Part shown: positions 1 to 64,000 of the stretch, one piece after another
How positions within the stretch are numbered: the first letter of the stretch is position 1
Layout: the number at the start of each line of letters is the position of its first letter
Assembly: GCA_964624155.1 (NCBI GenBank)
Contig: CAZUWM010000002.1
Location: forward strand, 5,159 to 69,158
DNA: 64,000 nucleotides
Source: an uncultured Planctomycetales bacterium
GTDB lineage: Bacteria; Omnitrophota; Gorgyraeia; Aquiviventales; Aquiviventaceae
Direction: 5' to 3'
Translations under genes and position numbers: made by a program
The notes under the pieces: model-generated
The model's database searches: none
Told to the model about the DNA's origin: nothing
Seen by the model: the letters and a program-made list of their open reading frames with translations, nothing else

Positions 1-89
1 GGTCTATGAGATAGTCGCGCACTTGGGCTCTGGAGCGGGTTCCGAACCGGAGATACCGTCGAGCCGCGCGCAACCAGCGGTCGACGTCC

Positions 90-1625
90 CTAGCGGGACG
101 CTTTAATGACGACATAGCCTCGGTTGGTGCGGACCAAGGCGTTCGCGCCAGGAGGGATGCTCGAAATGACCTCGCGGTAGTCGTTGACCGAGGCCACCCG
201 CCTGCGGTTGATCTCATTGATCACATCACCGGGTTGCAGACGCGCATCGCCGGCCGGGCTGTCAGGGACGACCTCGGTCACCACCACCCCACCGGTTTCA
301 GGATTGATCCCAAATTGTTCCGCAAGTTGCGGAGTCAAGTCAGCGACCTTCACGCCTCGCCAGGCTTCCGCAGCACCTCCGACGAGCTCAATCTCCGATG
401 GCCGCTCCCCCACCTCGATCGCCATGGTCGAGGTCTTGCCTTCTCTGAGGACTTCGACGTGAACCTTCCGGCCGACTTTGGTGCGACCGACGAGAGCCAC
501 CAGCTCGCCCGCGTTCTTGGCGGGCGTCCCATCGAACGCCTTGATGATATCCCCGTCTTTCATGCCGGCTTTCTCCGCGGGACCATTCGGCAAGACCTGA
601 TAGATGAGCACCCCCGAACGATCGGACAACCCGTAGTACTCCGCGACGTCCTGGGTGATGTCTTGAATCTGCACGCCCAGCCACCCGTACAACACCTTGC
701 GACCCTCGATCAACACATCGAGAATCGCTTTCGCCTTGTTAATCGGAATCGCAAACCCCACCCCCTCGCTGCCTCGGGAGCTGGTGAGGATCGCCACGTT
801 GATGCCGATCACCTCGCCGCGGCTATTGACCAGCGGCCCACCGCTGTTGCCGGGGTTGATGGCGGCGTCCGTCTGGATCAGATCCGAATAATCTCGATCG
901 GCTCGTGAGACATGCGGTAAACGACGGTGCAAGGCGCTGACGACTCCGACGGTCAAGGTCGGTTCAGGGCCAAGCACCTGACTGGAGGACCCATAGCCGA
1001 CTAATCCAAACGGATTGCCCAACGCAATGGCCCATTGGCCGGTCTTGACGGTATTCGAATCCCCCAAGGCGGCCGCAGGAAGATTCTTCGCGTCGATCTT
1101 GATGACGGCCAAGTCGGACCGCATGTCTTTGCCCTTGACCTCACCGGAAAACTCGCGGCCGTCGGACAGGGTCACGGTGATCTTATCCGCATCGGCCACG
1201 ACATGTTCGTTGGTCAGGATATACCCCTGTTTATCGATGATGACGCCGGAACCCAAGCCAAACCGTCGGAATTCCTGTCCTTGGCCCTGTTGTCCGGGGA
1301 CCTGACCGAAAAACTCTCGGAAGAACTCATCGAACGGTTCATCCCCAAAGAAGGGATGCACGCGGAAATATCGCTGGACCTGTTCGATCTGCTCCGTAGA
1401 GATACTCACGACTGCAGGTCCCACCTGCTCGCCGACGCGAGTGAAGGCCTGTTCCAGCGTCTCGGCTTCTGAGCCCCCTTGTCCGGCTTGCACCGGGTCG
1501 AATCCGACGACGGAATGCGACGCAGGCTTGGTGCTTCCCGACCACAGTTCCACGCGCCCCGCAAACACCCCGACCCCCACAATGAGGGCACACAGCCCGA
1601 GGAGACGAATCGTTGAGCCCTTCAT
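90..1625 (-). CDS. HtrA/DegP family periplasmic serine protease with PDZ domains
   Basis: 511 aa; trypsin-like GNSGGPL motif and catalytic H/D/S context; two C-terminal PDZ-like regions; N-terminal signal/TM. Confidence 0.85.
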   Translation of the reverse strand: MKGSTIRLLGLCALIVGVGVFAGRVELWSGSTKPASHSVVGFDPVQAGQGGSEAETLEQAFTRVGEQVGPAVVSISTEQIEQVQRYFRVHPFFGDEPFDEFFREFFGQVPGQQGQGQEFRRFGLGSGVIIDKQGYILTNEHVVADADKITVTLSDGREFSGEVKGKDMRSDLAVIKIDAKNLPAAALGDSNTVKTGQWAIALGNPFGLVGYGSSSQVLGPEPTLTVGVVSALHRRLPHVSRADRDYSDLIQTDAAINPGNSGGPLVNSRGEVIGINVAILTSSRGSEGVGFAIPINKAKAILDVLIEGRKVLYGWLGVQIQDITQDVAEYYGLSDRSGVLIYQVLPNGPAEKAGMKDGDIIKAFDGTPAKNAGELVALVGRTKVGRKVHVEVLREGKTSTMAIEVGERPSEIELVGGAAEAWRGVKVADLTPQLAEQFGINPETGGVVVTEVVPDSPAGDARLQPGDVINEINRRRVASVNDYREVISSIPPGANALVRTNRGYVVIKASR

Positions 1626-2675
<1,050 letters not shown>

Positions 2676-2763
2676 GTTGGTGTCCCTTCCTCTTTTTTAT
2701 TATTTACCCTGTTTGCGCTGCGGGCATACGGGAGGTATTATACCTCATCGAGACGAGCAAGTC

Positions 2764-4071
2764 ATGCGGGCAGCCATCCTCTCCATCGGTTCAGAGTTGA
2801 CCAGCGGGCAGACCGTCAACACCAACGCGGCCTACCTTGCCAGACGGCTCCAGGAGCTTGGGATTCCGTGTGTGCGGCAACTCGTCGTGGCCGATGAGTC
2901 CCCGCGTATTGTTGAGGCGCTCAGAGAGCTGCTGGCTTCCACCGATCTGCTGATTCTCACCGGCGGACTTGGGCCCACCTTTGACGATCTCACCGCGGCC
3001 TCCCTGGCCCAAGCCGTCGATCGTCCGCTTCGATTCGTCCCACGGGCGGCTGCGCGTGTGCGCGTCTTCTACCGACAACATCACCGACGTCTCAACCGCT
3101 TGGCCCTTCGCCAAGCCTATCTCCCCGATGGGGCTCAGGCTCTGCCGAATCCGGTCGGGACGGCCCCCGGGATCTGGTTTGACGGTGATCCTTCGACTCG
3201 TCCCGCTGCGGCGGGACTCGCTCAGGATTCCGCCCCACGGACAGCACCGATGGGGCTCCATGGACACCTCATCGTGGCCTTGCCTGGTGTGCCACGCGAA
3301 ATGCAAGCCATTTGTGAGAAGTCCGTCATCCCCCGTCTTCGACAGCGCCTGCACGGGACACCCATCGTCAGTCGTACGATCCGCACCATTGGGATCGTGG
3401 AACTGGCGATCCAAGGGGTGTTGCGCCGCCTGCGCATTCCGGATGAGGTGCAAGTGGGACTCTATCCGAACCTCATGGCCGTCGATGTCCGCTTGACGGT
3501 CGCCGGCAAGTCCCGACGCGACGCGGAGCGTCTCTTGGATCGGTTGGAGCAAATACTGCGCCGACGACTCGGTCCTGTGGTGTACGGGATCGATGAGGAC
3601 ACGCTGGAAGGCATTGTGGGAGGGTTGCTGGTGAAACGACGCCTGACCCTCGCCGTAGCCGAGTCATGCACCGGCGGCTTGGTCTCTGACCGGTTGACCA
3701 ATGTGCCGGGCAGCTCGCGCTATCTGATCATGTCGGTCGTGGCCTACCACAACCGCGTCAAACACGAGGTCTTAGGAGTACCCCAGGCGGCGTTGACGCG
3801 CTACGGTGCTGTCAGCGCTCACGTTGCCAAGGCCATGGCGCAAGGGGCTCGACGCTGCGCCGGGACTGACGTGGGGCTGGCGGTCACCGGCATCGCGGGG
3901 CCGACCGGGGCGACACCGTCCAAACCGGTGGGCCTGGTCTACATGGCGCTGGCCACACACGCGCGCACGATCGTCGAGCGCCACATCTTCCACGGCGACC
4001 GCCTCGCCGTCAAATCCCAAGCCGCCCAACTCGCCCTCGACCTCCTGCGCCGCCGCGCCTCGTATCCCTAA
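2764..4071 (+). CDS. cinA: Competence/damage-inducible protein CinA (MoCF-binding N-domain + CinA C-domain)
   Basis: Internal ATG of ORF 2344..4071 begins MRAAILSIGSELTSGQ (typical CinA N-terminus); C-terminal LAVAESCTGG motif; divergent from recA. Confidence 0.8.
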   Translation: MRAAILSIGSELTSGQTVNTNAAYLARRLQELGIPCVRQLVVADESPRIVEALRELLASTDLLILTGGLGPTFDDLTAASLAQAVDRPLRFVPRAAARVRVFYRQHHRRLNRLALRQAYLPDGAQALPNPVGTAPGIWFDGDPSTRPAAAGLAQDSAPRTAPMGLHGHLIVALPGVPREMQAICEKSVIPRLRQRLHGTPIVSRTIRTIGIVELAIQGVLRRLRIPDEVQVGLYPNLMAVDVRLTVAGKSRRDAERLLDRLEQILRRRLGPVVYGIDEDTLEGIVGGLLVKRRLTLAVAESCTGGLVSDRLTNVPGSSRYLIMSVVAYHNRVKHEVLGVPQAALTRYGAVSAHVAKAMAQGARRCAGTDVGLAVTGIAGPTGATPSKPVGLVYMALATHARTIVERHIFHGDRLAVKSQAAQLALDLLRRRASYP

Positions 4072-4076
4072 GCATC

Positions 4077-4349
4077 CTATAGCCAGCTCACTTTGATTTC
4101 GCCCTCAAGCGGTTTGAAATCTTTGTCGCCGGTGACGAGTGTCGCTTTTCGTGTCTTGGCAAGCGCGGCGGCGAAGCAGTCCACATAGGGAAGTTTGTGG
4201 GTCACTTTCAACAGCGCGGCGTGTTTAGCAAGTTCGAGGTCCGCGTCCACCAATTCAATCGGGAACGTGCTGATCATGTGAGCCATTCGATTCGCCTGCT
4301 CAATGCCATGGGTCCGGTGCGTGACGTAATAGGCTTCACCCCTAAACAA
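4077..4349 (-). pseudogene. Truncated PIN-domain (VapC-like) toxin remnant
   Basis: 90 aa matching only the C-terminal two-thirds of a PIN domain (PYVDCFAAALA...TGDKDF); in-frame upstream translation lacks the N-terminal acidic/hydrophobic PIN segment; TTG start; overlapped by thpR; no antitoxin partner seen. Confidence 0.45.
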
Positions 4350-4899
4350 ATGGAAACGAGGCGAGGGGGGTGTAGCGCGCGCCGGCGCTGGTGAGCGTGC
4401 TCTGGAAGAGTGTCAGGTGGGTCGCGCAAAACGGTTCAGGTGGACGCCACGCGGATTCGCGCATCGCTGCCATGAGTTGGGCGCGTCCCCGTGGAGAACG
4501 GACGCGGCCAAGGGTGACGTGGGCCGCAAAGGGCCGCTCTTCCTTGGCGAACCCCAGCAAGACCAGCTCTCTCTCGAACTCGCCCGCCAATTGAGTCAAC
4601 CAGTCCTTCCCTTCTCCGACACCGATCCATAGGATGCGGGGCGACTCCAGCGAGGGAAACGCCCCCAGCCCGGTCAATTGGATCGTCGCGACAGGATGGT
4701 GAGAGGCCGCGCCGCGCAGCATCTCCTCAAGACCCTGCCGCTGTTGCTCGGTGATCTCCCCGAGGAATCGCATCGTGACGTGCAGGTTGGCTTCCTCAGT
4801 CCATTTCACATCGGCGCGGGGCTGCGCCAACTGCGATTGGAGATGGGTGAGTGCGCGGCGAATGTCGGCAGGAAGCTCAACGGCCAAAAACGCCCGCAT
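4342..4899 (-). CDS. thpR: RNA 2',3'-cyclic phosphodiesterase / 2'-5' RNA ligase (ThpR/LigT)
   Basis: Two H-x-T-x motifs (HVTMRF, HVTLGR); start taken at internal Met MRAFLAVELP. Confidence 0.8.
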   Translation of the reverse strand: MRAFLAVELPADIRRALTHLQSQLAQPRADVKWTEEANLHVTMRFLGEITEQQRQGLEEMLRGAASHHPVATIQLTGLGAFPSLESPRILWIGVGEGKDWLTQLAGEFERELVLLGFAKEERPFAAHVTLGRVRSPRGRAQLMAAMRESAWRPPEPFCATHLTLFQSTLTSAGARYTPLASFPFV

Positions 4900-4909
4900 G
4901 TTTACGAGT

Positions 4910-4998
4910 CCATAGTCCGCAGTCGATAGTCCATAGTGAGAAATCAAAAAATGCTTCGAGGTTTGTCTATCGACTATGGACTATGGCCTATGGACTAA
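4910..4998. repeat. Inverted heptamer array, CCATAGT arm / ACTATGG arm (3 tandem copies)
   Basis: ccatagtccgcagtcgatagtccatagtg ... cgactatggactatggcctatggacta; between thpR start and pgpA stop. Confidence 0.8.
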
Positions 4999-5463
4999 GT
5001 TCAGGAGGAGAATGGTGTAGGCGGCAGCGCCGACGTCATCGAGCATGATGCCCCACCCCGCCGGCGCTTTCGCGAACCACTTCAAGGGTGGAGGCTTGAC
5101 GATATCGAACAGCCGAAACAGCACAAAGGCGAGCGCCATCATGCCGGGAGCCTGCAGGAGGCTTGGAAACGCCGCGATCGCCGCCCACATGCCCCACACC
5201 TCGTCGATGACGACGAACGATGGATCGTGCGCGCCGGCGGCCCGCTCAGCGCTTGTCGACACCGCCACGCCGATGAGGAGGGCCATGACCAGCAGACCCG
5301 CGCGCAGCGGCGCGGCGTATGACGCCGTGAGACAACCGATCAGCAGCCCGACGCAACTTCCGGCCGTCCCGGGCGCCCAAGGCAGATAGCCGGCACCCCC
5401 GCCGGTGGCGAGGAAGTTAACGAGCCCTTGACATCGTGACATGTCAAGGGCGAGCCGACGCAT
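4981..5463 (-). CDS. pgpA: Phosphatidylglycerophosphatase A
   Basis: PgpA signature ...PWAPGTAGS...; small membrane protein; true start may be internal Met (5442). Confidence 0.8.
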   Translation of the reverse strand: MRRLALDMSRCQGLVNFLATGGGAGYLPWAPGTAGSCVGLLIGCLTASYAAPLRAGLLVMALLIGVAVSTSAERAAGAHDPSFVVIDEVWGMWAAIAAFPSLLQAPGMMALAFVLFRLFDIVKPPPLKWFAKAPAGWGIMLDDVGAAAYTILLLNLVHRP

Positions 5464-6028
5464 CGCGCAAGAGTCCCCGATGGCGCCAGAAAAAACTGGC
5501 TCCTGAGACGATGGTCAAGATCACCGTCACCCACAAGGCCACCGCGATGATCTGTGTCATGACGTGATCGGCGGAGATGGGGAGTGCTGCCGCAAAGGCT
5601 TCTCGGATGATCAAAGAAATCAGGATCAGCACGACGGCCACCATCTGGGAGACCGTTTTATGCTTGCCTTCCTTCGCGGCCGCGATGACGATCTTGCGAT
5701 TGGCCGCGTAGAGTCGCACACCGGTGATGAGGAGTTCCCGAGCGAGAATGACGACCACCATCCAGGCTGGGACGAGACGGAGTTGGACGAAGCTGATCAA
5801 CAAGCCCAGAATGAGGATTTTATCGGCGATGGGATCAAGGAGGGTGCCCAGGGGGCTGGTTTGATTGAATCGCCTCGCGACATACCCATCAAGCCAATCC
5901 GTCAGCGAGGCAAGGGCAAAGAGAAGCAGGCAGACGACTTTCGCCGTCATCCCAGGAACGATCAACAAGCCCATGATCACCACGGTGAGCAGGATGCGAA
6001 GGACGGTGATCTTGGTGGGCAGCGTCAT
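5444..6028 (-). CDS. pgsA: CDP-diacylglycerol--glycerol-3-phosphate 3-phosphatidyltransferase
   Basis: CDP-alcohol phosphatidyltransferase motif DWLDGYVARR...GTLLDPIADK; 194 aa membrane protein. Confidence 0.85.
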   Translation of the reverse strand: MTLPTKITVLRILLTVVIMGLLIVPGMTAKVVCLLLFALASLTDWLDGYVARRFNQTSPLGTLLDPIADKILILGLLISFVQLRLVPAWMVVVILARELLITGVRLYAANRKIVIAAAKEGKHKTVSQMVAVVLILISLIIREAFAAALPISADHVMTQIIAVALWVTVILTIVSGASFFWRHRGLLRDASARP

Positions 6029-7407
6029 GTCAAAGTCGGAAGTGGGAAGTCGGAAGTGGGAAGTGAGATGTTCGCTTCCGCGACCAAATCGTATTCGTAG
6101 GTGTCGGTGATCGTCACTGGGACGATCTGGCCGGGAACCAGCGGTGTGGCGTTCGTCACGTAGACCACCCCGTCCACTTCAGGACAATCGGCTGCGGTAC
6201 GCCCGACAAACTGCGTTGGCTCGGATGGATCGGCCTCGTCAATGATGACCTCGCATCGCCGTCCCAGCCACGTCCGGTTGATCTCCGACGCCACACGCTG
6301 TTGTACCTGCATGAGTTGATCGTAGCGGCGTTGCTTCACCGCCTCCGGAACCTGATCCGGATACCGAAAGGCTGCTGCGCCTTCCTCGTTCGAGTACTGG
6401 AAGGCGCCCAGACGTTCGAATTTCATGTCTTCAATGAACTCGATCAGCGCCTCAAAAGCCCGTTCGGTTTCTCCGGGAAACCCGACAATGACCGCGGTGC
6501 GCAGGGAGATGCCCGGGATCTCCCGCCGGAGTCTCGCCACGCGTTCGCGGATGTGTTCCTGGGTGATCCCGCGGTTCATCCTCATCAGGACGTCGTTGTC
6601 GGCGTGCTCGATGGCCGAGTCGAGATACTTGCAGACGGTGGGGATATCTCGAATCGCTTCGAGAATCTGCGGGGTGATGCCCTTCGGATGGCAGTACAAC
6701 AATCGAATCCAGCGAAGGCCTTGAATCGTTCCTAACGCGGCGAGCAGATCGGCGATGCGCGGCTGACCGTAGAGATCGACACCGTAATCGGAGGTGTCCT
6801 GGCCCACGACAACCAATTCCCTGACTCCCCGCTCCTCAACGAGTCGACGCGCTTCCTCCACGAGATCCTCCATCGGCCGACTCGCCAGAGGCCCCTTGAT
6901 CTTCGGGATGATACAGAAACTGCAGCCTTTCAGGCAGCCTTCAGACACTTTCAGATAGGCATAGTGCGATGGGGTAAGGGCGACGCGGGAAGGCTGCCCG
7001 CGGTGCGGCAGGCGTGGTCGTCGGCGAATGAGTGCGTGGTGTTCACCCTTCAGGACCTTGTGGACGACCGTTTCAATGTCACCAAACCCATCCACCCCAA
7101 CAAACCCATCGACCTCAGGAAGCTCTTTGACCAGTCCTTCTTTGAATCGCTGGACCAAGCACCCGGCGACGACGACCGCCTTGAGCTTCCCTTGCTGCTT
7201 GAGCTCCGCCACCTGCAGCACGGTGTCAATGGATTCTTGGATCGCCTCCTGGATGAAGCTGCACGTGTTGATGATGGCCACATCCGCTTGTTCCAGCGTG
7301 TCGACCACGGTCAAACCGGCTTGTTGTAGCTCGCCCAGATAGAGCTCGGAATCCACCAAGGTTCTGGGACATCCGAGGCTGATCAGATGAACGGTCGGTT
7401 GTCTCAT
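6025..7407 (-). CDS. rimO: Ribosomal protein S12 methylthiotransferase RimO (MiaB-family radical SAM + TRAM)
   Basis: N-terminal ISLGCPRTLVDSE, radical SAM CxxxCxxC (CSFCIIP), C-terminal TRAM; last ~15 aa are encoded by GGAAGTN heptamer repeats. Confidence 0.8.
   Translation of the reverse strand: MRQPTVHLISLGCPRTLVDSELYLGELQQAGLTVVDTLEQADVAIINTCSFIQEAIQESIDTVLQVAELKQQGKLKAVVVAGCLVQRFKEGLVKELPEVDGFVGVDGFGDIETVVHKVLKGEHHALIRRRPRLPHRGQPSRVALTPSHYAYLKVSEGCLKGCSFCIIPKIKGPLASRPMEDLVEEARRLVEERGVRELVVVGQDTSDYGVDLYGQPRIADLLAALGTIQGLRWIRLLYCHPKGITPQILEAIRDIPTVCKYLDSAIEHADNDVLMRMNRGITQEHIRERVARLRREIPGISLRTAVIVGFPGETERAFEALIEFIEDMKFERLGAFQYSNEEGAAAFRYPDQVPEAVKQRRYDQLMQVQQRVASEINRTWLGRRCEVIIDEADPSEPTQFVGRTAADCPEVDGVVYVTNATPLVPGQIVPVTITDTYEYDLVAEANISLPTSDFPLPTLT
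6030..6080. repeat. Tandem GGAAGT(G/C) heptamers x4 with one CTTCC partner
   Basis: gtcggaagtgggaagtcggaagtgggaagtgag; at rimO 3' end / pgsA start. Confidence 0.8.
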
Positions 7408-7447
7408 CTGTGAAATCGATTGTGCAATCTGTGTAATCTGTGGTGTG
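7406..7447. repeat. ATCTGTG heptamer cluster (3 copies)
   Basis: catctgtgaaatcgattgtgcaatctgtgtaatctgtgg; rimO start / rodZ-like end. Confidence 0.75.
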
Positions 7448-7449
7448 GT

Positions 7450-8277
7450 TTATTCAGAGGAGACCCCGGCTCGCACCTTCAGGTCAGGTGCCTCGGGGCT
7501 GTTGGGCAGCGCGCTAATGGTACGGTGGTGAATCAGGACTCGCCCCTGATGAGCGAGGACGAGCGGACTGATCGATTGGCCGTTGAGGATCACGTCCACG
7601 TGAAAGGGTTTGGCGACGATCAGCTTCAACTGGCGCTTGGCTTTCCACGTCTCCTGTGCTCCAGCCGCCAATTCCCGTTGGGTCAACAATCGCCCATCGC
7701 CCTCCACCGAGATCCAGGTCGATCGTCGAGCGATGAGTTTCAGTTCCAAGGATTGGTTCAGGGGGATCACCAAGGTCTCAGGACGAACCGTCGGCTGCTC
7801 AGAAGCGATGGTCAAACTGGCTTCCTGCCGAGGGGTCTCGACGGAGAATCTGCGCAGCGGATTCGCCTTGACCATGACCACGAGGGCGATCACCCCAACC
7901 GCAACGGTCCCGAGGCGACGGATCAGCGCCCAGGGTAGTTCCACCCCGCCTTCAAAGGCGGAGCTTCCTGTGGGGCGAGGCGAAGGAACGGTGGCAGGTT
8001 CTGATGGCGTTGGCGGCGGATAGAGCTGTTGAATGAGCGAGCGAGGATCGAGGTGCAGACATTTCGCGTAGGTCGTCACGAATCCTTTGACGTAGATCGG
8101 ACTCATGGTCTTGTGCAACTCGTCTCGCTCGAGCGTCTCCAGCACCCACGGTTGAATTTTTGTCACGTCGGAGATGTCCCGGAGGCTGAGCCGCTGCGTG
8201 GTGCGCGCGGCTTTGAATTGTTCCCCTACGCTTAATAACTTTAACTCTTGCGAAGTCGATAGGGGGGAAACCATCAA
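7450..8277 (-). CDS. RodZ-like cytoskeleton protein (N-terminal HTH + C-terminal DUF4115-like domain)
   Basis: XRE-type HTH (LSLRDISDVTKIQPWVLETLE), single TM, Pro/Ser-rich linker. Confidence 0.55.
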   Translation of the reverse strand: MMVSPLSTSQELKLLSVGEQFKAARTTQRLSLRDISDVTKIQPWVLETLERDELHKTMSPIYVKGFVTTYAKCLHLDPRSLIQQLYPPPTPSEPATVPSPRPTGSSAFEGGVELPWALIRRLGTVAVGVIALVVMVKANPLRRFSVETPRQEASLTIASEQPTVRPETLVIPLNQSLELKLIARRSTWISVEGDGRLLTQRELAAGAQETWKAKRQLKLIVAKPFHVDVILNGQSISPLVLAHQGRVLIHHRTISALPNSPEAPDLKVRAGVSSE

Positions 8278-8307
8278 AACATCTTCATCGTTGTGATGTT
8301 CTTGAAC

Positions 8308-10485
8308 CTATTCAGAATGGGCGACTTCGGGTCTGGAGAAGATCTCGCGAGGGCGACTGCCCTGGGCCGGTCCGACCAGACCTTCTTGTTCCATCTGATC
8401 AAGGATGCGCGCGGCTCGTCCATAACCCAGCCGTAAGCGGCGCTGGAGAAATGACGTGGACGCCTGGCCGGTCTCCAGGACCAGCCGCTTGGCCATATCA
8501 TACAACTCATCCTTCTCACCCATCAAGCCGAATTCCGCGGGCTGATCTTGTTTGACCAACAACTGTTCATCATAACTCGGAGCGCGTTGGGCTTTCAAGA
8601 AATTCACCAATCGCTCAATTTCTTCATCCGTCACATAGCAGCTCTGGGCGCGAATCGGTTTGGCCGTTCCCGGTCGCAAGAACATCAAATCTCCGCGACC
8701 CAGGAGTTTATCCGCCCCGTTCATGTCCAAGATCGTGCGCGAGTCCACCTTTGACGCCACCTGAAACGCGATGCGAGCCGGAAAGTTGGCTTTAATCACG
8801 CCCGTGATCACGTCAACCGAAGGACGCTGCGTGGCCAGGATGATATGCAGGCCGACCGCTCGAGAGAGCTGGGAGAGCCGCGTGATGGCCTCCTCCACAT
8901 CCTGCGAGGCCACCATCATCAGATCCGCCAATTCGTCGATCACGATGACCAAATATGGAAGACGCTCAAGGCTCGAGGCTCCAGGCTCGAGGTTCTGGTC
9001 TTGCCTTGAGCCTTCAGCTTTCAGCCTAGGGCATCTTTCATTGTAGGCATCGATATTCCTGACCCCAACTTTCGCTAAGACCTGATAGCGACGTTCCATT
9101 TCCGTCACGGCCCAGGCCAAGGCGGCTGCCGCTCGCTTCGCATCCGCGACCACAGGAGCGACCAGATGGGGGATGTCATTGAAGAGTATCAGTTCCACCT
9201 TTTTCGGATCGATCATGAGGAATTTCACGTCATCCGGACTGGCCTGATACAACATCCCGGTCAGCAAGCTGTTCAAGCACACGGTCTTGCCCGATCCGGT
9301 CGCTCCGGCGATCAAGAGATGGGGACACTCGCGCAGGTCCGCCACCAACGGGTGACCTGACACATCCATCCCAATGCCAAGCGCCAGCGGCGAGCGCAGC
9401 TGAGTGAACTCGCGGGAAGTCATCAGGTCTCGCACGTAGACGGTTGTCGCTCGATGGTTGGGCACATCCACCCCCACGAGTCCCTTGCCGGGGATGGGGG
9501 CGATGATATGGCAGCTCGCCGCCTTCAAGACGAGCGCCAAGTCATCAGCGAGCGAGACGATCTTGGTCAGTTTGACTCCGGGAGCGGGTTGGAGTTCATA
9601 CCGGGTCACCGTCGGTCCGCGATCGATGTTGAGCACGGTGGCCTCAATGCCGAATTCCCGCAGGGTCTCCTCCAGAATGCGCGCATTGGTCATTGGGTCT
9701 TCCCCGGGCTCCGCCTGCCGCTGGGCAAGCGGCGGAGGTTGCGTGAGAAGGTCTAACGAGGGCAATTGAAACCCCCCGCTCGTTTGCCGAGCGCGGGCGA
9801 GTTTGGTTGGGGAGAGAGGGGGCGGAATGGTTTTGGGGTTCTGGGTCACGATCGGGTTTCTGATCGATGGCCGTGCTGTTTCAGTGGATCGAACGGCGTG
9901 GTTGGCATCGGCGGATCGCCACGATGAACGTGGGGTCGTGGCCACGGATCGTCTCGTGAAACGCTCGCGGATGGCGTTCCACCAGGTCTGGAGCCCGCTC
10001 ACCCACCGACGAGGAAGAACCCTGGTGTCCACCATCAGCGTCCACGACAAGTAGCCCACACAGAGCGCCAGCAACGCGCTCCCGATGGAGCCTAAATAAT
10101 ACCGGCCGGCCCGAACACCCAGGTAGCCCACGACACCCCCGAGCGCCGTTTGTCGGGTTGGGTCCATCGTACTGAGGGCGATCAAGGTCGAAGCGCTCCC
10201 GAGCAGGAACAGACTCGCAAGGCCTGTGGTGGTCCATCGTCCGTGATCCAGGGTGTTGGTGCGCCACAAGCGGACGGACCAGACGCCCGCCAGGACCGGG
10301 ATGAGGAGCGACGCCCATCCGAATCCTCCCCGCCCGATCAACGCGACCCAAGAACCGACAACACCGCCGATGTTCCGAAGAGGTTGGTTGGGCTCAGAAC
10401 TCAGGAGAGACAAATCTGCGGGATGGTACGACGCGACAGCCAGCAGCACAAACACTCCCGCTGCGCTGATGAAAGCGCTCACCAC
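8308..10485 (-). CDS. ftsK: DNA translocase FtsK/SpoIIIE
   Basis: N-terminal 4-5 TM segments, linker, FtsK ATPase (GATGSGKT Walker A) and gamma winged-helix domain. Confidence 0.9.
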   Translation of the reverse strand: MVSAFISAAGVFVLLAVASYHPADLSLLSSEPNQPLRNIGGVVGSWVALIGRGGFGWASLLIPVLAGVWSVRLWRTNTLDHGRWTTTGLASLFLLGSASTLIALSTMDPTRQTALGGVVGYLGVRAGRYYLGSIGSALLALCVGYLSWTLMVDTRVLPRRWVSGLQTWWNAIRERFTRRSVATTPRSSWRSADANHAVRSTETARPSIRNPIVTQNPKTIPPPLSPTKLARARQTSGGFQLPSLDLLTQPPPLAQRQAEPGEDPMTNARILEETLREFGIEATVLNIDRGPTVTRYELQPAPGVKLTKIVSLADDLALVLKAASCHIIAPIPGKGLVGVDVPNHRATTVYVRDLMTSREFTQLRSPLALGIGMDVSGHPLVADLRECPHLLIAGATGSGKTVCLNSLLTGMLYQASPDDVKFLMIDPKKVELILFNDIPHLVAPVVADAKRAAAALAWAVTEMERRYQVLAKVGVRNIDAYNERCPRLKAEGSRQDQNLEPGASSLERLPYLVIVIDELADLMMVASQDVEEAITRLSQLSRAVGLHIILATQRPSVDVITGVIKANFPARIAFQVASKVDSRTILDMNGADKLLGRGDLMFLRPGTAKPIRAQSCYVTDEEIERLVNFLKAQRAPSYDEQLLVKQDQPAEFGLMGEKDELYDMAKRLVLETGQASTSFLQRRLRLGYGRAARILDQMEQEGLVGPAQGSRPREIFSRPEVAHSE

Positions 10486-10564
10486 GCGCGCCGGCCCCGA
10501 CCGCTGTCGGGGCGCCGTTGGAATGCGAGGGGTGTGAGGCGTTGTGGAAATGACCCCTCCAGCG

Positions 10565-12712
10565 TTAAGCGGGTCGCCGGGGTGCCTGTTCGGAAGCGGG
10601 GGCTGTTTCCGACGCCCCCTCCTCGACCAGCACCCGTTTTCTCGAGAGATTCACGCGACCTTGTTCGTCAATCTCAATCACCTTGACCCGTACCTCATCA
10701 CCGATCTTCACGACATCCTCAACTTTCTTGACGTAGCCTTCGGCCAACTCCGAGACATGGATCAGGCCTTCCTTCCCCGGCAGGATTTCGCAGAAGGCTC
10801 CGAAGTTCATAATCCGCTTGACCTTGCCGGAGTAGATCTTGCCGACCTCCACCTCTTCGGTCAGTGTGCGAATGATCTCCAGCGCCCGCTCGGATTTCTG
10901 CACGTCGTTGGACGCGACGGACACGCTGCCGTCGTCTTCCACATTGATGGTCACCCCGGTCTCCTCGATGATCTTTCGGATCATCCTCCCGCCGGGCCCG
11001 ATCACATCGCGGATTTTATCGGGATTGATCTTGATCGTGACAATTCGCGGGGCGTACATGGAAATCGTCAGCCGTGGCTTCTCGAGGGCGGTCGCCATGA
11101 TGTCGAGCACCGCCATGCGAGCCGGATGCGCTTGCGCCACAATCCGATCGACCAGCTCAAGCGAGAGCCCCTCGGGGGGCTTGACGTCCACCTGCAGCGC
11201 GGTCACCCCTTTGCGAGTGCCGGCCACTTTGAAGTCCATATCGCCGAGGTGATCCTCGAGCCCTGAGATGTCCGTGAGGATCGCCGTCCGATCGCCTTCT
11301 TTCACGAGACCCATCGCCACGCCACTGACGGCCGCACGGATCGGAACCCCGGCATCCATGAGGGAGAGGCTGCCTGCGCAGACGGTGGCCATGCTGGAGG
11401 ATCCGTTGGATTCTAGAATATCCGAAACCACCCGAATGGTATAAGGAAAAGCTTCCTTCGAAGGGACCATGGGTAACAAAGCCCGCTCCGCCAACGCCCC
11501 GTGGCCGATTTCTCGTCGACCGGGGCCGCGGACGGGGCGCACTTCCCCCACGCTGAACGGCGGAAAGTTGTAGTGCACCATGAACCGTTTGAACGACTCG
11601 CCCTCCAGCGCCTCAATGAGCTGTTCATCTTCACTCGTGCCGAGGGTGGTGACCGATAAACTCTGGGTTTCGCCTCGGGTAAAGAGGCTTGAGCCATGCG
11701 TCCTCGGCAGGACTCCAACTTCACAGGTGATCTCCCGCAGTTGGGTAACGCTTCGACCGTCAATGCGCTGCTGGCGAGTCAGAATGTGGGTTCGGACCTC
11801 TTCTCGTTCCACAACCCCCAAGGCGAGTTTGACCTCGTCTGCTGAGACCGCTGCCCCTTCAGGCGCCAGGTCCTTCACGAGCGAGGCGCTCAGTTGGTCC
11901 AACGCGGTTTCACGGGCTTCCTTACCGGTCAATCGATTCAGGCGTTGCAGCTCCCCCCGGGCACGCTGACGGAGAGTCGCCACCAGATCGGCTGACGGGC
12001 CGTGGACGGAGAGCCCGGTGGCCGTGGGTCGTTTCGCGGCGCGCCCTAATTGCTCTTGCAACCGAATGAGTTGGAGCGCGTGCTCGTACCCGAAACGAAT
12101 CGCCTCGATCACTTGAGACTCAGGAACCTCGTGGAATCCGGCCTCGATGGACAGAATGCCATCGACCGTTCCTTCCACGACCACATCGATGGGGCTGTCC
12201 GCCAGTTGCTGATAGGTCGGGTTGGCCGTCAATTGCCCTTTCACCAGTCCCACCCGCGCCGCGCCGACCGGTTTCGGAAACGGCAGGGGTGAAAGGTGAA
12301 GCGCCGCTGAGGCGCCTACCACGGCCAGCACGTCCGGATCGTATGCGCCGTCCGAGGAGAGCACCATGACCATCACTTGAATCTCATGGAGAAATCCGTG
12401 GGGAAAGAGCGGGCGGATCGGACGATCGATCAGACGAGCTGTGAGGATCTCACGCTCGGTGGGACGGCCTTCTCGCTTGAAGAATCCGCCCGGGATGCGG
12501 CCGGCGGCATAGGTTTTCTCTCGATAGTCCACCGTCAACGGGACGAAGTCATTCGCCGTGTCTTCCTTAGGGGAGGGGTCATACACGGCGGTCGCCAACA
12601 CCACGGTGTCGCCTTGCTGGACGATGACCGATCCGTCAGCCTGCTTGGCGACTTTCCCGGTTTCAAGCGAAAAGGTTGAGGCGCCAAGCGCCGTTGAGAC
12701 TCGTTGGGGCAT
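10565..12712 (-). CDS. pnp: Polyribonucleotide nucleotidyltransferase (PNPase)
   Basis: 715 aa; two RNase PH domains, KH (GPGGRMIRKI) and S1 domains. Confidence 0.95.
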   Translation of the reverse strand: MPQRVSTALGASTFSLETGKVAKQADGSVIVQQGDTVVLATAVYDPSPKEDTANDFVPLTVDYREKTYAAGRIPGGFFKREGRPTEREILTARLIDRPIRPLFPHGFLHEIQVMVMVLSSDGAYDPDVLAVVGASAALHLSPLPFPKPVGAARVGLVKGQLTANPTYQQLADSPIDVVVEGTVDGILSIEAGFHEVPESQVIEAIRFGYEHALQLIRLQEQLGRAAKRPTATGLSVHGPSADLVATLRQRARGELQRLNRLTGKEARETALDQLSASLVKDLAPEGAAVSADEVKLALGVVEREEVRTHILTRQQRIDGRSVTQLREITCEVGVLPRTHGSSLFTRGETQSLSVTTLGTSEDEQLIEALEGESFKRFMVHYNFPPFSVGEVRPVRGPGRREIGHGALAERALLPMVPSKEAFPYTIRVVSDILESNGSSSMATVCAGSLSLMDAGVPIRAAVSGVAMGLVKEGDRTAILTDISGLEDHLGDMDFKVAGTRKGVTALQVDVKPPEGLSLELVDRIVAQAHPARMAVLDIMATALEKPRLTISMYAPRIVTIKINPDKIRDVIGPGGRMIRKIIEETGVTINVEDDGSVSVASNDVQKSERALEIIRTLTEEVEVGKIYSGKVKRIMNFGAFCEILPGKEGLIHVSELAEGYVKKVEDVVKIGDEVRVKVIEIDEQGRVNLSRKRVLVEEGASETAPASEQAPRRPA

Positions 12713-12719
12713 CGGGAGG

Positions 12720-12989
12720 TTATTTGCGCAGGTTCAGCGCGTCCAAGATCTTGCGGTAGCTGGTTTCATCATGGCGCTTGACATATTCCAGCAACCGTCG
12801 ACGACGGCTGACCATCATGAGGAGACCCTGGCGGGAATGGAAATCCTTTCGATGGGTCTTGAAGTGTTCCGATAACCCATTGATGCGCTGGGTCAGCAGC
12901 GCAATCTGGACAGGAGGGGACCCCGTATCCTGCTGATGCGCTTGGAATTGTTTGATCACCGTCGCCCGTTGTTGCGTCTCTGCGGCCAT
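12720..12989 (-). CDS. rpsO: 30S ribosomal protein S15
   Basis: 89 aa, conserved S15 sequence; upstream of pnp as in many bacteria. Confidence 0.95.
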   Translation of the reverse strand: MAAETQQRATVIKQFQAHQQDTGSPPVQIALLTQRINGLSEHFKTHRKDFHSRQGLLMMVSRRRRLLEYVKRHDETSYRKILDALNLRK

Positions 12990-13087
12990 GAAGTACAGGT
13001 AGTATACTCTCGAATCTCTTAAGCGTCAACGAAAGAACACCGAAAGGGAGCCTCTAAGCCGAGTTCTGTCCCGCCAACGATCTATGG

Positions 13088-13490
13088 CGGAGATGGTCAT
13101 CCATCTGGGTCCCGCCTTACGGCGGGACTCCTGCGGCCCACCTTCCCATAGCCCCCCTGTTTCGTTTTGCTTCGCAGAGCGAAACAAAACGAGGGGGAGC
13201 ACCGGCCGGGCCAGCCGTTATAGGACGTTTGGCCTTGCTCCGCGTAGGGTTTGCCATGCCCCCTTGGTCACCCTCAGGGCGGTGGGCTCTTACCCCACCG
13301 TTTCACCATCACTCCCACCGCTTTGTTTCGCTGCGCGAAGCAAAGCGAAACAGTGGGAGCTGTCTGCTCTCTGTTGCGCTGTCCGTCCCCGGTTTCTCGC
13401 GAAACCAGAGCCTGGGAATTACCCAGTACGCTGCCCTGTGGAGCTCGGACTTTCCTCCCCCCTAGATTGGCTTCGGGGCGACCATCCAGC
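13088..13490 (-). ncRNA. rnpB: RNase P RNA, bacterial type A (ends +/-10 nt)
   Basis: Minus-strand read contains P4 GGGAGGAAAGUCCGAGCUCCACAGGGCA, GGUAAGAGCCCACC, CGGAGCAAGGCCAAA and P1-pairing ends; no ORF in region. Confidence 0.85.
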
Positions 13491-13502
13491 TCCCTTTCGG
13501 TG

Positions 13503-13925
13503 TCAAAGAACGTGCGTCTTGGCGGCGCGACGGGCCAGCCGATCCGCCTGCTTGTTCAATTCCCTGGGAATGTAGCGAATCTCGCACCGCTCGAAGCGTT
13601 GCACCATCTGCCTGGCCATGTCATAGAACAGCCGCAAGGTCGCATCACGGACTTTGTAGCTTCCGGCAATTTGTTTCGCCAACAGTTCGCTGTCCGTCTT
13701 CACCAGGAGCCGCGTGATGCCTCGGGCCAACGCCTCCTCTAAGGCATAGAGAAGCGCGAGATATTCCGCCACGTTATTGGTCGTCTCGCCCAGGGACTTG
13801 GAGAGTTGACCGGCCACGCCTCCTTTTCCATCGAGGAAGACGACTCCAATGCCGGCCGGCCCTGGATTACCCGAACTCGCGCCGTCGATGAACGCTTCGA
13901 TGAGTTCACGCGTTCTGGTCGACAT
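13503..13925 (-). CDS. rnhA: Ribonuclease HI
   Basis: RNase H fold motifs (DGASSGNPGPAG..., TNNVAEYLAL); internal Met start MSTRTREL. Confidence 0.85.
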   Translation of the reverse strand: MSTRTRELIEAFIDGASSGNPGPAGIGVVFLDGKGGVAGQLSKSLGETTNNVAEYLALLYALEEALARGITRLLVKTDSELLAKQIAGSYKVRDATLRLFYDMARQMVQRFERCEIRYIPRELNKQADRLARRAAKTHVL

Positions 13926-14616
13926 ACAAAATCCGATTACAACTATCGCACGTCGCAAGCTTGGCTTTCAAGTGCGCTTCATTAATCACCTGAGGCGGCT
14001 GCACCATGTTGCAGCCCCCGCAGGACTCCTTCACAATCGGCACCAGGGCGAGCCCATCGCGGTTGGCCAGGACCCGCTCATACAAGGCCAACGACGCCGG
14101 TTCCACGAGTGGTGTCAGCGTCGCCCGTTTCGCTTCAAGCTGCTGCATCTGTTGTGCAATGGTTTGGAGGGCTTGCTGGATCCGCACCTCTTCTTGTGCG
14201 AGCGCGGCTTGTTGTTGGTTGACCCGCACCAGTTGTTGGCTGTGTTCGTGTTTGATCTGGTCAATCTTCTCGAGCACGTGGAGGATCTCTTCTTCCAACA
14301 AGGAACTATCCGCCTTCCCTATGTCGATTTCGTGTTGCATGGCGGAATATTCTTTATTCGTCTTGAGCTGGAAGAGCTGCATCTGCAATTTTTTCACACG
14401 GGCTTCCGCGGTCGACAGTTCCAGTTCTTTTTCCTTGCGCTGGACCTGTGTGGCGTTGAGGCGTGCTTCCACCGCGCCGGCTTTCGCCTGTTCTTCCGCG
14501 AGGACTTGTTTGGCTCGCTCAAGCTCCAAGGGCTTGTGCTGCTGTTCCCGTCGCAGGCGGAACAGCTCGCTGTCCACCTCTTGGAGCTGCTTCAACGTCT
14601 CAAGCACGTCAGTCAT
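13906..14616 (-). CDS. Coiled-coil protein with C-terminal C4 zinc ribbon (COG1579 family)
   Basis: Long heptad-rich region; C-terminal CGGC...(16)...CDSC; this family is commonly adjacent to rnhA. Confidence 0.7.
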   Translation of the reverse strand: MTDVLETLKQLQEVDSELFRLRREQQHKPLELERAKQVLAEEQAKAGAVEARLNATQVQRKEKELELSTAEARVKKLQMQLFQLKTNKEYSAMQHEIDIGKADSSLLEEEILHVLEKIDQIKHEHSQQLVRVNQQQAALAQEEVRIQQALQTIAQQMQQLEAKRATLTPLVEPASLALYERVLANRDGLALVPIVKESCGGCNMVQPPQVINEAHLKAKLATCDSCNRILYVDQNA

Positions 14617-14630
14617 TCAGATTGAGACCC

Positions 14631-14704
14631 TGGGCGTAAGAGGACTCGAACCTCTGACCTCATGCATGTGAGGCATGCGCTCTGACCGACTGAGCTATAC
14701 GCCC
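14631..14704 (-). tRNA. tRNA-Val (anticodon CAC)
   Basis: Minus-strand cloverleaf GGGCGTA/TACGCCC acceptor stem, D-arm GCTC/GAGC, anticodon stem CATGC/GCATG with loop CTCACAT, T-arm AGAGG-TTCGAGT-CCTCT; 74 nt; CCA not encoded. Confidence 0.85.
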
Positions 14705-14712
14705 GTTCCTTG

Positions 14713-14797
14713 TGGGGTCAGGGCTTTACATTTGACATTTCCAACAAACGGCCACGCGCGCCTGGCCCCAAAATGTAAGATGTAAAGCCCTGACCCC
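14713..14797. repeat. Long inverted repeat (18-bp perfect stem ggggtcagggctttacat / atgtaaagccctgacccc, ~49-nt loop) between the two tRNA genes
   Basis: Seen directly in sequence; no T-tract, so not a canonical intrinsic terminator. Confidence 0.6.
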
Positions 14798-14803
14798 TAT
14801 TTC

Positions 14804-14875
14804 TGGGCCGGGGACGGATCGAACGTCCGACCAAGTGGTTATGAGCCACCTGCTCTGCCACTGAGCTACCGGCCC
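14804..14875 (-). tRNA. tRNA-Met, elongator type (anticodon CAT; could alternatively be tRNA-Ile2/lysidine)
   Basis: Acceptor GGGCCGG/CCGGCCC, anticodon stem GGTGG/CCACT with loop CTCATAA, T-arm GGACG-TTCGATC-CGTCC; 72 nt; 5' end abuts/overlaps rpoD stop codon by 1 nt. Confidence 0.8.
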
Positions 14876-16524
14876 TATGAAGTCGCAAGATACCCCTTTT
14901 CAGTGGCAAACGTCATTTCGAGGAAGTTCCGCAGCCGGCGACTCCGAGTGGGATGGCGAAGTTTTCGAAGCGCTTTCGCTTCGATCTGACGGACCCGTTC
15001 GCGGGTCACATGGAACATCTGACCGACTTCTTCCAAGGTCCGGGGGGAGCCGTCTTGCAACCCAAACCGAAGGATGAGCACGTGACGTTCTCGCTCGGAA
15101 AGGCTGATCAGCACATCCTCGATTTGTTCCTTCAACATACTGTAGGCCGTGGCATTCGCCGGAGACACGGCGCGTTTATCCTCAATGAAATCGCCGAAAT
15201 GGGTGTCGCCGTCTTCTCCGATCGGCGTTTGCAAGGAAATCGGTTCTTGGGCGATTTTGAGAATGCCGCGCACCTTCTCGACGGGAATGCCGGTGGCCTT
15301 GGCCACTTCTTCAGGCGTGGGTTCCCGGCCGGTTTCCTGCACGATCGCCAGCGAGACCCGAATCAATTTATTGATCGTCTCCGTCATATGGACCGGGATG
15401 CGGATCGTGCGGGCCTGATCCGCGATGGAGCGGGTAATCGCTTGACGGATCCACCACGTCGCGTAGGTCGAGAATTTGTACCCTCGTCGATATTCAAACT
15501 TCTCCACGGCTTTCATCAAGCCGATATTGCCTTCCTGAATCAGGTCCAAAAAGGAGAGCCCTCGGTTGGTGTACTTCTTCGCGATACTGACCACCAATCG
15601 GAGATTGGCCTCGACCAGCTCTTTTTTCGCCTTCGTATAATCCGTCTCGGCCTGTCGAATCGCCTTGAGGGTCTGACGCATCGTGTCAGGATCGCCGCCT
15701 AAGCGCCGACTCTGCTCTCGCCGCTGCTTGACGATGGTCCGTCGTCTTGATCTCACCCCGCGACCTGTGGTCCGTTTCACCAGATGGAGTTGCCGGTCAG
15801 TCGCTTCCACGGCTTTGAGGAATTGTTCCAATCGCCAGACCAACCACTCGATGGCCCGAATGGTCAGGTGGTACTCCTCCAACAGCTTGCGGACTTTCCC
15901 CTTTTCCCGCCTGGCCCTCAGGCGCCGACGCAGCTTGACCAGTTGAGCCACCAGTTCTTCCCGACGAAGGTTCGGATCGTCCTTGACATAATCTTCCGGA
16001 TTGAGCCGGCCCTCGATCAGTTCGTCGGTTAAGATCAAGAGTTCCCGCCGGACAAAGGGCAGCTGCAGGACTCGATCGCGGAAGGCCAGCTCCGCCGCTT
16101 CAATCTTCTTCGCCAGGGCCAGTTCTTGTTCACGAGTGAGCAGTGGGATCTGCCCCATTTGGCGCAAGTACATTTTCACCGGATCATCAAGTTGTTTGAA
16201 CTCGGCGGGTTCCTCCGCTTCCCCGTCCTCGCGCGCCTCACGGTTTCCCTTCTCCGACGTCGAGGACGCGCGAGGCGATGCGCTCCGCGGCTTATTCACG
16301 ATCTCGATGTTCTCCTTGCCCAGCACGATCAGCAACTCGTCGATTTCCTCGGGCGAGGCCACATCCTCCGGCAGCAAGTTATTCAGCTCCTCATAGGTAA
16401 TGGAGCCCCTGTCGCGGCCGATACTCAGCACTCGAGCGAGCCGTTCAGTGAAGGTTTTCCGTCCGCCACCCCCCTTCGGCGGACGCCCGCCGACGCTCTG
16501 TGGCGGACGTTTGGGGTTAGCCAT
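14875..16524 (-). CDS. rpoD: RNA polymerase sigma factor RpoD (sigma-70)
   Basis: Regions 1.2-4.2 present ([39 protein letters not shown]; region 4 HTH). Confidence 0.95.
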
Positions 16525-18277
16525 GCACGGTCTCCTTCACGAGCTGCTGGTACTGTTTCAATAGCTCCGCCACGTCGTGTTCTCGCCCGGCCTCTTGGGC
16601 TGCCCTCAGGCGCGTGTGGAGCCCGGCCAGTCGTTCCTGACGAACGTTGGACTGGAGACGACGGAGGCATTCGTCAAACGCGTGATCATGATCGCTCACC
16701 GAGTGGGCTAACTGGACGAGCTCAGAGATCACGGCAGCGGTTTCGTCTTCCGCCAATCGCGAAATGAGTTGGGCGGGCGTTGGATCCGTCTGAGACACGG
16801 CCCGCAGCTCGCCGATCGCCATCACAATCCGTCGGAGTGGTGCGGCGGTCATGGCGTCGAGGACGTGAGCGCGCTCGACGGCTTCCCAGCGGGATGGCTG
16901 ATGGAGCACCAAGGCCGTCAGCATCCGCTCCGCCCCTAGCGCCCGCGTCGGCGTACGCACGGGGGAGCGCCGTGGAGTCGTTTCGAGACTGCGAGGCGTG
17001 ATCTTTCGCAGTTCTTCCGCCACCGCGTGTTCATCCAGCTTGAGCCGTTCGGCTAACAGCCTGACGTATTCGGCTTTCAACATGGCGTTCGGGATGTTGG
17101 CGACCGTCGGCAGGACGAACTGAGCCGCTTGGACTCTGCCCTCGGCACGGTGAACGTCGTAGCGACTGATCGCGCAACGGATCAGAAATTCCAAGACCCC
17201 CGCCGCATCGTGGAGAATCCTCGCGAAGGCCTTGGAGCCCTGTGCGCGCACGTACTCGTCTGGATCAATCGCCGTCGGCAATTGAGCGACCCGCACCGCA
17301 AAGCCGGCCTCGACCAAGACGTCGATTCCCCGCAACGTGGCGGCTTCCCCTGCGGCGTCGGCATCAAAGGCTAACACGATTCGTCGAGTGTACCGTGACA
17401 GTACACGGGCCTGCTCCGTGGTCAACGCGGTCCCGAGCGGTGAGACCACGTGGGCAAACCCATGCTGCCACAACAACACGCAATCAAAATACCCTTCCAC
17501 GATGATCGCCTCATCGGCTTTGAGGATGGCCTCTTTGGCTTGGGGCAGCCCAAAGAGGCAGCGACCTTTATGGTAAATCGGCGTCTCAGGACTGTTGAGA
17601 TATTTGGGTTCCTGCCCGGCCAGACTCCGACCTCCAAATCCGACCACCCGTCCTCGACCGTCGTGGAGGGGAAACAGCAGGCGCTGACGAAACCGATCCA
17701 CCAGACCACGCGATGTGCGAATGACCAGCCCCGCCTGTTCCAATAACCCGGGCTCAATCTTGGTTCGTCGGGCCGCTTGCGCCAACCGATCCCGCCCCCT
17801 CATCGGCGCGCACCCCAACCGGAACGCCTGCCGTGTCGTCTCGCTGACCCCTCGGGTGCGTAAATAGGCGCTGGCAGTGCGTCCCTCCCGAGGGTGCCCT
17901 AGCACGCGTTCGTAATAGCGACAGGTCTTGTCCACGATGGCGTACAACTGATCGGTGTGGCCGTTGCGAGACGCCTCAGATCCTTTGGGCAGTTCCACCC
18001 CCACCTGGTCAGCCAGCTGGCGAACCGCTTCCGGAAAGGTCAATCGTTCGTGGTGCATCAAAAAACTAAACACGTTTCCGCCCACGCCGCAGCCGAAGCA
18101 ATGAAAGATCTGTTTGTCCACGTTGACGTGAAAGGACGGGGTGCGCTCCTTGTGAAAGGGGCATAAGGCCTTGAAGTGCCGCCCCACCCGCTTCAACGGC
18201 ACATACCGACCGATGAGCTCGGCGACATCGACACGGGCTTGAATGTCGTCGAGGACCAACTCGGGAATCAGCGGCAT
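16517..18277 (-). CDS. dnaG: DNA primase DnaG
   Basis: Zinc-binding [11 protein letters not shown]...CFGCG, TOPRIM domain; 8-nt overlap with rpoD (dnaG-rpoD operon). Confidence 0.9.
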
Positions 18278-18281
18278 GTGA

Positions 18282-18734
18282 TTACGGGTTCACGATCAGT
18301 GGTGGCTTCACGCGAGTCGTTCGACCCGGAGCGCGATCGACCACCCAACGAATGCCGGTTCGCGCAACGTCCACGAGATGCGGTCCCATGAGCGACCGCT
18401 CCGTAATGCTGGAGGCGAGGTACGGACGATTCCACGAGAGGACGAAGAGCAGGATCACCCCGGCCAACCAGAGTCCTCGAACGCTGCCCACGGCCATCCC
18501 AACTCCCTGGACGATCCAATGGACCCGTTCGTGAGTCAGCAGCGATGTACATTTGCGAACGATCAGGTAGGCGGCCAACGTGGCGACCAACCACGCCATC
18601 CCAAATCCCACGACGTCAAGGAGCCGAGGATCGTCACGCCACCAGGGCGTCAGCCACTGGACAATCTTCCCGGAGAAATTGCACGAAATGGCTGTCGCTC
18701 CCACCAATCCCGCGAGATGGAGCCCTTCCGTCAA
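18282..18734 (-). CDS. cvpA: CvpA family membrane protein
   Basis: 4 TM helices; in-frame upstream extension (WIDLVILILAFRGCYAGFCRG) matches CvpA N-termini, so true start is probably a non-ATG codon near 18800. Confidence 0.6.
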   Translation of the reverse strand: MTEGLHLAGLVGATAISCNFSGKIVQWLTPWWRDDPRLLDVVGFGMAWLVATLAAYLIVRKCTSLLTHERVHWIVQGVGMAVGSVRGLWLAGVILLFVLSWNRPYLASSITERSLMGPHLVDVARTGIRWVVDRAPGRTTRVKPPLIVNP

Positions 18735-18927
18735 CCACCCTCGGCAGAAGCCCGCGTAGCAACCCCGGAAGGCCAGGATTAAAATGACCAGATCAATCCA
18801 GTTGGGCCAGGTCGTTGTTCGCTCCTATCATTTAGCGACAGATTCACTTACAGCGAATCACTATATCATAGGGCTTGAAGGAGCGTCAAGGTAGGCGACC
18901 CGGACTTTGGCGGGTGACGCGGTAAGG

Positions 18928-19164
18928 CTAATCGGTGCAGCGGATTTTGACGATGTGCAGCTCCTCCATCACCGCGTCAAACCTCTGCAGGATGAGCTGC
19001 TGATGATCGAGGATGGTCTGCAGTTTTTTGTCAATGGATGCCGCGTCCACCAGGGACTCTTTCGTTCGCTTCGCGGTCTGTGCATTGGCGCGTCCCTCCA
19101 CCATCCACAGCCCCCCGACCAACCCGATAAGCACGAGGAGACTCCACGGAAGCGAGTTGCGCAT
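18928..19164 (-). CDS. Small hypothetical secreted/membrane protein (signal peptide)
   Basis: 78 aa ORF with N-terminal hydrophobic segment WSLLVLIGLVGGLWMV; lies between pilQ and cvpA; weak. Confidence 0.35.
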   Translation of the reverse strand: MRNSLPWSLLVLIGLVGGLWMVEGRANAQTAKRTKESLVDAASIDKKLQTILDHQQLILQRFDAVMEELHIVKIRCTD

Positions 19165-19177
19165 CTCGGTAAGCTCC

Positions 19178-20650
19178 TTATTGGCCGGCGGCGGCGACGG
19201 CTCGCTTGCCCTTATCCTCGACGAGATGGACCGTCATAAAAATGAGCAGGTCCAATTGATCCTGGCCGGATGGGGTCTGCTCCCGTCGATTCGTAAAGAG
19301 GGCGCCCAAGATCGGAATATCGCCGAGAATGGGAACCTTGCTTTGCGTCACCCGCTCAGCCTGTCGTTTCAACCCTCCGATCGCCAAGGTCTGCCCATCG
19401 ACAAGCCGCACCTGCGTCTGGGCTTTCTGGACATCAAAATCGGGAAACGTGATCCCCGAGGCGTACGTCCGATCAGACCCCACGGTGGTGATTTCCGGCT
19501 TGACGTCCATGACGATTTCTTGTTCCAGGTTCACCTGGGGCTTCACCTTGAGAATGATCCCGGTTGAGCGCGTCTGAAACCCACTGACCGTCGCGCGACC
19601 CGTCGAGGGATCGACCTGAAAATTTGGAATGTTCACATCCGTCCCCACCTGGACACTGGCTTCTTGGTTGTTCAACGTCACAATGGTGGGATTGGAGATC
19701 ACCCGCGTATCCACCCGCTGCTTGAGCATGTTGATGGTCGTCGCCAACTGCGACATCGTGATCGTCCCGAAGACAAATTGACCGCCTGCGTTCGGAATGA
19801 ACCCCTGGTTGGCGACGGCGTTGGTCGCCGCCGAGGTACCGGTGTAGAAGAGATCCCCTGGCCTGGTGAGGAACGTTTCTCCTACTTTGCCATAGGTGGC
19901 GCCCGTCCGATACGGAAAGGTCGTTGAGGAGGTCGCCGGGCTGACGGTCAACTGCATGCTGTCAAACCAGTCAATGCCGAGATTCTCATCCCGCGTCAAC
20001 CGGGTCTCGACGAAGCGCGACTCGATGTGGACTTGGGGGGTCTGCCGATCCAATCGCTCCACGACCTGCTTCAGCTGAAAGAGGTTGGCGGGCAAGTCGG
20101 TCACAATGACCGTATTGGTCCGATCATCGAACTTCACCTTGCCGCGCTCCGTCAACATCTCCTTGACGATCTCCATGACCTCTTTCGACTTCGCGTAGTT
20201 CAACGCAAAGACCTCGGTCCCCAACGCTTCTTGCTCCACCGCCTCCAAACTCATGACGCGGATGACGTTGCCCTTGCGATCATACGTGAAGCTGTACGTG
20301 CGCAGGACGATATCCAGCGCTTGTTCCCACGGGACGTTGGTGAGTTTAATGGTCACCAATCCCTCCACATCGGGGCCGGCGACAACGTCGACCCCGCTTT
20401 TCAGGGACAGGATCCTCAGGACTTGACGGATGTCGGCATCCTTGAAGTCCACACTGATCAGTCCTGTCGGCGCGAGGTCTTGAAGGGGCTGGCTCTCCCC
20501 GACGGCCACCTCGCCGGATTCGGTTTCGTCGGACCACGCCTGAGGGCCGCCGATGAGGCTGAAGCCCACCAGGCCGACCACCACACGCATGATGCCTCGT
20601 CCCATTCCATCACGGCGCATCACTTTGCACCTCCTTCGACGTATGTTCAC
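19178..20650 (-). CDS. pilQ: Type IV pilus secretin PilQ
   Basis: N0/secretin-N domains, secretin C-domain (NPTIVTLNNQEASVQVG...VPILGDIPILGALF); follows pilMNOP. Confidence 0.85.
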   Translation of the reverse strand: MNIRRRRCKVMRRDGMGRGIMRVVVGLVGFSLIGGPQAWSDETESGEVAVGESQPLQDLAPTGLISVDFKDADIRQVLRILSLKSGVDVVAGPDVEGLVTIKLTNVPWEQALDIVLRTYSFTYDRKGNVIRVMSLEAVEQEALGTEVFALNYAKSKEVMEIVKEMLTERGKVKFDDRTNTVIVTDLPANLFQLKQVVERLDRQTPQVHIESRFVETRLTRDENLGIDWFDSMQLTVSPATSSTTFPYRTGATYGKVGETFLTRPGDLFYTGTSAATNAVANQGFIPNAGGQFVFGTITMSQLATTINMLKQRVDTRVISNPTIVTLNNQEASVQVGTDVNIPNFQVDPSTGRATVSGFQTRSTGIILKVKPQVNLEQEIVMDVKPEITTVGSDRTYASGITFPDFDVQKAQTQVRLVDGQTLAIGGLKRQAERVTQSKVPILGDIPILGALFTNRREQTPSGQDQLDLLIFMTVHLVEDKGKRAVAAAGQ

Positions 20651-21114
20651 GGCGTTCCATAAGTCTCGGCCTCACGTGATTTCACCGATTCGTCGAACGT
20701 GATCCGGAGGGTCACCCGGCGACCCTCCCGCTCGAGCACGACCTGATCCTCATGGATTTCCGCCACCCGGTAGCCCCCCACCATATCTCCCACCACGGTG
20801 TCTTGCTCATTCAAGAGGGCGATGGAACGACCGGCCGGATCCCACAAGATCCCCCCCAGCAATGGCAGCGAGGTGTCCAGGGGTCCTGAAAGCAGAAGGG
20901 TGTCGCCGCTCGCTGCAATGGCCCGTCCATCCCGAACGAGCGGCACAAACGGATCGCGTTTGCCCTTCGCATCGTACGTCTCCGCCTTCACAGATAGCAC
21001 AGCAGCACAGAGGACACAGATGAAAGCACACAACACCACAGAGCACACAGAGAACTTCTCCGTGTCATCTGTGGTGTAGCGCTTTTTCTCTGTGTGATCT
21101 GTGTTCTGTGACAT
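20647..21114 (-). CDS. pilP: Type IV pilus assembly protein PilP
   Basis: RDPF motif (KGKRDPFVPL), beta-rich C-domain; N-terminal ~40 aa are encoded by the CACAGAT repeat array, so true start is uncertain. Confidence 0.7.
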   Translation of the reverse strand: MSQNTDHTEKKRYTTDDTEKFSVCSVVLCAFICVLCAAVLSVKAETYDAKGKRDPFVPLVRDGRAIAASGDTLLLSGPLDTSLPLLGGILWDPAGRSIALLNEQDTVVGDMVGGYRVAEIHEDQVVLEREGRRVTLRITFDESVKSREAETYGTP

Positions 21115-21170
21115 CTGTGGTTATCTGTGTATCTGTGCCATCTGTGCAGCATCTGTGGCATCTGTGAGGG
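20988..21170. repeat. Large palindromic array: ~7 CACAGA(T/G) units on left arm, ~10 (A/T)TCTGTG units on right arm
   Basis: Spans pilO 3' end and pilP 5' end; translated into both proteins. Confidence 0.85.
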
Positions 21171-21729
21171 TCACATACGTCAGCAAGATAAGCTTCACGT
21201 TGTGGCGGCGCAGCTCTCGCTCAGACTGACTGATCCGCAACTGCTTGACCTCGATGGACTGATCCCCGGATTCGACACGACTGAGGAACATCCCGAGTTG
21301 ATGGAAGCCGGACAACGCGTCGATTTCGATGGCCACCGCCTTATAGAGCCCTAGCGAGACCTGAGTGTTTGGCTCCAACGGTTGAGCGGACCGCTGGGGA
21401 AAGATGGAGAGAATTTTCACGCCGGTCTGACTGGCCAGTTCTGAGATCCATTCGATGACGGTGGGTAGCGCGTCCTCGGAGGGGAGCTGGTCCCGCAACT
21501 GGGCCACGCTGGTCTGGAGACCGGCGTATTCTTGCTGGATGTTCGTCGCTTGAGCCATCAACTGCTCCATCTGTTGAACTTGCTTGCTCGCCTCGCGGAC
21601 CTGCTGGCTCAGGCGGACGACCGCACCAGCGAGCGGCTGCAGGAGATACAGGTAGTAGACGTACACGGCGAGGCTCATCAGCATCACCAGCCCAACCAGG
21701 AGTCGCCGTTTTTCGCTCAGGCGCTTCAT
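21121..21729 (-). CDS. pilO: Type IV pilus assembly protein PilO
   Basis: N-terminal TM, coiled coil, PilO-like C-domain; C-terminal 14 aa (TDATDAAQMAQIHR) encoded by the repeat array. Confidence 0.75.
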   Translation of the reverse strand: MKRLSEKRRLLVGLVMLMSLAVYVYYLYLLQPLAGAVVRLSQQVREASKQVQQMEQLMAQATNIQQEYAGLQTSVAQLRDQLPSEDALPTVIEWISELASQTGVKILSIFPQRSAQPLEPNTQVSLGLYKAVAIEIDALSGFHQLGMFLSRVESGDQSIEVKQLRISQSERELRRHNVKLILLTYVTLTDATDAAQMAQIHR

Positions 21730-21730
21730 C

Positions 21731-22306
21731 TCATTGTACAGCAGCTTCCAGGACGCATGTCACCGTAAACAGAGTGATCTCTACGTCGTTTTCTCTTGTG
21801 CTTTTGATGGATTCGATTTGAATGTCCCGAACCGCGGAGGTAAACGCCGGCTGGTCCTTGAGATTCTGAACCAGTTGGCCGATCTGAGCCATTTCTTGCC
21901 CCTCTTGACCGAGCGCGGCCCCCTCAATCACCAGCCCGCGAACCGGATCCAGGGAGAGGGTCGTGAACCAAATGCCTTCCGGGGTGGCATCAGAGAGCGT
22001 GTTGAGGCGCCTGGCCCACACGCTCTCGCCACGATGCAAGCCCTCAAACGACGTCTGCTGGGTCCGAAGCTTCTGAAGGGTGACGCGGAGCCGATCCACC
22101 TCCACGCGCCTGGGTTGCAGTTGCTGCAACTGCGCATTCAAGTGATTGAGCTGCATCTGACGGACCTGCCGGACGAGCGCCAGCAGGATGGTCAGACCCA
22201 GGACGATCGCCACGACCACCGAGACGAGCGGTGAGCGGTGGAGTGGGGGAAGAGGGGTGGCGGTCGTCTTGCGATACGACTCTGGCAAGAGGTTGATTGT
22301 GAACAT
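21731..22306 (-). CDS. pilN: Type IV pilus assembly protein PilN
   Basis: Internal Met start MFTINLLPESYRK (canonical PilN N-terminus), TM, coiled coil. Confidence 0.75.
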   Translation of the reverse strand: MFTINLLPESYRKTTATPLPPLHRSPLVSVVVAIVLGLTILLALVRQVRQMQLNHLNAQLQQLQPRRVEVDRLRVTLQKLRTQQTSFEGLHRGESVWARRLNTLSDATPEGIWFTTLSLDPVRGLVIEGAALGQEGQEMAQIGQLVQNLKDQPAFTSAVRDIQIESIKSTRENDVEITLFTVTCVLEAAVQ

Positions 22307-22307
22307 G

Positions 22308-23341
22308 TCAGCCTCGAAGGGCCAACCCGTACGCGATCGCAAACTGGTTTGACACCCGCTGGGCGAAGGGCCATGGTGTCACCGGCTGTGTGAGGTGTTT
22401 CTTCAACGCCTCCAGCAGCCCGCCCGATTGACTCAGGCCACCGCTGAGAACGACGTGATTGGGAGACGGCCCGAAATGGCTCTCGAAGAAATCAAATGAC
22501 AACTGCAATTCTTCGATGAGCGGTTCACATCCCGTCGCCAACACGTTCAACATCTCAGACGACGGCAGGGTACTCTGCTTCAGTTGGGTCATCGCGCCGG
22601 CCTGGTCAAGCCCAGCCTGACTCGCCATATACTGAACCAGCTTCTCCGCTCCCCATGGGATGTCGCGCACGAGATACGGCACCCCGGTTTTCAACACCGC
22701 CAGGTTAGTCCACTGGGCTCCGACGTTGATCAGCGCCGGCGTCTCCGAGTGTGGCGTGCCATTCGCGTGTTCGAGAAAAGCGTTCGTGAGCGCCAACGCA
22801 TCAACGTCCACGGTCGTCACCTCGAATCCCGCGTGTTTCACCCATCCCAACCGTTGATCGAGGAAATCTCGTTTGCACGCGACGATCAGCACCCACATCT
22901 TACTACCTGAGGAGCCAAGCACCGCCCCATCCAACACCACATCCTGAATATTGAATGGCAGGGACCGTTGGGCCTCATACGGAAGGGCTTGTCGAAACTC
23001 CGCAGGACTCAAGGTCGGCATTTCCACCACGCGCATAATCACCCACTGGCCGCTGACAGCCACCGCCACCCCTTTCAGATGTGGAGCGGGCAATCCGTTG
23101 AGAGCCTGTTGAATGGCGTGAGGGATCTGCGCCTCTTGGCCGGGTGAGATCTCAACGAGCTGTTGGCCCAGCACGCGGCGCCCGCCGAGGGCTTTGTGAG
23201 GACCTAACGCGATGGCTTTGATGGAAGAAGATCCGACATCGAGTCCCACGGCGAACTTCGCTTCTTTCGGTTTGATCGCCACGACCTGTTTGACGAACTG
23301 CCAGGCGAACTGCAGGGACTGCGGCAGGGCGAGCGGGGGCG

Positions 23342-23345
<4 letters not shown>
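22308..23345 (-). CDS. pilM: Type IV pilus assembly ATPase-like protein PilM (actin-like)
   Basis: FAVGLDVGSSSIKAIAL phosphate-1 motif; position upstream of pilN. Confidence 0.8.
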
Positions 23346-24033
<688 letters not shown>

Positions 24034-24049
<16 letters not shown>

Positions 24050-24606
24050 GTCATCAAGGTCGCCAACGTGGCGGGGGATTCGATCACCCCGTTGGCGGCA
24101 AACCCGTTCACCCCTTGCTGGGATTGTAATGCACCGTTCTGCCAGACACATTCCCCGAGCGTCCGATTCCGATGACGCCAGCAGACCGAGACGGTCAGCC
24201 GAATCGGGTCGTCACCGACAACGCAGGCAGCCGTGGTGCCCGCTTCGTTCTGGCACGTCACGACGATCAGCTCCTCCGTCAACGGATTGGGTTGAAGGCT
24301 CTTCCCGCCACCGCAGCGCTGCAACCAATCGTCCCATGAGGCGATGGGATCCGTGCAGGTGCCCTGTCCCGTTGCGGCAGGCACAGTATTCGATGGCAAC
24401 GTCGAGCACGTGGGGGTGGTGTTCTGCAACCTGAGTTGTTCCATGACGCGATTGGCGTCATTGATCGCCCAGGTGAGATTTCTGGCATGCTCTGCAAGGA
24501 TCATCTGTCCGAGAAACGCTCCTAAAAACGCGGTCACCGCAAGGGCCAGAATCGCCACGCCGATGAGAACTTCCGGCAGCGTGAAGCCTCCGTGCCACGG
24601 CCTCAC
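24034..24606 (-). CDS. Type IV minor pilin (PilV-like)
   Basis: GTG start giving MRPWHGG|FTLPEVLIGVAILAL; Cys-rich C-domain. Confidence 0.65.
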
Positions 24607-24616
24607 CAGGTTGGCT

Positions 24617-25147
24617 TCAACAATCCGCCGGCGGGTCAGTGACCAACGCATCAGTCGCCTCTGCCGGACCAGAACCTGTGCAATGACGAACGCGTCCGGT
24701 GTTATCCAAGAAAAAAGCTCGTGTGCCCAGCGAGCCGAGCGATTGAGGATTCGCGGTGACGAAGTAGCCCGTGCAGCCGGTCGCGCAGCCGCTTGGCTGG
24801 GCGGTGTAGGTATAGAGATACCCCTGGAACAGCGAGTTCGTCATCGACATGTTGAACGAGGGGGGGCCGTAATCTGGATCCACGTTGTCGTACATATCCG
24901 CCTGCCAGTTGGACGGAAACACGTTGTTGATCGAATGATGCGTGTGCAACATGGAGGCCAGCGCATGCAGGTTGCCGATCGCCGTCGCCTCGTTCGTGGT
25001 GCTGCGGGCCCGCAAAATACTCTGGATCGCGACCGCCACCAGCAGACCAACGATCCCTAGTGCCACCACCAGCTCGACGAGCGTAAAGCCGCGCACCCTA
25101 GCTTCACGTAGCCTACGCGTGCAGCGTTGGAGCGCGAACCGCCGCAT
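24617..25147 (-). CDS. Type IV pilin (PilA-like paralog 2)
   Basis: ...ARVRG|FTLVELVVALGIVGLLVAVAI; shares WQADMY..DPDYGPPSF and C-terminal Cys-containing tail with the next gene. Confidence 0.7.
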   Translation of the reverse strand: MRRFALQRCTRRLREARVRGFTLVELVVALGIVGLLVAVAIQSILRARSTTNEATAIGNLHALASMLHTHHSINNVFPSNWQADMYDNVDPDYGPPSFNMSMTNSLFQGYLYTYTAQPSGCATGCTGYFVTANPQSLGSLGTRAFFLDNTGRVRHCTGSGPAEATDALVTDPPADC

Positions 25148-25230
25148 CCGGGTTACTCGAGAGGAGACGGGCCCCAGCCTCCGCCCGAGGCCCATCTTCA
25201 CTCTCGATTAGTGAGCTCTCTTACGGCGAC

Positions 25231-25722
25231 TTAACACGCGTCAGGCGCTGCATCGAGCGTGCGGTCGTCCACCATTCCCGCAGCCGTCCCGGTCCCCCGA
25301 CAGTGCCGAACAATGCCCGTCTGATTGGCGAAAAACGACCGGGTTCCCGTCGTCCCCAACGCCTGAGGAACCGTCAGCAGGGTAAAGGTCTGCGCCGCGG
25401 TTCGGTTGTACGTATAGGTGTAGCCCTGGACCGTATCCGCCGCTGCCCCAGCGAGGGCGAGATCAAACGACGGCGGCCCGTAGTCCGGATCGGGAGTCGT
25501 GTACATATCCGCTTGCCATGCCGCAGGGTACACGTTGTTCACCGCCCGGAACATCTCCACCCCCGCCATCAGCGCCCGCATGTTCGCCACCGCCGCCGAC
25601 TCATTGGCCGTGGTGCGGCCACGCAACACGTTCGGGATCGCAATCGCCGCCAGCAAGGCGATGATCGCGACCACGATCATCACTTCAACCAAGGTAAACC
25701 CTCTACGAGAAAGGCGTGTCAT
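25231..25722 (-). CDS. pilA: Type IV major pilin PilA-like (paralog 1)
   Basis: MTRLSRRG|FTLVEVMIVVAIIALLAAIAIP canonical prepilin; SD AAAGGAGAT 8 nt upstream; 163 aa. Confidence 0.8.
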   Translation of the reverse strand: MTRLSRRGFTLVEVMIVVAIIALLAAIAIPNVLRGRTTANESAAVANMRALMAGVEMFRAVNNVYPAAWQADMYTTPDPDYGPPSFDLALAGAAADTVQGYTYTYNRTAAQTFTLLTVPQALGTTGTRSFFANQTGIVRHCRGTGTAAGMVDDRTLDAAPDAC

Positions 25723-26267
25723 CGGAGAGATCTCCTTTTGTTTGGTAGGCTGTGCACGTTGCGGGGAGGGATTTTTTGATGGAATGATGATGCCTTCCGC
25801 TTCCCGTCCGTCACCACGCCACAGCGTTTCCGCATCGCTGCATTGTTGACTTCCAACCGCGTACGCTTCACCTCCTTTCAACCTCAAACAAAAACGCCAC
25901 TGCCGCATGGACAATGGCATCATGACACCTTCGTCTCCTTCATGCGGCAACCCAGCCACCCTGTGAATCAGAAAGCAGGACAGCAGTCGACAGCCGGCGT
26001 ACACGTCGGAGCCGGTTAGCCCGGGAGGCTAACGACTCTCCTTAAGCCGACTGCGTTCTGCCCACTCGCTTCTCCCACAGGGCCTGTGGCTTTCCCCCAC
26101 CACAATACCTGGTGGGCCCGCCTCGATTTCTGGCGGGGGCCCCGTCTCACGACGTCCGCCAAACGACCTCGGCGGATCCGCCCGTCTCTGTGGCGGAAGT
26201 GTGGCTTTTTCGCTGAGACACCTGTACTATGCCACACGTCTCGTGTCATCGTCAAGTGTTTTCCGTG

Positions 26268-26309
26268 ATTTCACAGATTGTAAGATCGATGACACCGATT
26301 TCTGTGTAA
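26268..26309. repeat. Palindromic CACAGAT/ATCTGTG pair
   Basis: gatttcacagattgtaagatcgatgacaccgatttctgtgtaatc; immediately 3' of pilC. Confidence 0.75.
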
Positions 26310-26321
26310 TCACGACCTGAA

Positions 26322-27593
26322 TTAATAGGGGCTGATGAGCTGGGAGATCTGGAAGACCGGAAGGAAGAGCGCGATCACGATCGACCCGATCACGAGGCCC
26401 AGCACCGTGATGATGATCGGTTCGATCAGGCTGGTGAGAGCGTTGACGGCCGCATCGACTTCATTTTCATAGAACTCGGCAATCTTCCCAAGCATCTTCT
26501 CCAGTTCACCGGTCTTCTCCCCCACGGCGATCATCCGAGTCACCATCGGAGGAAAGATCTGACTGTTCGCGAGGGGGTCGGCGATGTTGGCGCCCTCACG
26601 GATGCTCGATCGGGCCGCCAGCGCCGCCTGTTCAAGCAATTTATTGCCGACGGTCTTGGCCACGATCTCCAAGGACGTGAGGATCGGCACCCCGGAGCGC
26701 GACAGGGTTCCCAATGTGCGAGCGAATCGCGCGACCGCCACCTTCTGCAGCAAGGGTCCAATGAGGAGGATGCGAAGCTTCAGCCGGTCAAACCACAATT
26801 GACCGATGGGCGTGGCGAGGAACAGGCGGAAGGCGACCACCATCACCAGCACCACCACGATGACCACAGGAAAGTACTTCCTCAACAAGGCGCTGGCGGT
26901 GAGGAGGAGCTGCGTGGGGAGCGGCAATTGCCCACCCAACGACGTAAAGATGTCCTTGAATTTCGGCACGACCACGACCACGAGGAACGTCGTGATCGAG
27001 AAGGCCAGAAGGCACACGAGCGCCGGATAAAAGAGGCTGGACTGGACTTTCCGTTTGAGCATGTCAGCTTTTTCCAAATAGCCGGCCAGTCGATCAAGGA
27101 TCTCATCCAGGCGACCGGACGACTCCCCGGCCTTGACCATATTAATAAAGAACTCCGAGAAGGCGCGAGGATGCTTGGCGAACGCTTCGGAAAGACTGGA
27201 GCCGGATTGGACCTGGTTCGACACCGCCCGCAAGATGCGACGGAAAACCCGATCCTCGATCTGCTCGGTGAGCACCTCCAGGGCTCCGACGATCGGAATT
27301 CCGCTCGCCACCATGGTCGCTAATTGCCGTGAAAAAATGACGAGCTGCTGGGTGGAGACGCGTGGCTGACCCAGCCCGAAGAGGAGTGACCTGGAGGAAC
27401 GCTCTTCAACCGACAGGACGACGCACTCTTGTTTCCAGAGCTCCTCGATGAGCGCCGTCTTGGACTCGGTCTCCAAGACGCCGTTTCGGGTATGCCCGGC
27501 TTTGTCTTTGATGACATACGCAAATGTCGGCATCTTTATTTTTCTACTTGGATTACACAGATTTCCCAACTCGATTTCACAGATTGAATCCAA
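26322..27593 (-). CDS. pilC: Type IV pilus inner-membrane platform protein PilC (GspF family)
   Basis: Two T2SF repeats, 3 TM; 423 aa. Confidence 0.85.
   Translation of the reverse strand: MDSICEIELGNLCNPSRKIKMPTFAYVIKDKAGHTRNGVLETESKTALIEELWKQECVVLSVEERSSRSLLFGLGQPRVSTQQLVIFSRQLATMVASGIPIVGALEVLTEQIEDRVFRRILRAVSNQVQSGSSLSEAFAKHPRAFSEFFINMVKAGESSGRLDEILDRLAGYLEKADMLKRKVQSSLFYPALVCLLAFSITTFLVVVVVPKFKDIFTSLGGQLPLPTQLLLTASALLRKYFPVVIVVVLVMVVAFRLFLATPIGQLWFDRLKLRILLIGPLLQKVAVARFARTLGTLSRSGVPILTSLEIVAKTVGNKLLEQAALAARSSIREGANIADPLANSQIFPPMVTRMIAVGEKTGELEKMLGKIAEFYENEVDAAVNALTSLIEPIIITVLGLVIGSIVIALFLPVFQISQLISPY
27551..27590. repeat. CACAGAT cluster (GATTACACAGATTTC / GATTTCACAGATTGAATC)
   Basis: pilB-pilC junction. 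Confidence 0.75.
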
Positions 27594-27602
27594 CGCCTTT
27601 CC

Positions 27603-29309
27603 TTATTCTTCCGAGGTGACGTGCAAGACTTCTTCGAGGCTGGTCAGGCCCATCGCGGCCTTCCTCAGTCCATCTTCCCGCAAGGTTTTCATCCCTGCTC
27701 GTTCGATGGCGGAACGCTTGATGTCCCAGGATGGTGCGCGGCTGACAATGAGGTCACGAATCGGCTCATCCAGCACGAGCACCTCGATAATGCCGAAACG
27801 GCCACGGTACCCGGTCTGTCGGCACGCGGAGCAGCCTTTGGCGGTATAGAAGATCGCTCCCTCAGGGGGAACCGAACCGAGGCGCTTCATCAGATCGGCG
27901 GGAGGCTGGATCGGCTGACGACATTTCAGACAGAGCTTCCGGACCAACCGTTGAGCCTCGATCAGCACGATACTCGAAGCCACCAGGAACGGTTCGACGC
28001 CCATGTCGATGAGCCTGGTCACGGCGGAGGCCGTGTCGTTGGTGTGCAAGGTCGAGAAGACCAGGTGTCCCGTGAGGCTGGCTTTCATCGCGATATCCGC
28101 CGTTTCGAAATCACGGATTTCACCGACCATCACCACATCGGGATTCTGGCGGAGAATGGCCCGAAGCCCCGCCGCGAACGTGAGGCCGATCTCCGGATTC
28201 ACCGGCACCTGCGTGATGCCTTCTACTTGATATTCGACGGGGTCTTCGATGGTAATCAGACTGCGCGTGGACGCGTTGAGCAGGCTCAAGATCGCGTAGA
28301 GGGTGGTGGATTTCCCGGACCCTGTCGGGCCGGTGACCAAGATCATACCGTGGGGACGCTTGGTCGCTTCGGTGAGGCTGCTGACCGCCTCAGGCAAAAA
28401 CCCCAGACGATCCAGTCCCGCGGTGAGCTGACTGTTGTCCAGCAGCCGCAAGACCACCTTGCCCCCATGCGTGATCGGCAGCACCGAGACACGAAAATCG
28501 ACTTCTTGCCCCTCCAACCTCACTTTGAACCGCCCATCCTGTGGCAGGCGCCATTCAGTGATATCCAGTCCTGACATAATTTTCAGTCTGGTGAGGACGG
28601 TGTTCTGGACCGACTTGGGAAATTGATGAGCCTCCATCAGGTGGCCGTCAATCCGATAGCGCACCCGTAAGACATCTTCCATCGGCTCAAGATGAATGTC
28701 CGAGGCTCGCCTCCGTAGGGCTTCGCGGATCATCTGGTTGATCGCTTTCACAATCGGCGCCTCGCCGTGTTCCTCTGAGATGACCAGATCCGTCGTCTGC
28801 TCCTCCTCCCGGGTAGCAGGTTCTTCAGCGGCCTCGGTAGGGGTGCCGTTGTCGGTGGTACCGGTCAAGGTGGTGGTCGGTGCGTAGACCTGCTCAATGG
28901 CGCGCCGGATCTCGGCCTCCGAGACGAGCACGGGATCCACCGCGTACTGTGTGAGCATCTTCAGATCGTCTAAGGCCATGATGTTCAATGGATCGGCCAT
29001 CGCGACGACAACCCGTTCGCCAAACTTGGAAATCGGGATGACGGTATATTGACGCGCCAGTCGTTGCGGGATCAGCTGCGCCACCGCCGGGTCCACCCGA
29101 TATTTGGCCAATGACAAGGTGGGGATGCGCAATCCTTCCGACACGAGTCCCACGAGCGCCTGCTCCGTCATCACCCCGCGAGCCACCAGAAGTTGCGTCA
29201 AGTCTCGCCCGCTCGCTCCGGCTTCCTTGAGGAGGCCGGTAAGCTGCTCCTTCGTGACCAAGCCTTTCGACACGAGGAGTTCTGAGAGTCGCTGACGAAA
29301 ACTGCTCAT
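27603..29309 (-). CDS. pilB: Type IV pilus assembly ATPase PilB (GspE family)
   Basis: Internal Met start MSSFRQRLSELLV (T2SSE_N/MshEN-like N-domain), Walker A GPTGSGKST, Asp/His boxes, tetracysteine CLKC...CSAC. Confidence 0.85.
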   Translation of the reverse strand: MSSFRQRLSELLVSKGLVTKEQLTGLLKEAGASGRDLTQLLVARGVMTEQALVGLVSEGLRIPTLSLAKYRVDPAVAQLIPQRLARQYTVIPISKFGERVVVAMADPLNIMALDDLKMLTQYAVDPVLVSEAEIRRAIEQVYAPTTTLTGTTDNGTPTEAAEEPATREEEQTTDLVISEEHGEAPIVKAINQMIREALRRRASDIHLEPMEDVLRVRYRIDGHLMEAHQFPKSVQNTVLTRLKIMSGLDITEWRLPQDGRFKVRLEGQEVDFRVSVLPITHGGKVVLRLLDNSQLTAGLDRLGFLPEAVSSLTEATKRPHGMILVTGPTGSGKSTTLYAILSLLNASTRSLITIEDPVEYQVEGITQVPVNPEIGLTFAAGLRAILRQNPDVVMVGEIRDFETADIAMKASLTGHLVFSTLHTNDTASAVTRLIDMGVEPFLVASSIVLIEAQRLVRKLCLKCRQPIQPPADLMKRLGSVPPEGAIFYTAKGCSACRQTGYRGRFGIIEVLVLDEPIRDLIVSRAPSWDIKRSAIERAGMKTLREDGLRKAAMGLTSLEEVLHVTSEE

Positions 29310-31018
29310 CCCACCACCTCGCCAACCGTGGTGCGAAAGACCTCGTCCAGTGTCGTGATGCGCTCCTTGACTTTTTGGAGGGCATCCTCCCGGAGGGTCC
29401 GCATCCCCGTCTTTTGAGCCGCCTCTTCGATGACGCGCTCTTGCGAGCGCTGGACAATCAGCTCTCGGATCTCCGGTGTCATCACCAAGATCTCCGCAAT
29501 GACTTGCCGTCCGCGATATCCCGATTGGGTGCAGGTCTGGCATCCGCTTCCCTTCGCCAGTTCCAGCACCTCACCACGCGCATCAACCAGGCCAAGTCGC
29601 CTCGCCAGCTCCTTGGGGGGTCGATAGGTCTGCGTGCATCGAGGACAGATTCGACGGACGAGCCGTTGCCCGATCACCGCGCTGACGCAGGAGTTGATGA
29701 GAAACGGCTCAATCCCCATGTTGACGAGCCGCACCACCGTCCCCACCGCGCTGTAGGTGTGCAAGGTACTCAGGACCAGGTGGCCCGTCAGCGCCGCCTT
29801 CACCGCCATATCCGCCGTCTCCCCGTCACGGATCTCCCCCACCAAGATGACGTTGGGATCCTGACGGAGAATGGCCCGCAGGGCCTTGGCGAACGTCAGA
29901 TCAATCTCGGCTTTGACACTCATCTGATTGATGCCTTCCAGATGATATTCCACCGGATCTTCAACGGTCACCAGGTTCTTGTCGGGCCGGTCAATGTATT
30001 TCAACAGCGCGTAGAGGGTGGTGGTTTTCCCCGACCCGGTCGGTCCGGTGGCGAGAATCATCCCATGCGGACGTGCGGCGCACCGTTTCAATCGCTCCAA
30101 ATCCTCCGGACGAAACCCCATGGTTTCGAGATCGAGCATGATCTGCTGGCGATCCAACAGTCTCAGGACGATCTTTTCCCCGAAACTCGATGGGAGCACC
30201 GAGACGCGCACGTCGATGGCTCGATTATCCACCGAGAACACGAAGTGCCCATCTTGGGGCAGTCGATGCTCGGCGATGTCGAGCTCCGACATCACCTTGA
30301 TGCGGGAGACGAGTGCTGGCTCAAGCTGTTTGGGGGGGGCTTCGACTTCCTGCAGCAAGCCATCAATTCGGTACCGAATTCGAACCTTGTGTTCCATCGG
30401 TTCAATGAGCACGTCGGAGGCCCGCAGATGAACCGCCCGCGTCAGCATCGCGTCCGTCAACCGCACCACCGGCTGGGCCTGGCTGAGGGGGATGGCGTCT
30501 TCTTCCTCAACGTCCACTTCCACGGAGGGGGAGTCTCCTGATGAGGGCACGGCTCGGAGCATCTCGCCGATGGTTTCTTCCATGCCGATCCCATAATACA
30601 GGTCGATGACCTCGCGGATGTCTTTGAGCGTGGCCAACAGGGGGTTGATCGCATAGCCCGTCATCGTGGCGATCGTCTCGATCGCAAAGATGTTCAACGG
30701 ATCGGCGATGGCCACGGTGAGCGTCTTGCCGATACAGGAGACGGGCACCACATCGTATTGTTTGGCGATCGGACGGGGGATCATGACCCTGAGCTGCTCA
30801 TCCACCTTAAAACGGGTCAAGCTGATGAGGGGGACGTTGAGTTCTTGACCAATGAGGGAGAGCAGCTCGGGCTCTTTGACAAACCCTTTCTGAACCAGAA
30901 TCTCCTGGAGACTCCCGCCATGTTGTTGTTGGAAGGCCAAGGCCTCCTGGAGCTGTTCGGGCGTGACCAGGCGCTTGGAGACAAGTAGTTCAGTGAGTCG
31001 TGCTTTCAGGCTGGTCAT
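29306..31018 (-). CDS. Second GspE/PilB-family secretion ATPase
   Basis: 570 aa; T2SSE_N-type N-domain (RLTELLVSKRLVTPEQLQEALAFQ), Walker A GPTGSGKTT, tetracysteine CPRC...CQTC; start/stop coupled to pilB. Confidence 0.85.
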   Translation of the reverse strand: MTSLKARLTELLVSKRLVTPEQLQEALAFQQQHGGSLQEILVQKGFVKEPELLSLIGQELNVPLISLTRFKVDEQLRVMIPRPIAKQYDVVPVSCIGKTLTVAIADPLNIFAIETIATMTGYAINPLLATLKDIREVIDLYYGIGMEETIGEMLRAVPSSGDSPSVEVDVEEEDAIPLSQAQPVVRLTDAMLTRAVHLRASDVLIEPMEHKVRIRYRIDGLLQEVEAPPKQLEPALVSRIKVMSELDIAEHRLPQDGHFVFSVDNRAIDVRVSVLPSSFGEKIVLRLLDRQQIMLDLETMGFRPEDLERLKRCAARPHGMILATGPTGSGKTTTLYALLKYIDRPDKNLVTVEDPVEYHLEGINQMSVKAEIDLTFAKALRAILRQDPNVILVGEIRDGETADMAVKAALTGHLVLSTLHTYSAVGTVVRLVNMGIEPFLINSCVSAVIGQRLVRRICPRCTQTYRPPKELARRLGLVDARGEVLELAKGSGCQTCTQSGYRGRQVIAEILVMTPEIRELIVQRSQERVIEEAAQKTGMRTLREDALQKVKERITTLDEVFRTTVGEVVG

Positions 31019-31481
31019 TGGTGTGATCTTTGTACGAGCGTTCCAAGGCCTTGAGGATATCCGAGGGGGTACTGATGAAGGCTTGGACCACGCAACTCGT
31101 CAGCATCTCAATATCCTCGATGGCCTGGATGTTGGATGGATCGGCCATGCTCACCGTCAAGGAGTTCCCCACCCGATCGATGGGAATCACGCAATACTGC
31201 CGCGCCACGCGTTCGGGAATCAATCGCACCATGCCATCATCGAGCTCGTAGTTCTCGAGGGGCAGATACGGAAATCCGTACTGAGCGGTCAGCGCCAAGG
31301 CGATCTCTTCCTCGGTGGCAAACCCGAGCTGTGTGAGGACCTGGCCCAACAACCCCCCGTGCGTCCTCTGGTAGGCGAGGGCGTCTTCGAGTTGCTGAGG
31401 CGTAATCACCCCTCGCTCAAGAAGCACCTCCCCAAGTTTTTTCGTCACCACCCGTCTCGCCATTTTCTTGTGAGATGACAC
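30990..31481 (-). CDS. Standalone T2SSE_N/MshEN-type domain protein (putative c-di-GMP receptor)
   Basis: 163 aa; KLGEVLLERGVITPQQLEDALAYQ fits the 24-residue MshEN c-di-GMP-binding motif RLGxxLLxxGLLxxxxLxxxLxxQ; no ATPase domain. Confidence 0.65.
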   Translation of the reverse strand: MSSHKKMARRVVTKKLGEVLLERGVITPQQLEDALAYQRTHGGLLGQVLTQLGFATEEEIALALTAQYGFPYLPLENYELDDGMVRLIPERVARQYCVIPIDRVGNSLTVSMADPSNIQAIEDIEMLTSCVVQAFISTPSDILKALERSYKDHTNDQPESTTH

Positions 31482-31512
31482 AGATTCCCAAATTAATCTG
31501 TGAACTCATCTC
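31469..31512. repeat. Palindromic CACAGAT/ATCTGTG pair
   Basis: gatgacacagattcccaaattaatctgtgaactcatc; between MshEN-type gene and pilT. Confidence 0.75.
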
Positions 31513-31515
31513 TTG

Positions 31516-32592
31516 CTAGCGGTGCATCAGCCGCATGAGATCATCCGGATCGCTGGAACGACCCATCGCTTCATCCATGGTGATCACGCGGTTGACGTAG
31601 AGTTCGTACAGCGCCTGGTTCATCGTCTTCATGCCTTCCTTTTGACCGGTTTGGATCACGGAGTAGAGTTGATGGACTTTCGACTCACGGATCAAGGAGC
31701 GCACCGCATGGTTGGTGATGAGGACCTCGGTCGCCAGCGTTCGCCCCTTCCCACCGGCCTTGGGGATGAGCTGCTGGGAAATGATCCCCAAGAGCTCCAT
31801 CGAGAGCTGCACCCGGACCTGATTCTGTTGATGGGCGGGAAAGACATCGATGATCCGGTTGGCCGTCTGAACCGCATCGGAGGTGTGAACCGTCGCGAGA
31901 ACCAGGTGACCGGTCTCGGCCACCACCAGGGCGGTTTCGATGGTCTCCAGGTCGCGCATTTCTCCAATGAGGATGACATCGGGATCCTGTCGTAAGACAT
32001 GCTTGAGGGCTTGCGCAAAGGACTGGGTGTCGGGGCCGACCTCCCGCTGGTCGATGATGGACTTGTTCGACGTGTGGATATATTCGATGGGATCCTCCAC
32101 GGTGATGATATGACACCGCTGGGTCGTGTTGATGTGATCCACCATGGCGGCTAAGGTTGTCGTCTTTCCTGAACCGGTCGCGCCGGTGATCAGCACCAAT
32201 CCCTTTGGCTTTTCACATAGCGACGTCATCAGGGGGGCCGGCAAGCCCAGCTCCGCGAAATTCATGATCCGTAGCGGCAACATCCGAATGGCCAGTCCCG
32301 CATAGCCTTGCTGCACGAAGCAGTTGCCACGAAATCGGGCGAGGCCTTCAATCGAGAAGGAAAAATCGAGCTCCTTCGATCGTTCGAATCGTTCGATCTT
32401 CTCCGGGGAAAGGAGGCTGTAGGTCAGCTCCCTGACGTCTTCCCCGCTCAAGGCCCCGTGATCGGTGGCGATCAATAGGTCATCGGTGCGAAGATACGGT
32501 GGGAGGTTGGCCGTCAAGTGGAGGTCAGTCGCTCCCTGCTCCACCATCAATCGCAACAACTGCTCGATCGTGGGCTTCGTCACCGTCGCCAT
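31516..32592 (-). CDS. pilT: Twitching motility retraction ATPase PilT
   Basis: 358 aa; Walker A GATGSGKTTT, AIRNLIRE-like helix (AVRSLIRESK), no N-terminal T2SSE_N or Zn motif. Confidence 0.9.
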   Translation of the reverse strand: MATVTKPTIEQLLRLMVEQGATDLHLTANLPPYLRTDDLLIATDHGALSGEDVRELTYSLLSPEKIERFERSKELDFSFSIEGLARFRGNCFVQQGYAGLAIRMLPLRIMNFAELGLPAPLMTSLCEKPKGLVLITGATGSGKTTTLAAMVDHINTTQRCHIITVEDPIEYIHTSNKSIIDQREVGPDTQSFAQALKHVLRQDPDVILIGEMRDLETIETALVVAETGHLVLATVHTSDAVQTANRIIDVFPAHQQNQVRVQLSMELLGIISQQLIPKAGGKGRTLATEVLITNHAVRSLIRESKVHQLYSVIQTGQKEGMKTMNQALYELYVNRVITMDEAMGRSSDPDDLMRLMHR

Positions 32593-32662
32593 TCAGTTCC
32601 TCCTTAATAGGTTCAACCCTTGCGAAGCTGATAGTCCAGCGATGAACAAAAACCGTTTAAGT

Positions 32663-34105
32663 TTAAGATACCGATCCACCGATACCGACGGCACGCAGCG
32701 AGATCATGGCTTTTTCGATGAGATCCTCGCCGGTAATTCCGTCGAGTGGGTTCTCCGCGATCCCCACCTCCAACTGGAGGGGAGTCGTTCCGTTCGAGAA
32801 TTCTTCGAACGTCGTCACCATCCGTCGTCCCAGCTCCTCGGAGATCTCCAGCGCTTGCCGTTTATTGCGCTCCGGCAAGACGACGACGATCTCATTGCCG
32901 GCGAAGCGACCCACGCGATCAATCTCGGTCACCGATTCCTGGACAAACCGAGCCACCTTCTTGATGAGGCGCTCCGCCTCCGGCTCCCCGAACTGTCGAC
33001 GAAACGCTGTCAGGCCCTGCATCCGAAACATCAACAGCCCACATGGGCGCTGGTACATGACGGCCCGTTTGATTTCCTCATCGAGACGACGCTTGATGTA
33101 GCGCTCGTTGTAGACGCCGGTCAGCTCATCGCGAATGGCCAACGTCTTCGCCTTGCGCAGCAACACCTCATTCTCAATCGCAATAGAGGTCTGCTTCGAA
33201 AACACCGTGACCAAATCAACCCACTCGGGGGCCCAGGCGTACGACCCTCGACGGTTCCCCATGCCCAGCACGCCAACCCGGTGGGAACGCATCGTCACCG
33301 GTTGCAGGATCAGATTCGGCTTCCCCAGTTGCTCCCAAATGGCTCTCAGCTCCTGGGGCGGCTGATGCTCATGGTCGATGGCGATCGGTCCCATTTCCAC
33401 GGGAAGGTCGTGGAGGAGATTCACGTCGAGTTGGGAGGTGCGCTTCAAGGTGAAGGACAGGTCTTCCACGGGCTGTAGCGAGAGCAGGCTGAACCCCTGG
33501 TCGTCTTGGGTCGCCAGCTTCTCGACAATGAGCTCGAGGATGACGTCCAGCTCGGTCCCGCTGCCGAGCAGTTCCCCGATCTGCAACAAGCCTGAGAGCA
33601 TGACGACGCGCTTGTTGATTTCCAAATTAATCTCATTCGTCTTCTCGCCCATCTTGTTGAGCTCGGACATATTGCTGCGGATTTTGGCCGTCAACTGGTT
33701 GAGGGCCTGGCTGAGATCACCCAACTCATCGTCTTCGTCTGTCACGCGCAGCTCGCGGTCAAACGCCCCGTTGGCGGCGATCTCCTTCGCCTCCTGGCTA
33801 AGCCGAATCACAGGCGCAATGAGCTTGACCGTCAAGTAGACGCTCCCCAGAAACGCGATGAAGATCGTCAGCGTGATGAGCCCGAGAAGCCACCAGGTGA
33901 CCGCGGCGGGACTCTCGAGGATCGGGAACCAGCGTTCCAACTGGTAGAATTCCCGGACCGATGGCAGCCCAAACCATCCGGCCATCAAGATCAGCATGAT
34001 GATGGGGATGACGGACATCAGGGTGAATGACAGGGTCAGTTTCACCCTCATTCCCCTGGGCGCCAACCGTAACCCGCGAAAAAAATGCGAGGCGACTTCA
34101 CGCAT
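32663..34105 (-). CDS. Membrane HAMP-GAF-GGDEF protein with degenerate active site (RFAGNEI instead of RxGG[DE]EF)
   Basis: 2 TM + HAMP, GAF-like middle, GGDEF fold with A-site AGNEI and I-site RxxD replaced (TEID). Confidence 0.75.
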   Translation of the reverse strand: MREVASHFFRGLRLAPRGMRVKLTLSFTLMSVIPIIMLILMAGWFGLPSVREFYQLERWFPILESPAAVTWWLLGLITLTIFIAFLGSVYLTVKLIAPVIRLSQEAKEIAANGAFDRELRVTDEDDELGDLSQALNQLTAKIRSNMSELNKMGEKTNEINLEINKRVVMLSGLLQIGELLGSGTELDVILELIVEKLATQDDQGFSLLSLQPVEDLSFTLKRTSQLDVNLLHDLPVEMGPIAIDHEHQPPQELRAIWEQLGKPNLILQPVTMRSHRVGVLGMGNRRGSYAWAPEWVDLVTVFSKQTSIAIENEVLLRKAKTLAIRDELTGVYNERYIKRRLDEEIKRAVMYQRPCGLLMFRMQGLTAFRRQFGEPEAERLIKKVARFVQESVTEIDRVGRFAGNEIVVVLPERNKRQALEISEELGRRMVTTFEEFSNGTTPLQLEVGIAENPLDGITGEDLIEKAMISLRAVGIGGSVS

Positions 34106-34379
34106 GGTTTTTCCCTCCTCGAGTTTTGTGGATCATCGTCAGGATGCGTTGCTCGAATTGCTCCGTGGTCCTGATGCCTTCCCCGGTGAGCTGAACAGAC
34201 CGAAGGGCATTGACCATCGCGGCAAGGATCTGCGTGCGTGATAATTTCACACCGGAGGAAAACAGGGCGTCTTTCCCGAGCTTATCCAGGAAATCGACCT
34301 GGTCGCGGTTTAGGGAGGCCACCACGCGGTGAGCGCGTTGGTGGTCGTCAGGTGTGACTGATTTGTGAGAGTTCGCCAT
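34098..34379 (-). CDS. Small hypothetical protein, translationally coupled to the GGDEF gene
   Basis: ~93 aa from internal Met MANSHKSV; 8-nt overlap with downstream gene; no recognisable domain. Confidence 0.4.
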   Translation of the reverse strand: MANSHKSVTPDDHQRAHRVVASLNRDQVDFLDKLGKDALFSSGVKLSRTQILAAMVNALRSVQLTGEGIRTTEQFEQRILTMIHKTRGGKNHA

Positions 34380-34699
34380 CGTTTGGCAACCCAGCCGTCT
34401 TCTTCGCCGTTGCCTTATCGGCACGGCTTCGAAGTACCTGTGGCTTTGCCCCTCCTGCGCTCAAGCACTTTCGTGCTTGAGCTTCGAAGAGCCCTGCGTA
34501 GCTCAGCGCGCAAGCGCACGAGCGAAGCAGGGGTCCCCCGATTGCTCGGGGTTTGCCTTTCGACCCCGCCATTGCTTCATGAGGGCGGGGTGTGACAAAC
34601 GATCAATCGGTGGAACTATATCATATCGGCGACAAAAGCATCAAGGGCACTTTGTGAAAATTCGCCTCCTCACCTTGTGCACTTGTATACTTTGATCGT

Positions 34700-34790
34700 G
34701 TGTGATTGCACAGATTTCTTAAATCGATTACACCGATTATGTCTTTCAAAGATCATCTGTGTAATCATCTTATCAATCTGTGAAATCATC
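34700..34790. repeat. CACAGAT/ATCTGTG cluster (1 + 2 copies with GATT/AATC flanks)
   Basis: Upstream of rodA stop / 5' of the small ORF-GGDEF-pilT operon region. Confidence 0.75.
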
Positions 34791-34795
34791 GTTTA

Positions 34796-35863
34796 TTAGA
34801 AACGGATGCCGAAGCGATGCATGCTCTGTAACAGCCCGACGGCGACCCAGGCCATCACCATCGCCGATCCGCCGTAACTGACCAGCGGCAGCGGAATCCC
34901 CACCACCGGTGCCAATCCCATCACCATGCCCATGTTGATGACGGCTTGATACCCGATCCACGACAGGAGAGCCGCAGCCAGCAACCGGCCTTCTGATTCT
35001 GAATTCTGCACGGCAATCCGAACGCCCCGCCACATCAAACACCCGAAGAGCGCGACCACCATCACCGCACCCAGGAGCCCCCACTCTTCACCGATAACGG
35101 AATACAGGAAATCGGCATGACGCTCAGGCAAGAAATTCAATTGATTCTGAGTGCCCGCCATCCACCCGCGTCCCACCCATCGTCCGGATCCGATCGCGAT
35201 GGTCGACTGGATGATCGTGTAGCCGGCCCCCAAGGGATCGACGTGCGGGTTGAGAAAAACGAGGAGCCGCGCCCGCTGATACTCTTGCAGGACATGCCAG
35301 CCGAGAGGCAGCAAGCCGATTCCGACGACGAGGAGCCCCATGAGATGACGACGAGTCGTCCCGGCAACCCACACGGTTCCAAGCCACATGGCCCCCAGAA
35401 TCGTCGCCGTCCCGAGATCCGGCTGGATGAGAATCAGGACAGCAGGCAATGCCACAAGACCTCCCGAGACGAAGAGGCTGCGCAAGGGGATGCTCGAGCG
35501 TCGCGATCCGACGTACCTCGCCAGCAGGCAGGCGGTGGCGAGCTTCGCGACCTCCGAGGGCTGAAGGCTCAACCCTCCGATCGTCAGCCACCGTTCAGCG
35601 CCTAACTTCACCGTCCCAACCAACTCCACCCCCACCAACAACAAGATGGCCACCACATAGAACGGGACAGCCACGTGAATCCATCGAAAATATGGAACAC
35701 TCGCGACCCAGAAAGCCGCGCACCCCCCCACTCCAATCCAGATCGCTTGACGCCAGACGAGCGATGGATTCAGGGTCGCAGACGCGCTGCGCAAGGCCAC
35801 CAGACTGATCAGCGACAGCGCCGCTGCCACACCCCACAACACCCGATCTGATTTAGCATTCAT
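34796..35863 (-). CDS. rodA: Rod shape-determining protein RodA (SEDS family)
   Basis: 10 TM SEDS topology, conserved C-terminal GGSAMV-like region; follows mrdA. Confidence 0.85.
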   Translation of the reverse strand: MNAKSDRVLWGVAAALSLISLVALRSASATLNPSLVWRQAIWIGVGGCAAFWVASVPYFRWIHVAVPFYVVAILLLVGVELVGTVKLGAERWLTIGGLSLQPSEVAKLATACLLARYVGSRRSSIPLRSLFVSGGLVALPAVLILIQPDLGTATILGAMWLGTVWVAGTTRRHLMGLLVVGIGLLPLGWHVLQEYQRARLLVFLNPHVDPLGAGYTIIQSTIAIGSGRWVGRGWMAGTQNQLNFLPERHADFLYSVIGEEWGLLGAVMVVALFGCLMWRGVRIAVQNSESEGRLLAAALLSWIGYQAVINMGMVMGLAPVVGIPLPLVSYGGSAMVMAWVAVGLLQSMHRFGIRF

Positions 35864-35865
35864 AG

Positions 35866-35912
35866 TCTGATTTCACAGATTTTCAATCAGTGTAACGACT
35901 CACAGATCGCTT
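35866..35912. repeat. CACAGAT x2
   Basis: mrdA-rodA junction; second copy lies in mrdA C-terminal codons. Confidence 0.7.
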
Positions 35913-37569
35913 TGGCGATGGAGGCTGGAAGTCCCCCACCTGATCCTCCATACTCTGTGACGATCGCCATCGCCAGCCGAGGCGCGTCGGCCGGACAGAA
36001 TCCGACAAACCATCCATGCGTTCGTCCCGGCAGATGCGTCTGAGCTGTACCGGTCTTCCCGGCAATACGAACACGGTCGCTATGAGCCGCAACCCCCGTT
36101 CCTTGGGGTTCGTTGACCACCGCGATCATCCCAGCCCGCACAGTCTCGAGGGATTGACGCGACACACCAAACGGCCGACTGTCTGGCGGAGGAATAGGAT
36201 GCCCCCCAACGTCTGCGACGACCCACGGAGTCACGAGCCGCCCGCCGTTGGCGACGGCGCTCACCATGACCGCGACCTGCAGCGGGGTGACCAGAATCTG
36301 TCCCTGCCCGATCGCCAAGAGGGCGACCTCCCCCTCGGTGAGTCGTCGGCCGGAGGGCAGATGACCTGGCTGTTCATCCATCAACCATCCGGTCCGATGA
36401 CCGAATCCGACTCGAGCCAGTTCCGCACGAAGACGCGGCAACCCGACTCGACGTCCGACCTGCATGAAATAGACGTTACATGATTGCTGTAAGGCCCCGC
36501 GGAGCGAGACAGGCCCGTGACCGTCTCGCTTCCAACAATGAAACTCACGATCGCCGATCCGCAACACCCCTCGACATTCGAAGGTCGACTCAGGCTGGAT
36601 GACGCGATGCTCCAATGCCGCGATGGTCGTCACGAGTTTGGCGATCGACCCCGGCACATAGACTCCGTTGGTCGCCCGGTTCAACAAGGGAGAGTCCGGA
36701 TCAATCAGGAGGCCTTGGATCGTCTCCTGCTCTTGGATGGCGAAGGTGCCGGGGTCAAATCCAGGACGGCTGACCATGGCGAGCACTTCCCCGGTGGCAG
36801 GATTGAGCACCACACAGGCACCGGCTTGCGATCCAAAGGATCGTTCGATGAGCGCCTGCAACTGGGCATCGATCGTCACCGTCACGGATTCGCCGGGAAC
36901 CGGCGGACGAAACCCTAGGATGCGACGCTGACGCGCCCGATGGTCCACTTCAATCAGCTCTCCGCCCGCTCGGCCATGCAGCAATTGATCGAGGTGCCAC
37001 TCAAGGCCGGATCGACCGACGAGGTCGTGGGGACGCACCCCGTAGGTTTTGAGGATCGGAAACGCCGAAGCACTAGGCTGCCCGAGATACCCGATCAGGT
37101 GCGACGCAACATCCCCCAGGGGATAGTGGCGTCTGACGACCGGCTCGACCAACACCCCGGGAAGTGCCCCACGGACTTCCTCAATTCGAAGGGCCTCGGG
37201 TTTTGAGAGATCGGCCAGGACAGGAGCGGGTAGAAAGGGCAGGCTGCGTTCCCGCGCAAACGTCCGTGACAACTCGGCAACCGGCGTGTTGGTCAAGCGA
37301 CCGAGACGCGCCAAGACCACCGCGGGATCAGCAACTTCCTGAGGGACGATGGCCAATCGAAACGAGAGATGATTAGTCGCCAGTCGCCGTCCCGTCCGAT
37401 CCAGTAACAGGCCTCTGGGGGCCAGTTGCGGGACGACACGAATCCGATTACGCTCCGCTAAGTCTCGGTAGGTCGCTCCATGGACCACCTGTAAATCGAC
37501 AAGCCGAACCACTAAGAGACTCAACCCAACCCAAGCGAGTCGCCGAAGCCAGATGAGTCGGGAGGTCAT
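35887..37569 (-). CDS. mrdA: Penicillin-binding protein 2 (transpeptidase)
   Basis: Internal Met MTSRLIWLRRL (TM anchor), SxxK (SIAK), SxN, KTG(T) motifs; ATGA overlap with mreD. Confidence 0.85.
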   Translation of the reverse strand: MTSRLIWLRRLAWVGLSLLVVRLVDLQVVHGATYRDLAERNRIRVVPQLAPRGLLLDRTGRRLATNHLSFRLAIVPQEVADPAVVLARLGRLTNTPVAELSRTFARERSLPFLPAPVLADLSKPEALRIEEVRGALPGVLVEPVVRRHYPLGDVASHLIGYLGQPSASAFPILKTYGVRPHDLVGRSGLEWHLDQLLHGRAGGELIEVDHRARQRRILGFRPPVPGESVTVTIDAQLQALIERSFGSQAGACVVLNPATGEVLAMVSRPGFDPGTFAIQEQETIQGLLIDPDSPLLNRATNGVYVPGSIAKLVTTIAALEHRVIQPESTFECRGVLRIGDREFHCWKRDGHGPVSLRGALQQSCNVYFMQVGRRVGLPRLRAELARVGFGHRTGWLMDEQPGHLPSGRRLTEGEVALLAIGQGQILVTPLQVAVMVSAVANGGRLVTPWVVADVGGHPIPPPDSRPFGVSRQSLETVRAGMIAVVNEPQGTGVAAHSDRVRIAGKTGTAQTHLPGRTHGWFVGFCPADAPRLAMAIVTEYGGSGGGLPASIAKAICESLH

Positions 37570-37985
37570 GCAAGACGTCGATGCGTCAACAAGATCACCA
37601 GTAAGCTGCACCCACACGTGACGACCCACCGCATCACGGCGAAGATGAGCGGAGTTCCGAAGATCACGAGGAGCAGCGCCTCTGCAATGCCAATAGCGAT
37701 GAGCGGCAAGAAACCACGACTCGCCTCCAGGCGCGACATCAAGGTCTTGATTCCCCACCCGATGACAAGGTAGGCCCCGGCGGCCTGGAACGGATGGTGG
37801 GCCGTGAACACCATCACCAAGAGCGAGGCGATGATCACCGCACGCATCGAACCCGCCTGGCGAGATCGCACCAACGCCAGGACGAGACTCACCAAGGTCA
37901 GGTCAGGGACTAGCCACGGCGAGGAGAACCATCGGCCGATGGCGACGTGAAGCAATACCCCACTCGTCACAATCACCAGGTCCAT
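37566..37985 (-). CDS. mreD: Rod shape-determining protein MreD
   Basis: 139 aa polytopic membrane protein between mreC and mrdA. Confidence 0.7.
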   Translation of the reverse strand: MDLVIVTSGVLLHVAIGRWFSSPWLVPDLTLVSLVLALVRSRQAGSMRAVIIASLLVMVFTAHHPFQAAGAYLVIGWGIKTLMSRLEASRGFLPLIAIGIAEALLLVIFGTPLIFAVMRWVVTCGCSLLVILLTHRRLA

Positions 37986-37988
37986 GAT

Positions 37989-38930
37989 TCACTCTTTTAG
38001 TCCGCCATGCATTGTGGCGGAGACTGTGGACTTGCCATCATCCTGTTCTCTAAGCATCGCGGGGGGCAAACATAGCACGTCTTCGAGTTGGTGCAATTTC
38101 ACGGCGGGACGGATCCATGCCCTCGTCGAAGCCTGGCGCTCATCCCGCTCGATTCGGACGATGGTCCCGATGGGAAGCCCTTTTGGAAAGGGACCTCCAA
38201 TCCCTGCGGTCACGACCTGATCACCGACTTCGATCTCGGCATCCAGATCGAGGTAGACGAATTCGAGGAGCGCGCCACCGCGGCCAACCACCAATCCTGA
38301 TTCGCGAGACCGCGAAAGTAAGCCCGCGACTCGATGGCTTGGATCGGTCAGCAGCATCGCGGCACTCGTCGTCGGATGGACGTGCAGGATTCGGCCCACG
38401 AGACCGCGGACGTCGACCACGATCGAGTCGACCACCAATCCATCTCGACGACCTCGATTGAGGAGGATGACGTGCTCGGTGGGAAGGATCGTCCTCCCAA
38501 GCATCGCGGCGACGATACCGCTCCCCGGTCTCGCCTCTGTGAGGTGGGCAGCCTGGGTGAGCTGCCTGACCGTCTCACGAAGGTGAATCAACTCGAGTTG
38601 GCGAGCGGTGAGTTCGTGACGAAGCGACGCCTGCTCACGAGACAACGACGGCAGCGAGGGCAGCCACGCCACCGTCTGGGCGATGGATTGGACGAGGGTC
38701 AGTGGAGCGCGAACGAGGGCGTAGACGAGATGTCGGAAGGACTGAGAGCAGACCGTTGCACCGATGACGAGGAGGGCAACCCACAGCGGCGGACGACGCA
38801 GCACACTAATGAATCTGTGTAATCGTGTTTCAGAATCCGTGTAATCTGTGTTACCGTTCTTGGCCGTTACTGGAGATGGCGATCTTGGTGCGCAGATATC
38901 GAATATCTTCCAACCCTTTGCCAACCCCAA
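37989..38930 (-). CDS. mreC: Rod shape-determining protein MreC
   Basis: TM, coiled coil, two beta-barrel C-domains (GLVGRILHV..., [13 protein letters not shown]); N-terminus overlaps mreB end so true start is probably downstream. Confidence 0.75.
38810..38850. repeat. ATCTGTG cluster (gaatctgtgtaatc ... gtgtaatctgtgtt)
   Basis: mreB-mreC junction. Confidence 0.7.
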
Positions 38931-39936
38931 GCGCCACCGCCGTCATGGCGTTTTCCGCCACATGCACCGGCAGATTCGTCTCTTCGGCTAACAGCTTGTC
39001 CAACCCTCGCAGCAAGGAACTGCCTCCGGCTAAGACGATCCCTCGATCGATCAAGTCCGCGGCCAGCTCAGGCGGGGTTTTCTCGAGGGTTGAGCGGGCG
39101 GCTTCCACGATGAGACGAATGGGTTCGGAGAGCGACTCGCGGATTTCCTCAGACGTCACGGTAATCGTTTTCGGCAGGCCGGTGATGAGATCCCGACCGC
39201 GGACCTCCATCGTGAGTTCTTCTTCCAACGGATACGCCGAGCCGATGCGGATCTTGATCTCTTCGGCGGTCCGCTCGCCAATCATCAAGTTGTACGCCTT
39301 GCGCAGGTGTTCTATGATGGCTTGATCCATCTCATCACCGGCTACCCGGATCGATCTGGACACCACCGTGCCATCCAACGAAATGACCGCCATCTCAGTC
39401 GTGCCGCCGCCGATATCGACGATCATATTGCCGCCCGGCTCATGGACCGGCAGCCCCACGCCAATCGCCGCAGCTTTCGGCTCTTCGACGAGATAGACCT
39501 CGCGCGCGCCGGCTCGCAGGGCCGAGTCGCGCACGGCCCGCTTCTCCACCTCCGTGATCCCGGAGGGGATCGCCACGATGACGAGGGGTTTGTTGATCTT
39601 GCGGGGCTGGGCTTTTTGAATGAAGTACCGCAGCATCGCCTCGGTCACCTCAAAATCCGCAATGACCCCATCCTTCATCGGACGGATGGCGGAGATGTTG
39701 CCCGGCGTACGGCCGATCATCCGCTTGGCCTCTTCCCCCACCGCGAGCACTTTCATCGATCCCCGCTGCACCGCCACGACGGAGGGCTCGCACAAGACAA
39801 TCCCCCGTCCTTTGACATAGACGAGGGAGGTCGCGGTGCCGAGATCGATGGCGAGATCGTTGGAAAACAGACCGACGAACGAGTTGATGCCTCGCTCCGC
39901 GAGCACTCGTCCTCGTTGAAAGAGATGTTTTAACAT
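38851..39936 (-). CDS. mreB: Rod shape-determining actin homolog MreB
   Basis: [20 protein letters not shown]..., actin/Hsp70 fold motifs; start at internal Met MLKHLF. Confidence 0.9.
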
Positions 39937-39980
39937 GAGGGGAGAGGTTACCCGCATCCTAGCAGGCGGCGACGAGGTTG

Positions 39981-41342
39981 TCAACCTCCTCGACGAACCG
40001 CAGCCAGCACCTCAAAGAACTCCCCGAAGGACTTCCGGACGCATTCGGCCCCACGAATGGTCGTCTGACCGGCAGCCACCAACCCGGCGACCGCCAGACT
40101 CATCGCGGTGCGGTGATCGTCGAAACTCTCAACGACATCTCCGGTCAACGGATGACCTGCCATCAGCAGATCGGGGTCTGACCAAAGCAACCTGGCGCCA
40201 AGCTGCTTGAGCCCACTCTTCATGGATTCCACCCGGTCTGTTTCCTTGACTCGAAGCTCTCCAACCCGTTTGAATCGCGTTTCCCCCTGAGCGGCACACG
40301 CGGCAACCATTACAATAGGAAGTTCATCAATCAGCCGGGGAACCTCTTCGGCTTCAATGGTGACACCATGGAGGCGTTCCCCGTATTGGACTCGGATCTC
40401 ACCTCGAGGCTCCCAGGTTTCGTCTTGTACCGTCCACTCAATCGAAGCACCCATTCGTCGCAGGACCTCTAACAGGTGAATGCGGGTGGGATTCAAACCC
40501 ACGTCATGAATCGTCAGGCTGGAACCCGGTAGCACGGCAGCCGCAACGATGAAGAACGCCGCACTGGAGAAATCACCCGGAACAGCAAGGCGGCCAGGCG
40601 TCACGAGTTCGCGGTGAGGAGGTGTTATCGTCACGCTTCCCTCGGCACGATGTACCGACACGCCCAGCAACTGCAGCAATCGTTCTGTATGATCTCGTGT
40701 GCGGCTCGGCTCGACCACGGTGGTCGGACCATCGGCATAGAGCCCCGCCAGCAAAATTGAGGATTTGACTTGGGCGCTTGCAATTGGCATGGTGTAGCTG
40801 ATGCGACAGAGAGAACCAGGACATTCGCTGATCGTCAGTGGGGGATAATCCTCAGGAGGAGATTCCTGGAACGAGGCCATAGGCGCTTCTGAGGAAATGC
40901 GTGCGCCCATCTGCGTGAGGGGTTCGGTGATGCGCCGCATGGGCCGTTGAGACAGCGAGGGGCCGGCTGTCAAGCGGCTTTCGAAGGGCTGCCCCGCGAG
41001 CAACCCCGCCGCCAAGCGGATCGTCGTACCGGACTCGCCGCAATCAAGATCTCTACGCGGCGCGCGCAGCCCGCGCAAGCCCACCCCATGGATGCGAAGA
41101 CCTCCCCCGGCCTCGCCAAGCGGGGACACGGGGGGCGGGGCAGGCAGACGCTCCATCTTGACGCCAAGCTGTTGCAGCACCCCGAGGGTCCGCTGGCAAT
41201 CATCTCCCGAAGGCCACGGCGTAATCTCGGTGGCCCCTGAGACCAGCGCGCAGCACAGTGCCGTCCGATGCCCGATCGCTTTATCCGCCGGCACCCTCAC
41301 CTCGCCCTTGATCGAAGAAGCGTGCTGAATGGTGATGTCCAT
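39981..41342 (-). CDS. aroA: 3-phosphoshikimate 1-carboxyvinyltransferase (EPSP synthase)
   Basis: 453 aa, EPSP synthase motifs (PGDKSISHR-like AIGHRTAL..., LRVKETDR). Confidence 0.85.
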
Positions 41343-41438
41343 GTCTCGTGACGAGTCACAAAAAATCCCCCATTCCGGGGGATTTCTCAGGTCTTTTCAG
41401 TAACTGCCTACTACCCGCTGTCTACTACCTACTTCACT

Positions 41439-42221
41439 TTAAAGGGCTGCTCTCACCGAATCGCCTTCTCGAATCGACTCCTTTTTGGATTGCGGCAGGA
41501 TCGCCGCGGCCGAGAGCTCGTCATAAATCTTTTCGACCTTCACCCGCCCGAGTATTTGGTTGTCGCGAACCACCTGGAATTCCTGACCAAGCGCCAGGCC
41601 GTGATTCTTGCCCAGGTTCATGACCACGAAGTCGTACTCTCGATTGACCACGACCACCTGCCCCGCCGACGCTCCAGCCGCCCCGCCATCCGTCACGACA
41701 ACGGTTTCCAACTCAACGGTGGGTTGGGCTTGCGAAAGCTCTAAGACCTTGTCTTCTAATTCCGTTTTGGCGGTCTCTGTCTGGTTGAGTTGGGCTTGGA
41801 GGGTCTTTTGCTGTTCGGTGAGCTGCGCAATCCGTTGGGTGAGCTGGGTGCGCTCCGCCCTGACTTGTTCGAGATCTTTGCTCAATCGATCGACCTCTTC
41901 CTGGCGCCCCTCCACAGCCTTCGCCAGTTCGTCTTTCGCTTTTTGCTCCTCGGCCAACTGCTCAACGGTCTGCTGGAGGTTGGTTTTGGCCTCGGTGAGT
42001 TCCCCTTCAAGTTGCTCTTTGAGGCTTGTCACTTCAGCAAGTTGGTCCTGCAGCGTCGTGTTCTCGGCTTTGACGAGGCGCAGCTCCTTTTCTCGTGCGA
42101 GGCGCACCGCCCGCTCTTGCATCTGGAAAAAGACCGCCACCCCGGCGCCGGCGATGGAGAGCAACGTGAAGATCCCTAAGACAATGATGGCGACTTTGCC
42201 GCTGAATGGGTGAGAGGTCAT
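41439..42221 (-). CDS. Membrane-anchored coiled-coil protein with conserved C-terminal beta-rich domain (paralog of 60246..61400)
   Basis: TM (VAIIVLGIFTLLSIAGAGVAVFF), ~170 aa heptad coiled coil, C-terminal FVVMNLGKNHGLALGQEFQVVRD... Confidence 0.5.
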   Translation of the reverse strand: MTSHPFSGKVAIIVLGIFTLLSIAGAGVAVFFQMQERAVRLAREKELRLVKAENTTLQDQLAEVTSLKEQLEGELTEAKTNLQQTVEQLAEEQKAKDELAKAVEGRQEEVDRLSKDLEQVRAERTQLTQRIAQLTEQQKTLQAQLNQTETAKTELEDKVLELSQAQPTVELETVVVTDGGAAGASAGQVVVVNREYDFVVMNLGKNHGLALGQEFQVVRDNQILGRVKVEKIYDELSAAAILPQSKKESIREGDSVRAAL

Positions 42222-42289
42222 CGAATGTGTGCCTCCTTTTCTATATGCCAGGAGCCTATCATACAGGGTGATGACTGTCAACTTGTGGC

Positions 42290-44301
<2,012 letters not shown>

Positions 44302-44434
44302 CTCGTCGGTCAGCGAGGTGAGCGCCCAAGAGGGCGAAGGGTGGACGATCTTCGTGGCTAGTGGTTCGACAACTTCGATTTGATGAGTTGCTCACCACTC
44401 GTGCTGAGCATCAGTCGAAGCACTCGTGCTGATG

Positions 44435-45382
44435 TTAGTGGACCGCCATCGGCAGGAAATCCGTACACCCGAAGACCCCGAAGATCCCATGGGTCTTCAA
44501 CCAGCACCCCCGCTTCAGATAGCCGAGGGCCGGCCCGATGACGTTGGCCGCCATGGAGGTGTCATCGCCCAAGATGAACGTGTGGCTGGAGCGTTTGCCT
44601 TCAAAGGTGATGCCCGTCAAGGTCATGGTAGTTGACACCGGCTTGTTCGGATGCCGCGTATCCATCACCCCGCCGACTTCGACCTGATCCTGCGAGTCGA
44701 CCACCCCGGCTCGCTCCAGTAAGATGTCATCGGCATGTTCCATGTGATGGAGCTCCAGCAAGCCGCCGGTGCGGTCCAGAAACGCCTCCACCTCTTGATC
44801 CGTCATCGCCTTCGCGCGCTCGACGGAGTAGCCGGGGACATGGGCGATGTCTTCGCGAATCGTGGCCTTATACGCCTCCCAATTGGCGATGCCCACCCCC
44901 CACCAGATATCAACCCGTTCCACCGTGATGAACGACTGAGCCGCCAACGCGGCAGCCGCAGTCAAGAGTCCGGGGGTGGCCCCGCAGCCCGTCAGGACGA
45001 TGCTCTGGGTTTCTTTCGCCAGCGGATCGAGCGCAAACATCTGGGCGACCGCCGCCGTGCGTTTCAACACATCGACGAGAACAACCTGAGGCCGCCGTCG
45101 GATGAATTGCTGGACGACGCCGGGAATGAACTCGTTGGGTAGATTCGGCAACGTCACCAGCACGGCGTCAATCGTACCGTCCCACTCAGCAACGGCCTTG
45201 AGGGAATCGTCACACGGGACGTCTAAGGCAAGGTGGTCACAGGAGAGACCTTCCGACGAGGCGACGAAGCCTTTGCTGTCGCAGATCGCGACCAGCTGCA
45301 GTTCCCGCTTCAGGCCGATGATGCGGCACGCCGCCCGTCCCAGCCCACCGGCTCCCAGCACCGCCACTCGTATCGGTTCCAC
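44435..45382 (-). CDS. NAD(P)-binding Rossmann-fold oxidoreductase (saccharopine/homoserine dehydrogenase-like); specific function unknown
   Basis: N-terminal VAVLGAGGLGRA dinucleotide-binding motif; 315 aa. Confidence 0.45.
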   Translation of the reverse strand: MEPIRVAVLGAGGLGRAACRIIGLKRELQLVAICDSKGFVASSEGLSCDHLALDVPCDDSLKAVAEWDGTIDAVLVTLPNLPNEFIPGVVQQFIRRRPQVVLVDVLKRTAAVAQMFALDPLAKETQSIVLTGCGATPGLLTAAAALAAQSFITVERVDIWWGVGIANWEAYKATIREDIAHVPGYSVERAKAMTDQEVEAFLDRTGGLLELHHMEHADDILLERAGVVDSQDQVEVGGVMDTRHPNKPVSTTMTLTGITFEGKRSSHTFILGDDTSMAANVIGPALGYLKRGCWLKTHGIFGVFGCTDFLPMAVH

Positions 45383-45387
45383 GTCTG

Positions 45388-46389
45388 CTACCTCTCAAGC
45401 CAGGTCTGGCGACAGGATTGCCGTTCCACGAGTTCCGTCGGCAAGAGCAGCTTGGTCGGCATCCGTTTCTTCCCACGCACGTACGGCAACAACGTTTCAA
45501 AGCCCAAGCGTCCCATCTCATCCAAGGCCTGCCGAACCGTCGTCAGGGGAATGCGAGCCTGTGAGGCAATCGGATTGTCGTCAAACCCCACGATCGACAG
45601 CTCCTCCGGAACCCGGACGTTCTTGGCCAGCGCCACATTGATCGTTTCCAACGCCATGTCATCGCTGGCGACAAAGATCGCGGTCGGAGGGTGCTTCAAG
45701 GCCAGCAAGACCTCAGCGGCTTTCCTGGCACTCGGGAGCCCAAAATCTCCGTATTGAATGTAGCCATCAGGCAGGGGGAGTTTGCGCGCCTTCATGGCGT
45801 TGACAAATCCGTCCAGCCGGTCCAATCCGGCCTGGGTTTTGAGATCTCCGGTCATCGTGGCAATCTCTTTGTGCCCCAGCTTGACGAGGTAGTCGACGAC
45901 GCGCTGAGCCCCCAGGCGATTGTCGATCGCCACACAGTTGACCGGAAGATCTTCCAGGTAGTGATTCAAGACCATCGTCGGAATGCCCTCGTCGATGGCG
46001 TGGTCCAACAATTCCTCACAGCCGTACACATCGACAAACACCAGCCCGTCAATCGCCCCGGACGGAAGCGTCTTTCCATCGGTGATGTGCAGCAGCAGAT
46101 CGAAGCGCGAACGCTCCGCGGCAATCCCAATCCCTTTGATGACCTGCATCGCGAAGTAGGAGTGGAAGATGCCTTCGAAGCGCGGGATGAGGAGTCCGAT
46201 CGTGTTGGTCCGTCCTGCGGCCAGGTGTTGCGCGCTCGGGTTGGGACGGTACTTGAGTGTCTTGATCGCCTCCACCACGCGCCGACGATTATCCTCGGAG
46301 ACCGTCGGCACGGCGTTGATCACGCGCGAGACCGTCGTGGTGGAAACCCCGGCGGTGTGGGCGACATCGGCAATGCTCATTTTCTTCAT
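45388..46389 (-). CDS. LacI-family transcriptional regulator
   Basis: N-terminal HTH MKKMSIADVAHTAGVSTTTVSRVIN, periplasmic-binding-protein-like sugar-binding core. Confidence 0.85.
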   Translation of the reverse strand: MKKMSIADVAHTAGVSTTTVSRVINAVPTVSEDNRRRVVEAIKTLKYRPNPSAQHLAAGRTNTIGLLIPRFEGIFHSYFAMQVIKGIGIAAERSRFDLLLHITDGKTLPSGAIDGLVFVDVYGCEELLDHAIDEGIPTMVLNHYLEDLPVNCVAIDNRLGAQRVVDYLVKLGHKEIATMTGDLKTQAGLDRLDGFVNAMKARKLPLPDGYIQYGDFGLPSARKAAEVLLALKHPPTAIFVASDDMALETINVALAKNVRVPEELSIVGFDDNPIASQARIPLTTVRQALDEMGRLGFETLLPYVRGKKRMPTKLLLPTELVERQSCRQTWLER

Positions 46390-46390
46390 A

Positions 46391-46500
46391 TCACAGATAC
46401 CACAGATGCACAGCACCACAGATAGCACAGATAAAGCACAGAATCTGTGGAACAGTTATCTGTGTCATCTGTGGAAGGTTCTGTGTCATCTGTGGTGTGT
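46391..46500. repeat. Large palindromic array: CACAGAT x5-6 / ATCTGTG x5, centred on cacagaatctgtg
   Basis: Between LacI start and secretin A stop. Confidence 0.85.
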
Positions 46501-46511
46501 TTTGCGAGGGC

Positions 46512-48065
46512 TCAGTTCTTCACAGAGGCGAGATGGGCACCGGTGGGATTGACGAGCTGGGCGGTGACGAAAATCAACAAGTTGGAACGCTCCACGGAAT
46601 CATCCTCCTTGCGAAACAGCGACCCGATGATCGGCATCGACCCCAGCACAGGCACTTGGGTCCTGGTCTTCGTCGTCGTGTCCTTCATCAGCCCTCCGAG
46701 CACGACGGTCTGGCCATTGTCGATCACCACGGTGGTTTCCAGGTTGCGGGTGGTAAATCGCGGCAGCGACACCTCTCCCCCAAATGTGTCGTCAGTTTTC
46801 TTTTCGCTCACTTCGGGCTTGAGCGCCAGGGTGATCGTCTTCAGATCTTGCCCCACGCTGGGTGTCACCCGCAACAAAATACCCAGGTCTTTGGTTTGAA
46901 AGTCTTGCGGCACTTGGATGAAGCGCGTCTCCCGTACCCCCGCTGAGGAGACGTCGTTGAAATCCCCATCTTTATTGAGATCCTCCCGTTTGACTGACGC
47001 TTCATAGCGGCTGGCGTAGACAAATTCCGTGACCACCTTGATGGCGGCGGTCTGGTTGTTGAGCGTCGTCACCCGAGGCGCCGACAGGGTCTTGGTTTTC
47101 TTGTTCTGGGTCAGCGCATGCAGGACCGCGGAATATTGCGTGCCGGTCAGGATGCCCTGGAAGGTGAGGTTCAGCGCGTTACCCGAGGTCTGATTGGCGA
47201 AATCGCTGAAGGCGATTTTCGTCCCGCGCTTGAGGGTTGGTCCCGTCGTGGCGAGCTGAACCTCGGGACCTTTTTTCACCACCAGATTCTCGGTGAGCTG
47301 CTCATCAAACCCCCACTCAAAGGTGTCCGTCAAGGTCAACTCAATAAAGCGGGCTTCGATCATCACTTGAATCGGCTCAACGTCCAGTTGGACCAGCAAC
47401 CGCTCGACTTGCTCGAGGTAGTACGGCACGTGCGCGACGATGAGCGCACCGCTGCGCTCATCGAGCAGGAAGGTGCTGTCTCCCACCTGGGGAATCACCT
47501 CAGTCAGGATATCCTTGACCGTTTTGAGTTCTTTGACGCCGGTGCCTTGCAACGCCACGCTCTCGCGCACATCCGCCAGCGGCTCAAAGGCGGCTTTCAA
47601 CGCCAACCCCTGCTTCAGATAGTACACCCGTGTATCGAGGGCTTCGGCTTCCATCTCATCGCGGCTGGCAATCCAGATGGTTTCACCATCCAACCGGTAC
47701 AGCAGTCCTTGGCCTTTGAGCAGGTAATCCAGCACGCGAGACAGGGGCATCTCCACGAGATGCATCGTCACCGGCTTGCCCGTCGTCTTGGCTTGCTCGG
47801 AGAGCACGATGTTCACCCCGCCTCCTTCGGACAGGAAGTCCATCGCCGCACTGAAATCGACTTCCTGGAAATCGGCGGTGACGGGTTGGTTCAACCGATC
47901 TCGAATGGTTTGTACGCTGACCGTGGTGGCCACCGGCGTAGAAGGCTCCGTCACCCCCGCCCACGTCGGGCTGGCAATGACCAAGAGGCACAGACCCGCC
48001 ACACCGGGATGTTGCGTGACTCTCCACTTCGCCAGGGTTGAACCCATTAACTTTTGGGGAGTCAT
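46512..48065 (-). CDS. Secretin (GspD/PilQ family), paralog A
   Basis: Signal peptide, N0 domain, secretin C-domain (RVTTLNNQTAAIKVV..., VPVLGSMPIIGSLFRKEDDSVERSNLLIFVTAQLV). Confidence 0.8.
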   Translation of the reverse strand: MTPQKLMGSTLAKWRVTQHPGVAGLCLLVIASPTWAGVTEPSTPVATTVSVQTIRDRLNQPVTADFQEVDFSAAMDFLSEGGGVNIVLSEQAKTTGKPVTMHLVEMPLSRVLDYLLKGQGLLYRLDGETIWIASRDEMEAEALDTRVYYLKQGLALKAAFEPLADVRESVALQGTGVKELKTVKDILTEVIPQVGDSTFLLDERSGALIVAHVPYYLEQVERLLVQLDVEPIQVMIEARFIELTLTDTFEWGFDEQLTENLVVKKGPEVQLATTGPTLKRGTKIAFSDFANQTSGNALNLTFQGILTGTQYSAVLHALTQNKKTKTLSAPRVTTLNNQTAAIKVVTEFVYASRYEASVKREDLNKDGDFNDVSSAGVRETRFIQVPQDFQTKDLGILLRVTPSVGQDLKTITLALKPEVSEKKTDDTFGGEVSLPRFTTRNLETTVVIDNGQTVVLGGLMKDTTTKTRTQVPVLGSMPIIGSLFRKEDDSVERSNLLIFVTAQLVNPTGAHLASVKN

Positions 48066-50398
48066 GTGACTGGGCCGCGGGAAGCGATAATCCGCGCGGT
48101 GATGAAGATGACGAGATTCTTGCGAGTGACCGTCTCGTCCTTCTGACGGAAGAGCGGCCCCACGAGCGGCAGGTCGCCGAAGAACGGCACTTTGGTCACG
48201 GTGGTGGACCGCGTGTCTTTCATGAGTCCGCCCAGCACCACGGTTTCGCCGTCATGAATCACCACACTGGTCGTCAGTTGGCTGGAGGTGAATTCCGGCA
48301 CCGTCACCCCGCCCCCCAGATCGCGGAACTGACTGAACGAGCTGACCTCCGGCACGAGGACCAAGGTCATCGTCTTCAGGTCCTTGCCGACGCTTGGGGT
48401 CACGTTGAGGAGGATGCCGACGTCCCGTTTTTGAATGTCTTGCGGGACGTTCACAAACTCGGTTTCCCCGGCATCGTCAAAATCCCCGTCGCCGTTGGTA
48501 TCAAATTGGACGAGCGAGACCTCGTAACGGGTGGGATAGCGGAATTCATCGACCACTTTGATCGTCGCGGGTTTATTGTTCAAGGTGGTCACGCGGGGGG
48601 CGGAGAGGGTCTTGCTCTTCTTGCTTTCCTCCAAGACATGGAGGACGGCCTCAAACTTCGCCGCGGTCATGACGCCTTGCAGGGTCAAATTCACTCCTTC
48701 GTCCTCGCGGCTCAGGGCGGGAAACTTAAAACCGCCTCCTGTGGCAATCTGATTGCCGCCCGTACGGCCGGGCGGGGTCGCCTGGTTGGGACGCGTGTCG
48801 GTCCGCTTGGTCAGATCATACGCATCCGTCAGCACCATTTCCAATCCGAGGTGCTCCAGATCCGTCATCGTGAGTTCGATCACTCGCGCTTCAATCAGGA
48901 CTTGAATCGGGGTGACGTCCAGTTGACTCAGCAGGTGTTCGGTCAATTGCAAGTTCTCCCCCGTGTTCGTGATAATCAAGGCGCCGATGCGTTCATCAAC
49001 GACCAATTTGCTGTCGGGCGGCTGGGGGACGGTTTGCGTAATCAGGTCTTTGATCGACTCCATTTGTATGAGTGGGCTCTGCTCGACCGCCGACACCTCC
49101 AAGGCTGAGGGACTGAAACCGCTGCGCAGGAAGAAGACACGGGTTGCCATCGGCTGATTCTCGAATTCTTCCTTGGTGGCCAGCAGGACCGCGTCCTGCT
49201 CGATGCGATAGGAAAGCGTGAGGCTTTTGGCCAAGTATTTGATCGCGTGCTCCAACGGCAGATCGTTAACCTTAATGGAAACAAGCTGCGTCTTGAGGTC
49301 CAACTGCGGGGAGGGGATGATGCTGATCCCCGCGCCATCCGCGATAAAGTCCACCACGTCCCCCAGGGCGACCTCGCTGAAATCCAAGCTGATGGGCTGT
49401 TGGAGCTTGGCGCTGAATTGCTCGCTCGCTCCATAGGGACTCGGCGGGGAGACGAGCCCGACGGTCTTGGCCTCCGGCACGACTTGCGCCTTGAGGACGT
49501 CGTGGATCATCTGGCGCTCATCCATCACAACGCGGCGCTCCAGCCGATCCTGCTCCTCCGTCAGCTTGGCGTCCTGCACCTGTTCCATCAACCGCTGGGC
49601 CGCTCGGTCCGAGGGGTCCTGGACCAAAATTTTCGTCAGCAGTTTCGTCGCCGTGTCATACTGGCGCTCGGCCAAGGCCACTTTGGCGTATTTCATGGCG
49701 GTCTCGAGCTCGATCCGTTTCTCCACCAACAACTGCTCCAACTGGGACACCACCGCTCCCTCGCCAGGTGCCGCCGTGGGAGCTCTGGCGGTGGTCCGCG
49801 CCTGATCTTCATAGCGCTTCAATTCCACCCGCGTGACGAGACGATCCGCCGCTTTGACGAGCGGATGGGAGGGATCGACGAGAGCCATCTGTTGCAGCAC
49901 GGAGATGGCGTCGGTGTACCGTCCTTGTTGATACAAGGCCAGCCCTCGGTGATACAACTCTTTGAGCTGACGCTCCCGGGCGAGTTGGATTTGACGTTGG
50001 GCTTCCCGACTTTTCTCGACGCGCTCTCGGACTTTCTCGCGCACCAGCTTCTCAGCCACTTCGGCGGCCTCGCGGCGAACCCCAGGCGCGCTCAGGACTC
50101 GAGCAGGACGGGTTTTGGAGACGTGTTCGGCGGATTGTTTTTCGCGAATCAGCGCTTCGGCGAGGGCGTTGGCTTGGGCTTGGAGGCGCGCGCAACGCTC
50201 GGCCTCTTCCCCGGTGAGGCCGGCACACGGCGAGCTTGTGGTGAGCGAAGTCGAACCAGAGGATGATTCGGCAGGAGGGACTGGCGTGAAGGACCACGTC
50301 GCGAGCGCACTCGCAAGGAGGACGCTCACCCACGACCGCAAGCGACGCCTCGACATGGTTTCATCGTAACCAACTGTCCCCGTGCTGTCAAGCGTCAT
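48062..50398 (-). CDS. Secretin (GspD/PilQ family), paralog B with ~400-aa coiled-coil/TPR-like N-terminal extension
   Basis: Same secretin core (RVTTLNNKPATIKVV..., VPFFGDLPLVGPLFRQKDETVTRKNLVIFITARII); ATGA-type overlap with paralog A. Confidence 0.8.
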   Translation of the reverse strand: MTLDSTGTVGYDETMSRRRLRSWVSVLLASALATWSFTPVPPAESSSGSTSLTTSSPCAGLTGEEAERCARLQAQANALAEALIREKQSAEHVSKTRPARVLSAPGVRREAAEVAEKLVREKVRERVEKSREAQRQIQLARERQLKELYHRGLALYQQGRYTDAISVLQQMALVDPSHPLVKAADRLVTRVELKRYEDQARTTARAPTAAPGEGAVVSQLEQLLVEKRIELETAMKYAKVALAERQYDTATKLLTKILVQDPSDRAAQRLMEQVQDAKLTEEQDRLERRVVMDERQMIHDVLKAQVVPEAKTVGLVSPPSPYGASEQFSAKLQQPISLDFSEVALGDVVDFIADGAGISIIPSPQLDLKTQLVSIKVNDLPLEHAIKYLAKSLTLSYRIEQDAVLLATKEEFENQPMATRVFFLRSGFSPSALEVSAVEQSPLIQMESIKDLITQTVPQPPDSKLVVDERIGALIITNTGENLQLTEHLLSQLDVTPIQVLIEARVIELTMTDLEHLGLEMVLTDAYDLTKRTDTRPNQATPPGRTGGNQIATGGGFKFPALSREDEGVNLTLQGVMTAAKFEAVLHVLEESKKSKTLSAPRVTTLNNKPATIKVVDEFRYPTRYEVSLVQFDTNGDGDFDDAGETEFVNVPQDIQKRDVGILLNVTPSVGKDLKTMTLVLVPEVSSFSQFRDLGGGVTVPEFTSSQLTTSVVIHDGETVVLGGLMKDTRSTTVTKVPFFGDLPLVGPLFRQKDETVTRKNLVIFITARIIASRGPVT

Positions 50399-50466
50399 TC
50401 ACAGATGACACCGATACACATGCCACAGATGACACAGATTAATTCTCTCTTCTGCGCTCTGTGGTG
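50396..50466. repeat. CACAGAT x3 with partial CTCTGTG partner
   Basis: secretin B start / PilP-like end junction. Confidence 0.7.
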
Positions 50467-50963
50467 GCCTTCGAGGCGAGCGGCAGGCGCACTTCTTCCT
50501 TCGTATCCAGCTTCAACAACACCACCTGATCTTCCGTAATCTCCACCACTTGAAAACCAACGACTTCCTGGCCGGCCTGCACGAAAAAGGTCTTTTTCTG
50601 TTGGCGATCCTCCAGAATCCCGCGCTGTTTGGTGCCCATCACCACGCGTCCTTTGAACACGAATTGCGGAGGGAGGGGTTGCTGCGGCGTCGCGCCCGCC
50701 TCCTCGGCCGGTTTCGGAACGTGGCGGCGCTGGCGACTGAATGGATTGGCTTGCAGCGCCTTCTGCAAGGTTTCCGGGTCGGTTTCCGAGGGCGGCTTCA
50801 AAGGTTCAGGTGTCGGAAACAATTCTTGGACATGTTCCCATCGTTCAGCCACCACGGAGGGAGGTTGACGGGCCCGCATCGTCTGCTGCCAATTCCACGC
50901 GACAAGCGAGAGCGCCACGAACACGACCGCCGTGACCATCGCTTCGAGCGGCGAACCTTTCAT
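50439..50963 (-). CDS. PilP/GspC-like secretin-interacting protein
   Basis: N-terminal TM, Pro-rich linker, C-terminal beta domain resembling PilP of locus 1 (...HEDQVVL...). Confidence 0.5.
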   Translation of the reverse strand: MKGSPLEAMVTAVVFVALSLVAWNWQQTMRARQPPSVVAERWEHVQELFPTPEPLKPPSETDPETLQKALQANPFSRQRRHVPKPAEEAGATPQQPLPPQFVFKGRVVMGTKQRGILEDRQQKKTFFVQAGQEVVGFQVVEITEDQVVLLKLDTKEEVRLPLASKATTERRREN

Positions 50964-51029
50964 CGTGATAAGAAATTGTGACGTATCGCCTTCTTTGCCT
51001 TCTCCATCTTCTTGCCCTCTGAAGCCTTC

Positions 51030-51839
51030 TTACGTTTTCTTCGCTTTACCGGAATCTTTCTTCTTGTCGAGCTCATCTTCAGTGGTGGGGAGTTTCGGAG
51101 CGGTGACGAAATAGCGGGCCACGACCAGCTCCACCGCCAAAGGCTTCGCCTCTTCCCCGCTCTCCGTCGAGGTGGTCGTCACCCGCAGACCCTGCAGGTC
51201 GACCAGCGGGTCGGCCCGATCGAAGGCGTTGAGCACTTTGGTCAAGACGTCAATCGGACAGCTCAGGCGAATGCGAACCGGCAGTTGCGTCAGAAACACG
51301 TCCTGCTCTTCAGCGAGCACCACCGGCTGAGGATCCTCCACCTTGAACGACTCAACGGACGCAACCCCCGGCACGGACATGACCACCTCCGCCGCCTGCT
51401 CGATCAACCCGACCTGCACGAGAAAGCGCGGAACGGCTTCCGGAGGGGGAAGATCTTTAGGAAATCCCAATTGCGTCGGGGCCGTCATGTTTCGAGCGGT
51501 CGCCAGCCGTTCGATGGTGCGCTGGACGGCATGGCTACGTTCTTGGAAGAGCAGTTGGGTGTCGGTCTGTTGGTCACCCAGCTGGAGGGGCGGAGCCATC
51601 CGCGCCAACGCCGTGTCGTACTGCGCCTCCAGCGCCTTCGTCCGCCGTTTGAGGTAGTCAACCACCTGGGGATTCGGTGGGAGTTGATCGCTGACATGGA
51701 GGTTCTTCAACGCCGCTTTCTTCGCCTTGATCTCTTGATCGAGCGCCTGGAGTCGAACCCGCCACACCGCAAAGGCTCCCACCGTCGCCGCGACCATGAG
51801 CAGCAACACGAGTTGTCCTAGATTGGTCTGTCGGGCCAT
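51030..51839 (-). CDS. GspM/PilO-like inner-membrane assembly protein
   Basis: TM + coiled coil + ferredoxin-like C-domain topology; follows GspL-like gene. Confidence 0.5.
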   Translation of the reverse strand: MARQTNLGQLVLLLMVAATVGAFAVWRVRLQALDQEIKAKKAALKNLHVSDQLPPNPQVVDYLKRRTKALEAQYDTALARMAPPLQLGDQQTDTQLLFQERSHAVQRTIERLATARNMTAPTQLGFPKDLPPPEAVPRFLVQVGLIEQAAEVVMSVPGVASVESFKVEDPQPVVLAEEQDVFLTQLPVRIRLSCPIDVLTKVLNAFDRADPLVDLQGLRVTTTSTESGEEAKPLAVELVVARYFVTAPKLPTTEDELDKKKDSGKAKKT

Positions 51840-53384
51840 TTATTTCTTCTTCGATTTTTTGGAGGATTTCGCCGGCGCGGATTTCCCCTTGGCCGAATCC
51901 TCCGCGACACTCGGCGTCGTCGAAGAGGCGTCCAAGAGCCGTTGGACTTGAATGGCAAACGCCACGACCTCCGTCTTCGTCGTTGGATCGGTCATGACGT
52001 TCGTCGCCTGGGGCTTGACCGTCATCCATTCAGGTTCGGCTTTCAAGCGATCGATGAACTGCGTCACACCCTGAAACGATTGCGCGAACCCCTCGAGCGT
52101 GCCGCTGATGTGCGGAAGGCTTTTGGTCAATTCGAGCATGGTCAGCCAGAGACTGTCCGGCAACGTCTCGGTGATCTGGACGAACGAACGGGTCATCCGG
52201 TCGTGGGTGCGCGCGAGAGACTCCAATTGCATGAGTCGATACTCCAGGTGGGCCTGGTGTCTCCGGATCGTCCGGACCTCCGGTCGAAGGAGCTGATACG
52301 AGTGCTCCTCTTTACGATAGGCTTCCACCACGGCCTGGCGAGATCGCAAGGACGTCAAGATCCCCTGGGCGCTCCACCCTGCGGCCATGAGTGCCGCCAC
52401 CAATCCGATGAGCTGGGAACCGCGGCGCAGGCGAGCCACGCGACGGGCACGCAGAATCTGGTCCACCAGATTCAACGAAAGCCGCGCGGTCCCCGCGGCC
52501 TGTAAGGCCAGCCCGCAGGTGGCCACGAAATCCTCCGCCCCGACGTCCGCCGTGGGGCGAGCAATCGTCTCTGTGGAAAGCGAGTGGACGGGACACCCGA
52601 TCGCGCGTTGGAGCGACGCTCCAAACGAGGATCGGCTCTCCGTGCTGCCGACGAGCCAGATGGATGGCGAAGCAGACAACGTCACTGCGGAGGTCTCCAG
52701 ATGTTTCTGCAATCCTTCCCACGAGCTCTTCAGCCACGTCACCGTCTGATCCTGATCCGCTGTCGACGGAAGGAGGCTGGGAAAGACATAGAGGCCGTTC
52801 GAGGCAATGATGATCCACTCCAACACCCGCCCGTCGAGCCGCACGACCAGACCCGCTCCAACAGCCGTCGGGGCGGACTGCAGCCAGGCATTCGCCACGG
52901 CCACCGCATTCACCTGGACGCCGCTCACCGCAACGCCCGCTCGCTGGCAAGCCGTAAGTCGCTCCTGGAGCACGGAGTGTTTGACAGCCGCCACCACCGC
53001 GGCCCCACCCACGCTACCGGATGGAGACGCCGAGGATTTTGATTGTCCATTGAGCGAGAGCCATTGGTAGTGCCAGACCGTCTGCGCCGCGTCATAGGGC
53101 AGGTGTTGCTGGAGTTCGAATCCCACCGCCAAATTCGCCCGAGCGCGATGGACAACGAGCGGCTGCACCGTCGTGACAATGGCGGAGGTCGTCGGCAACC
53201 CCAGCACCACCGGGGATTTGATGGGTAGCGTCCTGCGGACGTATTGGATGGCGCGCAGCAAATCAGGCCCTGAGGTGCCTCCCCAGGGCGCATGGGTGGC
53301 GGCGAGAAGTCGTGGAGGTTTCGTGCGAGGATCAAGGAGGACGGCGCGGACCGCCGCCGTCCCCAACTCCAGACCAACACTCAT
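51840..53384 (-). CDS. GspL-like protein (PilM-type actin-like domain fused to PilN-like TM/periplasmic domain)
   Basis: Internal Met MSVGLELGTAAVRAVLL (actin-like phosphate-1), central TM, PilN-like C-terminus, Lys-rich tail. Confidence 0.6.
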   Translation of the reverse strand: MSVGLELGTAAVRAVLLDPRTKPPRLLAATHAPWGGTSGPDLLRAIQYVRRTLPIKSPVVLGLPTTSAIVTTVQPLVVHRARANLAVGFELQQHLPYDAAQTVWHYQWLSLNGQSKSSASPSGSVGGAAVVAAVKHSVLQERLTACQRAGVAVSGVQVNAVAVANAWLQSAPTAVGAGLVVRLDGRVLEWIIIASNGLYVFPSLLPSTADQDQTVTWLKSSWEGLQKHLETSAVTLSASPSIWLVGSTESRSSFGASLQRAIGCPVHSLSTETIARPTADVGAEDFVATCGLALQAAGTARLSLNLVDQILRARRVARLRRGSQLIGLVAALMAAGWSAQGILTSLRSRQAVVEAYRKEEHSYQLLRPEVRTIRRHQAHLEYRLMQLESLARTHDRMTRSFVQITETLPDSLWLTMLELTKSLPHISGTLEGFAQSFQGVTQFIDRLKAEPEWMTVKPQATNVMTDPTTKTEVVAFAIQVQRLLDASSTTPSVAEDSAKGKSAPAKSSKKSKKK

Positions 53385-53390
53385 GAGGAT

Positions 53391-53415
53391 GATTTCACTG
53401 TGTAATCTGTGTTCC
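53391..53415. repeat. ATCTGTG-type short cluster
   Basis: cactgtgtaatctgtgttcc; GspL-like start / Ig-like end. Confidence 0.6.
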
Positions 53416-54975
53416 TTATTCGATCTTCCACAACTTGATCGGCGGTCCGTAGGGCACGACGGTGCCAGGCGGCTGAATCCCGACAATCCAGGTACGCTCG
53501 GCCGGCGTGGGATCCTCTTCTTCGTCCGGCTGGATGCCGTCCTGGCCGTTGGACTCTTTCGCGGCCTTCACACGGAAGTAGTGGTTGCCGTAGGAGAGTC
53601 CCTCTTTCTTCGCCACCGTCTCAGAGTTCCAGGCCGACCAGCCGTCGTGGTCAAAGGCGTACGAGAACACACACCCGCCTTCCGGACAGGTAAAGCTGAA
53701 CGGCGCGCTCGTCGATGGGGTGAAGCCGGCCGGCCCGCTGAGGATGATGGTATCCGGTGCTAGCAAGTGCAGCTCAATGTCCGCCGCCACCGGCTCGGAG
53801 ATATTGCCGACTTTATCGATGAATTTGACGTAGACTTTCTGGGTTCCGTTGACTGAGTTCAACTTCCACAGCTCTCGCACCGGGTTAAAGGATTCTTGGA
53901 CGAAGCCCGTCACCGCATCGTTGCTGATGAGCATCCCGGTGACCCCGGAGATCGCATCCGAGCTGGAGAGGTTCAGCGTCACATAGACACTCGTGGTCAT
54001 CGCGGCCCCCGCGTTGATCAGCACCGAGCCGGTTGGTGGGGTCACATCCGTGGTGAAGCTCCACACCAAGGCGGTTTGCTTGTTGCCGACGCGGTCAGAG
54101 GCTTCGACCTGAATGGCGTTCGCGCCCTCTTTCACCAAGCCGGTACTGGTCGCGGTCACGACTCCGGTCGTCTCATCGACGCTGACCGACGACTGGAGGC
54201 CGTTGATCAACAACTTGATCTGCGAAGCCCCCACCCCGCTGTGGGGATCCGTCACGTTGACGGAAATGCCGGGTTTGAGGGTGTTCAACAGACTCCCCGC
54301 CGCCGGGGTGTAGGTCCCCAGTGCCGGCGCGGTCGTATCAAGCCACAATGCAAAGGACAAGGGTGTCCCGGCATTGCCGGCCGAATCCACGGCTTTGACC
54401 GAAAAGAGGTGCTGGCCGTCGGCCAGCCGTTTCAGGGGGTCTTGCGCCACGTCCCAGGAGGTGCCTTTCGTGTCAATGATCGTGTCGGGATCTCCATTCA
54501 GCGCATAGCTGTAGCCCTCCACCAACTCAGGCGCCTGCGCTTGCCAGATGAAGATCGGATCGGCATCGCGCTGCCAGGTCTTCTGGCTGATCTCGGTTCC
54601 GAGGGGCGCGGCCTTCGCATATAAGAGCGTCAAGGCCAGATTGCCTTTGACGACGGAGATGGCCGGACCCAGGGCCGCGCCAACGAATCCTGTGAAGACT
54701 TGAACCGTCTTACTGGACAACTTGTCTGCGCTGAAGGCCGCACCCATCGTGGTGGTTTGTCGGTGTCCCGATGAGGAACTGGTGACGACCCCGCCCAATT
54801 GCGTGGTCTCGCCGATCTCCAGCGTTTTGGTCTCGCTCTTGGCGCGCGCCGCCTCCACCAAACCAGTCGACAGTCCATAGTCCATAGTCCATAGCAAAAG
54901 AGCAACGGCGAGAGAGCGCCCAACGAACAACGGCGTGACGGTGGACGGTGGACGGGAGACGGTGGACGGTATCAT
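53416..54975 (-). CDS. Secreted protein with tandem bacterial Ig-like (Big) domains
   Basis: Signal peptide; repeated Ig-like segments (DTTAPALGTYTPAAG..., TDVTPPTGSV...); no pilin N-terminus; signal peptide partly encoded by CCATAGT repeats. Confidence 0.55.
   Translation of the reverse strand: MIPSTVSRPPSTVTPLFVGRSLAVALLLWTMDYGLSTGLVEAARAKSETKTLEIGETTQLGGVVTSSSSGHRQTTTMGAAFSADKLSSKTVQVFTGFVGAALGPAISVVKGNLALTLLYAKAAPLGTEISQKTWQRDADPIFIWQAQAPELVEGYSYALNGDPDTIIDTKGTSWDVAQDPLKRLADGQHLFSVKAVDSAGNAGTPLSFALWLDTTAPALGTYTPAAGSLLNTLKPGISVNVTDPHSGVGASQIKLLINGLQSSVSVDETTGVVTATSTGLVKEGANAIQVEASDRVGNKQTALVWSFTTDVTPPTGSVLINAGAAMTTSVYVTLNLSSSDAISGVTGMLISNDAVTGFVQESFNPVRELWKLNSVNGTQKVYVKFIDKVGNISEPVAADIELHLLAPDTIILSGPAGFTPSTSAPFSFTCPEGGCVFSYAFDHDGWSAWNSETVAKKEGLSYGNHYFRVKAAKESNGQDGIQPDEEEDPTPAERTWIVGIQPPGTVVPYGPPIKLWKIE
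54872..54894. repeat. Tandem CCATAGT x3
   Basis: gtccatagtccatagtccatag; encodes part of the Ig-like protein signal peptide (LWTMDYGL). Confidence 0.8.
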
Positions 54976-57900
54976 CGTTGCAGGACGGCTTGGATCCGTT
55001 TTGAGGCGACAGGCCGATTGCGCTCAAAGGCCTCGCCCATGCTCATCACTTGAAACACTTGTGAGCGGACCGTCAACCAGTTCGCCAACTGCCGAAACCG
55101 TGCCAGCCGATCATCCTCAGTCTCTCCCAACGTCGAGCCGATCAACACATCCCCAATCCCACGGGCTTTGCTGTCTTGATCGCCATAGGGCCGTCCCGCC
55201 ACGATCCGATCGACGATGGCCTCCGTCATCCCCGACAAGCTGAGCAGGACATCGCGTGACGCCGTATTGACGTTGATGCGGCCCACGAGGATGAGCTGGG
55301 GATCACACATCGCATGGAGGAAATGGCACACGTGGCTTTCCGATTCACACCGGATCTCAAGATGCAAGGTCTTCGGATCAGTGACCCCCATGCCCACCGT
55401 CACCTCACCCACAATCAGACGCCCTTGGGCATCGGTGATCCGAGGAGGCGTCCACTCGCCGTCCTCGCTCCATCGCACCGCCATCGTCTCCCCGCTCCAT
55501 CCATACAGACTCAGGCGATACGTCCCGTCGGGGATGTCCGTCCATTCCCAGACGCCAACGGCCTGACCCCCTGCCCCGCTGGTCTCATAGCCCGTCAGCG
55601 TCTCATGCCATCGATCCCCTCCGCCCAGGAGCGTGGCGGCTTGGCTTTCCAGTCGCAAGCCATCAACCGTCAGTTGATCGACAATCACCGCCAGGTCGTG
55701 GCTCTCCACCGGCTTCCACGCGATGCTGCTGGCCAACCCCGCCAACTCTCCCAATGAGCCCAGCGGTCGATTCAAAATGGTGATTTCCGTCGAGGGATCG
55801 TGCCGAATTTGCTCTTCTCCCGCCACCTCTAAGAGGCCTTCGTTATCGTTCGCCTCGCCGGGGGTGTATTGCTTCAGCGATGGATACCAATCCTCATCAA
55901 GCCCATCTTTGTCATCGTCGAGCACCACGGTCGGATCGCCCTTTTCAAGGCTCTGAAACCCCACGGAGGTGGGGAGTGGAATGCGGTACTCAATCTCATC
56001 CACCACCCACCCCTGGCGGTCCTTCAGCGCCAGCCGGGCGGAGGAAGCATCGGGCGGGAGGGTGCTGATGAGCCAATCCATATCGGGACTCAAGTCGCCC
56101 TCTTCTTCAAGGAATTCAAGCTGCACCACATTGGCATCATCCCGCATCTCCCACGCCGCCAGCGCCGTGATGTCGTTCTCCAGGCCGGGCTGCGTATCAT
56201 CCACGTCCACCGCCGCCACCAACACGCCGTGAGCAGGAATCTTGGCCCCCTCCGGCAGCGACACGGTCCGCATGGCCGCGATCCCTTCGATGGTCCAGCG
56301 GCTCACATCGACCTCCTGGTCGCTGAGGTTGATGAGCTCCACATACTCGCCGTCAGGCTCAAGGGACAACGACACCTTCTCAAAATAGTATGTCACCTCG
56401 CCGGCGGTTTTGCCAAGAGAGACGCGAAATTTTGTTTTCTTCGGCTGCTGCTCACCCGCCTGGGGGACTTCCACCACGATCAACGGCTCGTCATGCCGAG
56501 CCCCGTGGAAGGAGACGGTCGAGCTGCTGTTGATTTTTCCCACAGCGCTCCCAGATTGCCCATAGACCCGAAGGTGATACTTCCCCGGAGGGACGTAGTT
56601 GGATTGTCCCGCGGTCGTCGTCCACTCCCATTCAGCCGATCCCACCCCGCTGTTCGTGCAGGTGCTGGAGGCACATGACCAAGCGGAATTGCCTTTCGAA
56701 AAGGTGGCCGCACTCACCGTCAACTCGACCACCGGCGAGACCATCAACTCATTGAATCGCACCGCCTCGATGCCCCGCACGACCGTCCCTCCGCTCGTCG
56801 GCGGTTCGGTGGGCACGAGCTCCACGCCGCGAAACGCACACGAGCTGTCTTCGGCCTCGCGACAGGTCAGTTCCACCGTCATCGTCTCGCTGGTCAGTTT
56901 CAGCGTCCCAAACGTCTCATCGGAATCGAGGGAGGGTTTCGACTCCCCGTTGATCGTGACATCGCCCACTTTCGTTCCGGAAAGGCCCCGCACGATGACC
57001 TGGAAGGTGCCAAGAGGGACGGAGAGCGCCCAGGCAAGCGCAGACTCTGACGGGCTGCTGAGGTAATGACCCTCTGGTTGCGCCTGCCACGTCCAACTGC
57101 CCTGGTCGCCTTGGTTGGCCATCTCGTAGGGCGTGCTGTGCCGCACCACCTTGGAGAGGGCGAGGTCCGTATCGATGTAATCCGCCATATTGGCCGCGAG
57201 CTGCCAGGGATCGGCCCCGCCTTTTTCCAGCAAGGCGTTGAGGATTTCTTCGGCGGTGGCGGTATTGACGTTCAACCGCGGTTGGCCGGTGATGCTGAGA
57301 TTCGTATCCCAACTATACACCGTGGCGACGGTTGACAGCTTGGTGAAGGTCGCCTCATCCAACTCGCTGAGCGACAGCACGTCTTCCAGGGTTTCGAAGC
57401 GTCGATCATCCCCTCGCAAGGCCAGCGGCTGATACTCGTCCGGCTCATCCACCGTCCCATCACCGTCATCATCAATGTTGCCACGGCCTGGCTGACCATC
57501 CTCGCCGAAGCGGTAGCTCTCGACCGAGGTCGCGAGGGAGCCGGGCACGCCGATCTTCGAAAACAGCGAGGTGAGGCTCATGCCATCGACCCCATGAGCC
57601 GCTGGATCGGCCAGGGCGACGTTGAGATTCACCTTGCCCGCTTCATCCCTGATCAAGACGCCATAGCGTCCCCCCACCTCGCCGTGGCTGTTCGCCACCA
57701 GCCACCACCGGGCGTCAACGGTGTCATCCTCATCCACATCGACATCGGAGCCGGTCATCGCATCGACCCACGCCTCCGTCAGGTCGTCATAGCGCGATCC
57801 GAGCTGATCCTCATCCAACACGACCCACCCATGGGCGACACCGGCTTCCGCGATATACCGGGCTTGCGTTGAGGCGACGAATTGTTTGGCGGCCTGGGTT

Positions 57901-58085
57901 TCGAGAAACATCGAGAACACGAACGAGACCCCCATGATCGCCACGACGGTGAGCACGCTGACGACGATGAGCAGCGCAATCCCCCGCTCTCCAATGCGGA
58001 ATGGGGAATGGGGAATGGGGAATCTAAGCCTTCCATTCCAAATTCCAAATTCCGAATTCCGAATTCGATCAGCTGGTGGGGACAT
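54972..58085 (-). CDS. Giant GspK/PilX-like minor pseudopilin (~1040 aa)
   Basis: N-terminus ...ERG|IALLIVVSVLTVVAI (GspK-type, no Glu5); two ComEA/HhH-like LNVNTAT / INVNTAS motifs typical of T2SSK; ~700 aa of extra beta-rich sequence. Confidence 0.6.
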   Translation of the reverse strand: MSPPADRIRNSEFGIWNGRLRFPIPHSPFRIGERGIALLIVVSVLTVVAIMGVSFVFSMFLETQAAKQFVASTQARYIAEAGVAHGWVVLDEDQLGSRYDDLTEAWVDAMTGSDVDVDEDDTVDARWWLVANSHGEVGGRYGVLIRDEAGKVNLNVALADPAAHGVDGMSLTSLFSKIGVPGSLATSVESYRFGEDGQPGRGNIDDDGDGTVDEPDEYQPLALRGDDRRFETLEDVLSLSELDEATFTKLSTVATVYSWDTNLSITGQPRLNVNTATAEEILNALLEKGGADPWQLAANMADYIDTDLALSKVVRHSTPYEMANQGDQGSWTWQAQPEGHYLSSPSESALAWALSVPLGTFQVIVRGLSGTKVGDVTINGESKPSLDSDETFGTLKLTSETMTVELTCREAEDSSCAFRGVELVPTEPPTSGGTVVRGIEAVRFNELMVSPVVELTVSAATFSKGNSAWSCASSTCTNSGVGSAEWEWTTTAGQSNYVPPGKYHLRVYGQSGSAVGKINSSSTVSFHGARHDEPLIVVEVPQAGEQQPKKTKFRVSLGKTAGEVTYYFEKVSLSLEPDGEYVELINLSDQEVDVSRWTIEGIAAMRTVSLPEGAKIPAHGVLVAAVDVDDTQPGLENDITALAAWEMRDDANVVQLEFLEEEGDLSPDMDWLISTLPPDASSARLALKDRQGWVVDEIEYRIPLPTSVGFQSLEKGDPTVVLDDDKDGLDEDWYPSLKQYTPGEANDNEGLLEVAGEEQIRHDPSTEITILNRPLGSLGELAGLASSIAWKPVESHDLAVIVDQLTVDGLRLESQAATLLGGGDRWHETLTGYETSGAGGQAVGVWEWTDIPDGTYRLSLYGWSGETMAVRWSEDGEWTPPRITDAQGRLIVGEVTVGMGVTDPKTLHLEIRCESESHVCHFLHAMCDPQLILVGRINVNTASRDVLLSLSGMTEAIVDRIVAGRPYGDQDSKARGIGDVLIGSTLGETEDDRLARFRQLANWLTVRSQVFQVMSMGEAFERNRPVASKRIQAVLQR
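57996..58067. repeat. GGAATGG x4 followed by (A/G)AATTCC x4 (inverted arms)
   Basis: 5' end of giant GspK-like gene / 3' end of GspJ-like gene; translated as NSEFGIWNG...FPIPHSPF. Confidence 0.8.
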
Positions 58086-58674
58086 ACACGACGGTCTCAA
58101 ACTGTTCCGGTTTCTTCGCGCCGATCGTCACGGTGATCCGAATCGCTTTGGGGACTCGGGCTTCCTGCTCGCCATCCTCCCGCCCATCCCATGCCGTCAG
58201 CCACTGCGTGCCATCGAAATACGACAGCTCCAGTCCAACGACGTCGGTCCCGCACACCTCATCCGTGCCGGTGGCTTCGTAATCGCCGTCCGCAGGCTCG
58301 TCATCATGGCACATGAACTCGTGCTCGCTGTTGAGCCAATACCCCCGCTCCACAAGGCCGGAGCGCCCGGCCAGGACCCCGACGAAAAACACCTCGTCTT
58401 GCGTGCTGTCCTCTTTGAATCGGGTGGCCTCGGCGTCGTTGCCCACAAACGGATACCGCTCCTGGGTCAGACACGAACCGAGTTCCCTCGCGAAGAGATC
58501 AAACAGGAGACGAGCTTGTTGATAGCGCTCCGTCCGCAACTGCCCGCTGCGCCACGTCTGCGTGATCCCGCGGAACATCAGCATCGTCGAGCCCGTGATG
58601 GTGATGAGAATCGCCATCGCGATCATCAGTTCCACCAACGTCAGCCCCTGGGGTCGGGGCTCTACATTTGACAT
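58069..58674 (-). CDS. GspJ/PilW-like minor pseudopilin
   Basis: MSNVEPRPQG|LTLVELMIAMAIL prepilin motif; ~200 aa. Confidence 0.6.
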   Translation of the reverse strand: MSNVEPRPQGLTLVELMIAMAILITITGSTMLMFRGITQTWRSGQLRTERYQQARLLFDLFARELGSCLTQERYPFVGNDAEATRFKEDSTQDEVFFVGVLAGRSGLVERGYWLNSEHEFMCHDDEPADGDYEATGTDEVCGTDVVGLELSYFDGTQWLTAWDGREDGEQEARVPKAIRITVTIGAKKPEQFETVVYVPTS

Positions 58675-58741
58675 TGCAGGGCGCGAGGAGTCTCGGTCCG
58701 ACCCCATGGTCTGTTCTTGACGATTTTTTACCCTGAACCCG

Positions 58742-59185
58742 TTAACTTTTAGGCTTGCGGAGGTAGGTCACCAGATCAAGGGTTCGACCGCGGCCCTCCT
58801 GCGCCCACCCTACCGAGACGGTCACCCGCTTGAGACTGGTCGGATCCACCACGTCCTCGACCTCCGGTTGATCGATCGTCAGGACGATGGTGTAGTCTTC
58901 TTCAGTCGTCGTGGAACTCCCCACGGCGAGGTCGTCCCAGGACGTGAGTTTGGTTGAGGCCATGGTGCGTTCGGCCAACAGAGTGGCTCGACTGACCTGC
59001 TCCGCGCGACGAGAAGCCCGCAGGCCCATCGGGAAGACCCGCATGGATCCCACGAGTCCGACGGAAAGGATCCCAATGGCGATGACGACTTCCACTAACG
59101 AGAAGGCGGAAGGCGGAAGGCGGAAGGCGGAAGTAGTTTTCCACTTCCCACTTCCCACTTCCCACTTCCCACTTCGACAAGTCAT
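58742..59185 (-). CDS. GspI/PilV-like minor pseudopilin
   Basis: ...PPSA|FSLVEVVIAIGILSVGL prepilin-like N-terminus; 27-aa leader encoded by GGAAGGC/CACTTCC heptamer repeats; ATGA overlap with gspF-like gene supports the start. Confidence 0.55.
   Translation of the reverse strand: MTCRSGKWEVGSGKWKTTSAFRLPPSAFSLVEVVIAIGILSVGLVGSMRVFPMGLRASRRAEQVSRATLLAERTMASTKLTSWDDLAVGSSTTTEEDYTIVLTIDQPEVEDVVDPTSLKRVTVSVGWAQEGRGRTLDLVTYLRKPKS
59089..59176. repeat. GGCGGAA/GGAAGGC x4 followed by CACTTCC x5 (inverted arms)
   Basis: Encodes leader peptide of GspI-like pseudopilin. Confidence 0.85.
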
Positions 59186-60249
59186 CCGAGGATCTTGGTG
59201 AGTGAGAGCAACGGCAGGAACATGGCAATCACAATGAAGCCCACAATCCCACCCACGCCGACAATCAACAAAGGCTCAAGCAGCTGCGTCAACCCCCCCA
59301 GCATCACCTCGACCTCTTCCTCGTAGTTATCCGCCAACTGGACGAGCATCCGATCGAGCTGGCCGGTCTCCTCGCCGAGGGCCACCATCCGGGAGACGAG
59401 CGGCGGAAACGCCCCGGAGACTTCGATGGGACGGGCCAGGGATTCACCGGCGCGCAGACTCCGCTCCACGTCCTGCAAGGCATCATCCAGGACCGCGTTG
59501 GAGACGGTCATGCGGACCGTTTCCAAGGCGTTCAGGATCGGCACCCCGCTGGAGAGCAACGTTCCAAACGTCCGGGCGAAGCGCGCGATGAGGAGCTTGT
59601 GAATGAGGGTCCCGAAGAGCGGCAGTCCCAACAGTAATCGGTCGACCTGCCGTTTTCCGCCGGGGGTCTTCATCAGCGCTTGGAGCAGCGCCACGAATCC
59701 TGCGGCGGCGATCGCCACCAACCACCACCATTGACGCACGATATTGCACAGGATGATCAAAATCCGCGTGGGCAGGGGCAAGGCGGAGCCCAGCTCGGTG
59801 AACATCCCCATGAAGGTGGGGACCACGAAGGCCATCAGGATGATCAAGATGCTCACGGCGGCGAACATCACAAAGGCCGGATACATCAAGGCGCCGCGCA
59901 CGCGATCGCGCAGCCGTTGTTGTTTTTCCATCACCTCGGCGAGCCGCTTGAGGATTTCTTCAAGGAGCCCGCCGACTTCTCCGGCCCGCACCATATTGAT
60001 GTAAAACGGAGGGAAACACCGTGGATGCCGCGAGAACGCTTCGGAGAGCTTGACGCCCGCTTCCACGTCACTGGCGACCAGGGTAAAGACTTGGCGCAAG
60101 GACCCCGGTTCCAGTTGGTCGCTGACGGTACGGAGGGATCGCAGCAGCGGCATGCCGGCTTTCACGAGGGTCGCCAACTGCCGGGTGCACACGACCAGTT
60201 GAGCGCGCGAGGCGCCGCCAAACCGGAATCGCCCCCGCGAAGCCATCAC
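59182..60249 (-). CDS. GspF/PilC-family inner-membrane platform protein
   Basis: T2SF repeats, 3 TM; 355 aa. Confidence 0.8.
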   Translation of the reverse strand: MMASRGRFRFGGASRAQLVVCTRQLATLVKAGMPLLRSLRTVSDQLEPGSLRQVFTLVASDVEAGVKLSEAFSRHPRCFPPFYINMVRAGEVGGLLEEILKRLAEVMEKQQRLRDRVRGALMYPAFVMFAAVSILIILMAFVVPTFMGMFTELGSALPLPTRILIILCNIVRQWWWLVAIAAAGFVALLQALMKTPGGKRQVDRLLLGLPLFGTLIHKLLIARFARTFGTLLSSGVPILNALETVRMTVSNAVLDDALQDVERSLRAGESLARPIEVSGAFPPLVSRMVALGEETGQLDRMLVQLADNYEEEVEVMLGGLTQLLEPLLIVGVGGIVGFIVIAMFLPLLSLTKILG

Positions 60250-61400
60250 GGGCCGCGTTGAACGGCAAGATCACCAACGTGGAGGGCATCGGCATTCTCA
60301 GGAGCAATCAAATCGCACGCCGCAAGTTGTGGACGCACGCGGACCGCAACCGCTCGTCCGATCATCTCAACCCCGCGCACCAGGTCGAACGTCATCCCGA
60401 CGCGGACCCCCTCCTCGGCACCCTGGTTGATGATGAGAAAACGATGGGGGGGATTGACCTCAAGCACGTGGGCACGGATGGCTGCCATGGTGGGGGGCCG
60501 TTCCTTGCGGACGATGATCGGAGGCAGTTCGACCGTCTGCGAACCGACGCCTCCCCCTTGCTGTGAGCGGCGTGCCTCCTCCACCAACGTGTTGGTGTGG
60601 GGGCGCGGCTCCGTGGGTCGGGGAGCGGATGATGCGTTGGCCGGCTCCTGGGGCCTCGCCGGCTTGACGACGACCCCTGACGGCGAGAGGATCGGCAGGG
60701 GAGTGTGTTGAGGAGCGTTCGAGGAATCCAGAGGCCGTTCAGGTGTCTGAAGGACCGGAGCGTGGCCTTGGAAATTCACGGCATCCGATGAGAGCGAGGC
60801 GTCCGAAGGAGCGCTGGTCACCGTCTGCGGGATGATCGGCCACACGGCCTCCACGCGAGGCGGGAGGATCCCACCTGTCGTTCCGGTTGAAACGGCTGGG
60901 CCGCCTTGGGTCAGTTGACGTTCGAGCGCCGCCACCCGTTCACGCATCTGCCGGTAATCGCGATCGGCCAGGGTCAGGCGATTCCGAAGGCGTGCCGCCA
61001 CGTGTTCCAGGTCTCTTTTCTCTTCTTCCAGACGACGAGCCTGGTCTTTGGCGTCGTTGCGCTCCCGTGCGAGTCGAGCGACTTCAATTTCAAGACGCGC
61101 CTTCTCGTTTTGAAGCGCGTCATGGCGCACTTGGACGTCACGAAGGGCCGCGAGTTCCTGGGTCGCCGTGGTGAGCTGCCCTCGCACGCTCTCAAGACGC
61201 CGCTCCAATTCGCTGCGCTCAGTCTGCAGTTGATCGAATTGTTGTTGAAGCGCTTGGTTCTGTTCTTTCAGCGTGCTGATGGCTTGTTCTTTCGCCGCAA
61301 CGTCTTGCTTCAAGCGGGTCAGTTGCAGCCACGGCCCAATGGCGAGCCCCGCCATCCCGAGCACACCCACCACTCCAAAGGCGATCAACGGCCGATTCAT
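60246..61400 (-). CDS. Membrane-anchored coiled-coil protein with Pro/Ser-rich linker and conserved C-terminal beta-rich domain
   Basis: TM, ~150 aa coiled coil, C-terminal FLIINQGAEEGVRVGMTFDLVRG... homologous to C-terminus of 41439..42221. Confidence 0.5.
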   Translation of the reverse strand: MNRPLIAFGVVGVLGMAGLAIGPWLQLTRLKQDVAAKEQAISTLKEQNQALQQQFDQLQTERSELERRLESVRGQLTTATQELAALRDVQVRHDALQNEKARLEIEVARLARERNDAKDQARRLEEEKRDLEHVAARLRNRLTLADRDYRQMRERVAALERQLTQGGPAVSTGTTGGILPPRVEAVWPIIPQTVTSAPSDASLSSDAVNFQGHAPVLQTPERPLDSSNAPQHTPLPILSPSGVVVKPARPQEPANASSAPRPTEPRPHTNTLVEEARRSQQGGGVGSQTVELPPIIVRKERPPTMAAIRAHVLEVNPPHRFLIINQGAEEGVRVGMTFDLVRGVEMIGRAVAVRVRPQLAACDLIAPENADALHVGDLAVQRGP

Positions 61401-62636
61401 CTAGGCTTGGATGAACACCTCACGAATCACCCAGCAGGCGGCTCCTAACGCGACCGCCTGATCTCCTAATTTCGCCGGCAACACATCCACGAGACTCGCG
61501 TGCTCTTCGTAGGCGTACCGTTTCACGGCCCGCCACACCGGCTCCAGCAGGAATGAATCAGCCTGTTCAATCCCTCCCCCGATCACGACGACCTCAGGAT
61601 TCAGGAGGTTAACGATGGTGGCGATGCGAACGCCCAATTGCAAGGCGGAATGCTCGATGAGCTCTTTCGCGAGTTGATCACCCGCGTGGGCGGCTTTGAT
61701 GACCACGTCCATCGTCAACTCATCGAGGTGGCCATTGACCAATTCCTTCATCGTGGAGGCGTTCCCTTCCCCGATGAGTTTCTTCGCCTGGTTGGCCAAG
61801 CCGAGATCCCAGACATTGGAGACGAGGAATCCGGGGCCTTTGATCCACGTGATGTAATCATCGTTGTTGGGCACCGAGATGCCGACTTCCCCGGCGCTGC
61901 CGCATGAGCCCCAATAGACATGGCCGTTCAAGATCAGACTAGCCCCGACATCCGAGTAGAGGTAGACCATGTTCTCCACGCGACGATCCAGGCCGAGTCG
62001 ATACTCTCCGTAACCCGCGAAGCTCGCGTCGTTGCCGATGAAGACGGGCATCTTGAACTCGCTTTCCCACCGACTTTGGAGGGCCAAGTAACTCGTTCGG
62101 CTGCCGCGATGCGAGGAGGTATCGCGGACGGTTCCTGCCCGCTCATCCAAGATCCCACCGACCCCAATGGCGATCCCCTGGATTTTTTTCGGATCCACGG
62201 GACTGGTGGTGAGCACGTCACGAATGAGCTCGACCGCTTGCGCCAGCGCCTCATCCATCGTCGTGATGGCGCGGGATCGAGTCCGTTGATGCACGATGCT
62301 CCCGCGCAGATCCGTGATGAGGCCTCGCATCGTGACATGGGGGACGTTCATCGGTCCGACATCCACCCCGATCGCAAAGCCGGATTTCGCGTGGAGCTCG
62401 ACCAGCACGGGTTTCCGACCGCCGGTGGACACATCAAATCCTCGCTCCACCACCAGCCCGTGCTTGATGAAATCCGCCACGTAGTTGGAGACGGTCACGA
62501 TGTTGAAACCGGTGCCTTGCGACAACTCGGTCCGCGTCATCGGTCCCCGTTGGCGGATGAGCTCAAGCAAGCTCAAGCTCTTTTGTTCCCGTTCCGTGAG
62601 CCGATGATCTTCGAGCAGGGTCCGTCGTCGAATCAT
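61401..62636 (-). CDS. ROK-family transcriptional regulator (NagC/Mlc-like; N-terminal wHTH + sugar-kinase fold)
   Basis: HTH LLELIRQRGPMTRTELSQGTGFNIVTVSNYV; ROK glycine-rich regions; zinc motif partly degenerate (WGSCGSAGE). Confidence 0.75.
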   Translation of the reverse strand: MIRRRTLLEDHRLTEREQKSLSLLELIRQRGPMTRTELSQGTGFNIVTVSNYVADFIKHGLVVERGFDVSTGGRKPVLVELHAKSGFAIGVDVGPMNVPHVTMRGLITDLRGSIVHQRTRSRAITTMDEALAQAVELIRDVLTTSPVDPKKIQGIAIGVGGILDERAGTVRDTSSHRGSRTSYLALQSRWESEFKMPVFIGNDASFAGYGEYRLGLDRRVENMVYLYSDVGASLILNGHVYWGSCGSAGEVGISVPNNDDYITWIKGPGFLVSNVWDLGLANQAKKLIGEGNASTMKELVNGHLDELTMDVVIKAAHAGDQLAKELIEHSALQLGVRIATIVNLLNPEVVVIGGGIEQADSFLLEPVWRAVKRYAYEEHASLVDVLPAKLGDQAVALGAACWVIREVFIQA

Positions 62637-62783
62637 GGTTCGACTCCGCTCACCATGACCCTGAGCAAACGAAGTGCGTCGAATGGGTCATCCCCCCACC
62701 TGTCTGTTGATCGCCATGCGAAAACTTTCTTTCAGACTATTGTTGAGGACTTTTAGAAGATTGTCAAGCAACGACTTACAACA

Positions 62784-62878
62784 TCACAGATGGCACAGAG
62801 ACTCCACAGATGGCACAGATACATTCCCTCTGTGGTTCTCTGTGTTCTCTGTGGTGTGTATCTGTGCTATCTGTGGTT
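62784..62878. repeat. Palindromic array: CACAGAT x4 / TCTGTG x5
   Basis: Between glycoside hydrolase stop and ROK regulator start. Confidence 0.85.
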
Positions 62879-63997
62879 CCAGAGGCTGTGGTAGAGGCGA
62901 TAGGCCTTGCGCAGTTGACGCAGGTAGGGACTGTGGCTTCCATCTCCTTGGCTGGTGAGGCCGAACCACTCCTCATAATTCTTCCCGCCGGGAAACGGCC
63001 CAGACCAGTTGGGCGTGGTGTCATGAACCAACGGAGAAAATCGGGGCGGCTGGCCGGCTTTCCACCATTCATCCACCCACGTAAAGACGACCCCGCCTAG
63101 GGCATTGCCCGTTCCACGACCGGCCATGTGACTTTCAAGATCCACCCAGTTCCCCAAATGATACAGCGCCTGTCCCAGCTCGCCGACCTCCTGAGGCTGT
63201 CGGGCTTGATACGCGGGACACCCAAACTCCGTGATGACCACCGGCTTGTCCAGAGAGTCTCGGACGGCCTCGAAGAAACTCCGGCCAAAGCCGTGCCACC
63301 CTCGGTAGACGTTCGCCCCAAACACATCAATCGCCGGCGCGTGCTGGGCGATGAGATCCAGATACAACCACTCCCCGTTAGCGATCGCCACCGGATGGGT
63401 GGGGTCCTCCCGATGAATCCACATCACCAGCTCGTTGATGAACTGGTAGTATTCCTTAGGATACTTGGCGGCATTCCCCACCCCACCGACCACGCCGTGC
63501 TGACCGCCGTAATTGTTTTCATTCCCGAGCACCCACATCAGAATGTACGGTTCCTCTTTAAACGCCCGGATCATCTCCTTGACGCTCTGGACCATGCGTG
63601 TGCGCTGCGTCTTGTCCAGATAATCGGTCCCTTCTTCCCACTTGGCTCCTGACCCCACCGTATACATGCCGACCAAATCACCCATGAGGACCATGATGCC
63701 GTGCTGCTCATAGAGCTGCCGCAGGAGGGCTTTGTTCGAGGCATGATGATACAGTCGAACGGTGTTCACCCCCATCTCGCGCATGAGGTGAAAGTCGCCG
63801 ACCGTCGGCTCTTCCGGATCCTGTCGGTTGTTGCGATTCGCATCCACAAAGGCATCAAAGGGGCCGTCGGGTTTGTCGTTCTGGTTGCGATCCGCCATCA
63901 TCCAATCCTTCAAGGTGCCTTCATCCGGCGATTCGCCGACCGCGCTGGGTTGATAGGACATGCCCTGAATCACCCACGGCCGGTCATCCACGAACAA
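62867..63997 (-). CDS. Clan GH-A TIM-barrel glycoside hydrolase (GH5/GH2-like), N-terminus beyond window edge
   Basis: Acid/base LGNENN and nucleophile VVITEFG motifs at the expected spacing; ORF open to the window end. Confidence 0.6.
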   Translation of the reverse strand: MFVDDRPWVIQGMSYQPSAVGESPDEGTLKDWMMADRNQNDKPDGPFDAFVDANRNNRQDPEEPTVGDFHLMREMGVNTVRLYHHASNKALLRQLYEQHGIMVLMGDLVGMYTVGSGAKWEEGTDYLDKTQRTRMVQSVKEMIRAFKEEPYILMWVLGNENNYGGQHGVVGGVGNAAKYPKEYYQFINELVMWIHREDPTHPVAIANGEWLYLDLIAQHAPAIDVFGANVYRGWHGFGRSFFEAVRDSLDKPVVITEFGCPAYQARQPQEVGELGQALYHLGNWVDLESHMAGRGTGNALGGVVFTWVDEWWKAGQPPRFSPLVHDTTPNWSGPFPGGKNYEEWFGLTSQGDGSHSPYLRQLRKAYRLYHSLWNHR

Positions 63998-64000
63998 CTG

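Follow-up and report, generated by a model that had tools for sequence, protein, structure and literature searches.

The window, the whole 64,000-nt stretch of Omnitrophota DNA that was analysed, encodes a giant GspK-like minor pseudopilin that is best read, with a probability of about 0.6, as a modular tip pseudopilin capping a T2SS or type IV filament-like fibre and bearing a presumed binding head. At 1037 aa, compared with 327 aa for E. coli GspK and the ~300-350 aa usual for this family, the minus-strand gene product agrees with the original prediction of a GspK-like open reading frame of ~1040 aa, about three times the normal size. Its GspK core is interrupted by a large beta-rich insert, and the protein is probably a filament-tip adhesin of Omnitrophota, as judged from the folds of the insert and its gene context. 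The coordinates of the gene, its modules and its neighbours are collected in Table 1.

Table 1. Giant GspK-like gene, its modules and its operon neighbours (positions are those of the window).
Feature	Residues	Position	Strand	Evidence
Giant GspK-like minor pseudopilin gene	1037 aa + stop	54972..58085	minus	ORF list, translation
Leader peptide, predicted cleavage site Gly34	aa 1-34	57984..58085	minus	DNA read
Ladder hairpin of two 7-nt tandem arrays, translated in frame within leader		57993..58066	minus	TRF
GspK N-terminal core	aa 35-270	57276..57983	minus	GspK profile 1-223 of 307
First LNVNTAT helix-hairpin-helix (HhH) unit	aa 271-311	57153..57275	minus	sequence; helices 278-288, 293-304
Jelly-roll module A	aa 322-430	56796..57122	minus	domain model pLDDT 94, Foldseek
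Jelly-roll module B	aa 461-576	56358..56705	minus	hhalign to A and D
Lamin-tail domain (LTD)	aa 577-705	55971..56357	minus	Pfam LTD, Foldseek
Conserved connector, Asp-rich loop VVLDDDKDGLDEDWYPS	aa 706-821	55623..55970	minus	conservation
Jelly-roll module D	aa 822-932	55290..55622	minus	hhalign to A and B
GspK C-terminal core	aa 933-1037 + stop	54972..55289	minus	INVNTAS HhH, Pfam T2SSK, GspK profile
ROK-family regulator, N-terminal HTH, operon head		61401..62636	minus	
GspF/PilC platform protein	355 aa	59182..60249	minus	T2SSF 225 bits, GspF E=3e-115
GspI/PilV-like minor pseudopilin	147-aa ORF	58742..59185	minus	N_methyl, pilV/XpsI/gspI matches
GspJ-like minor pseudopilin	212 aa	58069..58707	minus	N_methyl motif, T2SSJ/gspJ matches
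Secreted Ig-like (Big_13 / OmpL47-type) protein	519 aa	53416..54975	minus	domain matches
GspL-like PilM-PilN fusion		51840-53486	minus	Pfam/NCBIfam matches, synteny
GspM-like		51030-51839	minus	Pfam/NCBIfam matches, synteny
GspC-like		50439-50963	minus	Pfam/NCBIfam matches, synteny
TPR-secretin		48062-50398	minus	Pfam/NCBIfam matches, synteny
Second secretin		46512-48065	minus	Pfam/NCBIfam matches, synteny
LacI regulator, operon tail		45388-46428		

The longest reading frame (54972..58100) opens with TTG and would yield 1042 aa, while the ATG at 58085 is the likely start; the stop codon occupies 54972-54974. The plus-strand translation of the same interval is stop-rich, and an identical 1037-aa protein exists as a called gene in the NCBI data. 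An annotation or assembly artefact, in which two or more genes were joined by a frameshift or misassembly, would find its sole support in the unusual length and in a repeat hairpin within the leader. Against it stand 90 independent full-length homologs from many samples (980-1111 aa, 32-87% identity), the occurrence of the gene in 41 GTDB species-level genomes (all 41 of them Omnitrophota), invariant residues that run over the whole length and are numerous within the insert, a confident single-chain AlphaFold2 model (pLDDT 88.1, pTM 0.83), and the dependence of the two GspK halves on each other for a complete fold. Because of this conservation, neither chance nor the fusion of two genes by a frameshift, which the original prediction had named as its possible undoing, accounts for the reading frame, and the artefact reading is refuted.

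The assignment to GspK is carried by concordant profile comparisons. The NCBIfam GspK model matches the protein in two stretches (E=2.9e-23, 82.9 bits), and Pfam T2SSK reaches 30.2 bits over aa 937-966, above its gathering cutoff of 24.2. Excision of aa 271-936 in silico left a single GspK profile match spanning positions 1-283 of 307 (E=3.6e-23), and the C-terminal 105 aa alone aligned with positions 213-285 (E=7.8e-6). In hhalign comparisons, E. coli K-12 GspK was aligned over 210 columns with 88-89% probability, the N-terminal core pairing with its residues 3-225. In the AlphaFold2 model, DSSP places a long, hydrophobic helix alpha-1 at aa 35-96 of this core, ahead of the initial beta strands and the start of the alpha-domain with its Asp-rich loops, and the overall order of alpha-1, strands, helical region and two final pilin strands (1010-1021 and 1024-1036) fits that of GspK. 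Together with the adjoining GspI and GspJ genes, these matches bear out the proposed GspK-type tip pseudopilin and dispose of the concern that GspK homology might be missing altogether. The NCBI equivalog cutoff of 130 bits is not reached by the full protein (82.9 bits) or after excision of the insert (82.6-87 bits). The solved GspK structures 3CI0 and 5VTM were absent from the top 50 whole-model Foldseek matches, and PDB sequence searches with the family profile and with the insert-excised core returned only ComEA-like HhH matches and neither of these structures.

Both NVNTA motifs noted in the original prediction are present (LNVNTAT spanning aa 271-277, INVNTAS aa 937-943); since they belong to the GspK fold in its usual form, they provide no evidence of ComEA-like DNA binding. 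The first HhH unit is an extra copy relative to canonical GspK, and once it is removed along with the insert, the GspK alignment runs through in a single stretch. Membership among ComEA-type DNA receptors was considered and rejected, with HHH_3 scoring 25.1 bits against a threshold of 27 and TIGR00426 18.9 against 53, in a protein that is acidic.

The N-terminus has the features of a class III (prepilin) signal, with a predicted leader that ends in Gly, approximately 20 hydrophobic residues and no Glu at +5. The motif GERG is followed by IALLIVVSVLTVVAI (likewise rendered as GERG followed by IALLIVVSVLTVVAIMGV), and the residue at +5 after Gly in the sequence IALLIVVSVL is Ile, in keeping with the pseudopilin segment lacking Glu5 that had been predicted at an ERG cleavage motif. 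The ATG lies within a 17-nt overlap with the 3' end of the GspJ-like gene that precedes it. Although the leader start MSPPxxR is kept in homologs, leader length ranges from 4 to 60 aa, and in the AlphaFold2 model the leader has a pLDDT below 50. Within it, a 69-nt repeat composed of GGAATTY x4.6 and CCCCATT x4.4 (TRF) folds as RNA into a ladder of 5-bp rungs (-38.7 kcal/mol, z = -1.65). This hairpin is missing in the closest relative (P0001, 87% identical), whose leader is 8 aa long. A leader repeat hairpin is also found in the GspI/PilV-like gene (-43.2 kcal/mol, z = -3.5).

Approximately 665 residues, almost all of them beta strand in the model, separate the two NVNTA motifs, which upholds the beta-rich and inserted character of the segment and corrects its size from the ~700 residues first proposed. 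In the model, the insert folds into three jelly-rolls and an Ig-like, lamin-tail-type domain, answering the fold question that the original prediction had posed for AlphaFold. Modules A, B and D are paralogous according to hhalign (A-B 97.6%, A-D 94.8%, B-D 92.8%). The whole-model Foldseek search against the PDB gave mostly loose alignments across several domains (reelin, Cry toxins, CUB; rmsd >17 Å), and module A was modelled singly because that search was useful only for single-domain matches to 1ifr and CBM6. The best PDB matches of module A are 7ay3 and 1w0n (CBM36), 2cdp (CBM6) and 2vzp (CBM35), at TM 0.55-0.62, probability 1.0, E about 3e-3 to 2e-2 and 11-17% identity; the module thus shares the beta-jelly-roll of CBM6/CBM35/CBM36-type modules at the level of fold only. 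CUB, APC10/DOC and Cry toxin domain III appear in the same list of matches, and in these three the same jelly roll mediates protein binding. No Pfam CBM family matched the modules when the whole protein and its segments were scanned, and module B gave a weak match to FlgD_ig. Two pairs of cysteines are conserved, Cys471/Cys476 in module B (both kept in 45 of 51 sequences) and Cys913/Cys920 in module D (49 of 51), which on sequence grounds would be compatible with an extracytoplasmic location.

The lamin-tail domain narrowly misses the gathering score of Pfam LTD PF00932 (34.3 bits), with 26.6 bits in the full protein and up to 32.6 in the isolated segment; most homologs carry a precomputed PF00932 match, and one (P0134) scores 42.7 bits. 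In the whole-model Foldseek search, the domain matched lamin A/C (1ifr) with a probability of 1.00 and a TMt of 0.59. The idea that module B is nested within the LTD was explored by joining aa 431-462 to 575-712, which moved the LTD score from 31.5 to 32.6 bits; the alignment stopped short of the strand VRFNELMVSP (aa 442-451), which resembles the first LTD strand. Bacterial lamin-tail domains are without an established function (PMC6085458). The connector that follows has no Pfam family match and is conserved, with a mean majority fraction of 0.71 and invariant E714, K715, D717, P718 and W733.

Comparison with the GspK lengths of relatives, as the original prediction had suggested, uncovered inserts of widely differing size at one site: among 147 relatives tested, 99 carry 190-1670 aa at the same place, about GspK profile position 213-223. 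In cluster look-ups for the other size classes of insert, which gave very few names, P0126 alone was placed in Omnitrophota. The giant gene itself belongs, across the 41 Omnitrophota species loci, to an operon of fixed order, namely ROK, GspF, GspI, GspJ, GspK, Ig-like protein, GspL/M/C-like proteins and two secretins, the last five genes together spanning 46512..53486. GspK is immediately preceded by the GspI- and GspJ-like genes, with GspJ adjacent to it in relatives too, and the Ig-like gene is always immediately downstream, even among relatives of 30% identity; here the start codon of the Ig-like gene and the GspK stop share the sequence ATGA, and the 519-aa protein is a candidate partner or cargo. 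The ROK regulator recurs in 17 related loci (62-81% identity), a LacI regulator also closes the operon in two others (L001 and L045), and the conserved synteny extends to GH2-like, GH116 and GH94 glycoside hydrolases nearby. Among the operon genes there is no ATPase and no major pseudopilin, GspE, GspG, GspH and GspO all being absent; a pilus cluster at 19178-32592 contains two PilB/GspE paralogs and two major-pilin-like genes. A 1376-aa paralog and the family member P0027 do not lie on one contig.

These features are consistent with a mechanism in which a prepilin peptidase would cleave the giant GspK, which may then nucleate the filament tip with GspI and GspJ, as judged from the tip complexes GspI-J-K and XcpV-W-X, whose structures are solved. 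An assembly ATPase and a major pseudopilin would probably be borrowed from the pilus cluster. As the alpha-domain would face away from the filament, the insert would form the most distal part of the fibre; the model and the position of the insert inside the HhH (alpha-domain) region support the tip location originally proposed. The head is presumed to bind an external ligand, probably a glycan to judge from its predicted folds and genomic context, either on a polysaccharide or on the surface of a host or prey cell. When the filament extends through the secretin, such binding could tether the cell, which is very small, or else capture substrate or cargo, and expression is probably sugar-controlled via the flanking ROK and LacI regulators. 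Since the pseudopili of classical T2SS are believed not to leave the periplasm, surface display of the giant GspK is an assumption of this scheme.

If that assumption were wrong, the protein could instead be the head of a periplasmic piston in a classical T2SS, which recognises folded exoproteins and pushes them through the secretin, or plugs the channel, without serving as a surface adhesin. The gene set (GspF, I, J and K, an L-like PilM-PilN fusion, M, C and secretins) is indeed T2SS-like, and candidate cargoes are at hand in the Ig-like secreted protein, translationally coupled to GspK in every relative, and in the glycoside hydrolases encoded nearby; jelly-rolls of this type also make protein-protein contacts, and the canonical T2SS tip complex touches both cargo and secretin (PMC6211770). 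However, canonical systems recognise their cargo with a GspK of only ~320 aa, the head, with its four conserved domains and its disulfides, is similar to the modules that modular pilins display, and Omnitrophota have been proposed to rely on pili for contact with hosts. A periplasmic role appears rather unlikely. A receptor for extracellular DNA at the tip, serving uptake or foraging through the HhH and lamin-tail elements in the manner of Thermus ComZ, is very improbable. HHH_3 and ComEA-type matches exist, including a PDB profile match to the ComEA-related 2duy (E=5e-5), but T2SSK and HHH_3 match the same residues 936-966, which belong to the ordinary GspK fold. Lamin-tail domains do occur in nucleases such as ExeM, where deletion lowers activity in vitro, yet the domain of ExeM is dispensable for extracellular DNA degradation in vivo (PMC6085458). 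ComZ itself, as described in PMC8179133, sets the precedent of a DNA-binding domain inserted into a tip pilin; the giant GspK, by comparison, is strongly acidic (159 D+E vs 80 K+R overall, 28 acidic vs 8 basic residues in the lamin-tail segment), and competence genes were not seen among the genes examined.

A more far-reaching proposal, which we regard as doubtful in its entirety, combines a surface-exposed glycan-binding adhesin at the tip, by which ultra-small Omnitrophota cells would latch onto polysaccharide particles or onto the cells of a host or prey, with two further ideas: that evolution has used the HhH loop of GspK as a general site of display, fitting it in many lineages with inserts of 190-1670 aa, and that changes in 7-nt repeat copy number within leaders would frameshift GspK and neighbouring pilus genes, switching them on and off.

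The preferred reading, a modular tip pseudopilin with a binding head, would have particular weight for the biology of this phylum. Omnitrophota are widespread, uncultured and mostly ultra-small bacteria thought to be attached to or preying on other cells, and we know of no molecule established as mediating that contact. A phylum-wide, highly conserved tip subunit with a 70-kDa binding-type head is a concrete candidate. A role of Omnitrophota pili in attachment to hosts has been proposed (PMC10066038); that 2023 survey covers their pili and secretion genes, as does a 2026 complete-genome preprint, and GspK is mentioned in neither. Our literature search found no paper combining GspK with a lamin tail domain and none on the Verru_Chthon cassette. 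The recurrence of inserts in 99 of 147 relatives shows that the GspK alpha-domain can act as a grafting site, extending the idea of the modular pilin from pili to T2SS-type pseudopilins.

Among known systems, the tip minor pseudopilin GspK/XcpX (PDB 3CI0 and 5VTM, NCBIfam NF037980, Pfam PF03934) shares with the giant GspK the prepilin N-terminus lacking Glu5, the N- and C-terminal core including the HhH alpha-domain, the GspI-GspJ-GspK gene order, and Asp-rich loops where GspK binds calcium. In contrast, the giant protein is three times longer, carries an additional HhH unit besides three inserted jelly rolls and a lamin-tail domain, falls below the equivalog cutoff and is not matched directly by sequence to any of the solved structures, and its operon differs from the T2SS of GspK in having two secretins and an additional Ig-like gene. 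PMC8179133 describes GspK as a pilin whose beta-sheet is interrupted by an alpha-domain, and treats as established the modular pilins that present adhesive or lectin modules at filament tips, such as S. sanguinis PilB (vWA) and PilC (lectin), ETEC CofB and Thermus ComZ. Measured against that account, the giant GspK would likewise be a pilin carrier presenting a grafted module of ligand-binding type at the filament tip, with a GspK core and four separately folding extra domains that, as in ComZ, are inserted within the pilin fold and not appended to its C-terminus. It differs in that the carrier is GspK, the graft lies inside the alpha-domain (an insert within an insert) and four domains are involved; its module types (LTD plus a CBM6/35/36-like triplet) are not among the modular pilin architectures listed in the text consulted.

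Verru_Chthon cassette protein A (TIGR02600, ~1300 aa), which goes with cassette proteins B, C and D, is similarly very large, has a GspK/PilX-like N-terminus and is encoded beside small pseudopilin-like proteins; the GspI- and GspJ-like proteins of the window match cassette proteins B and C (E about 2e-7), and more distant giant relatives match the N- and C-terminal ends of protein A. Membership of TIGR02600 was rejected both for the giant GspK, which scores 17.8 bits against a cutoff of 332 over residues 35-84 alone and differs in its interior, and for the relatives of ~1300-1400 aa, which reach at most 38 bits. With the PilY1/PilC tip adhesins of type IVa pili, the giant GspK would share the proposed role of a large ligand-binding protein at a minor-pilin tip; unlike PilY1, which is a non-pilin with a beta-propeller, it carries the putative adhesive mass within the pilin subunit itself.

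The giant GspK is encoded by a single minus-strand ORF spanning 54972..58100, which yields a protein of 1037 aa from the ATG at 58085; the plus-strand frame of 54972-58085 is full of stops. The feature originally predicted therefore exists, though on the minus strand. An identical 1037-aa protein is present as a called gene in the NCBI data, on a 73.5-kb contig, and databases already label the gene GspK. Its N-terminus reads …FRIGERG followed by IALLIVVSVLTVVAIMGV, with Ile, not Glu, as the fifth residue after the Gly. Two NVNTA motifs, LNVNTAT (aa 271-277) and INVNTAS (aa 937-943), are separated by ~665 residues, modelled almost entirely as beta strand. The protein is strongly acidic (D+E 159 versus K+R 80).

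Sequence comparison identifies the giant GspK as a homolog of GspK whose core is interrupted by an insert, which bears out the tip-pseudopilin assignment of the original prediction. It matches the NCBIfam GspK model in two stretches (E=2.9e-23), with aa 33-281 corresponding to positions 1-223 of the 307 in the profile, and Pfam T2SSK is matched at aa 937-966 above the gathering score. When aa 271-936 were excised in silico, the halves rejoined: the 341 residues left gave a single alignment over profile positions 1-283 (E=3.6e-23), and the C-terminal 105 aa by themselves matched positions 213-285 (E=7.8e-6). A family profile aligned to E. coli K-12 GspK (327 aa) with 88-89% probability over 210 columns. 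However, the giant GspK is a divergent relative and not a canonical GspK, since its scores of 83-87 bits do not reach the NCBI equivalog cutoff of 130, and solved GspK structures were neither matched by sequence search nor present among the top 50 whole-model Foldseek matches.

A database search retrieved 90 full-length relatives (980-1111 aa, 32-87% identity), several of which carry the NCBI name GspK in 'Candidatus Omnitrophica' MAGs, and an alignment of 51 relatives revealed invariant residues all through the insert. Scanning of GTDB species representatives identified 41 loci with the giant GspK, from both high-GC and low-GC lineages, all belonging to Omnitrophota or to MAGs labelled Planctomycetales by their submitters that contain the same locus. 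An artefactual origin is ruled out by these relatives, invariant residues and species loci.

The AlphaFold2 model, built with the 51-sequence alignment, has a mean pLDDT of 88.1 and a pTM of 0.83. Within the insert, segments A (322-430), B (461-576) and D (822-932) are paralogs (93-98% probability in profile-profile comparison). Module A modelled alone reaches a pLDDT of 94, and its best PDB matches in Foldseek are the carbohydrate-binding modules CBM36, CBM6 and CBM35 (TM 0.55-0.62, probability 1.0, yet E only ~3e-3 and identity 11-17%), with CUB, APC10 and Cry-toxin domain III ranking lower; no Pfam CBM match to the insert modules was found. Residues 577-705 are a probable lamin-tail domain (LTD), which scores 26.6-32.6 bits in the giant GspK, under the Pfam gathering score of 34.3 that most homologs pass; lamin A/C (1ifr) is among the Foldseek matches of the model. 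Modules B and D bear conserved Cys pairs, which fits an extracytoplasmic location.

The giant GspK belongs to a wider family: an exhaustive profile search gave 156 clusters (50% identity) at E<=1e-30 and 1510 at E<=1e-10. Among 147 new representatives (P0094-P0240) from the best 150 matches, 99 contain both the N- and C-terminal GspK cores, with 190 to 1670 residues between them. Insert lengths cluster at about 300-440, 500-730 and 910-1000 aa, with others scattered above these, and the largest GspK-like protein surveyed has 1808 aa. Many of these inserts, though not all, contain a lamin-tail domain; the A-B-LTD-D arrangement is the defining feature of the subfamily of the giant GspK.

The operon retains its gene order in relatives down to ~35% identity. 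The start of the giant GspK gene overlaps the end of the GspJ-like gene by 17 nt and its stop forms an ATGA overlap with the start of the Ig-like gene, which suggests coupled translation across both junctions. The secreted Ig-like protein has 519 aa and contains Big_13 and OmpL47-type beta-barrel domains. Its gene invariably comes next after the giant GspK gene, down to relatives of 30% identity, and its product is a candidate partner at the tip or a candidate cargo. Neither an ATPase nor a major pseudopilin is found among the operon genes. The operon GspF has only 355 aa and is matched by its model from position 56, and therefore lacks the usual first ~55 residues; GspF is likewise short (337-367 aa) in three relatives' loci (L001, L002 and L045). 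Tandem secretin genes lie at the operon end (46512-50398). Their products have 778 aa (TPR region at the N-terminus) and 517 aa, and both genes are kept in L001, L004, L017, L022, L030 and L045. Two secretins in one T2SS-like operon are unusual and might be related to passage of a bulky tip.

Coordinates of the operon, associated features and regions of the giant GspK
Feature	Position	Strand or basis
GH2-like glycoside hydrolase gene	62867-63997	
ROK regulator	61401-62636	minus
Coiled-coil protein	60246-61400	minus
GspF	59182-60249	minus
GspI-like	58742-59185	minus
GspJ-like	58069-58707	minus
Giant GspK	54972-58085	minus
Secreted Big_13/OmpL47-type Ig-like protein	53416-54975	minus
PilM-PilN fusion (GspL-like)	51840-53486	minus
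GspM-like	51030-51839	minus
GspC-like	50439-50963	minus
TPR-secretin	48062-50398	minus
Second secretin	46512-48065	minus
LacI regulator	45388-46428	minus
Type IVa pilus-like cluster	19178-32592	
GGDEF protein gene	32663-34105	
Ladder hairpins	57993-58066, 59102-59175, 54872-54970, 23941-24029, 4907-4997 (also 6033-6065)	
9-nt unit arrays	21089-21166, 38812-38851, 46388-46494, 50400-50439, 62785-62875	
Long alpha-1 helix	aa 35-96	AlphaFold2 model
Few strands, then helical region with Asp-rich loops	aa about 97-270	AlphaFold2 model
First helix-hairpin-helix (HhH) unit	aa 271-311	AlphaFold2 model
Insert	aa 312-932	AlphaFold2 model
Second HhH unit	aa 933-1003	AlphaFold2 model
Two terminal strands	aa 1010-1036	AlphaFold2 model

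A complete type IVa pilus-like cluster is also present in the window, adjoined by a GGDEF protein gene. It encodes PilT, PilC, PilM/N/O/P, a secretin, two PilB/GspE paralogs that both carry c-di-GMP-binding MshEN domains, two major-pilin-like proteins and two minor pilins, but no GspK/PilX-type subunit. Because each cluster lacks components that the other encodes, the two may share parts, and the pilus cluster could supply the ATPase and major pilin for the GspK operon.

Two types of short-unit repeats recur in the window. In each ladder hairpin, a 7-nt unit is repeated in two arrays (3-10 copies) that pair as 5-bp rungs with 2-nt bulges between them; the hairpin at 59090-59190 folds at -43.2 kcal/mol (z = -3.5). 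Four fall within the leader or signal-peptide coding parts of pilus-cluster genes (GspK, GspI-like, the Ig-like protein and a minor pilin), where translation reads through them in frame, and one is clearly intergenic; relatives have other repeats or none at these sites. They may represent REP-like elements tolerated in cleaved leaders, or could act as phase-variation switches, as 7 nt is not divisible by 3. The second repeat type is built from a 9-nt unit, TCTGTGTCA or, in complement, CACAGATGA; its arrays lie in short intergenic spacers, some of them separating operon genes of the two pilus clusters.

GspK caps a trimeric tip and binds calcium (PMC6211770), and PMC8179133 describes it as a pilin with an alpha-domain set into its beta-sheet. 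The solved GspI-J-K and XcpV-W-X complexes suggest by analogy that the giant GspK would cap a trimeric filament tip, and its insert would lie at the outermost end because it sits in the alpha-domain that is itself inserted in the beta-sheet. ROK- and LacI-family regulators flank the operon, and glycoside hydrolase genes adjoin it from outside (GH2-like in the window, GH116 with a sugar-binding protein in L001, GH94 in L045), which suggests sugar-responsive control. Since the insert folds are binding folds and sugar-related regulators and hydrolases lie nearby, the best reading is that the insert would be a glycan-binding head, for which adhesion or capture is a plausible role. A less likely alternative is that the head serves as a periplasmic cargo dock in a classical T2SS. 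A DNA-receptor function is disfavoured by the acidic character of the protein and because the HhH motifs are themselves components of the GspK fold; no role has been assigned to the lamin-tail domains found in nucleases (PMC6085458).

The searchable literature yielded no account of how the insert is built, of its conservation across the phylum or of grafting into the HhH loop of GspK, and GspK is mentioned neither in PMC10066038 nor in a 2026 Omnitrophota complete-genome preprint. The larger GspK relatives are distantly related to Verru_Chthon cassette protein A (TIGR02600), another very large pseudopilin-like protein, but are not members of that family. A putative glycan-binding head agrees with the established idea of modular pilins (PMC8179133), and its proposed adhesive role agrees with the pili proposed for host contact in Omnitrophota (PMC10066038).

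What the first reader, a model, noticed from the sequence alone, without database searches (positions are those of the whole stretch)
57996..59185. Repeat arrays are translated as leader and N-terminal peptides of pseudopilins (possible slipped-strand phase variation)
The GspI-like gene's 27-aa leader (MTCRSGKWEVGSGKWKTTSAFRLPPSA|FSLVEVV...) is encoded almost entirely by (CACTTCC)5 + (GGAAGGC)4 units. Its ATG overlaps the upstream gene stop in an ATGA coupling, which supports this start. The GspK-like N-terminus (..NSEFGIWNG..FPIPHSPF..) is encoded by GGAATGG/AATTCC units. The minor pilin at 23342..24049 has a ~40-aa leader built from CTTCCGA/GGAAG units (..KSEIGSRKSE..TRKSEVGS..). Because the units are 7 nt long, gaining or losing one copy shifts the reading frame between the start codon and the prepilin domain. 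This is the classic architecture of slipped-strand ON/OFF switching of surface structures, here placed on pilus-tip/minor pseudopilin genes.
Basis: partly seen in the sequence, partly recalled or inferred. Interest (0 to 1): 0.7.

Follow-up and report, generated by a model that had tools for sequence, protein, structure and literature searches.

The report
Hairpin repeat elements inside pseudopilin leaders
The 7-base repeats are real and are very probably translated, but they are copies of a genome-wide hairpin repeat that sits harmlessly in the cut-off leader of pilin-like genes, and the data show no sign of an on/off switch.

Summary
On the minus strand, the leaders of the GspI-like gene, the GspK-like gene and a third pilin gene are encoded by 7-nt tandem arrays.

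- Each locus is an inverted pair of arrays that folds into a long hairpin.
- About 13 such pairs, with 7- to 9-nt units, lie at gene junctions across the 64-kb window. Some flank or enter housekeeping genes (FtsK, RimO).
- Relatives from Candidatus Omnitrophota carry different arrays, non-repeat hairpins or nothing at the same junctions.

Translation through the elements is well supported. The start codon that overlaps the preceding gene stays in frame in 11 of 13 insert-bearing alleles at F-I. At J-K it is in frame in 11 of 11, and at the third pilin in 5 of 5. Insert lengths range from 44 to 161 nt. dN/dS for I, J and K is 0.12-0.17.

Slipped-strand ON/OFF switching is not supported. No copy-number difference appears at these junctions in any of six sets of independent assemblies, including the window's own strain. 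No frame-broken allele was found. Strains at 98-99% identity differ by whole-element presence, absence or type, and every allele still has an open in-frame start.

Best reading: fast-turnover hairpin elements, similar to REP or MITE repeats, tolerated in cleavable leaders.

The parts
59182..60249 (-). GspF/PilC-like platform protein. Its TGA overlaps the ATG of the next gene (ATGA).
   Evidence: Pfam T2SSF 1.7e-67 and TIGR02120 3.3e-115. Sequence read.
58742..59185 (-). GspI/PilV-like minor pseudopilin. It has a 27-aa leader, predicted cleavage at A|F (Ala codon 59107-59105, Phe codon 59104-59102) and a conserved mature part.
   Evidence: N_methyl motif and weak TIGR02598, PilV and XpsI matches. 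15 homologs with an invariant mature N-terminus and hypervariable leaders. dN/dS 0.17 against L001.
59141..59175 (-). 5' arm of the F-I element, (GGAAGTG)x5 in mRNA sense. It encodes GKWEVGSGKW.
   Evidence: TRF 100% matches. Hairpin -42.4 kcal/mol, z=-4.0.
59102..59133 (-). 3' arm of the F-I element, (CTTCCGC)x4.6 in mRNA sense. It encodes SAFRLPPSA, and its last partial unit supplies the Phe+1 codon.
   Evidence: A related unit YTCCGCM occupies the same place in L008, L011 and L019.
58069..58707 (-). GspJ-like pseudopilin. Its leader has no array but holds a non-array inverted repeat (58642-58713). Its 3' end contains the ATG of K.
   Evidence: N_methyl plus weak T2SSJ/gspJ matches. Inverted repeat I25.
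54972..58085 (-). GspK-like large minor pseudopilin (about 1037 aa from ATG 58085). Its 35-aa leader ends at ERG|IALL.
   Evidence: NF037980 E=3e-23 starting at residue E38 of the TTG ORF. The ATG 16 nt inside J is conserved and in frame in 11 of 11 insert-bearing alleles.
58035..58066 (-). 5' arm of the J-K element, (GGAATTY)x4.6 in mRNA sense. It starts 3 nt after the J stop.
57993..58023 (-). 3' arm of the J-K element, (CCCCATT)x4.4 in mRNA sense.
   Evidence: Identical in Logan contigs L033/L034.
23342..24049 (-). Third pilin-like gene (PilW-like by source names). It has a 39-aa leader ending RRG|FTITELL, and its ATG overlaps the preceding pilin-like gene by 17 nt.
23941..24029 (-). Array pair in the third pilin leader: (GAAGTCG) units, a spacer, more (GAAGTCG) units, then (CTTCCCC)x2.7.
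   Evidence: Identical in four independent Logan runs, L027-L030.
54872..54970 (-). Array pair immediately after the K stop: (ACCGTCC)x5 and (CTATGGA)x3. It is untranslated.
   Evidence: L001 has other units at the same place.
4907..4997 (-). Purely intergenic array pair of the same class (GGACTAT units, which contain stop codons) between pgpA and thpR.
   Evidence: (z=-6.3).
8964..9027 (-). Array pair of the same class, in frame inside FtsK.
   Evidence: The Pfam FtsK_SpoIIIE stretch 351-557 spans it.
21025..21166 (-). CACAGAT/CTCTGTG arrays spanning the PilO 3' end and the signal-peptide coding region of the GspC/PilP-like gene.

Best explanation
The repeats are copies of a genome-wide, fast-turnover class of hairpin elements in this Candidatus Omnitrophota genome. 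Each element is two inverted tandem arrays of a 7- to 9-nt unit, 3-5 units per arm.

The elements occupy the few bases after the stop codon of one cistron. The pseudopilin genes start at codons that overlap the preceding gene: ATGA for I, and an ATG 16-17 nt inside the upstream gene for K and the third pilin. An element at such a junction therefore lies inside the downstream ORF, between the start codon and the prepilin cleavage site.

It is then translated as an extended leader with no sequence constraint. The prepilin peptidase removes that leader at [G/A]|F or G|I, so the mature pseudopilin is unchanged. Selection removes inserts that break the frame or carry sense-strand stops. What remains are stop-free units such as GGAAGTG, CTTCCGC and CATTCCN, in total lengths that keep the frame.

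Shown: the architecture, the genome-wide distribution, turnover and strain-level presence/absence, frame conservation, and purifying selection on the mature parts.

Inferred: translation from the overlapping ATG, removal of the leader by a prepilin peptidase (none lies in the window), and spread by mobility or recombination.
For: 1. About 13 array pairs lie in 64 kb, nearly all at gene junctions, and they fold as hairpins.
2. F-I-J-K synteny is conserved in all lineages examined, yet each junction carries different units, a non-repeat hairpin, or nothing.
3. Empty sites show the compact ancestral state: L026 MKRSG|FSLVE, L031/L032 MSAA|FSLVE and MSPRADS|ERG, and L011 MCPRVSS|NKG.
4. Strains at 98-99% nucleotide identity are empty (L031/L032), carry (AATTCGG)4/(CATTCCG)4 (L035), or carry (GTCACAC)4/(CTGTGAC)4 (L036/L037) at F-I. 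The L035 F-I unit family reappears at J-K in L036.
5. The overlapping ATG is in frame and open in 11 of 13 insert-bearing F-I alleles (p about 2e-4 against 1/3). It is in frame in 11 of 11 J-K alleles (p about 6e-6; 10 of 11 are open). It is in frame in 5 of 5 third-pilin alleles. Insert lengths run from 44 to 161 nt.
6. dN/dS is 0.12-0.17 for I, J and K.
7. The same unit family occurs at several junctions within one genome.
8. Other cleavable or tolerant regions also host arrays in frame: the signal peptide of the GspC/PilP-like protein, a loop of FtsK, and the RimO C-terminus.
Against: - No transposase, terminal inverted repeat or target-site duplication was found, so mobility is inferred only from polymorphism. 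Filled sites replace the original leader codons rather than simply interrupting them.
- No prepilin peptidase gene lies in the window, and cleavage of 27- to 47-aa leaders is assumed.
- Alleles are not all phylogenetically independent.
- A function for the hairpin itself is not excluded, because a hairpin of some kind occupies nearly every one of these junctions.
- Assemblies are consensus sequences, so minority length variants would be invisible.
Confidence: 0.68

Rival explanations
1. Slipped-strand phase variation. Gain or loss of one 7-nt unit switches the pseudopilin genes ON or OFF as a bet-hedging device.
For: - Perfect non-triplet repeats lie between the start codon and the mature domain.
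- Units within an array are homogenised, which implies slippage or conversion on evolutionary time.
- One array elsewhere differs by 2- and 4-nt indels and 13 substitutions between strains at 99.2% identity.
Against: - No unit-number difference appears at any F-I, I-J, J-K or third-pilin array in six sets of independent assemblies, including the window's own strain.
- The exact P0007 protein, including its leader, occurs on 24 contigs that were read.
- No allele lacks an open in-frame start.
- The same elements sit at non-coding and housekeeping junctions, and occur with 8- and 9-nt units.
- Arms have only 3-5 units, against 13-24 in the hmw1A heptamer tract.
- Variation between strains is by whole element, and every allele keeps an open in-frame start.
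Confidence: 0.1
2. The hairpin is a selected cis-regulatory RNA or DNA structure, for example one that enforces translational coupling, sets minor-pseudopilin stoichiometry, or marks an mRNA processing or stability site. On this view its translation is a side effect. This is compatible with the best explanation.
For: - Nearly every F-I, I-J and J-K junction in 13 lineages folds into a strong hairpin whatever its sequence: mean -38 kcal/mol over 35 junctions.
- Both arms changed together between L008 and L019, whose flanks are 95% identical.
- The hairpin begins 3-9 nt after the start or stop codon.
Against: - Empty sites exist in otherwise near-identical strains, so the hairpin is dispensable.
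- The sense strand shows no folding advantage over the antisense strand. Antisense is more stable in 24 of 35 junctions, so no G-U signature of RNA-level selection appears.
- No Rfam family matches, and there is no terminator-like T-run.
Confidence: 0.2
3. The arrays are untranslated intercistronic spacers, and translation of I, K and the third pilin starts downstream at a non-canonical codon.
For: In some relatives the usable start lies inside the element. Examples are a GTG in arm 2 in L025, an ATG in the loop in L007 and at L035 J-K, and a GTG in arm 1 in L001. Gene callers sometimes pick downstream starts.
Against: The window has no in-frame ATG, GTG or TTG between the arrays and the cleavage motif. 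The frame of the conserved overlapping ATG is preserved far beyond chance. Any start that keeps the F+1/E+5 motif must lie within or upstream of the arrays.
Confidence: 0.05

Closest known systems
REP/BIME/REPIN and bacterial MITE-type intergenic palindromic repeats (PMC3333891; PMC10969869)
   Same: Short hairpin-forming repeats dispersed at gene junctions. Families are genome-specific, and strains differ in presence or absence.
   Different: Each arm here is itself a tandem array of a 7- to 9-nt unit, and the unit differs from locus to locus. No RAYT or IS transposase, terminal inverted repeat or target-site duplication was seen. Many copies lie inside 5' coding regions.
Rickettsia palindromic elements (RPE) inserted in frame in protein-coding genes (reviewed in PMC10969869)
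   Same: A palindromic repeat element sits inside an ORF, in frame, is translated, and is tolerated by the host protein.
   Different: RPEs are about 150 bp and encode a conserved peptide inside mature proteins. These elements are 60-120 nt, encode no conserved peptide, and sit mostly in N-terminal segments that are cleaved off (prepilin leaders, a Sec-type signal peptide).
Simple-sequence-repeat contingency loci: Neisseria opa CTCTT repeats in the signal-peptide coding region (own knowledge), and Haemophilus influenzae hmw1A (ATCTTTC)n (PMC8262952; PMC12721329)
   Same: Non-triplet tandem repeats lie at the 5' end of genes for surface structures, and a one-unit change would alter expression.
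   Different: Known loci are single direct tracts, often long (13-24 heptamers at hmw1A), and polymorphic in length between isolates. Here the arrays are short inverted pairs, invariant between independent assemblies, and present genome-wide, including at housekeeping junctions.
Heptamer direct repeats in intergenic regions: Beggiatoaceae and cyanobacterial TAACTGA repeats (PMC4679880), and cyanobacterial STRR (own knowledge)
   Same: Tandem 7-nt units are abundant at gene junctions, often just upstream of start codons.
   Different: Those families use one or a few fixed unit sequences and are described as direct repeats only. Here many unit sequences occur and the arrays come as inverted, hairpin-forming pairs.
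Long leader peptides of type IVb pilins (own knowledge)
   Same: Class III signal peptides with leaders of about 15-30 aa are still processed by prepilin peptidase.
   Different: Those leaders are conserved within their family. Here leader length and sequence differ even between strains at 98-99% identity, because the leader is made of a repeat element.

Membership tests
Slipped-strand (SSR) phase-variable contingency locus | A tandem repeat tract, with a unit length not divisible by 3, lies between the start codon and the functional part of the ORF | tested here: met
   7-nt units with 100% matches lie between the ATG and the prepilin motif.
Slipped-strand (SSR) phase-variable contingency locus | Tract length is polymorphic among isolates or samples of one strain or species | tested here: not met
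   Copy numbers at these junctions are identical in L002-L005, L006/L016, L008/L014/L018, L011/L012 and L022-L024. For the window's own strain they are identical in L027-L030 and L033/L034. Only consensus assemblies were compared, not reads.
Slipped-strand (SSR) phase-variable contingency locus | Frame-shifted (OFF) alleles occur among genomes | tested here: not met
   Every junction allele in all lineages has an open in-frame start.
Slipped-strand (SSR) phase-variable contingency locus | Repeats are confined to a small set of contingency genes | tested here: not met
   About 13 array loci lie in 64 kb. They include intergenic sites and the FtsK, RimO, thpR/pgpA and LacI-type regulator junctions.
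REP/REPIN/MITE-like dispersed palindromic element | Hairpin-forming inverted repeat | tested here: met
   Fold z-scores run from -2 to -6.3 for four of the six elements folded. The third-pilin and K-3' elements were not distinguishable from shuffles. 35 junction elements have a mean MFE of -38 kcal/mol.
REP/REPIN/MITE-like dispersed palindromic element | Multiple dispersed copies of one sequence family per genome | tested here: met
   In the window, CACAGAT-type arrays occur at 5-6 loci, GGAAK-type at 4 and GGACTAT at 2. In relatives, L001 has CTCAATCA at 3 loci, L005 has CTCCTGT at 2 and L013 has GCTCCAAG at 2.
REP/REPIN/MITE-like dispersed palindromic element | Presence/absence polymorphism between close strains | tested here: met
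   L031/L032 are empty while L035 and L036/L037 are filled, at 98-99% flank identity.
REP/REPIN/MITE-like dispersed palindromic element | An associated transposase (RAYT or IS), terminal inverted repeats, or target-site duplication | tested here: inconclusive
   No transposase was found among the 40 window ORFs scanned against Pfam. No duplication is visible at filled versus empty sites, and the leader codons are replaced. The whole genome was not available.
RPE-like in-frame palindromic insertion | The element lies inside the ORF, in frame, and the host protein is retained under selection | tested here: met
   Frame statistics and dN/dS of 0.12-0.17.
RPE-like in-frame palindromic insertion | The element encodes a conserved peptide | tested here: not met
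   Leader peptides differ completely between alleles.
Type IV pilin-like (class III signal peptide) proteins | [G/A]|[F/L/M]xxxE followed by a hydrophobic helix | tested here: met
   I has SA|FSLVEVVIAIGIL, J has QG|LTLVELMIAMAIL and the third pilin has RG|FTITELLMAAAIF. PF07963/TIGR02532 matches lie at or near threshold.
Type IV pilin-like (class III signal peptide) proteins | A cognate prepilin peptidase, and actual cleavage of the leader | not testable with these tools
   No Peptidase_A24 gene was found among the window ORFs scanned. Cleavage needs an experiment.
T2SS minor pseudopilins GspI/GspJ/GspK | A match to the family models above the curated cut-offs | tested here: not met
   GspK NF037980 scores 82.8 bits against a cut-off of 130. 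gspJ TIGR01711 scores 24.8 against 64.85. XpsI scores 23.4 against 150. The genes are I/J/K-like in order and architecture, not equivalogs.
TAACTGA/STRR-type heptamer direct repeats | One fixed heptamer unit used genome-wide, as direct repeats | tested here: not met
   Many different units occur, and the arrays come in inverted pairs. Compare PMC4679880.

The most novel reading that the evidence does not exclude
Inverted tandem-heptamer (7- to 9-nt) hairpin elements may be an undescribed, actively turning-over repeat class of Omnitrophota. They colonise intercistronic junctions and survive inside genes mainly where the encoded peptide is later removed or is unconstrained: prepilin leaders, a Sec-type signal peptide, and surface loops. 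On this reading the targeting peptides of pilus and secretion proteins are repeatedly rebuilt from repeat DNA, and leader alleles differ between strains at 98-99% identity. A further step, which the data neither require nor exclude, is that the hairpin or rare unit slippage tunes minor-pseudopilin expression.
Probability: 0.35. Interest if true: 0.65.

Novelty: new variant of a known kind. Interest (0 to 1): 0.5.

Why it matters
For annotation. In Omnitrophota, and probably in other candidate phyla, gene callers disagree on the starts of these pilin genes. The calls were 189 aa against 235 aa and 124 aa against 147 aa for the same DNA or for near-identical genes. Assemblies also break at these elements.

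For biology. This is a clean natural test of how free a class III signal-peptide leader is. Leaders of 4 to about 55 aa of unrelated sequence precede an invariant mature N-terminus. It also extends the Rickettsia RPE idea, selfish palindromes living in frame inside genes, to cleavable targeting peptides in a different phylum.

For the original claim. Non-triplet repeats at the 5' end of a surface gene do not by themselves indicate a contingency locus. Genome-wide context and strain comparison decide.

Tried and rejected
- Rfam at gathering thresholds over the whole window found only RNase P RNA and two tRNAs, and nothing at the arrays.
- The promoter/terminator consensus scan of 54500-60500 found no sites at the arrays and no T-runs, so these are not classical intrinsic terminators.
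- Folding sense against antisense RNA for 35 junction elements, to look for a G-U signature of RNA-level selection, showed no sense advantage. Antisense was slightly more stable (p=0.05).
- Target-site duplications and conserved element ends were sought by comparing empty and filled sites. None was seen. The leader codons are replaced, and the first mature codons carry synonymous changes, which may point to recombination tracts.
- Literature searches for a prior description in Omnitrophota found none in the held library. That does not prove none exists.
- The pseudogene reading was rejected on dN/dS of 0.12-0.17 and intact ORFs in all lineages.
- A specific link between GGAAK-type units and pilins was considered. 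It is more simply explained by the need for units free of stop codons in all three sense frames, and relatives use many other units in the same slots.
- The genome-contig scan found only one relative, L001. The window's own contig is in NCBI (P0001, P0059 and P0068, on a 73.5-kb contig) but is not a GTDB species representative.
Full report
**1. Observation**

The window is 60% G+C and almost all genes are on the minus strand. The finding covers an operon read right to left. Its genes are GspF/PilC-like (60249..59182), GspI/PilV-like (59185..58742), GspJ-like (58707..58069) and a 1037-aa GspK-like protein (58085..54972).

- (CCACTTC)x5.0 at 59141-59175 and (GAAGGCG)x4.6 at 59102-59133, both at 100% matches
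- (ATTCCAA)x4.6 at 58035-58066 and (AATGGGG)x4.4 at 57993-58023
- (CTTCCGA)x9.6 at 23964-24029 and (GGAAGGG)x2.7 at 23941-23959

A GGAAK-spaced pattern occurs 17 times against 0.09 expected. The ATG of I overlaps the TGA of GspF (ATGA). No in-frame ATG, GTG or TTG lies between the arrays and the prepilin motif.

**2.

At each locus the two arrays are inverted partners. In mRNA sense, (GGAAGTG)5 is followed by (CTTCCGC)4.6. They fold into 5-bp helices separated by 2x2 internal loops, at -42.4 kcal/mol and z=-4.0.

The same architecture occurs at about 10 further places in the 64 kb, with 7-nt units or 8- to 9-nt CACAGATN units:
- 4907-4997, between pgpA and thpR. It is untranslated and its units contain stop codons.
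- 6033-6065, which encodes the last 13 aa of RimO.
- 7395-7442, where the rimO ATG lies in the last unit.
- 8964-9027, in frame inside the FtsK ATPase domain.
- 21025-21166, at the PilO end and the GspC/PilP-like start.
- 38812-38851, 46388-46494, 50400-50439, 54872-54970 (just after the K stop) and 62785-62875.

The window holds six proteins with a class III signal motif, plus K. Arrays sit in three of these seven, and J has a non-array inverted repeat in its leader. The repeats are therefore a genome-wide junction feature, not a property of pilin genes.

**3. Relatives**

A genome scan found one relative, a groundwater Candidatus Omnitrophota MAG (L001, K 87% identical). A metagenome scan and exact-protein look-ups added about 13 further lineages. 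All keep the F-I-J-K order.

At each junction the relatives carry something different:
- L001 has 8-nt (AGTGATTA)/(CTCAATCA) arrays at F-I and I-J, and a non-repeat hairpin at J-K.
- L022-L024 are the closest relatives (F about 99%, I, J and K 91-94%). They have (GACGTGC)/(CACGTCT)-type arrays at F-I, (GCGGAGT)/(CATTCCG) at I-J, and a 52-nt non-array insert at J-K.
- L005 has (CCTCAGA)/(TGAAGTC) and (GAGACCK)/(GTCTCCT) arrays.

Empty sites exist and show the compact ancestral arrangement:
- L026: ggATGA-AGCGGAGCGGG|TTC, giving MKRSG|FSLVE
- L031 and L032: MSAA|FSLVE and MSPRADS|ERG
- L011: MCPRVSS|NKGIALL

Homologs of I and of the third pilin show the same split. Some have short classical leaders (MKRRG|, MKPTKG|). 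Others have long array-encoded leaders in front of an invariant mature N-terminus.

**4. Are the arrays translated?**

The start codons are conserved because they lie inside or across the end of the preceding gene. They are ATGA at F-I, and an ATG 16 nt before the end of J (or of the upstream pilin) at J-K and the third pilin. If the inserts were untranslated, their lengths would be random modulo 3.

They are not random:
- At F-I the overlapping ATG is in frame and open in 11 of 13 insert-bearing alleles. The gaps are 44, 74, 77, 77, 77, 83, 83, 89 and 161 nt, plus the L035 and L036 inserts. The exceptions are L001 and L007, which have an in-frame GTG or ATG inside the element. The binomial p is about 2e-4 against 1/3.
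- At J-K the frame is kept in 11 of 11 alleles. The gaps are 52, 58, 76, 79, 82, 88, 100, 115 and 124 nt, plus L035 and L036, giving p of about 6e-6. Ten of the eleven are open. L035 has a TAA but also an ATG in the loop.
- At the third pilin the frame is kept in 5 of 5 alleles.

The alleles are not all phylogenetically independent, but their insert lengths differ.

dN/dS for I, J and K is 0.12-0.17, so the genes are under purifying selection. The GspK family profile starts at ERG, just after the array-encoded part.

I conclude that the arrays are translated as leader.

**5. Is it a slipped-strand switch?**

At the consensus level that is what the data show. The following sets of independent assemblies were compared:
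- L002-L005 are 100% identical, and the exact P0007 protein, leader included, was read on 24 contigs.
- L006 against L016, at 99.6% identity.
- L008 against L014 and L018, at 99.2-99.99% identity.
- L011 against L012.
- L022, L023 and L024.
- The window's own strain. The third-pilin arrays are identical in four separate sequencing runs (L027-L030). The complete J-K pair and the 3' arm of the F-I pair are identical in L033 and L034.

No junction allele in any lineage lacks an open in-frame start.

What does vary between close strains is the whole element. In Hainich groundwater assemblies at 98-99% nucleotide identity, the F-I site is empty in L031 and L032. It holds (AATTCGG)4/(CATTCCG)4 in L035 and (GTCACAC)4/(CTGTGAC)4 in L036 and L037. 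The L035 F-I unit family turns up at J-K in L036. All of these alleles keep a usable frame.

Arms have only 3-5 units. The known phase-variable heptamer tract at hmw1A was studied at 13-24 units.

The arrays are mutable on evolutionary time. Units are homogenised within arrays: YTCCGCM variants occur at F-I in the window, L008, L011 and L019, three of them with the same 77-nt length. One array elsewhere differs by small indels and 13 substitutions between strains at 99.2% identity. Occasional slippage surely happens, but the evidence points to purging of frame-breaking variants rather than use of them.

Read-level heterogeneity could not be examined.

**6. Mechanism proposed**

Hairpin elements built of inverted short-unit arrays populate the first bases after stop codons. 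Where the next gene starts before that stop, the element is inside the ORF. For class III signal peptides the region between the start codon and the [G/A]|F site has almost no sequence constraint and is removed by the prepilin peptidase. In-frame, stop-free elements are therefore tolerated.

The requirement for units without stops in all three sense frames explains why GGAAG, CTTCC and CATTCC-type units are seen in leaders. TAGTCCA or TGA-containing units are seen only between genes.

A parallel case supports the idea. The GspC/PilP-like protein at 20647-21114 has a signal peptide whose hydrophobic core, FSVCSVVLCAFICVLCAAVLSVKA|ETYD, is encoded by CTCTGTG-type arrays. Most homologs have ordinary signal peptides, and three others are also array-encoded.

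Whether the hairpin itself does anything is open. Possible roles are translational coupling, mRNA processing or a DNA-level function. Nearly all junctions fold strongly, and both arms co-vary between L008 and L019. Against a required role, empty sites are viable, there is no sense-strand folding advantage, and there is no terminator signature.

**7. Comparison and novelty**

The elements work like REP, REPIN or MITE-type palindromic repeats. In their in-frame residence inside genes they resemble Rickettsia palindromic elements (PMC3333891; PMC10969869).

They differ in four ways:
- Each arm is a tandem array.
- Units vary from locus to locus.
- No transposase, terminal repeat or target duplication was found.
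- They persist preferentially in cleavable N-terminal peptides.

They share the 7-nt period and junction location with the TAACTGA and STRR repeats (PMC4679880), but not the fixed unit or the direct-only arrangement. I found no description of them in the held literature on Omnitrophota.

**8. Verdict**

Translation of the arrays is supported. Phase variation is not supported. The elements are a new variant of a known kind, of moderate interest.

Noticed in passing
window 8964-9027: An inverted array pair, (GAGCCTN) and (TGAAGGC) units, lies in frame inside FtsK. It encodes roughly residues 486-507, within the single Pfam FtsK_SpoIIIE stretch 351-557.
   Followed up: partly
window 20647-21166: CACAGAT/CTCTGTG arrays encode the C-terminal 14 aa of PilO. 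They also encode the hydrophobic core of the signal peptide of the next gene (GspC/PilP-like), FSVCSVVLCAFICVLCAAVLSVKA|ETYD. Most homologs have ordinary signal peptides. P0069, P0070 and P0072 are also array-encoded.
   Followed up: partly
window 6033-6065 and 7395-7442: A single-arm (CACTTCC/GACTTCC) array encodes the last 13 aa of RimO, and the pgsA ATG overlaps the rimO stop. The rimO ATG itself lies in the last unit of a CACAGAT-type array.
   Followed up: no
window 58727-58740; also just after the J stop in L001 (about 6914-6927) and in L022: The motif GGGTTCARGGTAAA occurs directly after stop codons at different junctions in different genomes (1 match in the window against 0.01 expected). 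It may be another small junction element or a ribosome-binding region.
   Followed up: partly
window 54872-54970; L001 10029-10112: An array pair lies right after the K stop. Its two unit types, ACCGTCC and CTATGGA, are poorly complementary and its fold is not better than shuffles. L001 has other units, CGTATCT and TTCTGCC, at the same place.
   Followed up: no
L008 about 7040-7130 against L014: In strains at 99.2% identity, one array pair downstream of the operon differs by 2-nt and 4-nt indels and 13 clustered substitutions. The pilin-leader arrays in the same strains are unchanged.
   Followed up: partly
L033/L034 contig ends; L037 about 2160-2260: Short-read contigs end inside the arrays, and one scaffold has a run of N at the J-K junction. 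These elements fragment assemblies. They also cause gene callers to choose different starts (189 aa against 235 aa for identical DNA).
   Followed up: yes
L003 248-353 against L002: Assemblies that are otherwise 100% identical differ by roughly 106-128 nt upstream of GspF, in the coiled-coil protein gene. This looks like a repeat-length difference.
   Followed up: no
window 13039-13497 and 14631-14875: There is an RNase P RNA (class A) and two tRNA genes. A 27-nt inverted repeat at 93% complementarity (14714-14797) lies between the tRNAs.
   Followed up: no
window 19178-29543 and 46512-62636: Two separate T4P/T2SS-like clusters are present. The first has GspE, GspF, four pilin-like genes, PilM, PilN, PilO, a GspC-like gene and a secretin. 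The second has a ROK gene, a coiled-coil gene, GspF, I, J, K, a PilN-like gene and two secretins. No prepilin peptidase gene was found among the ORFs scanned.
   Followed up: partly
window 59182-60249: The GspF ORF aligns from position 56 of the 401-position GspF model. Either the N-terminus is short or the true start lies upstream, overlapping the coiled-coil gene.
   Followed up: no
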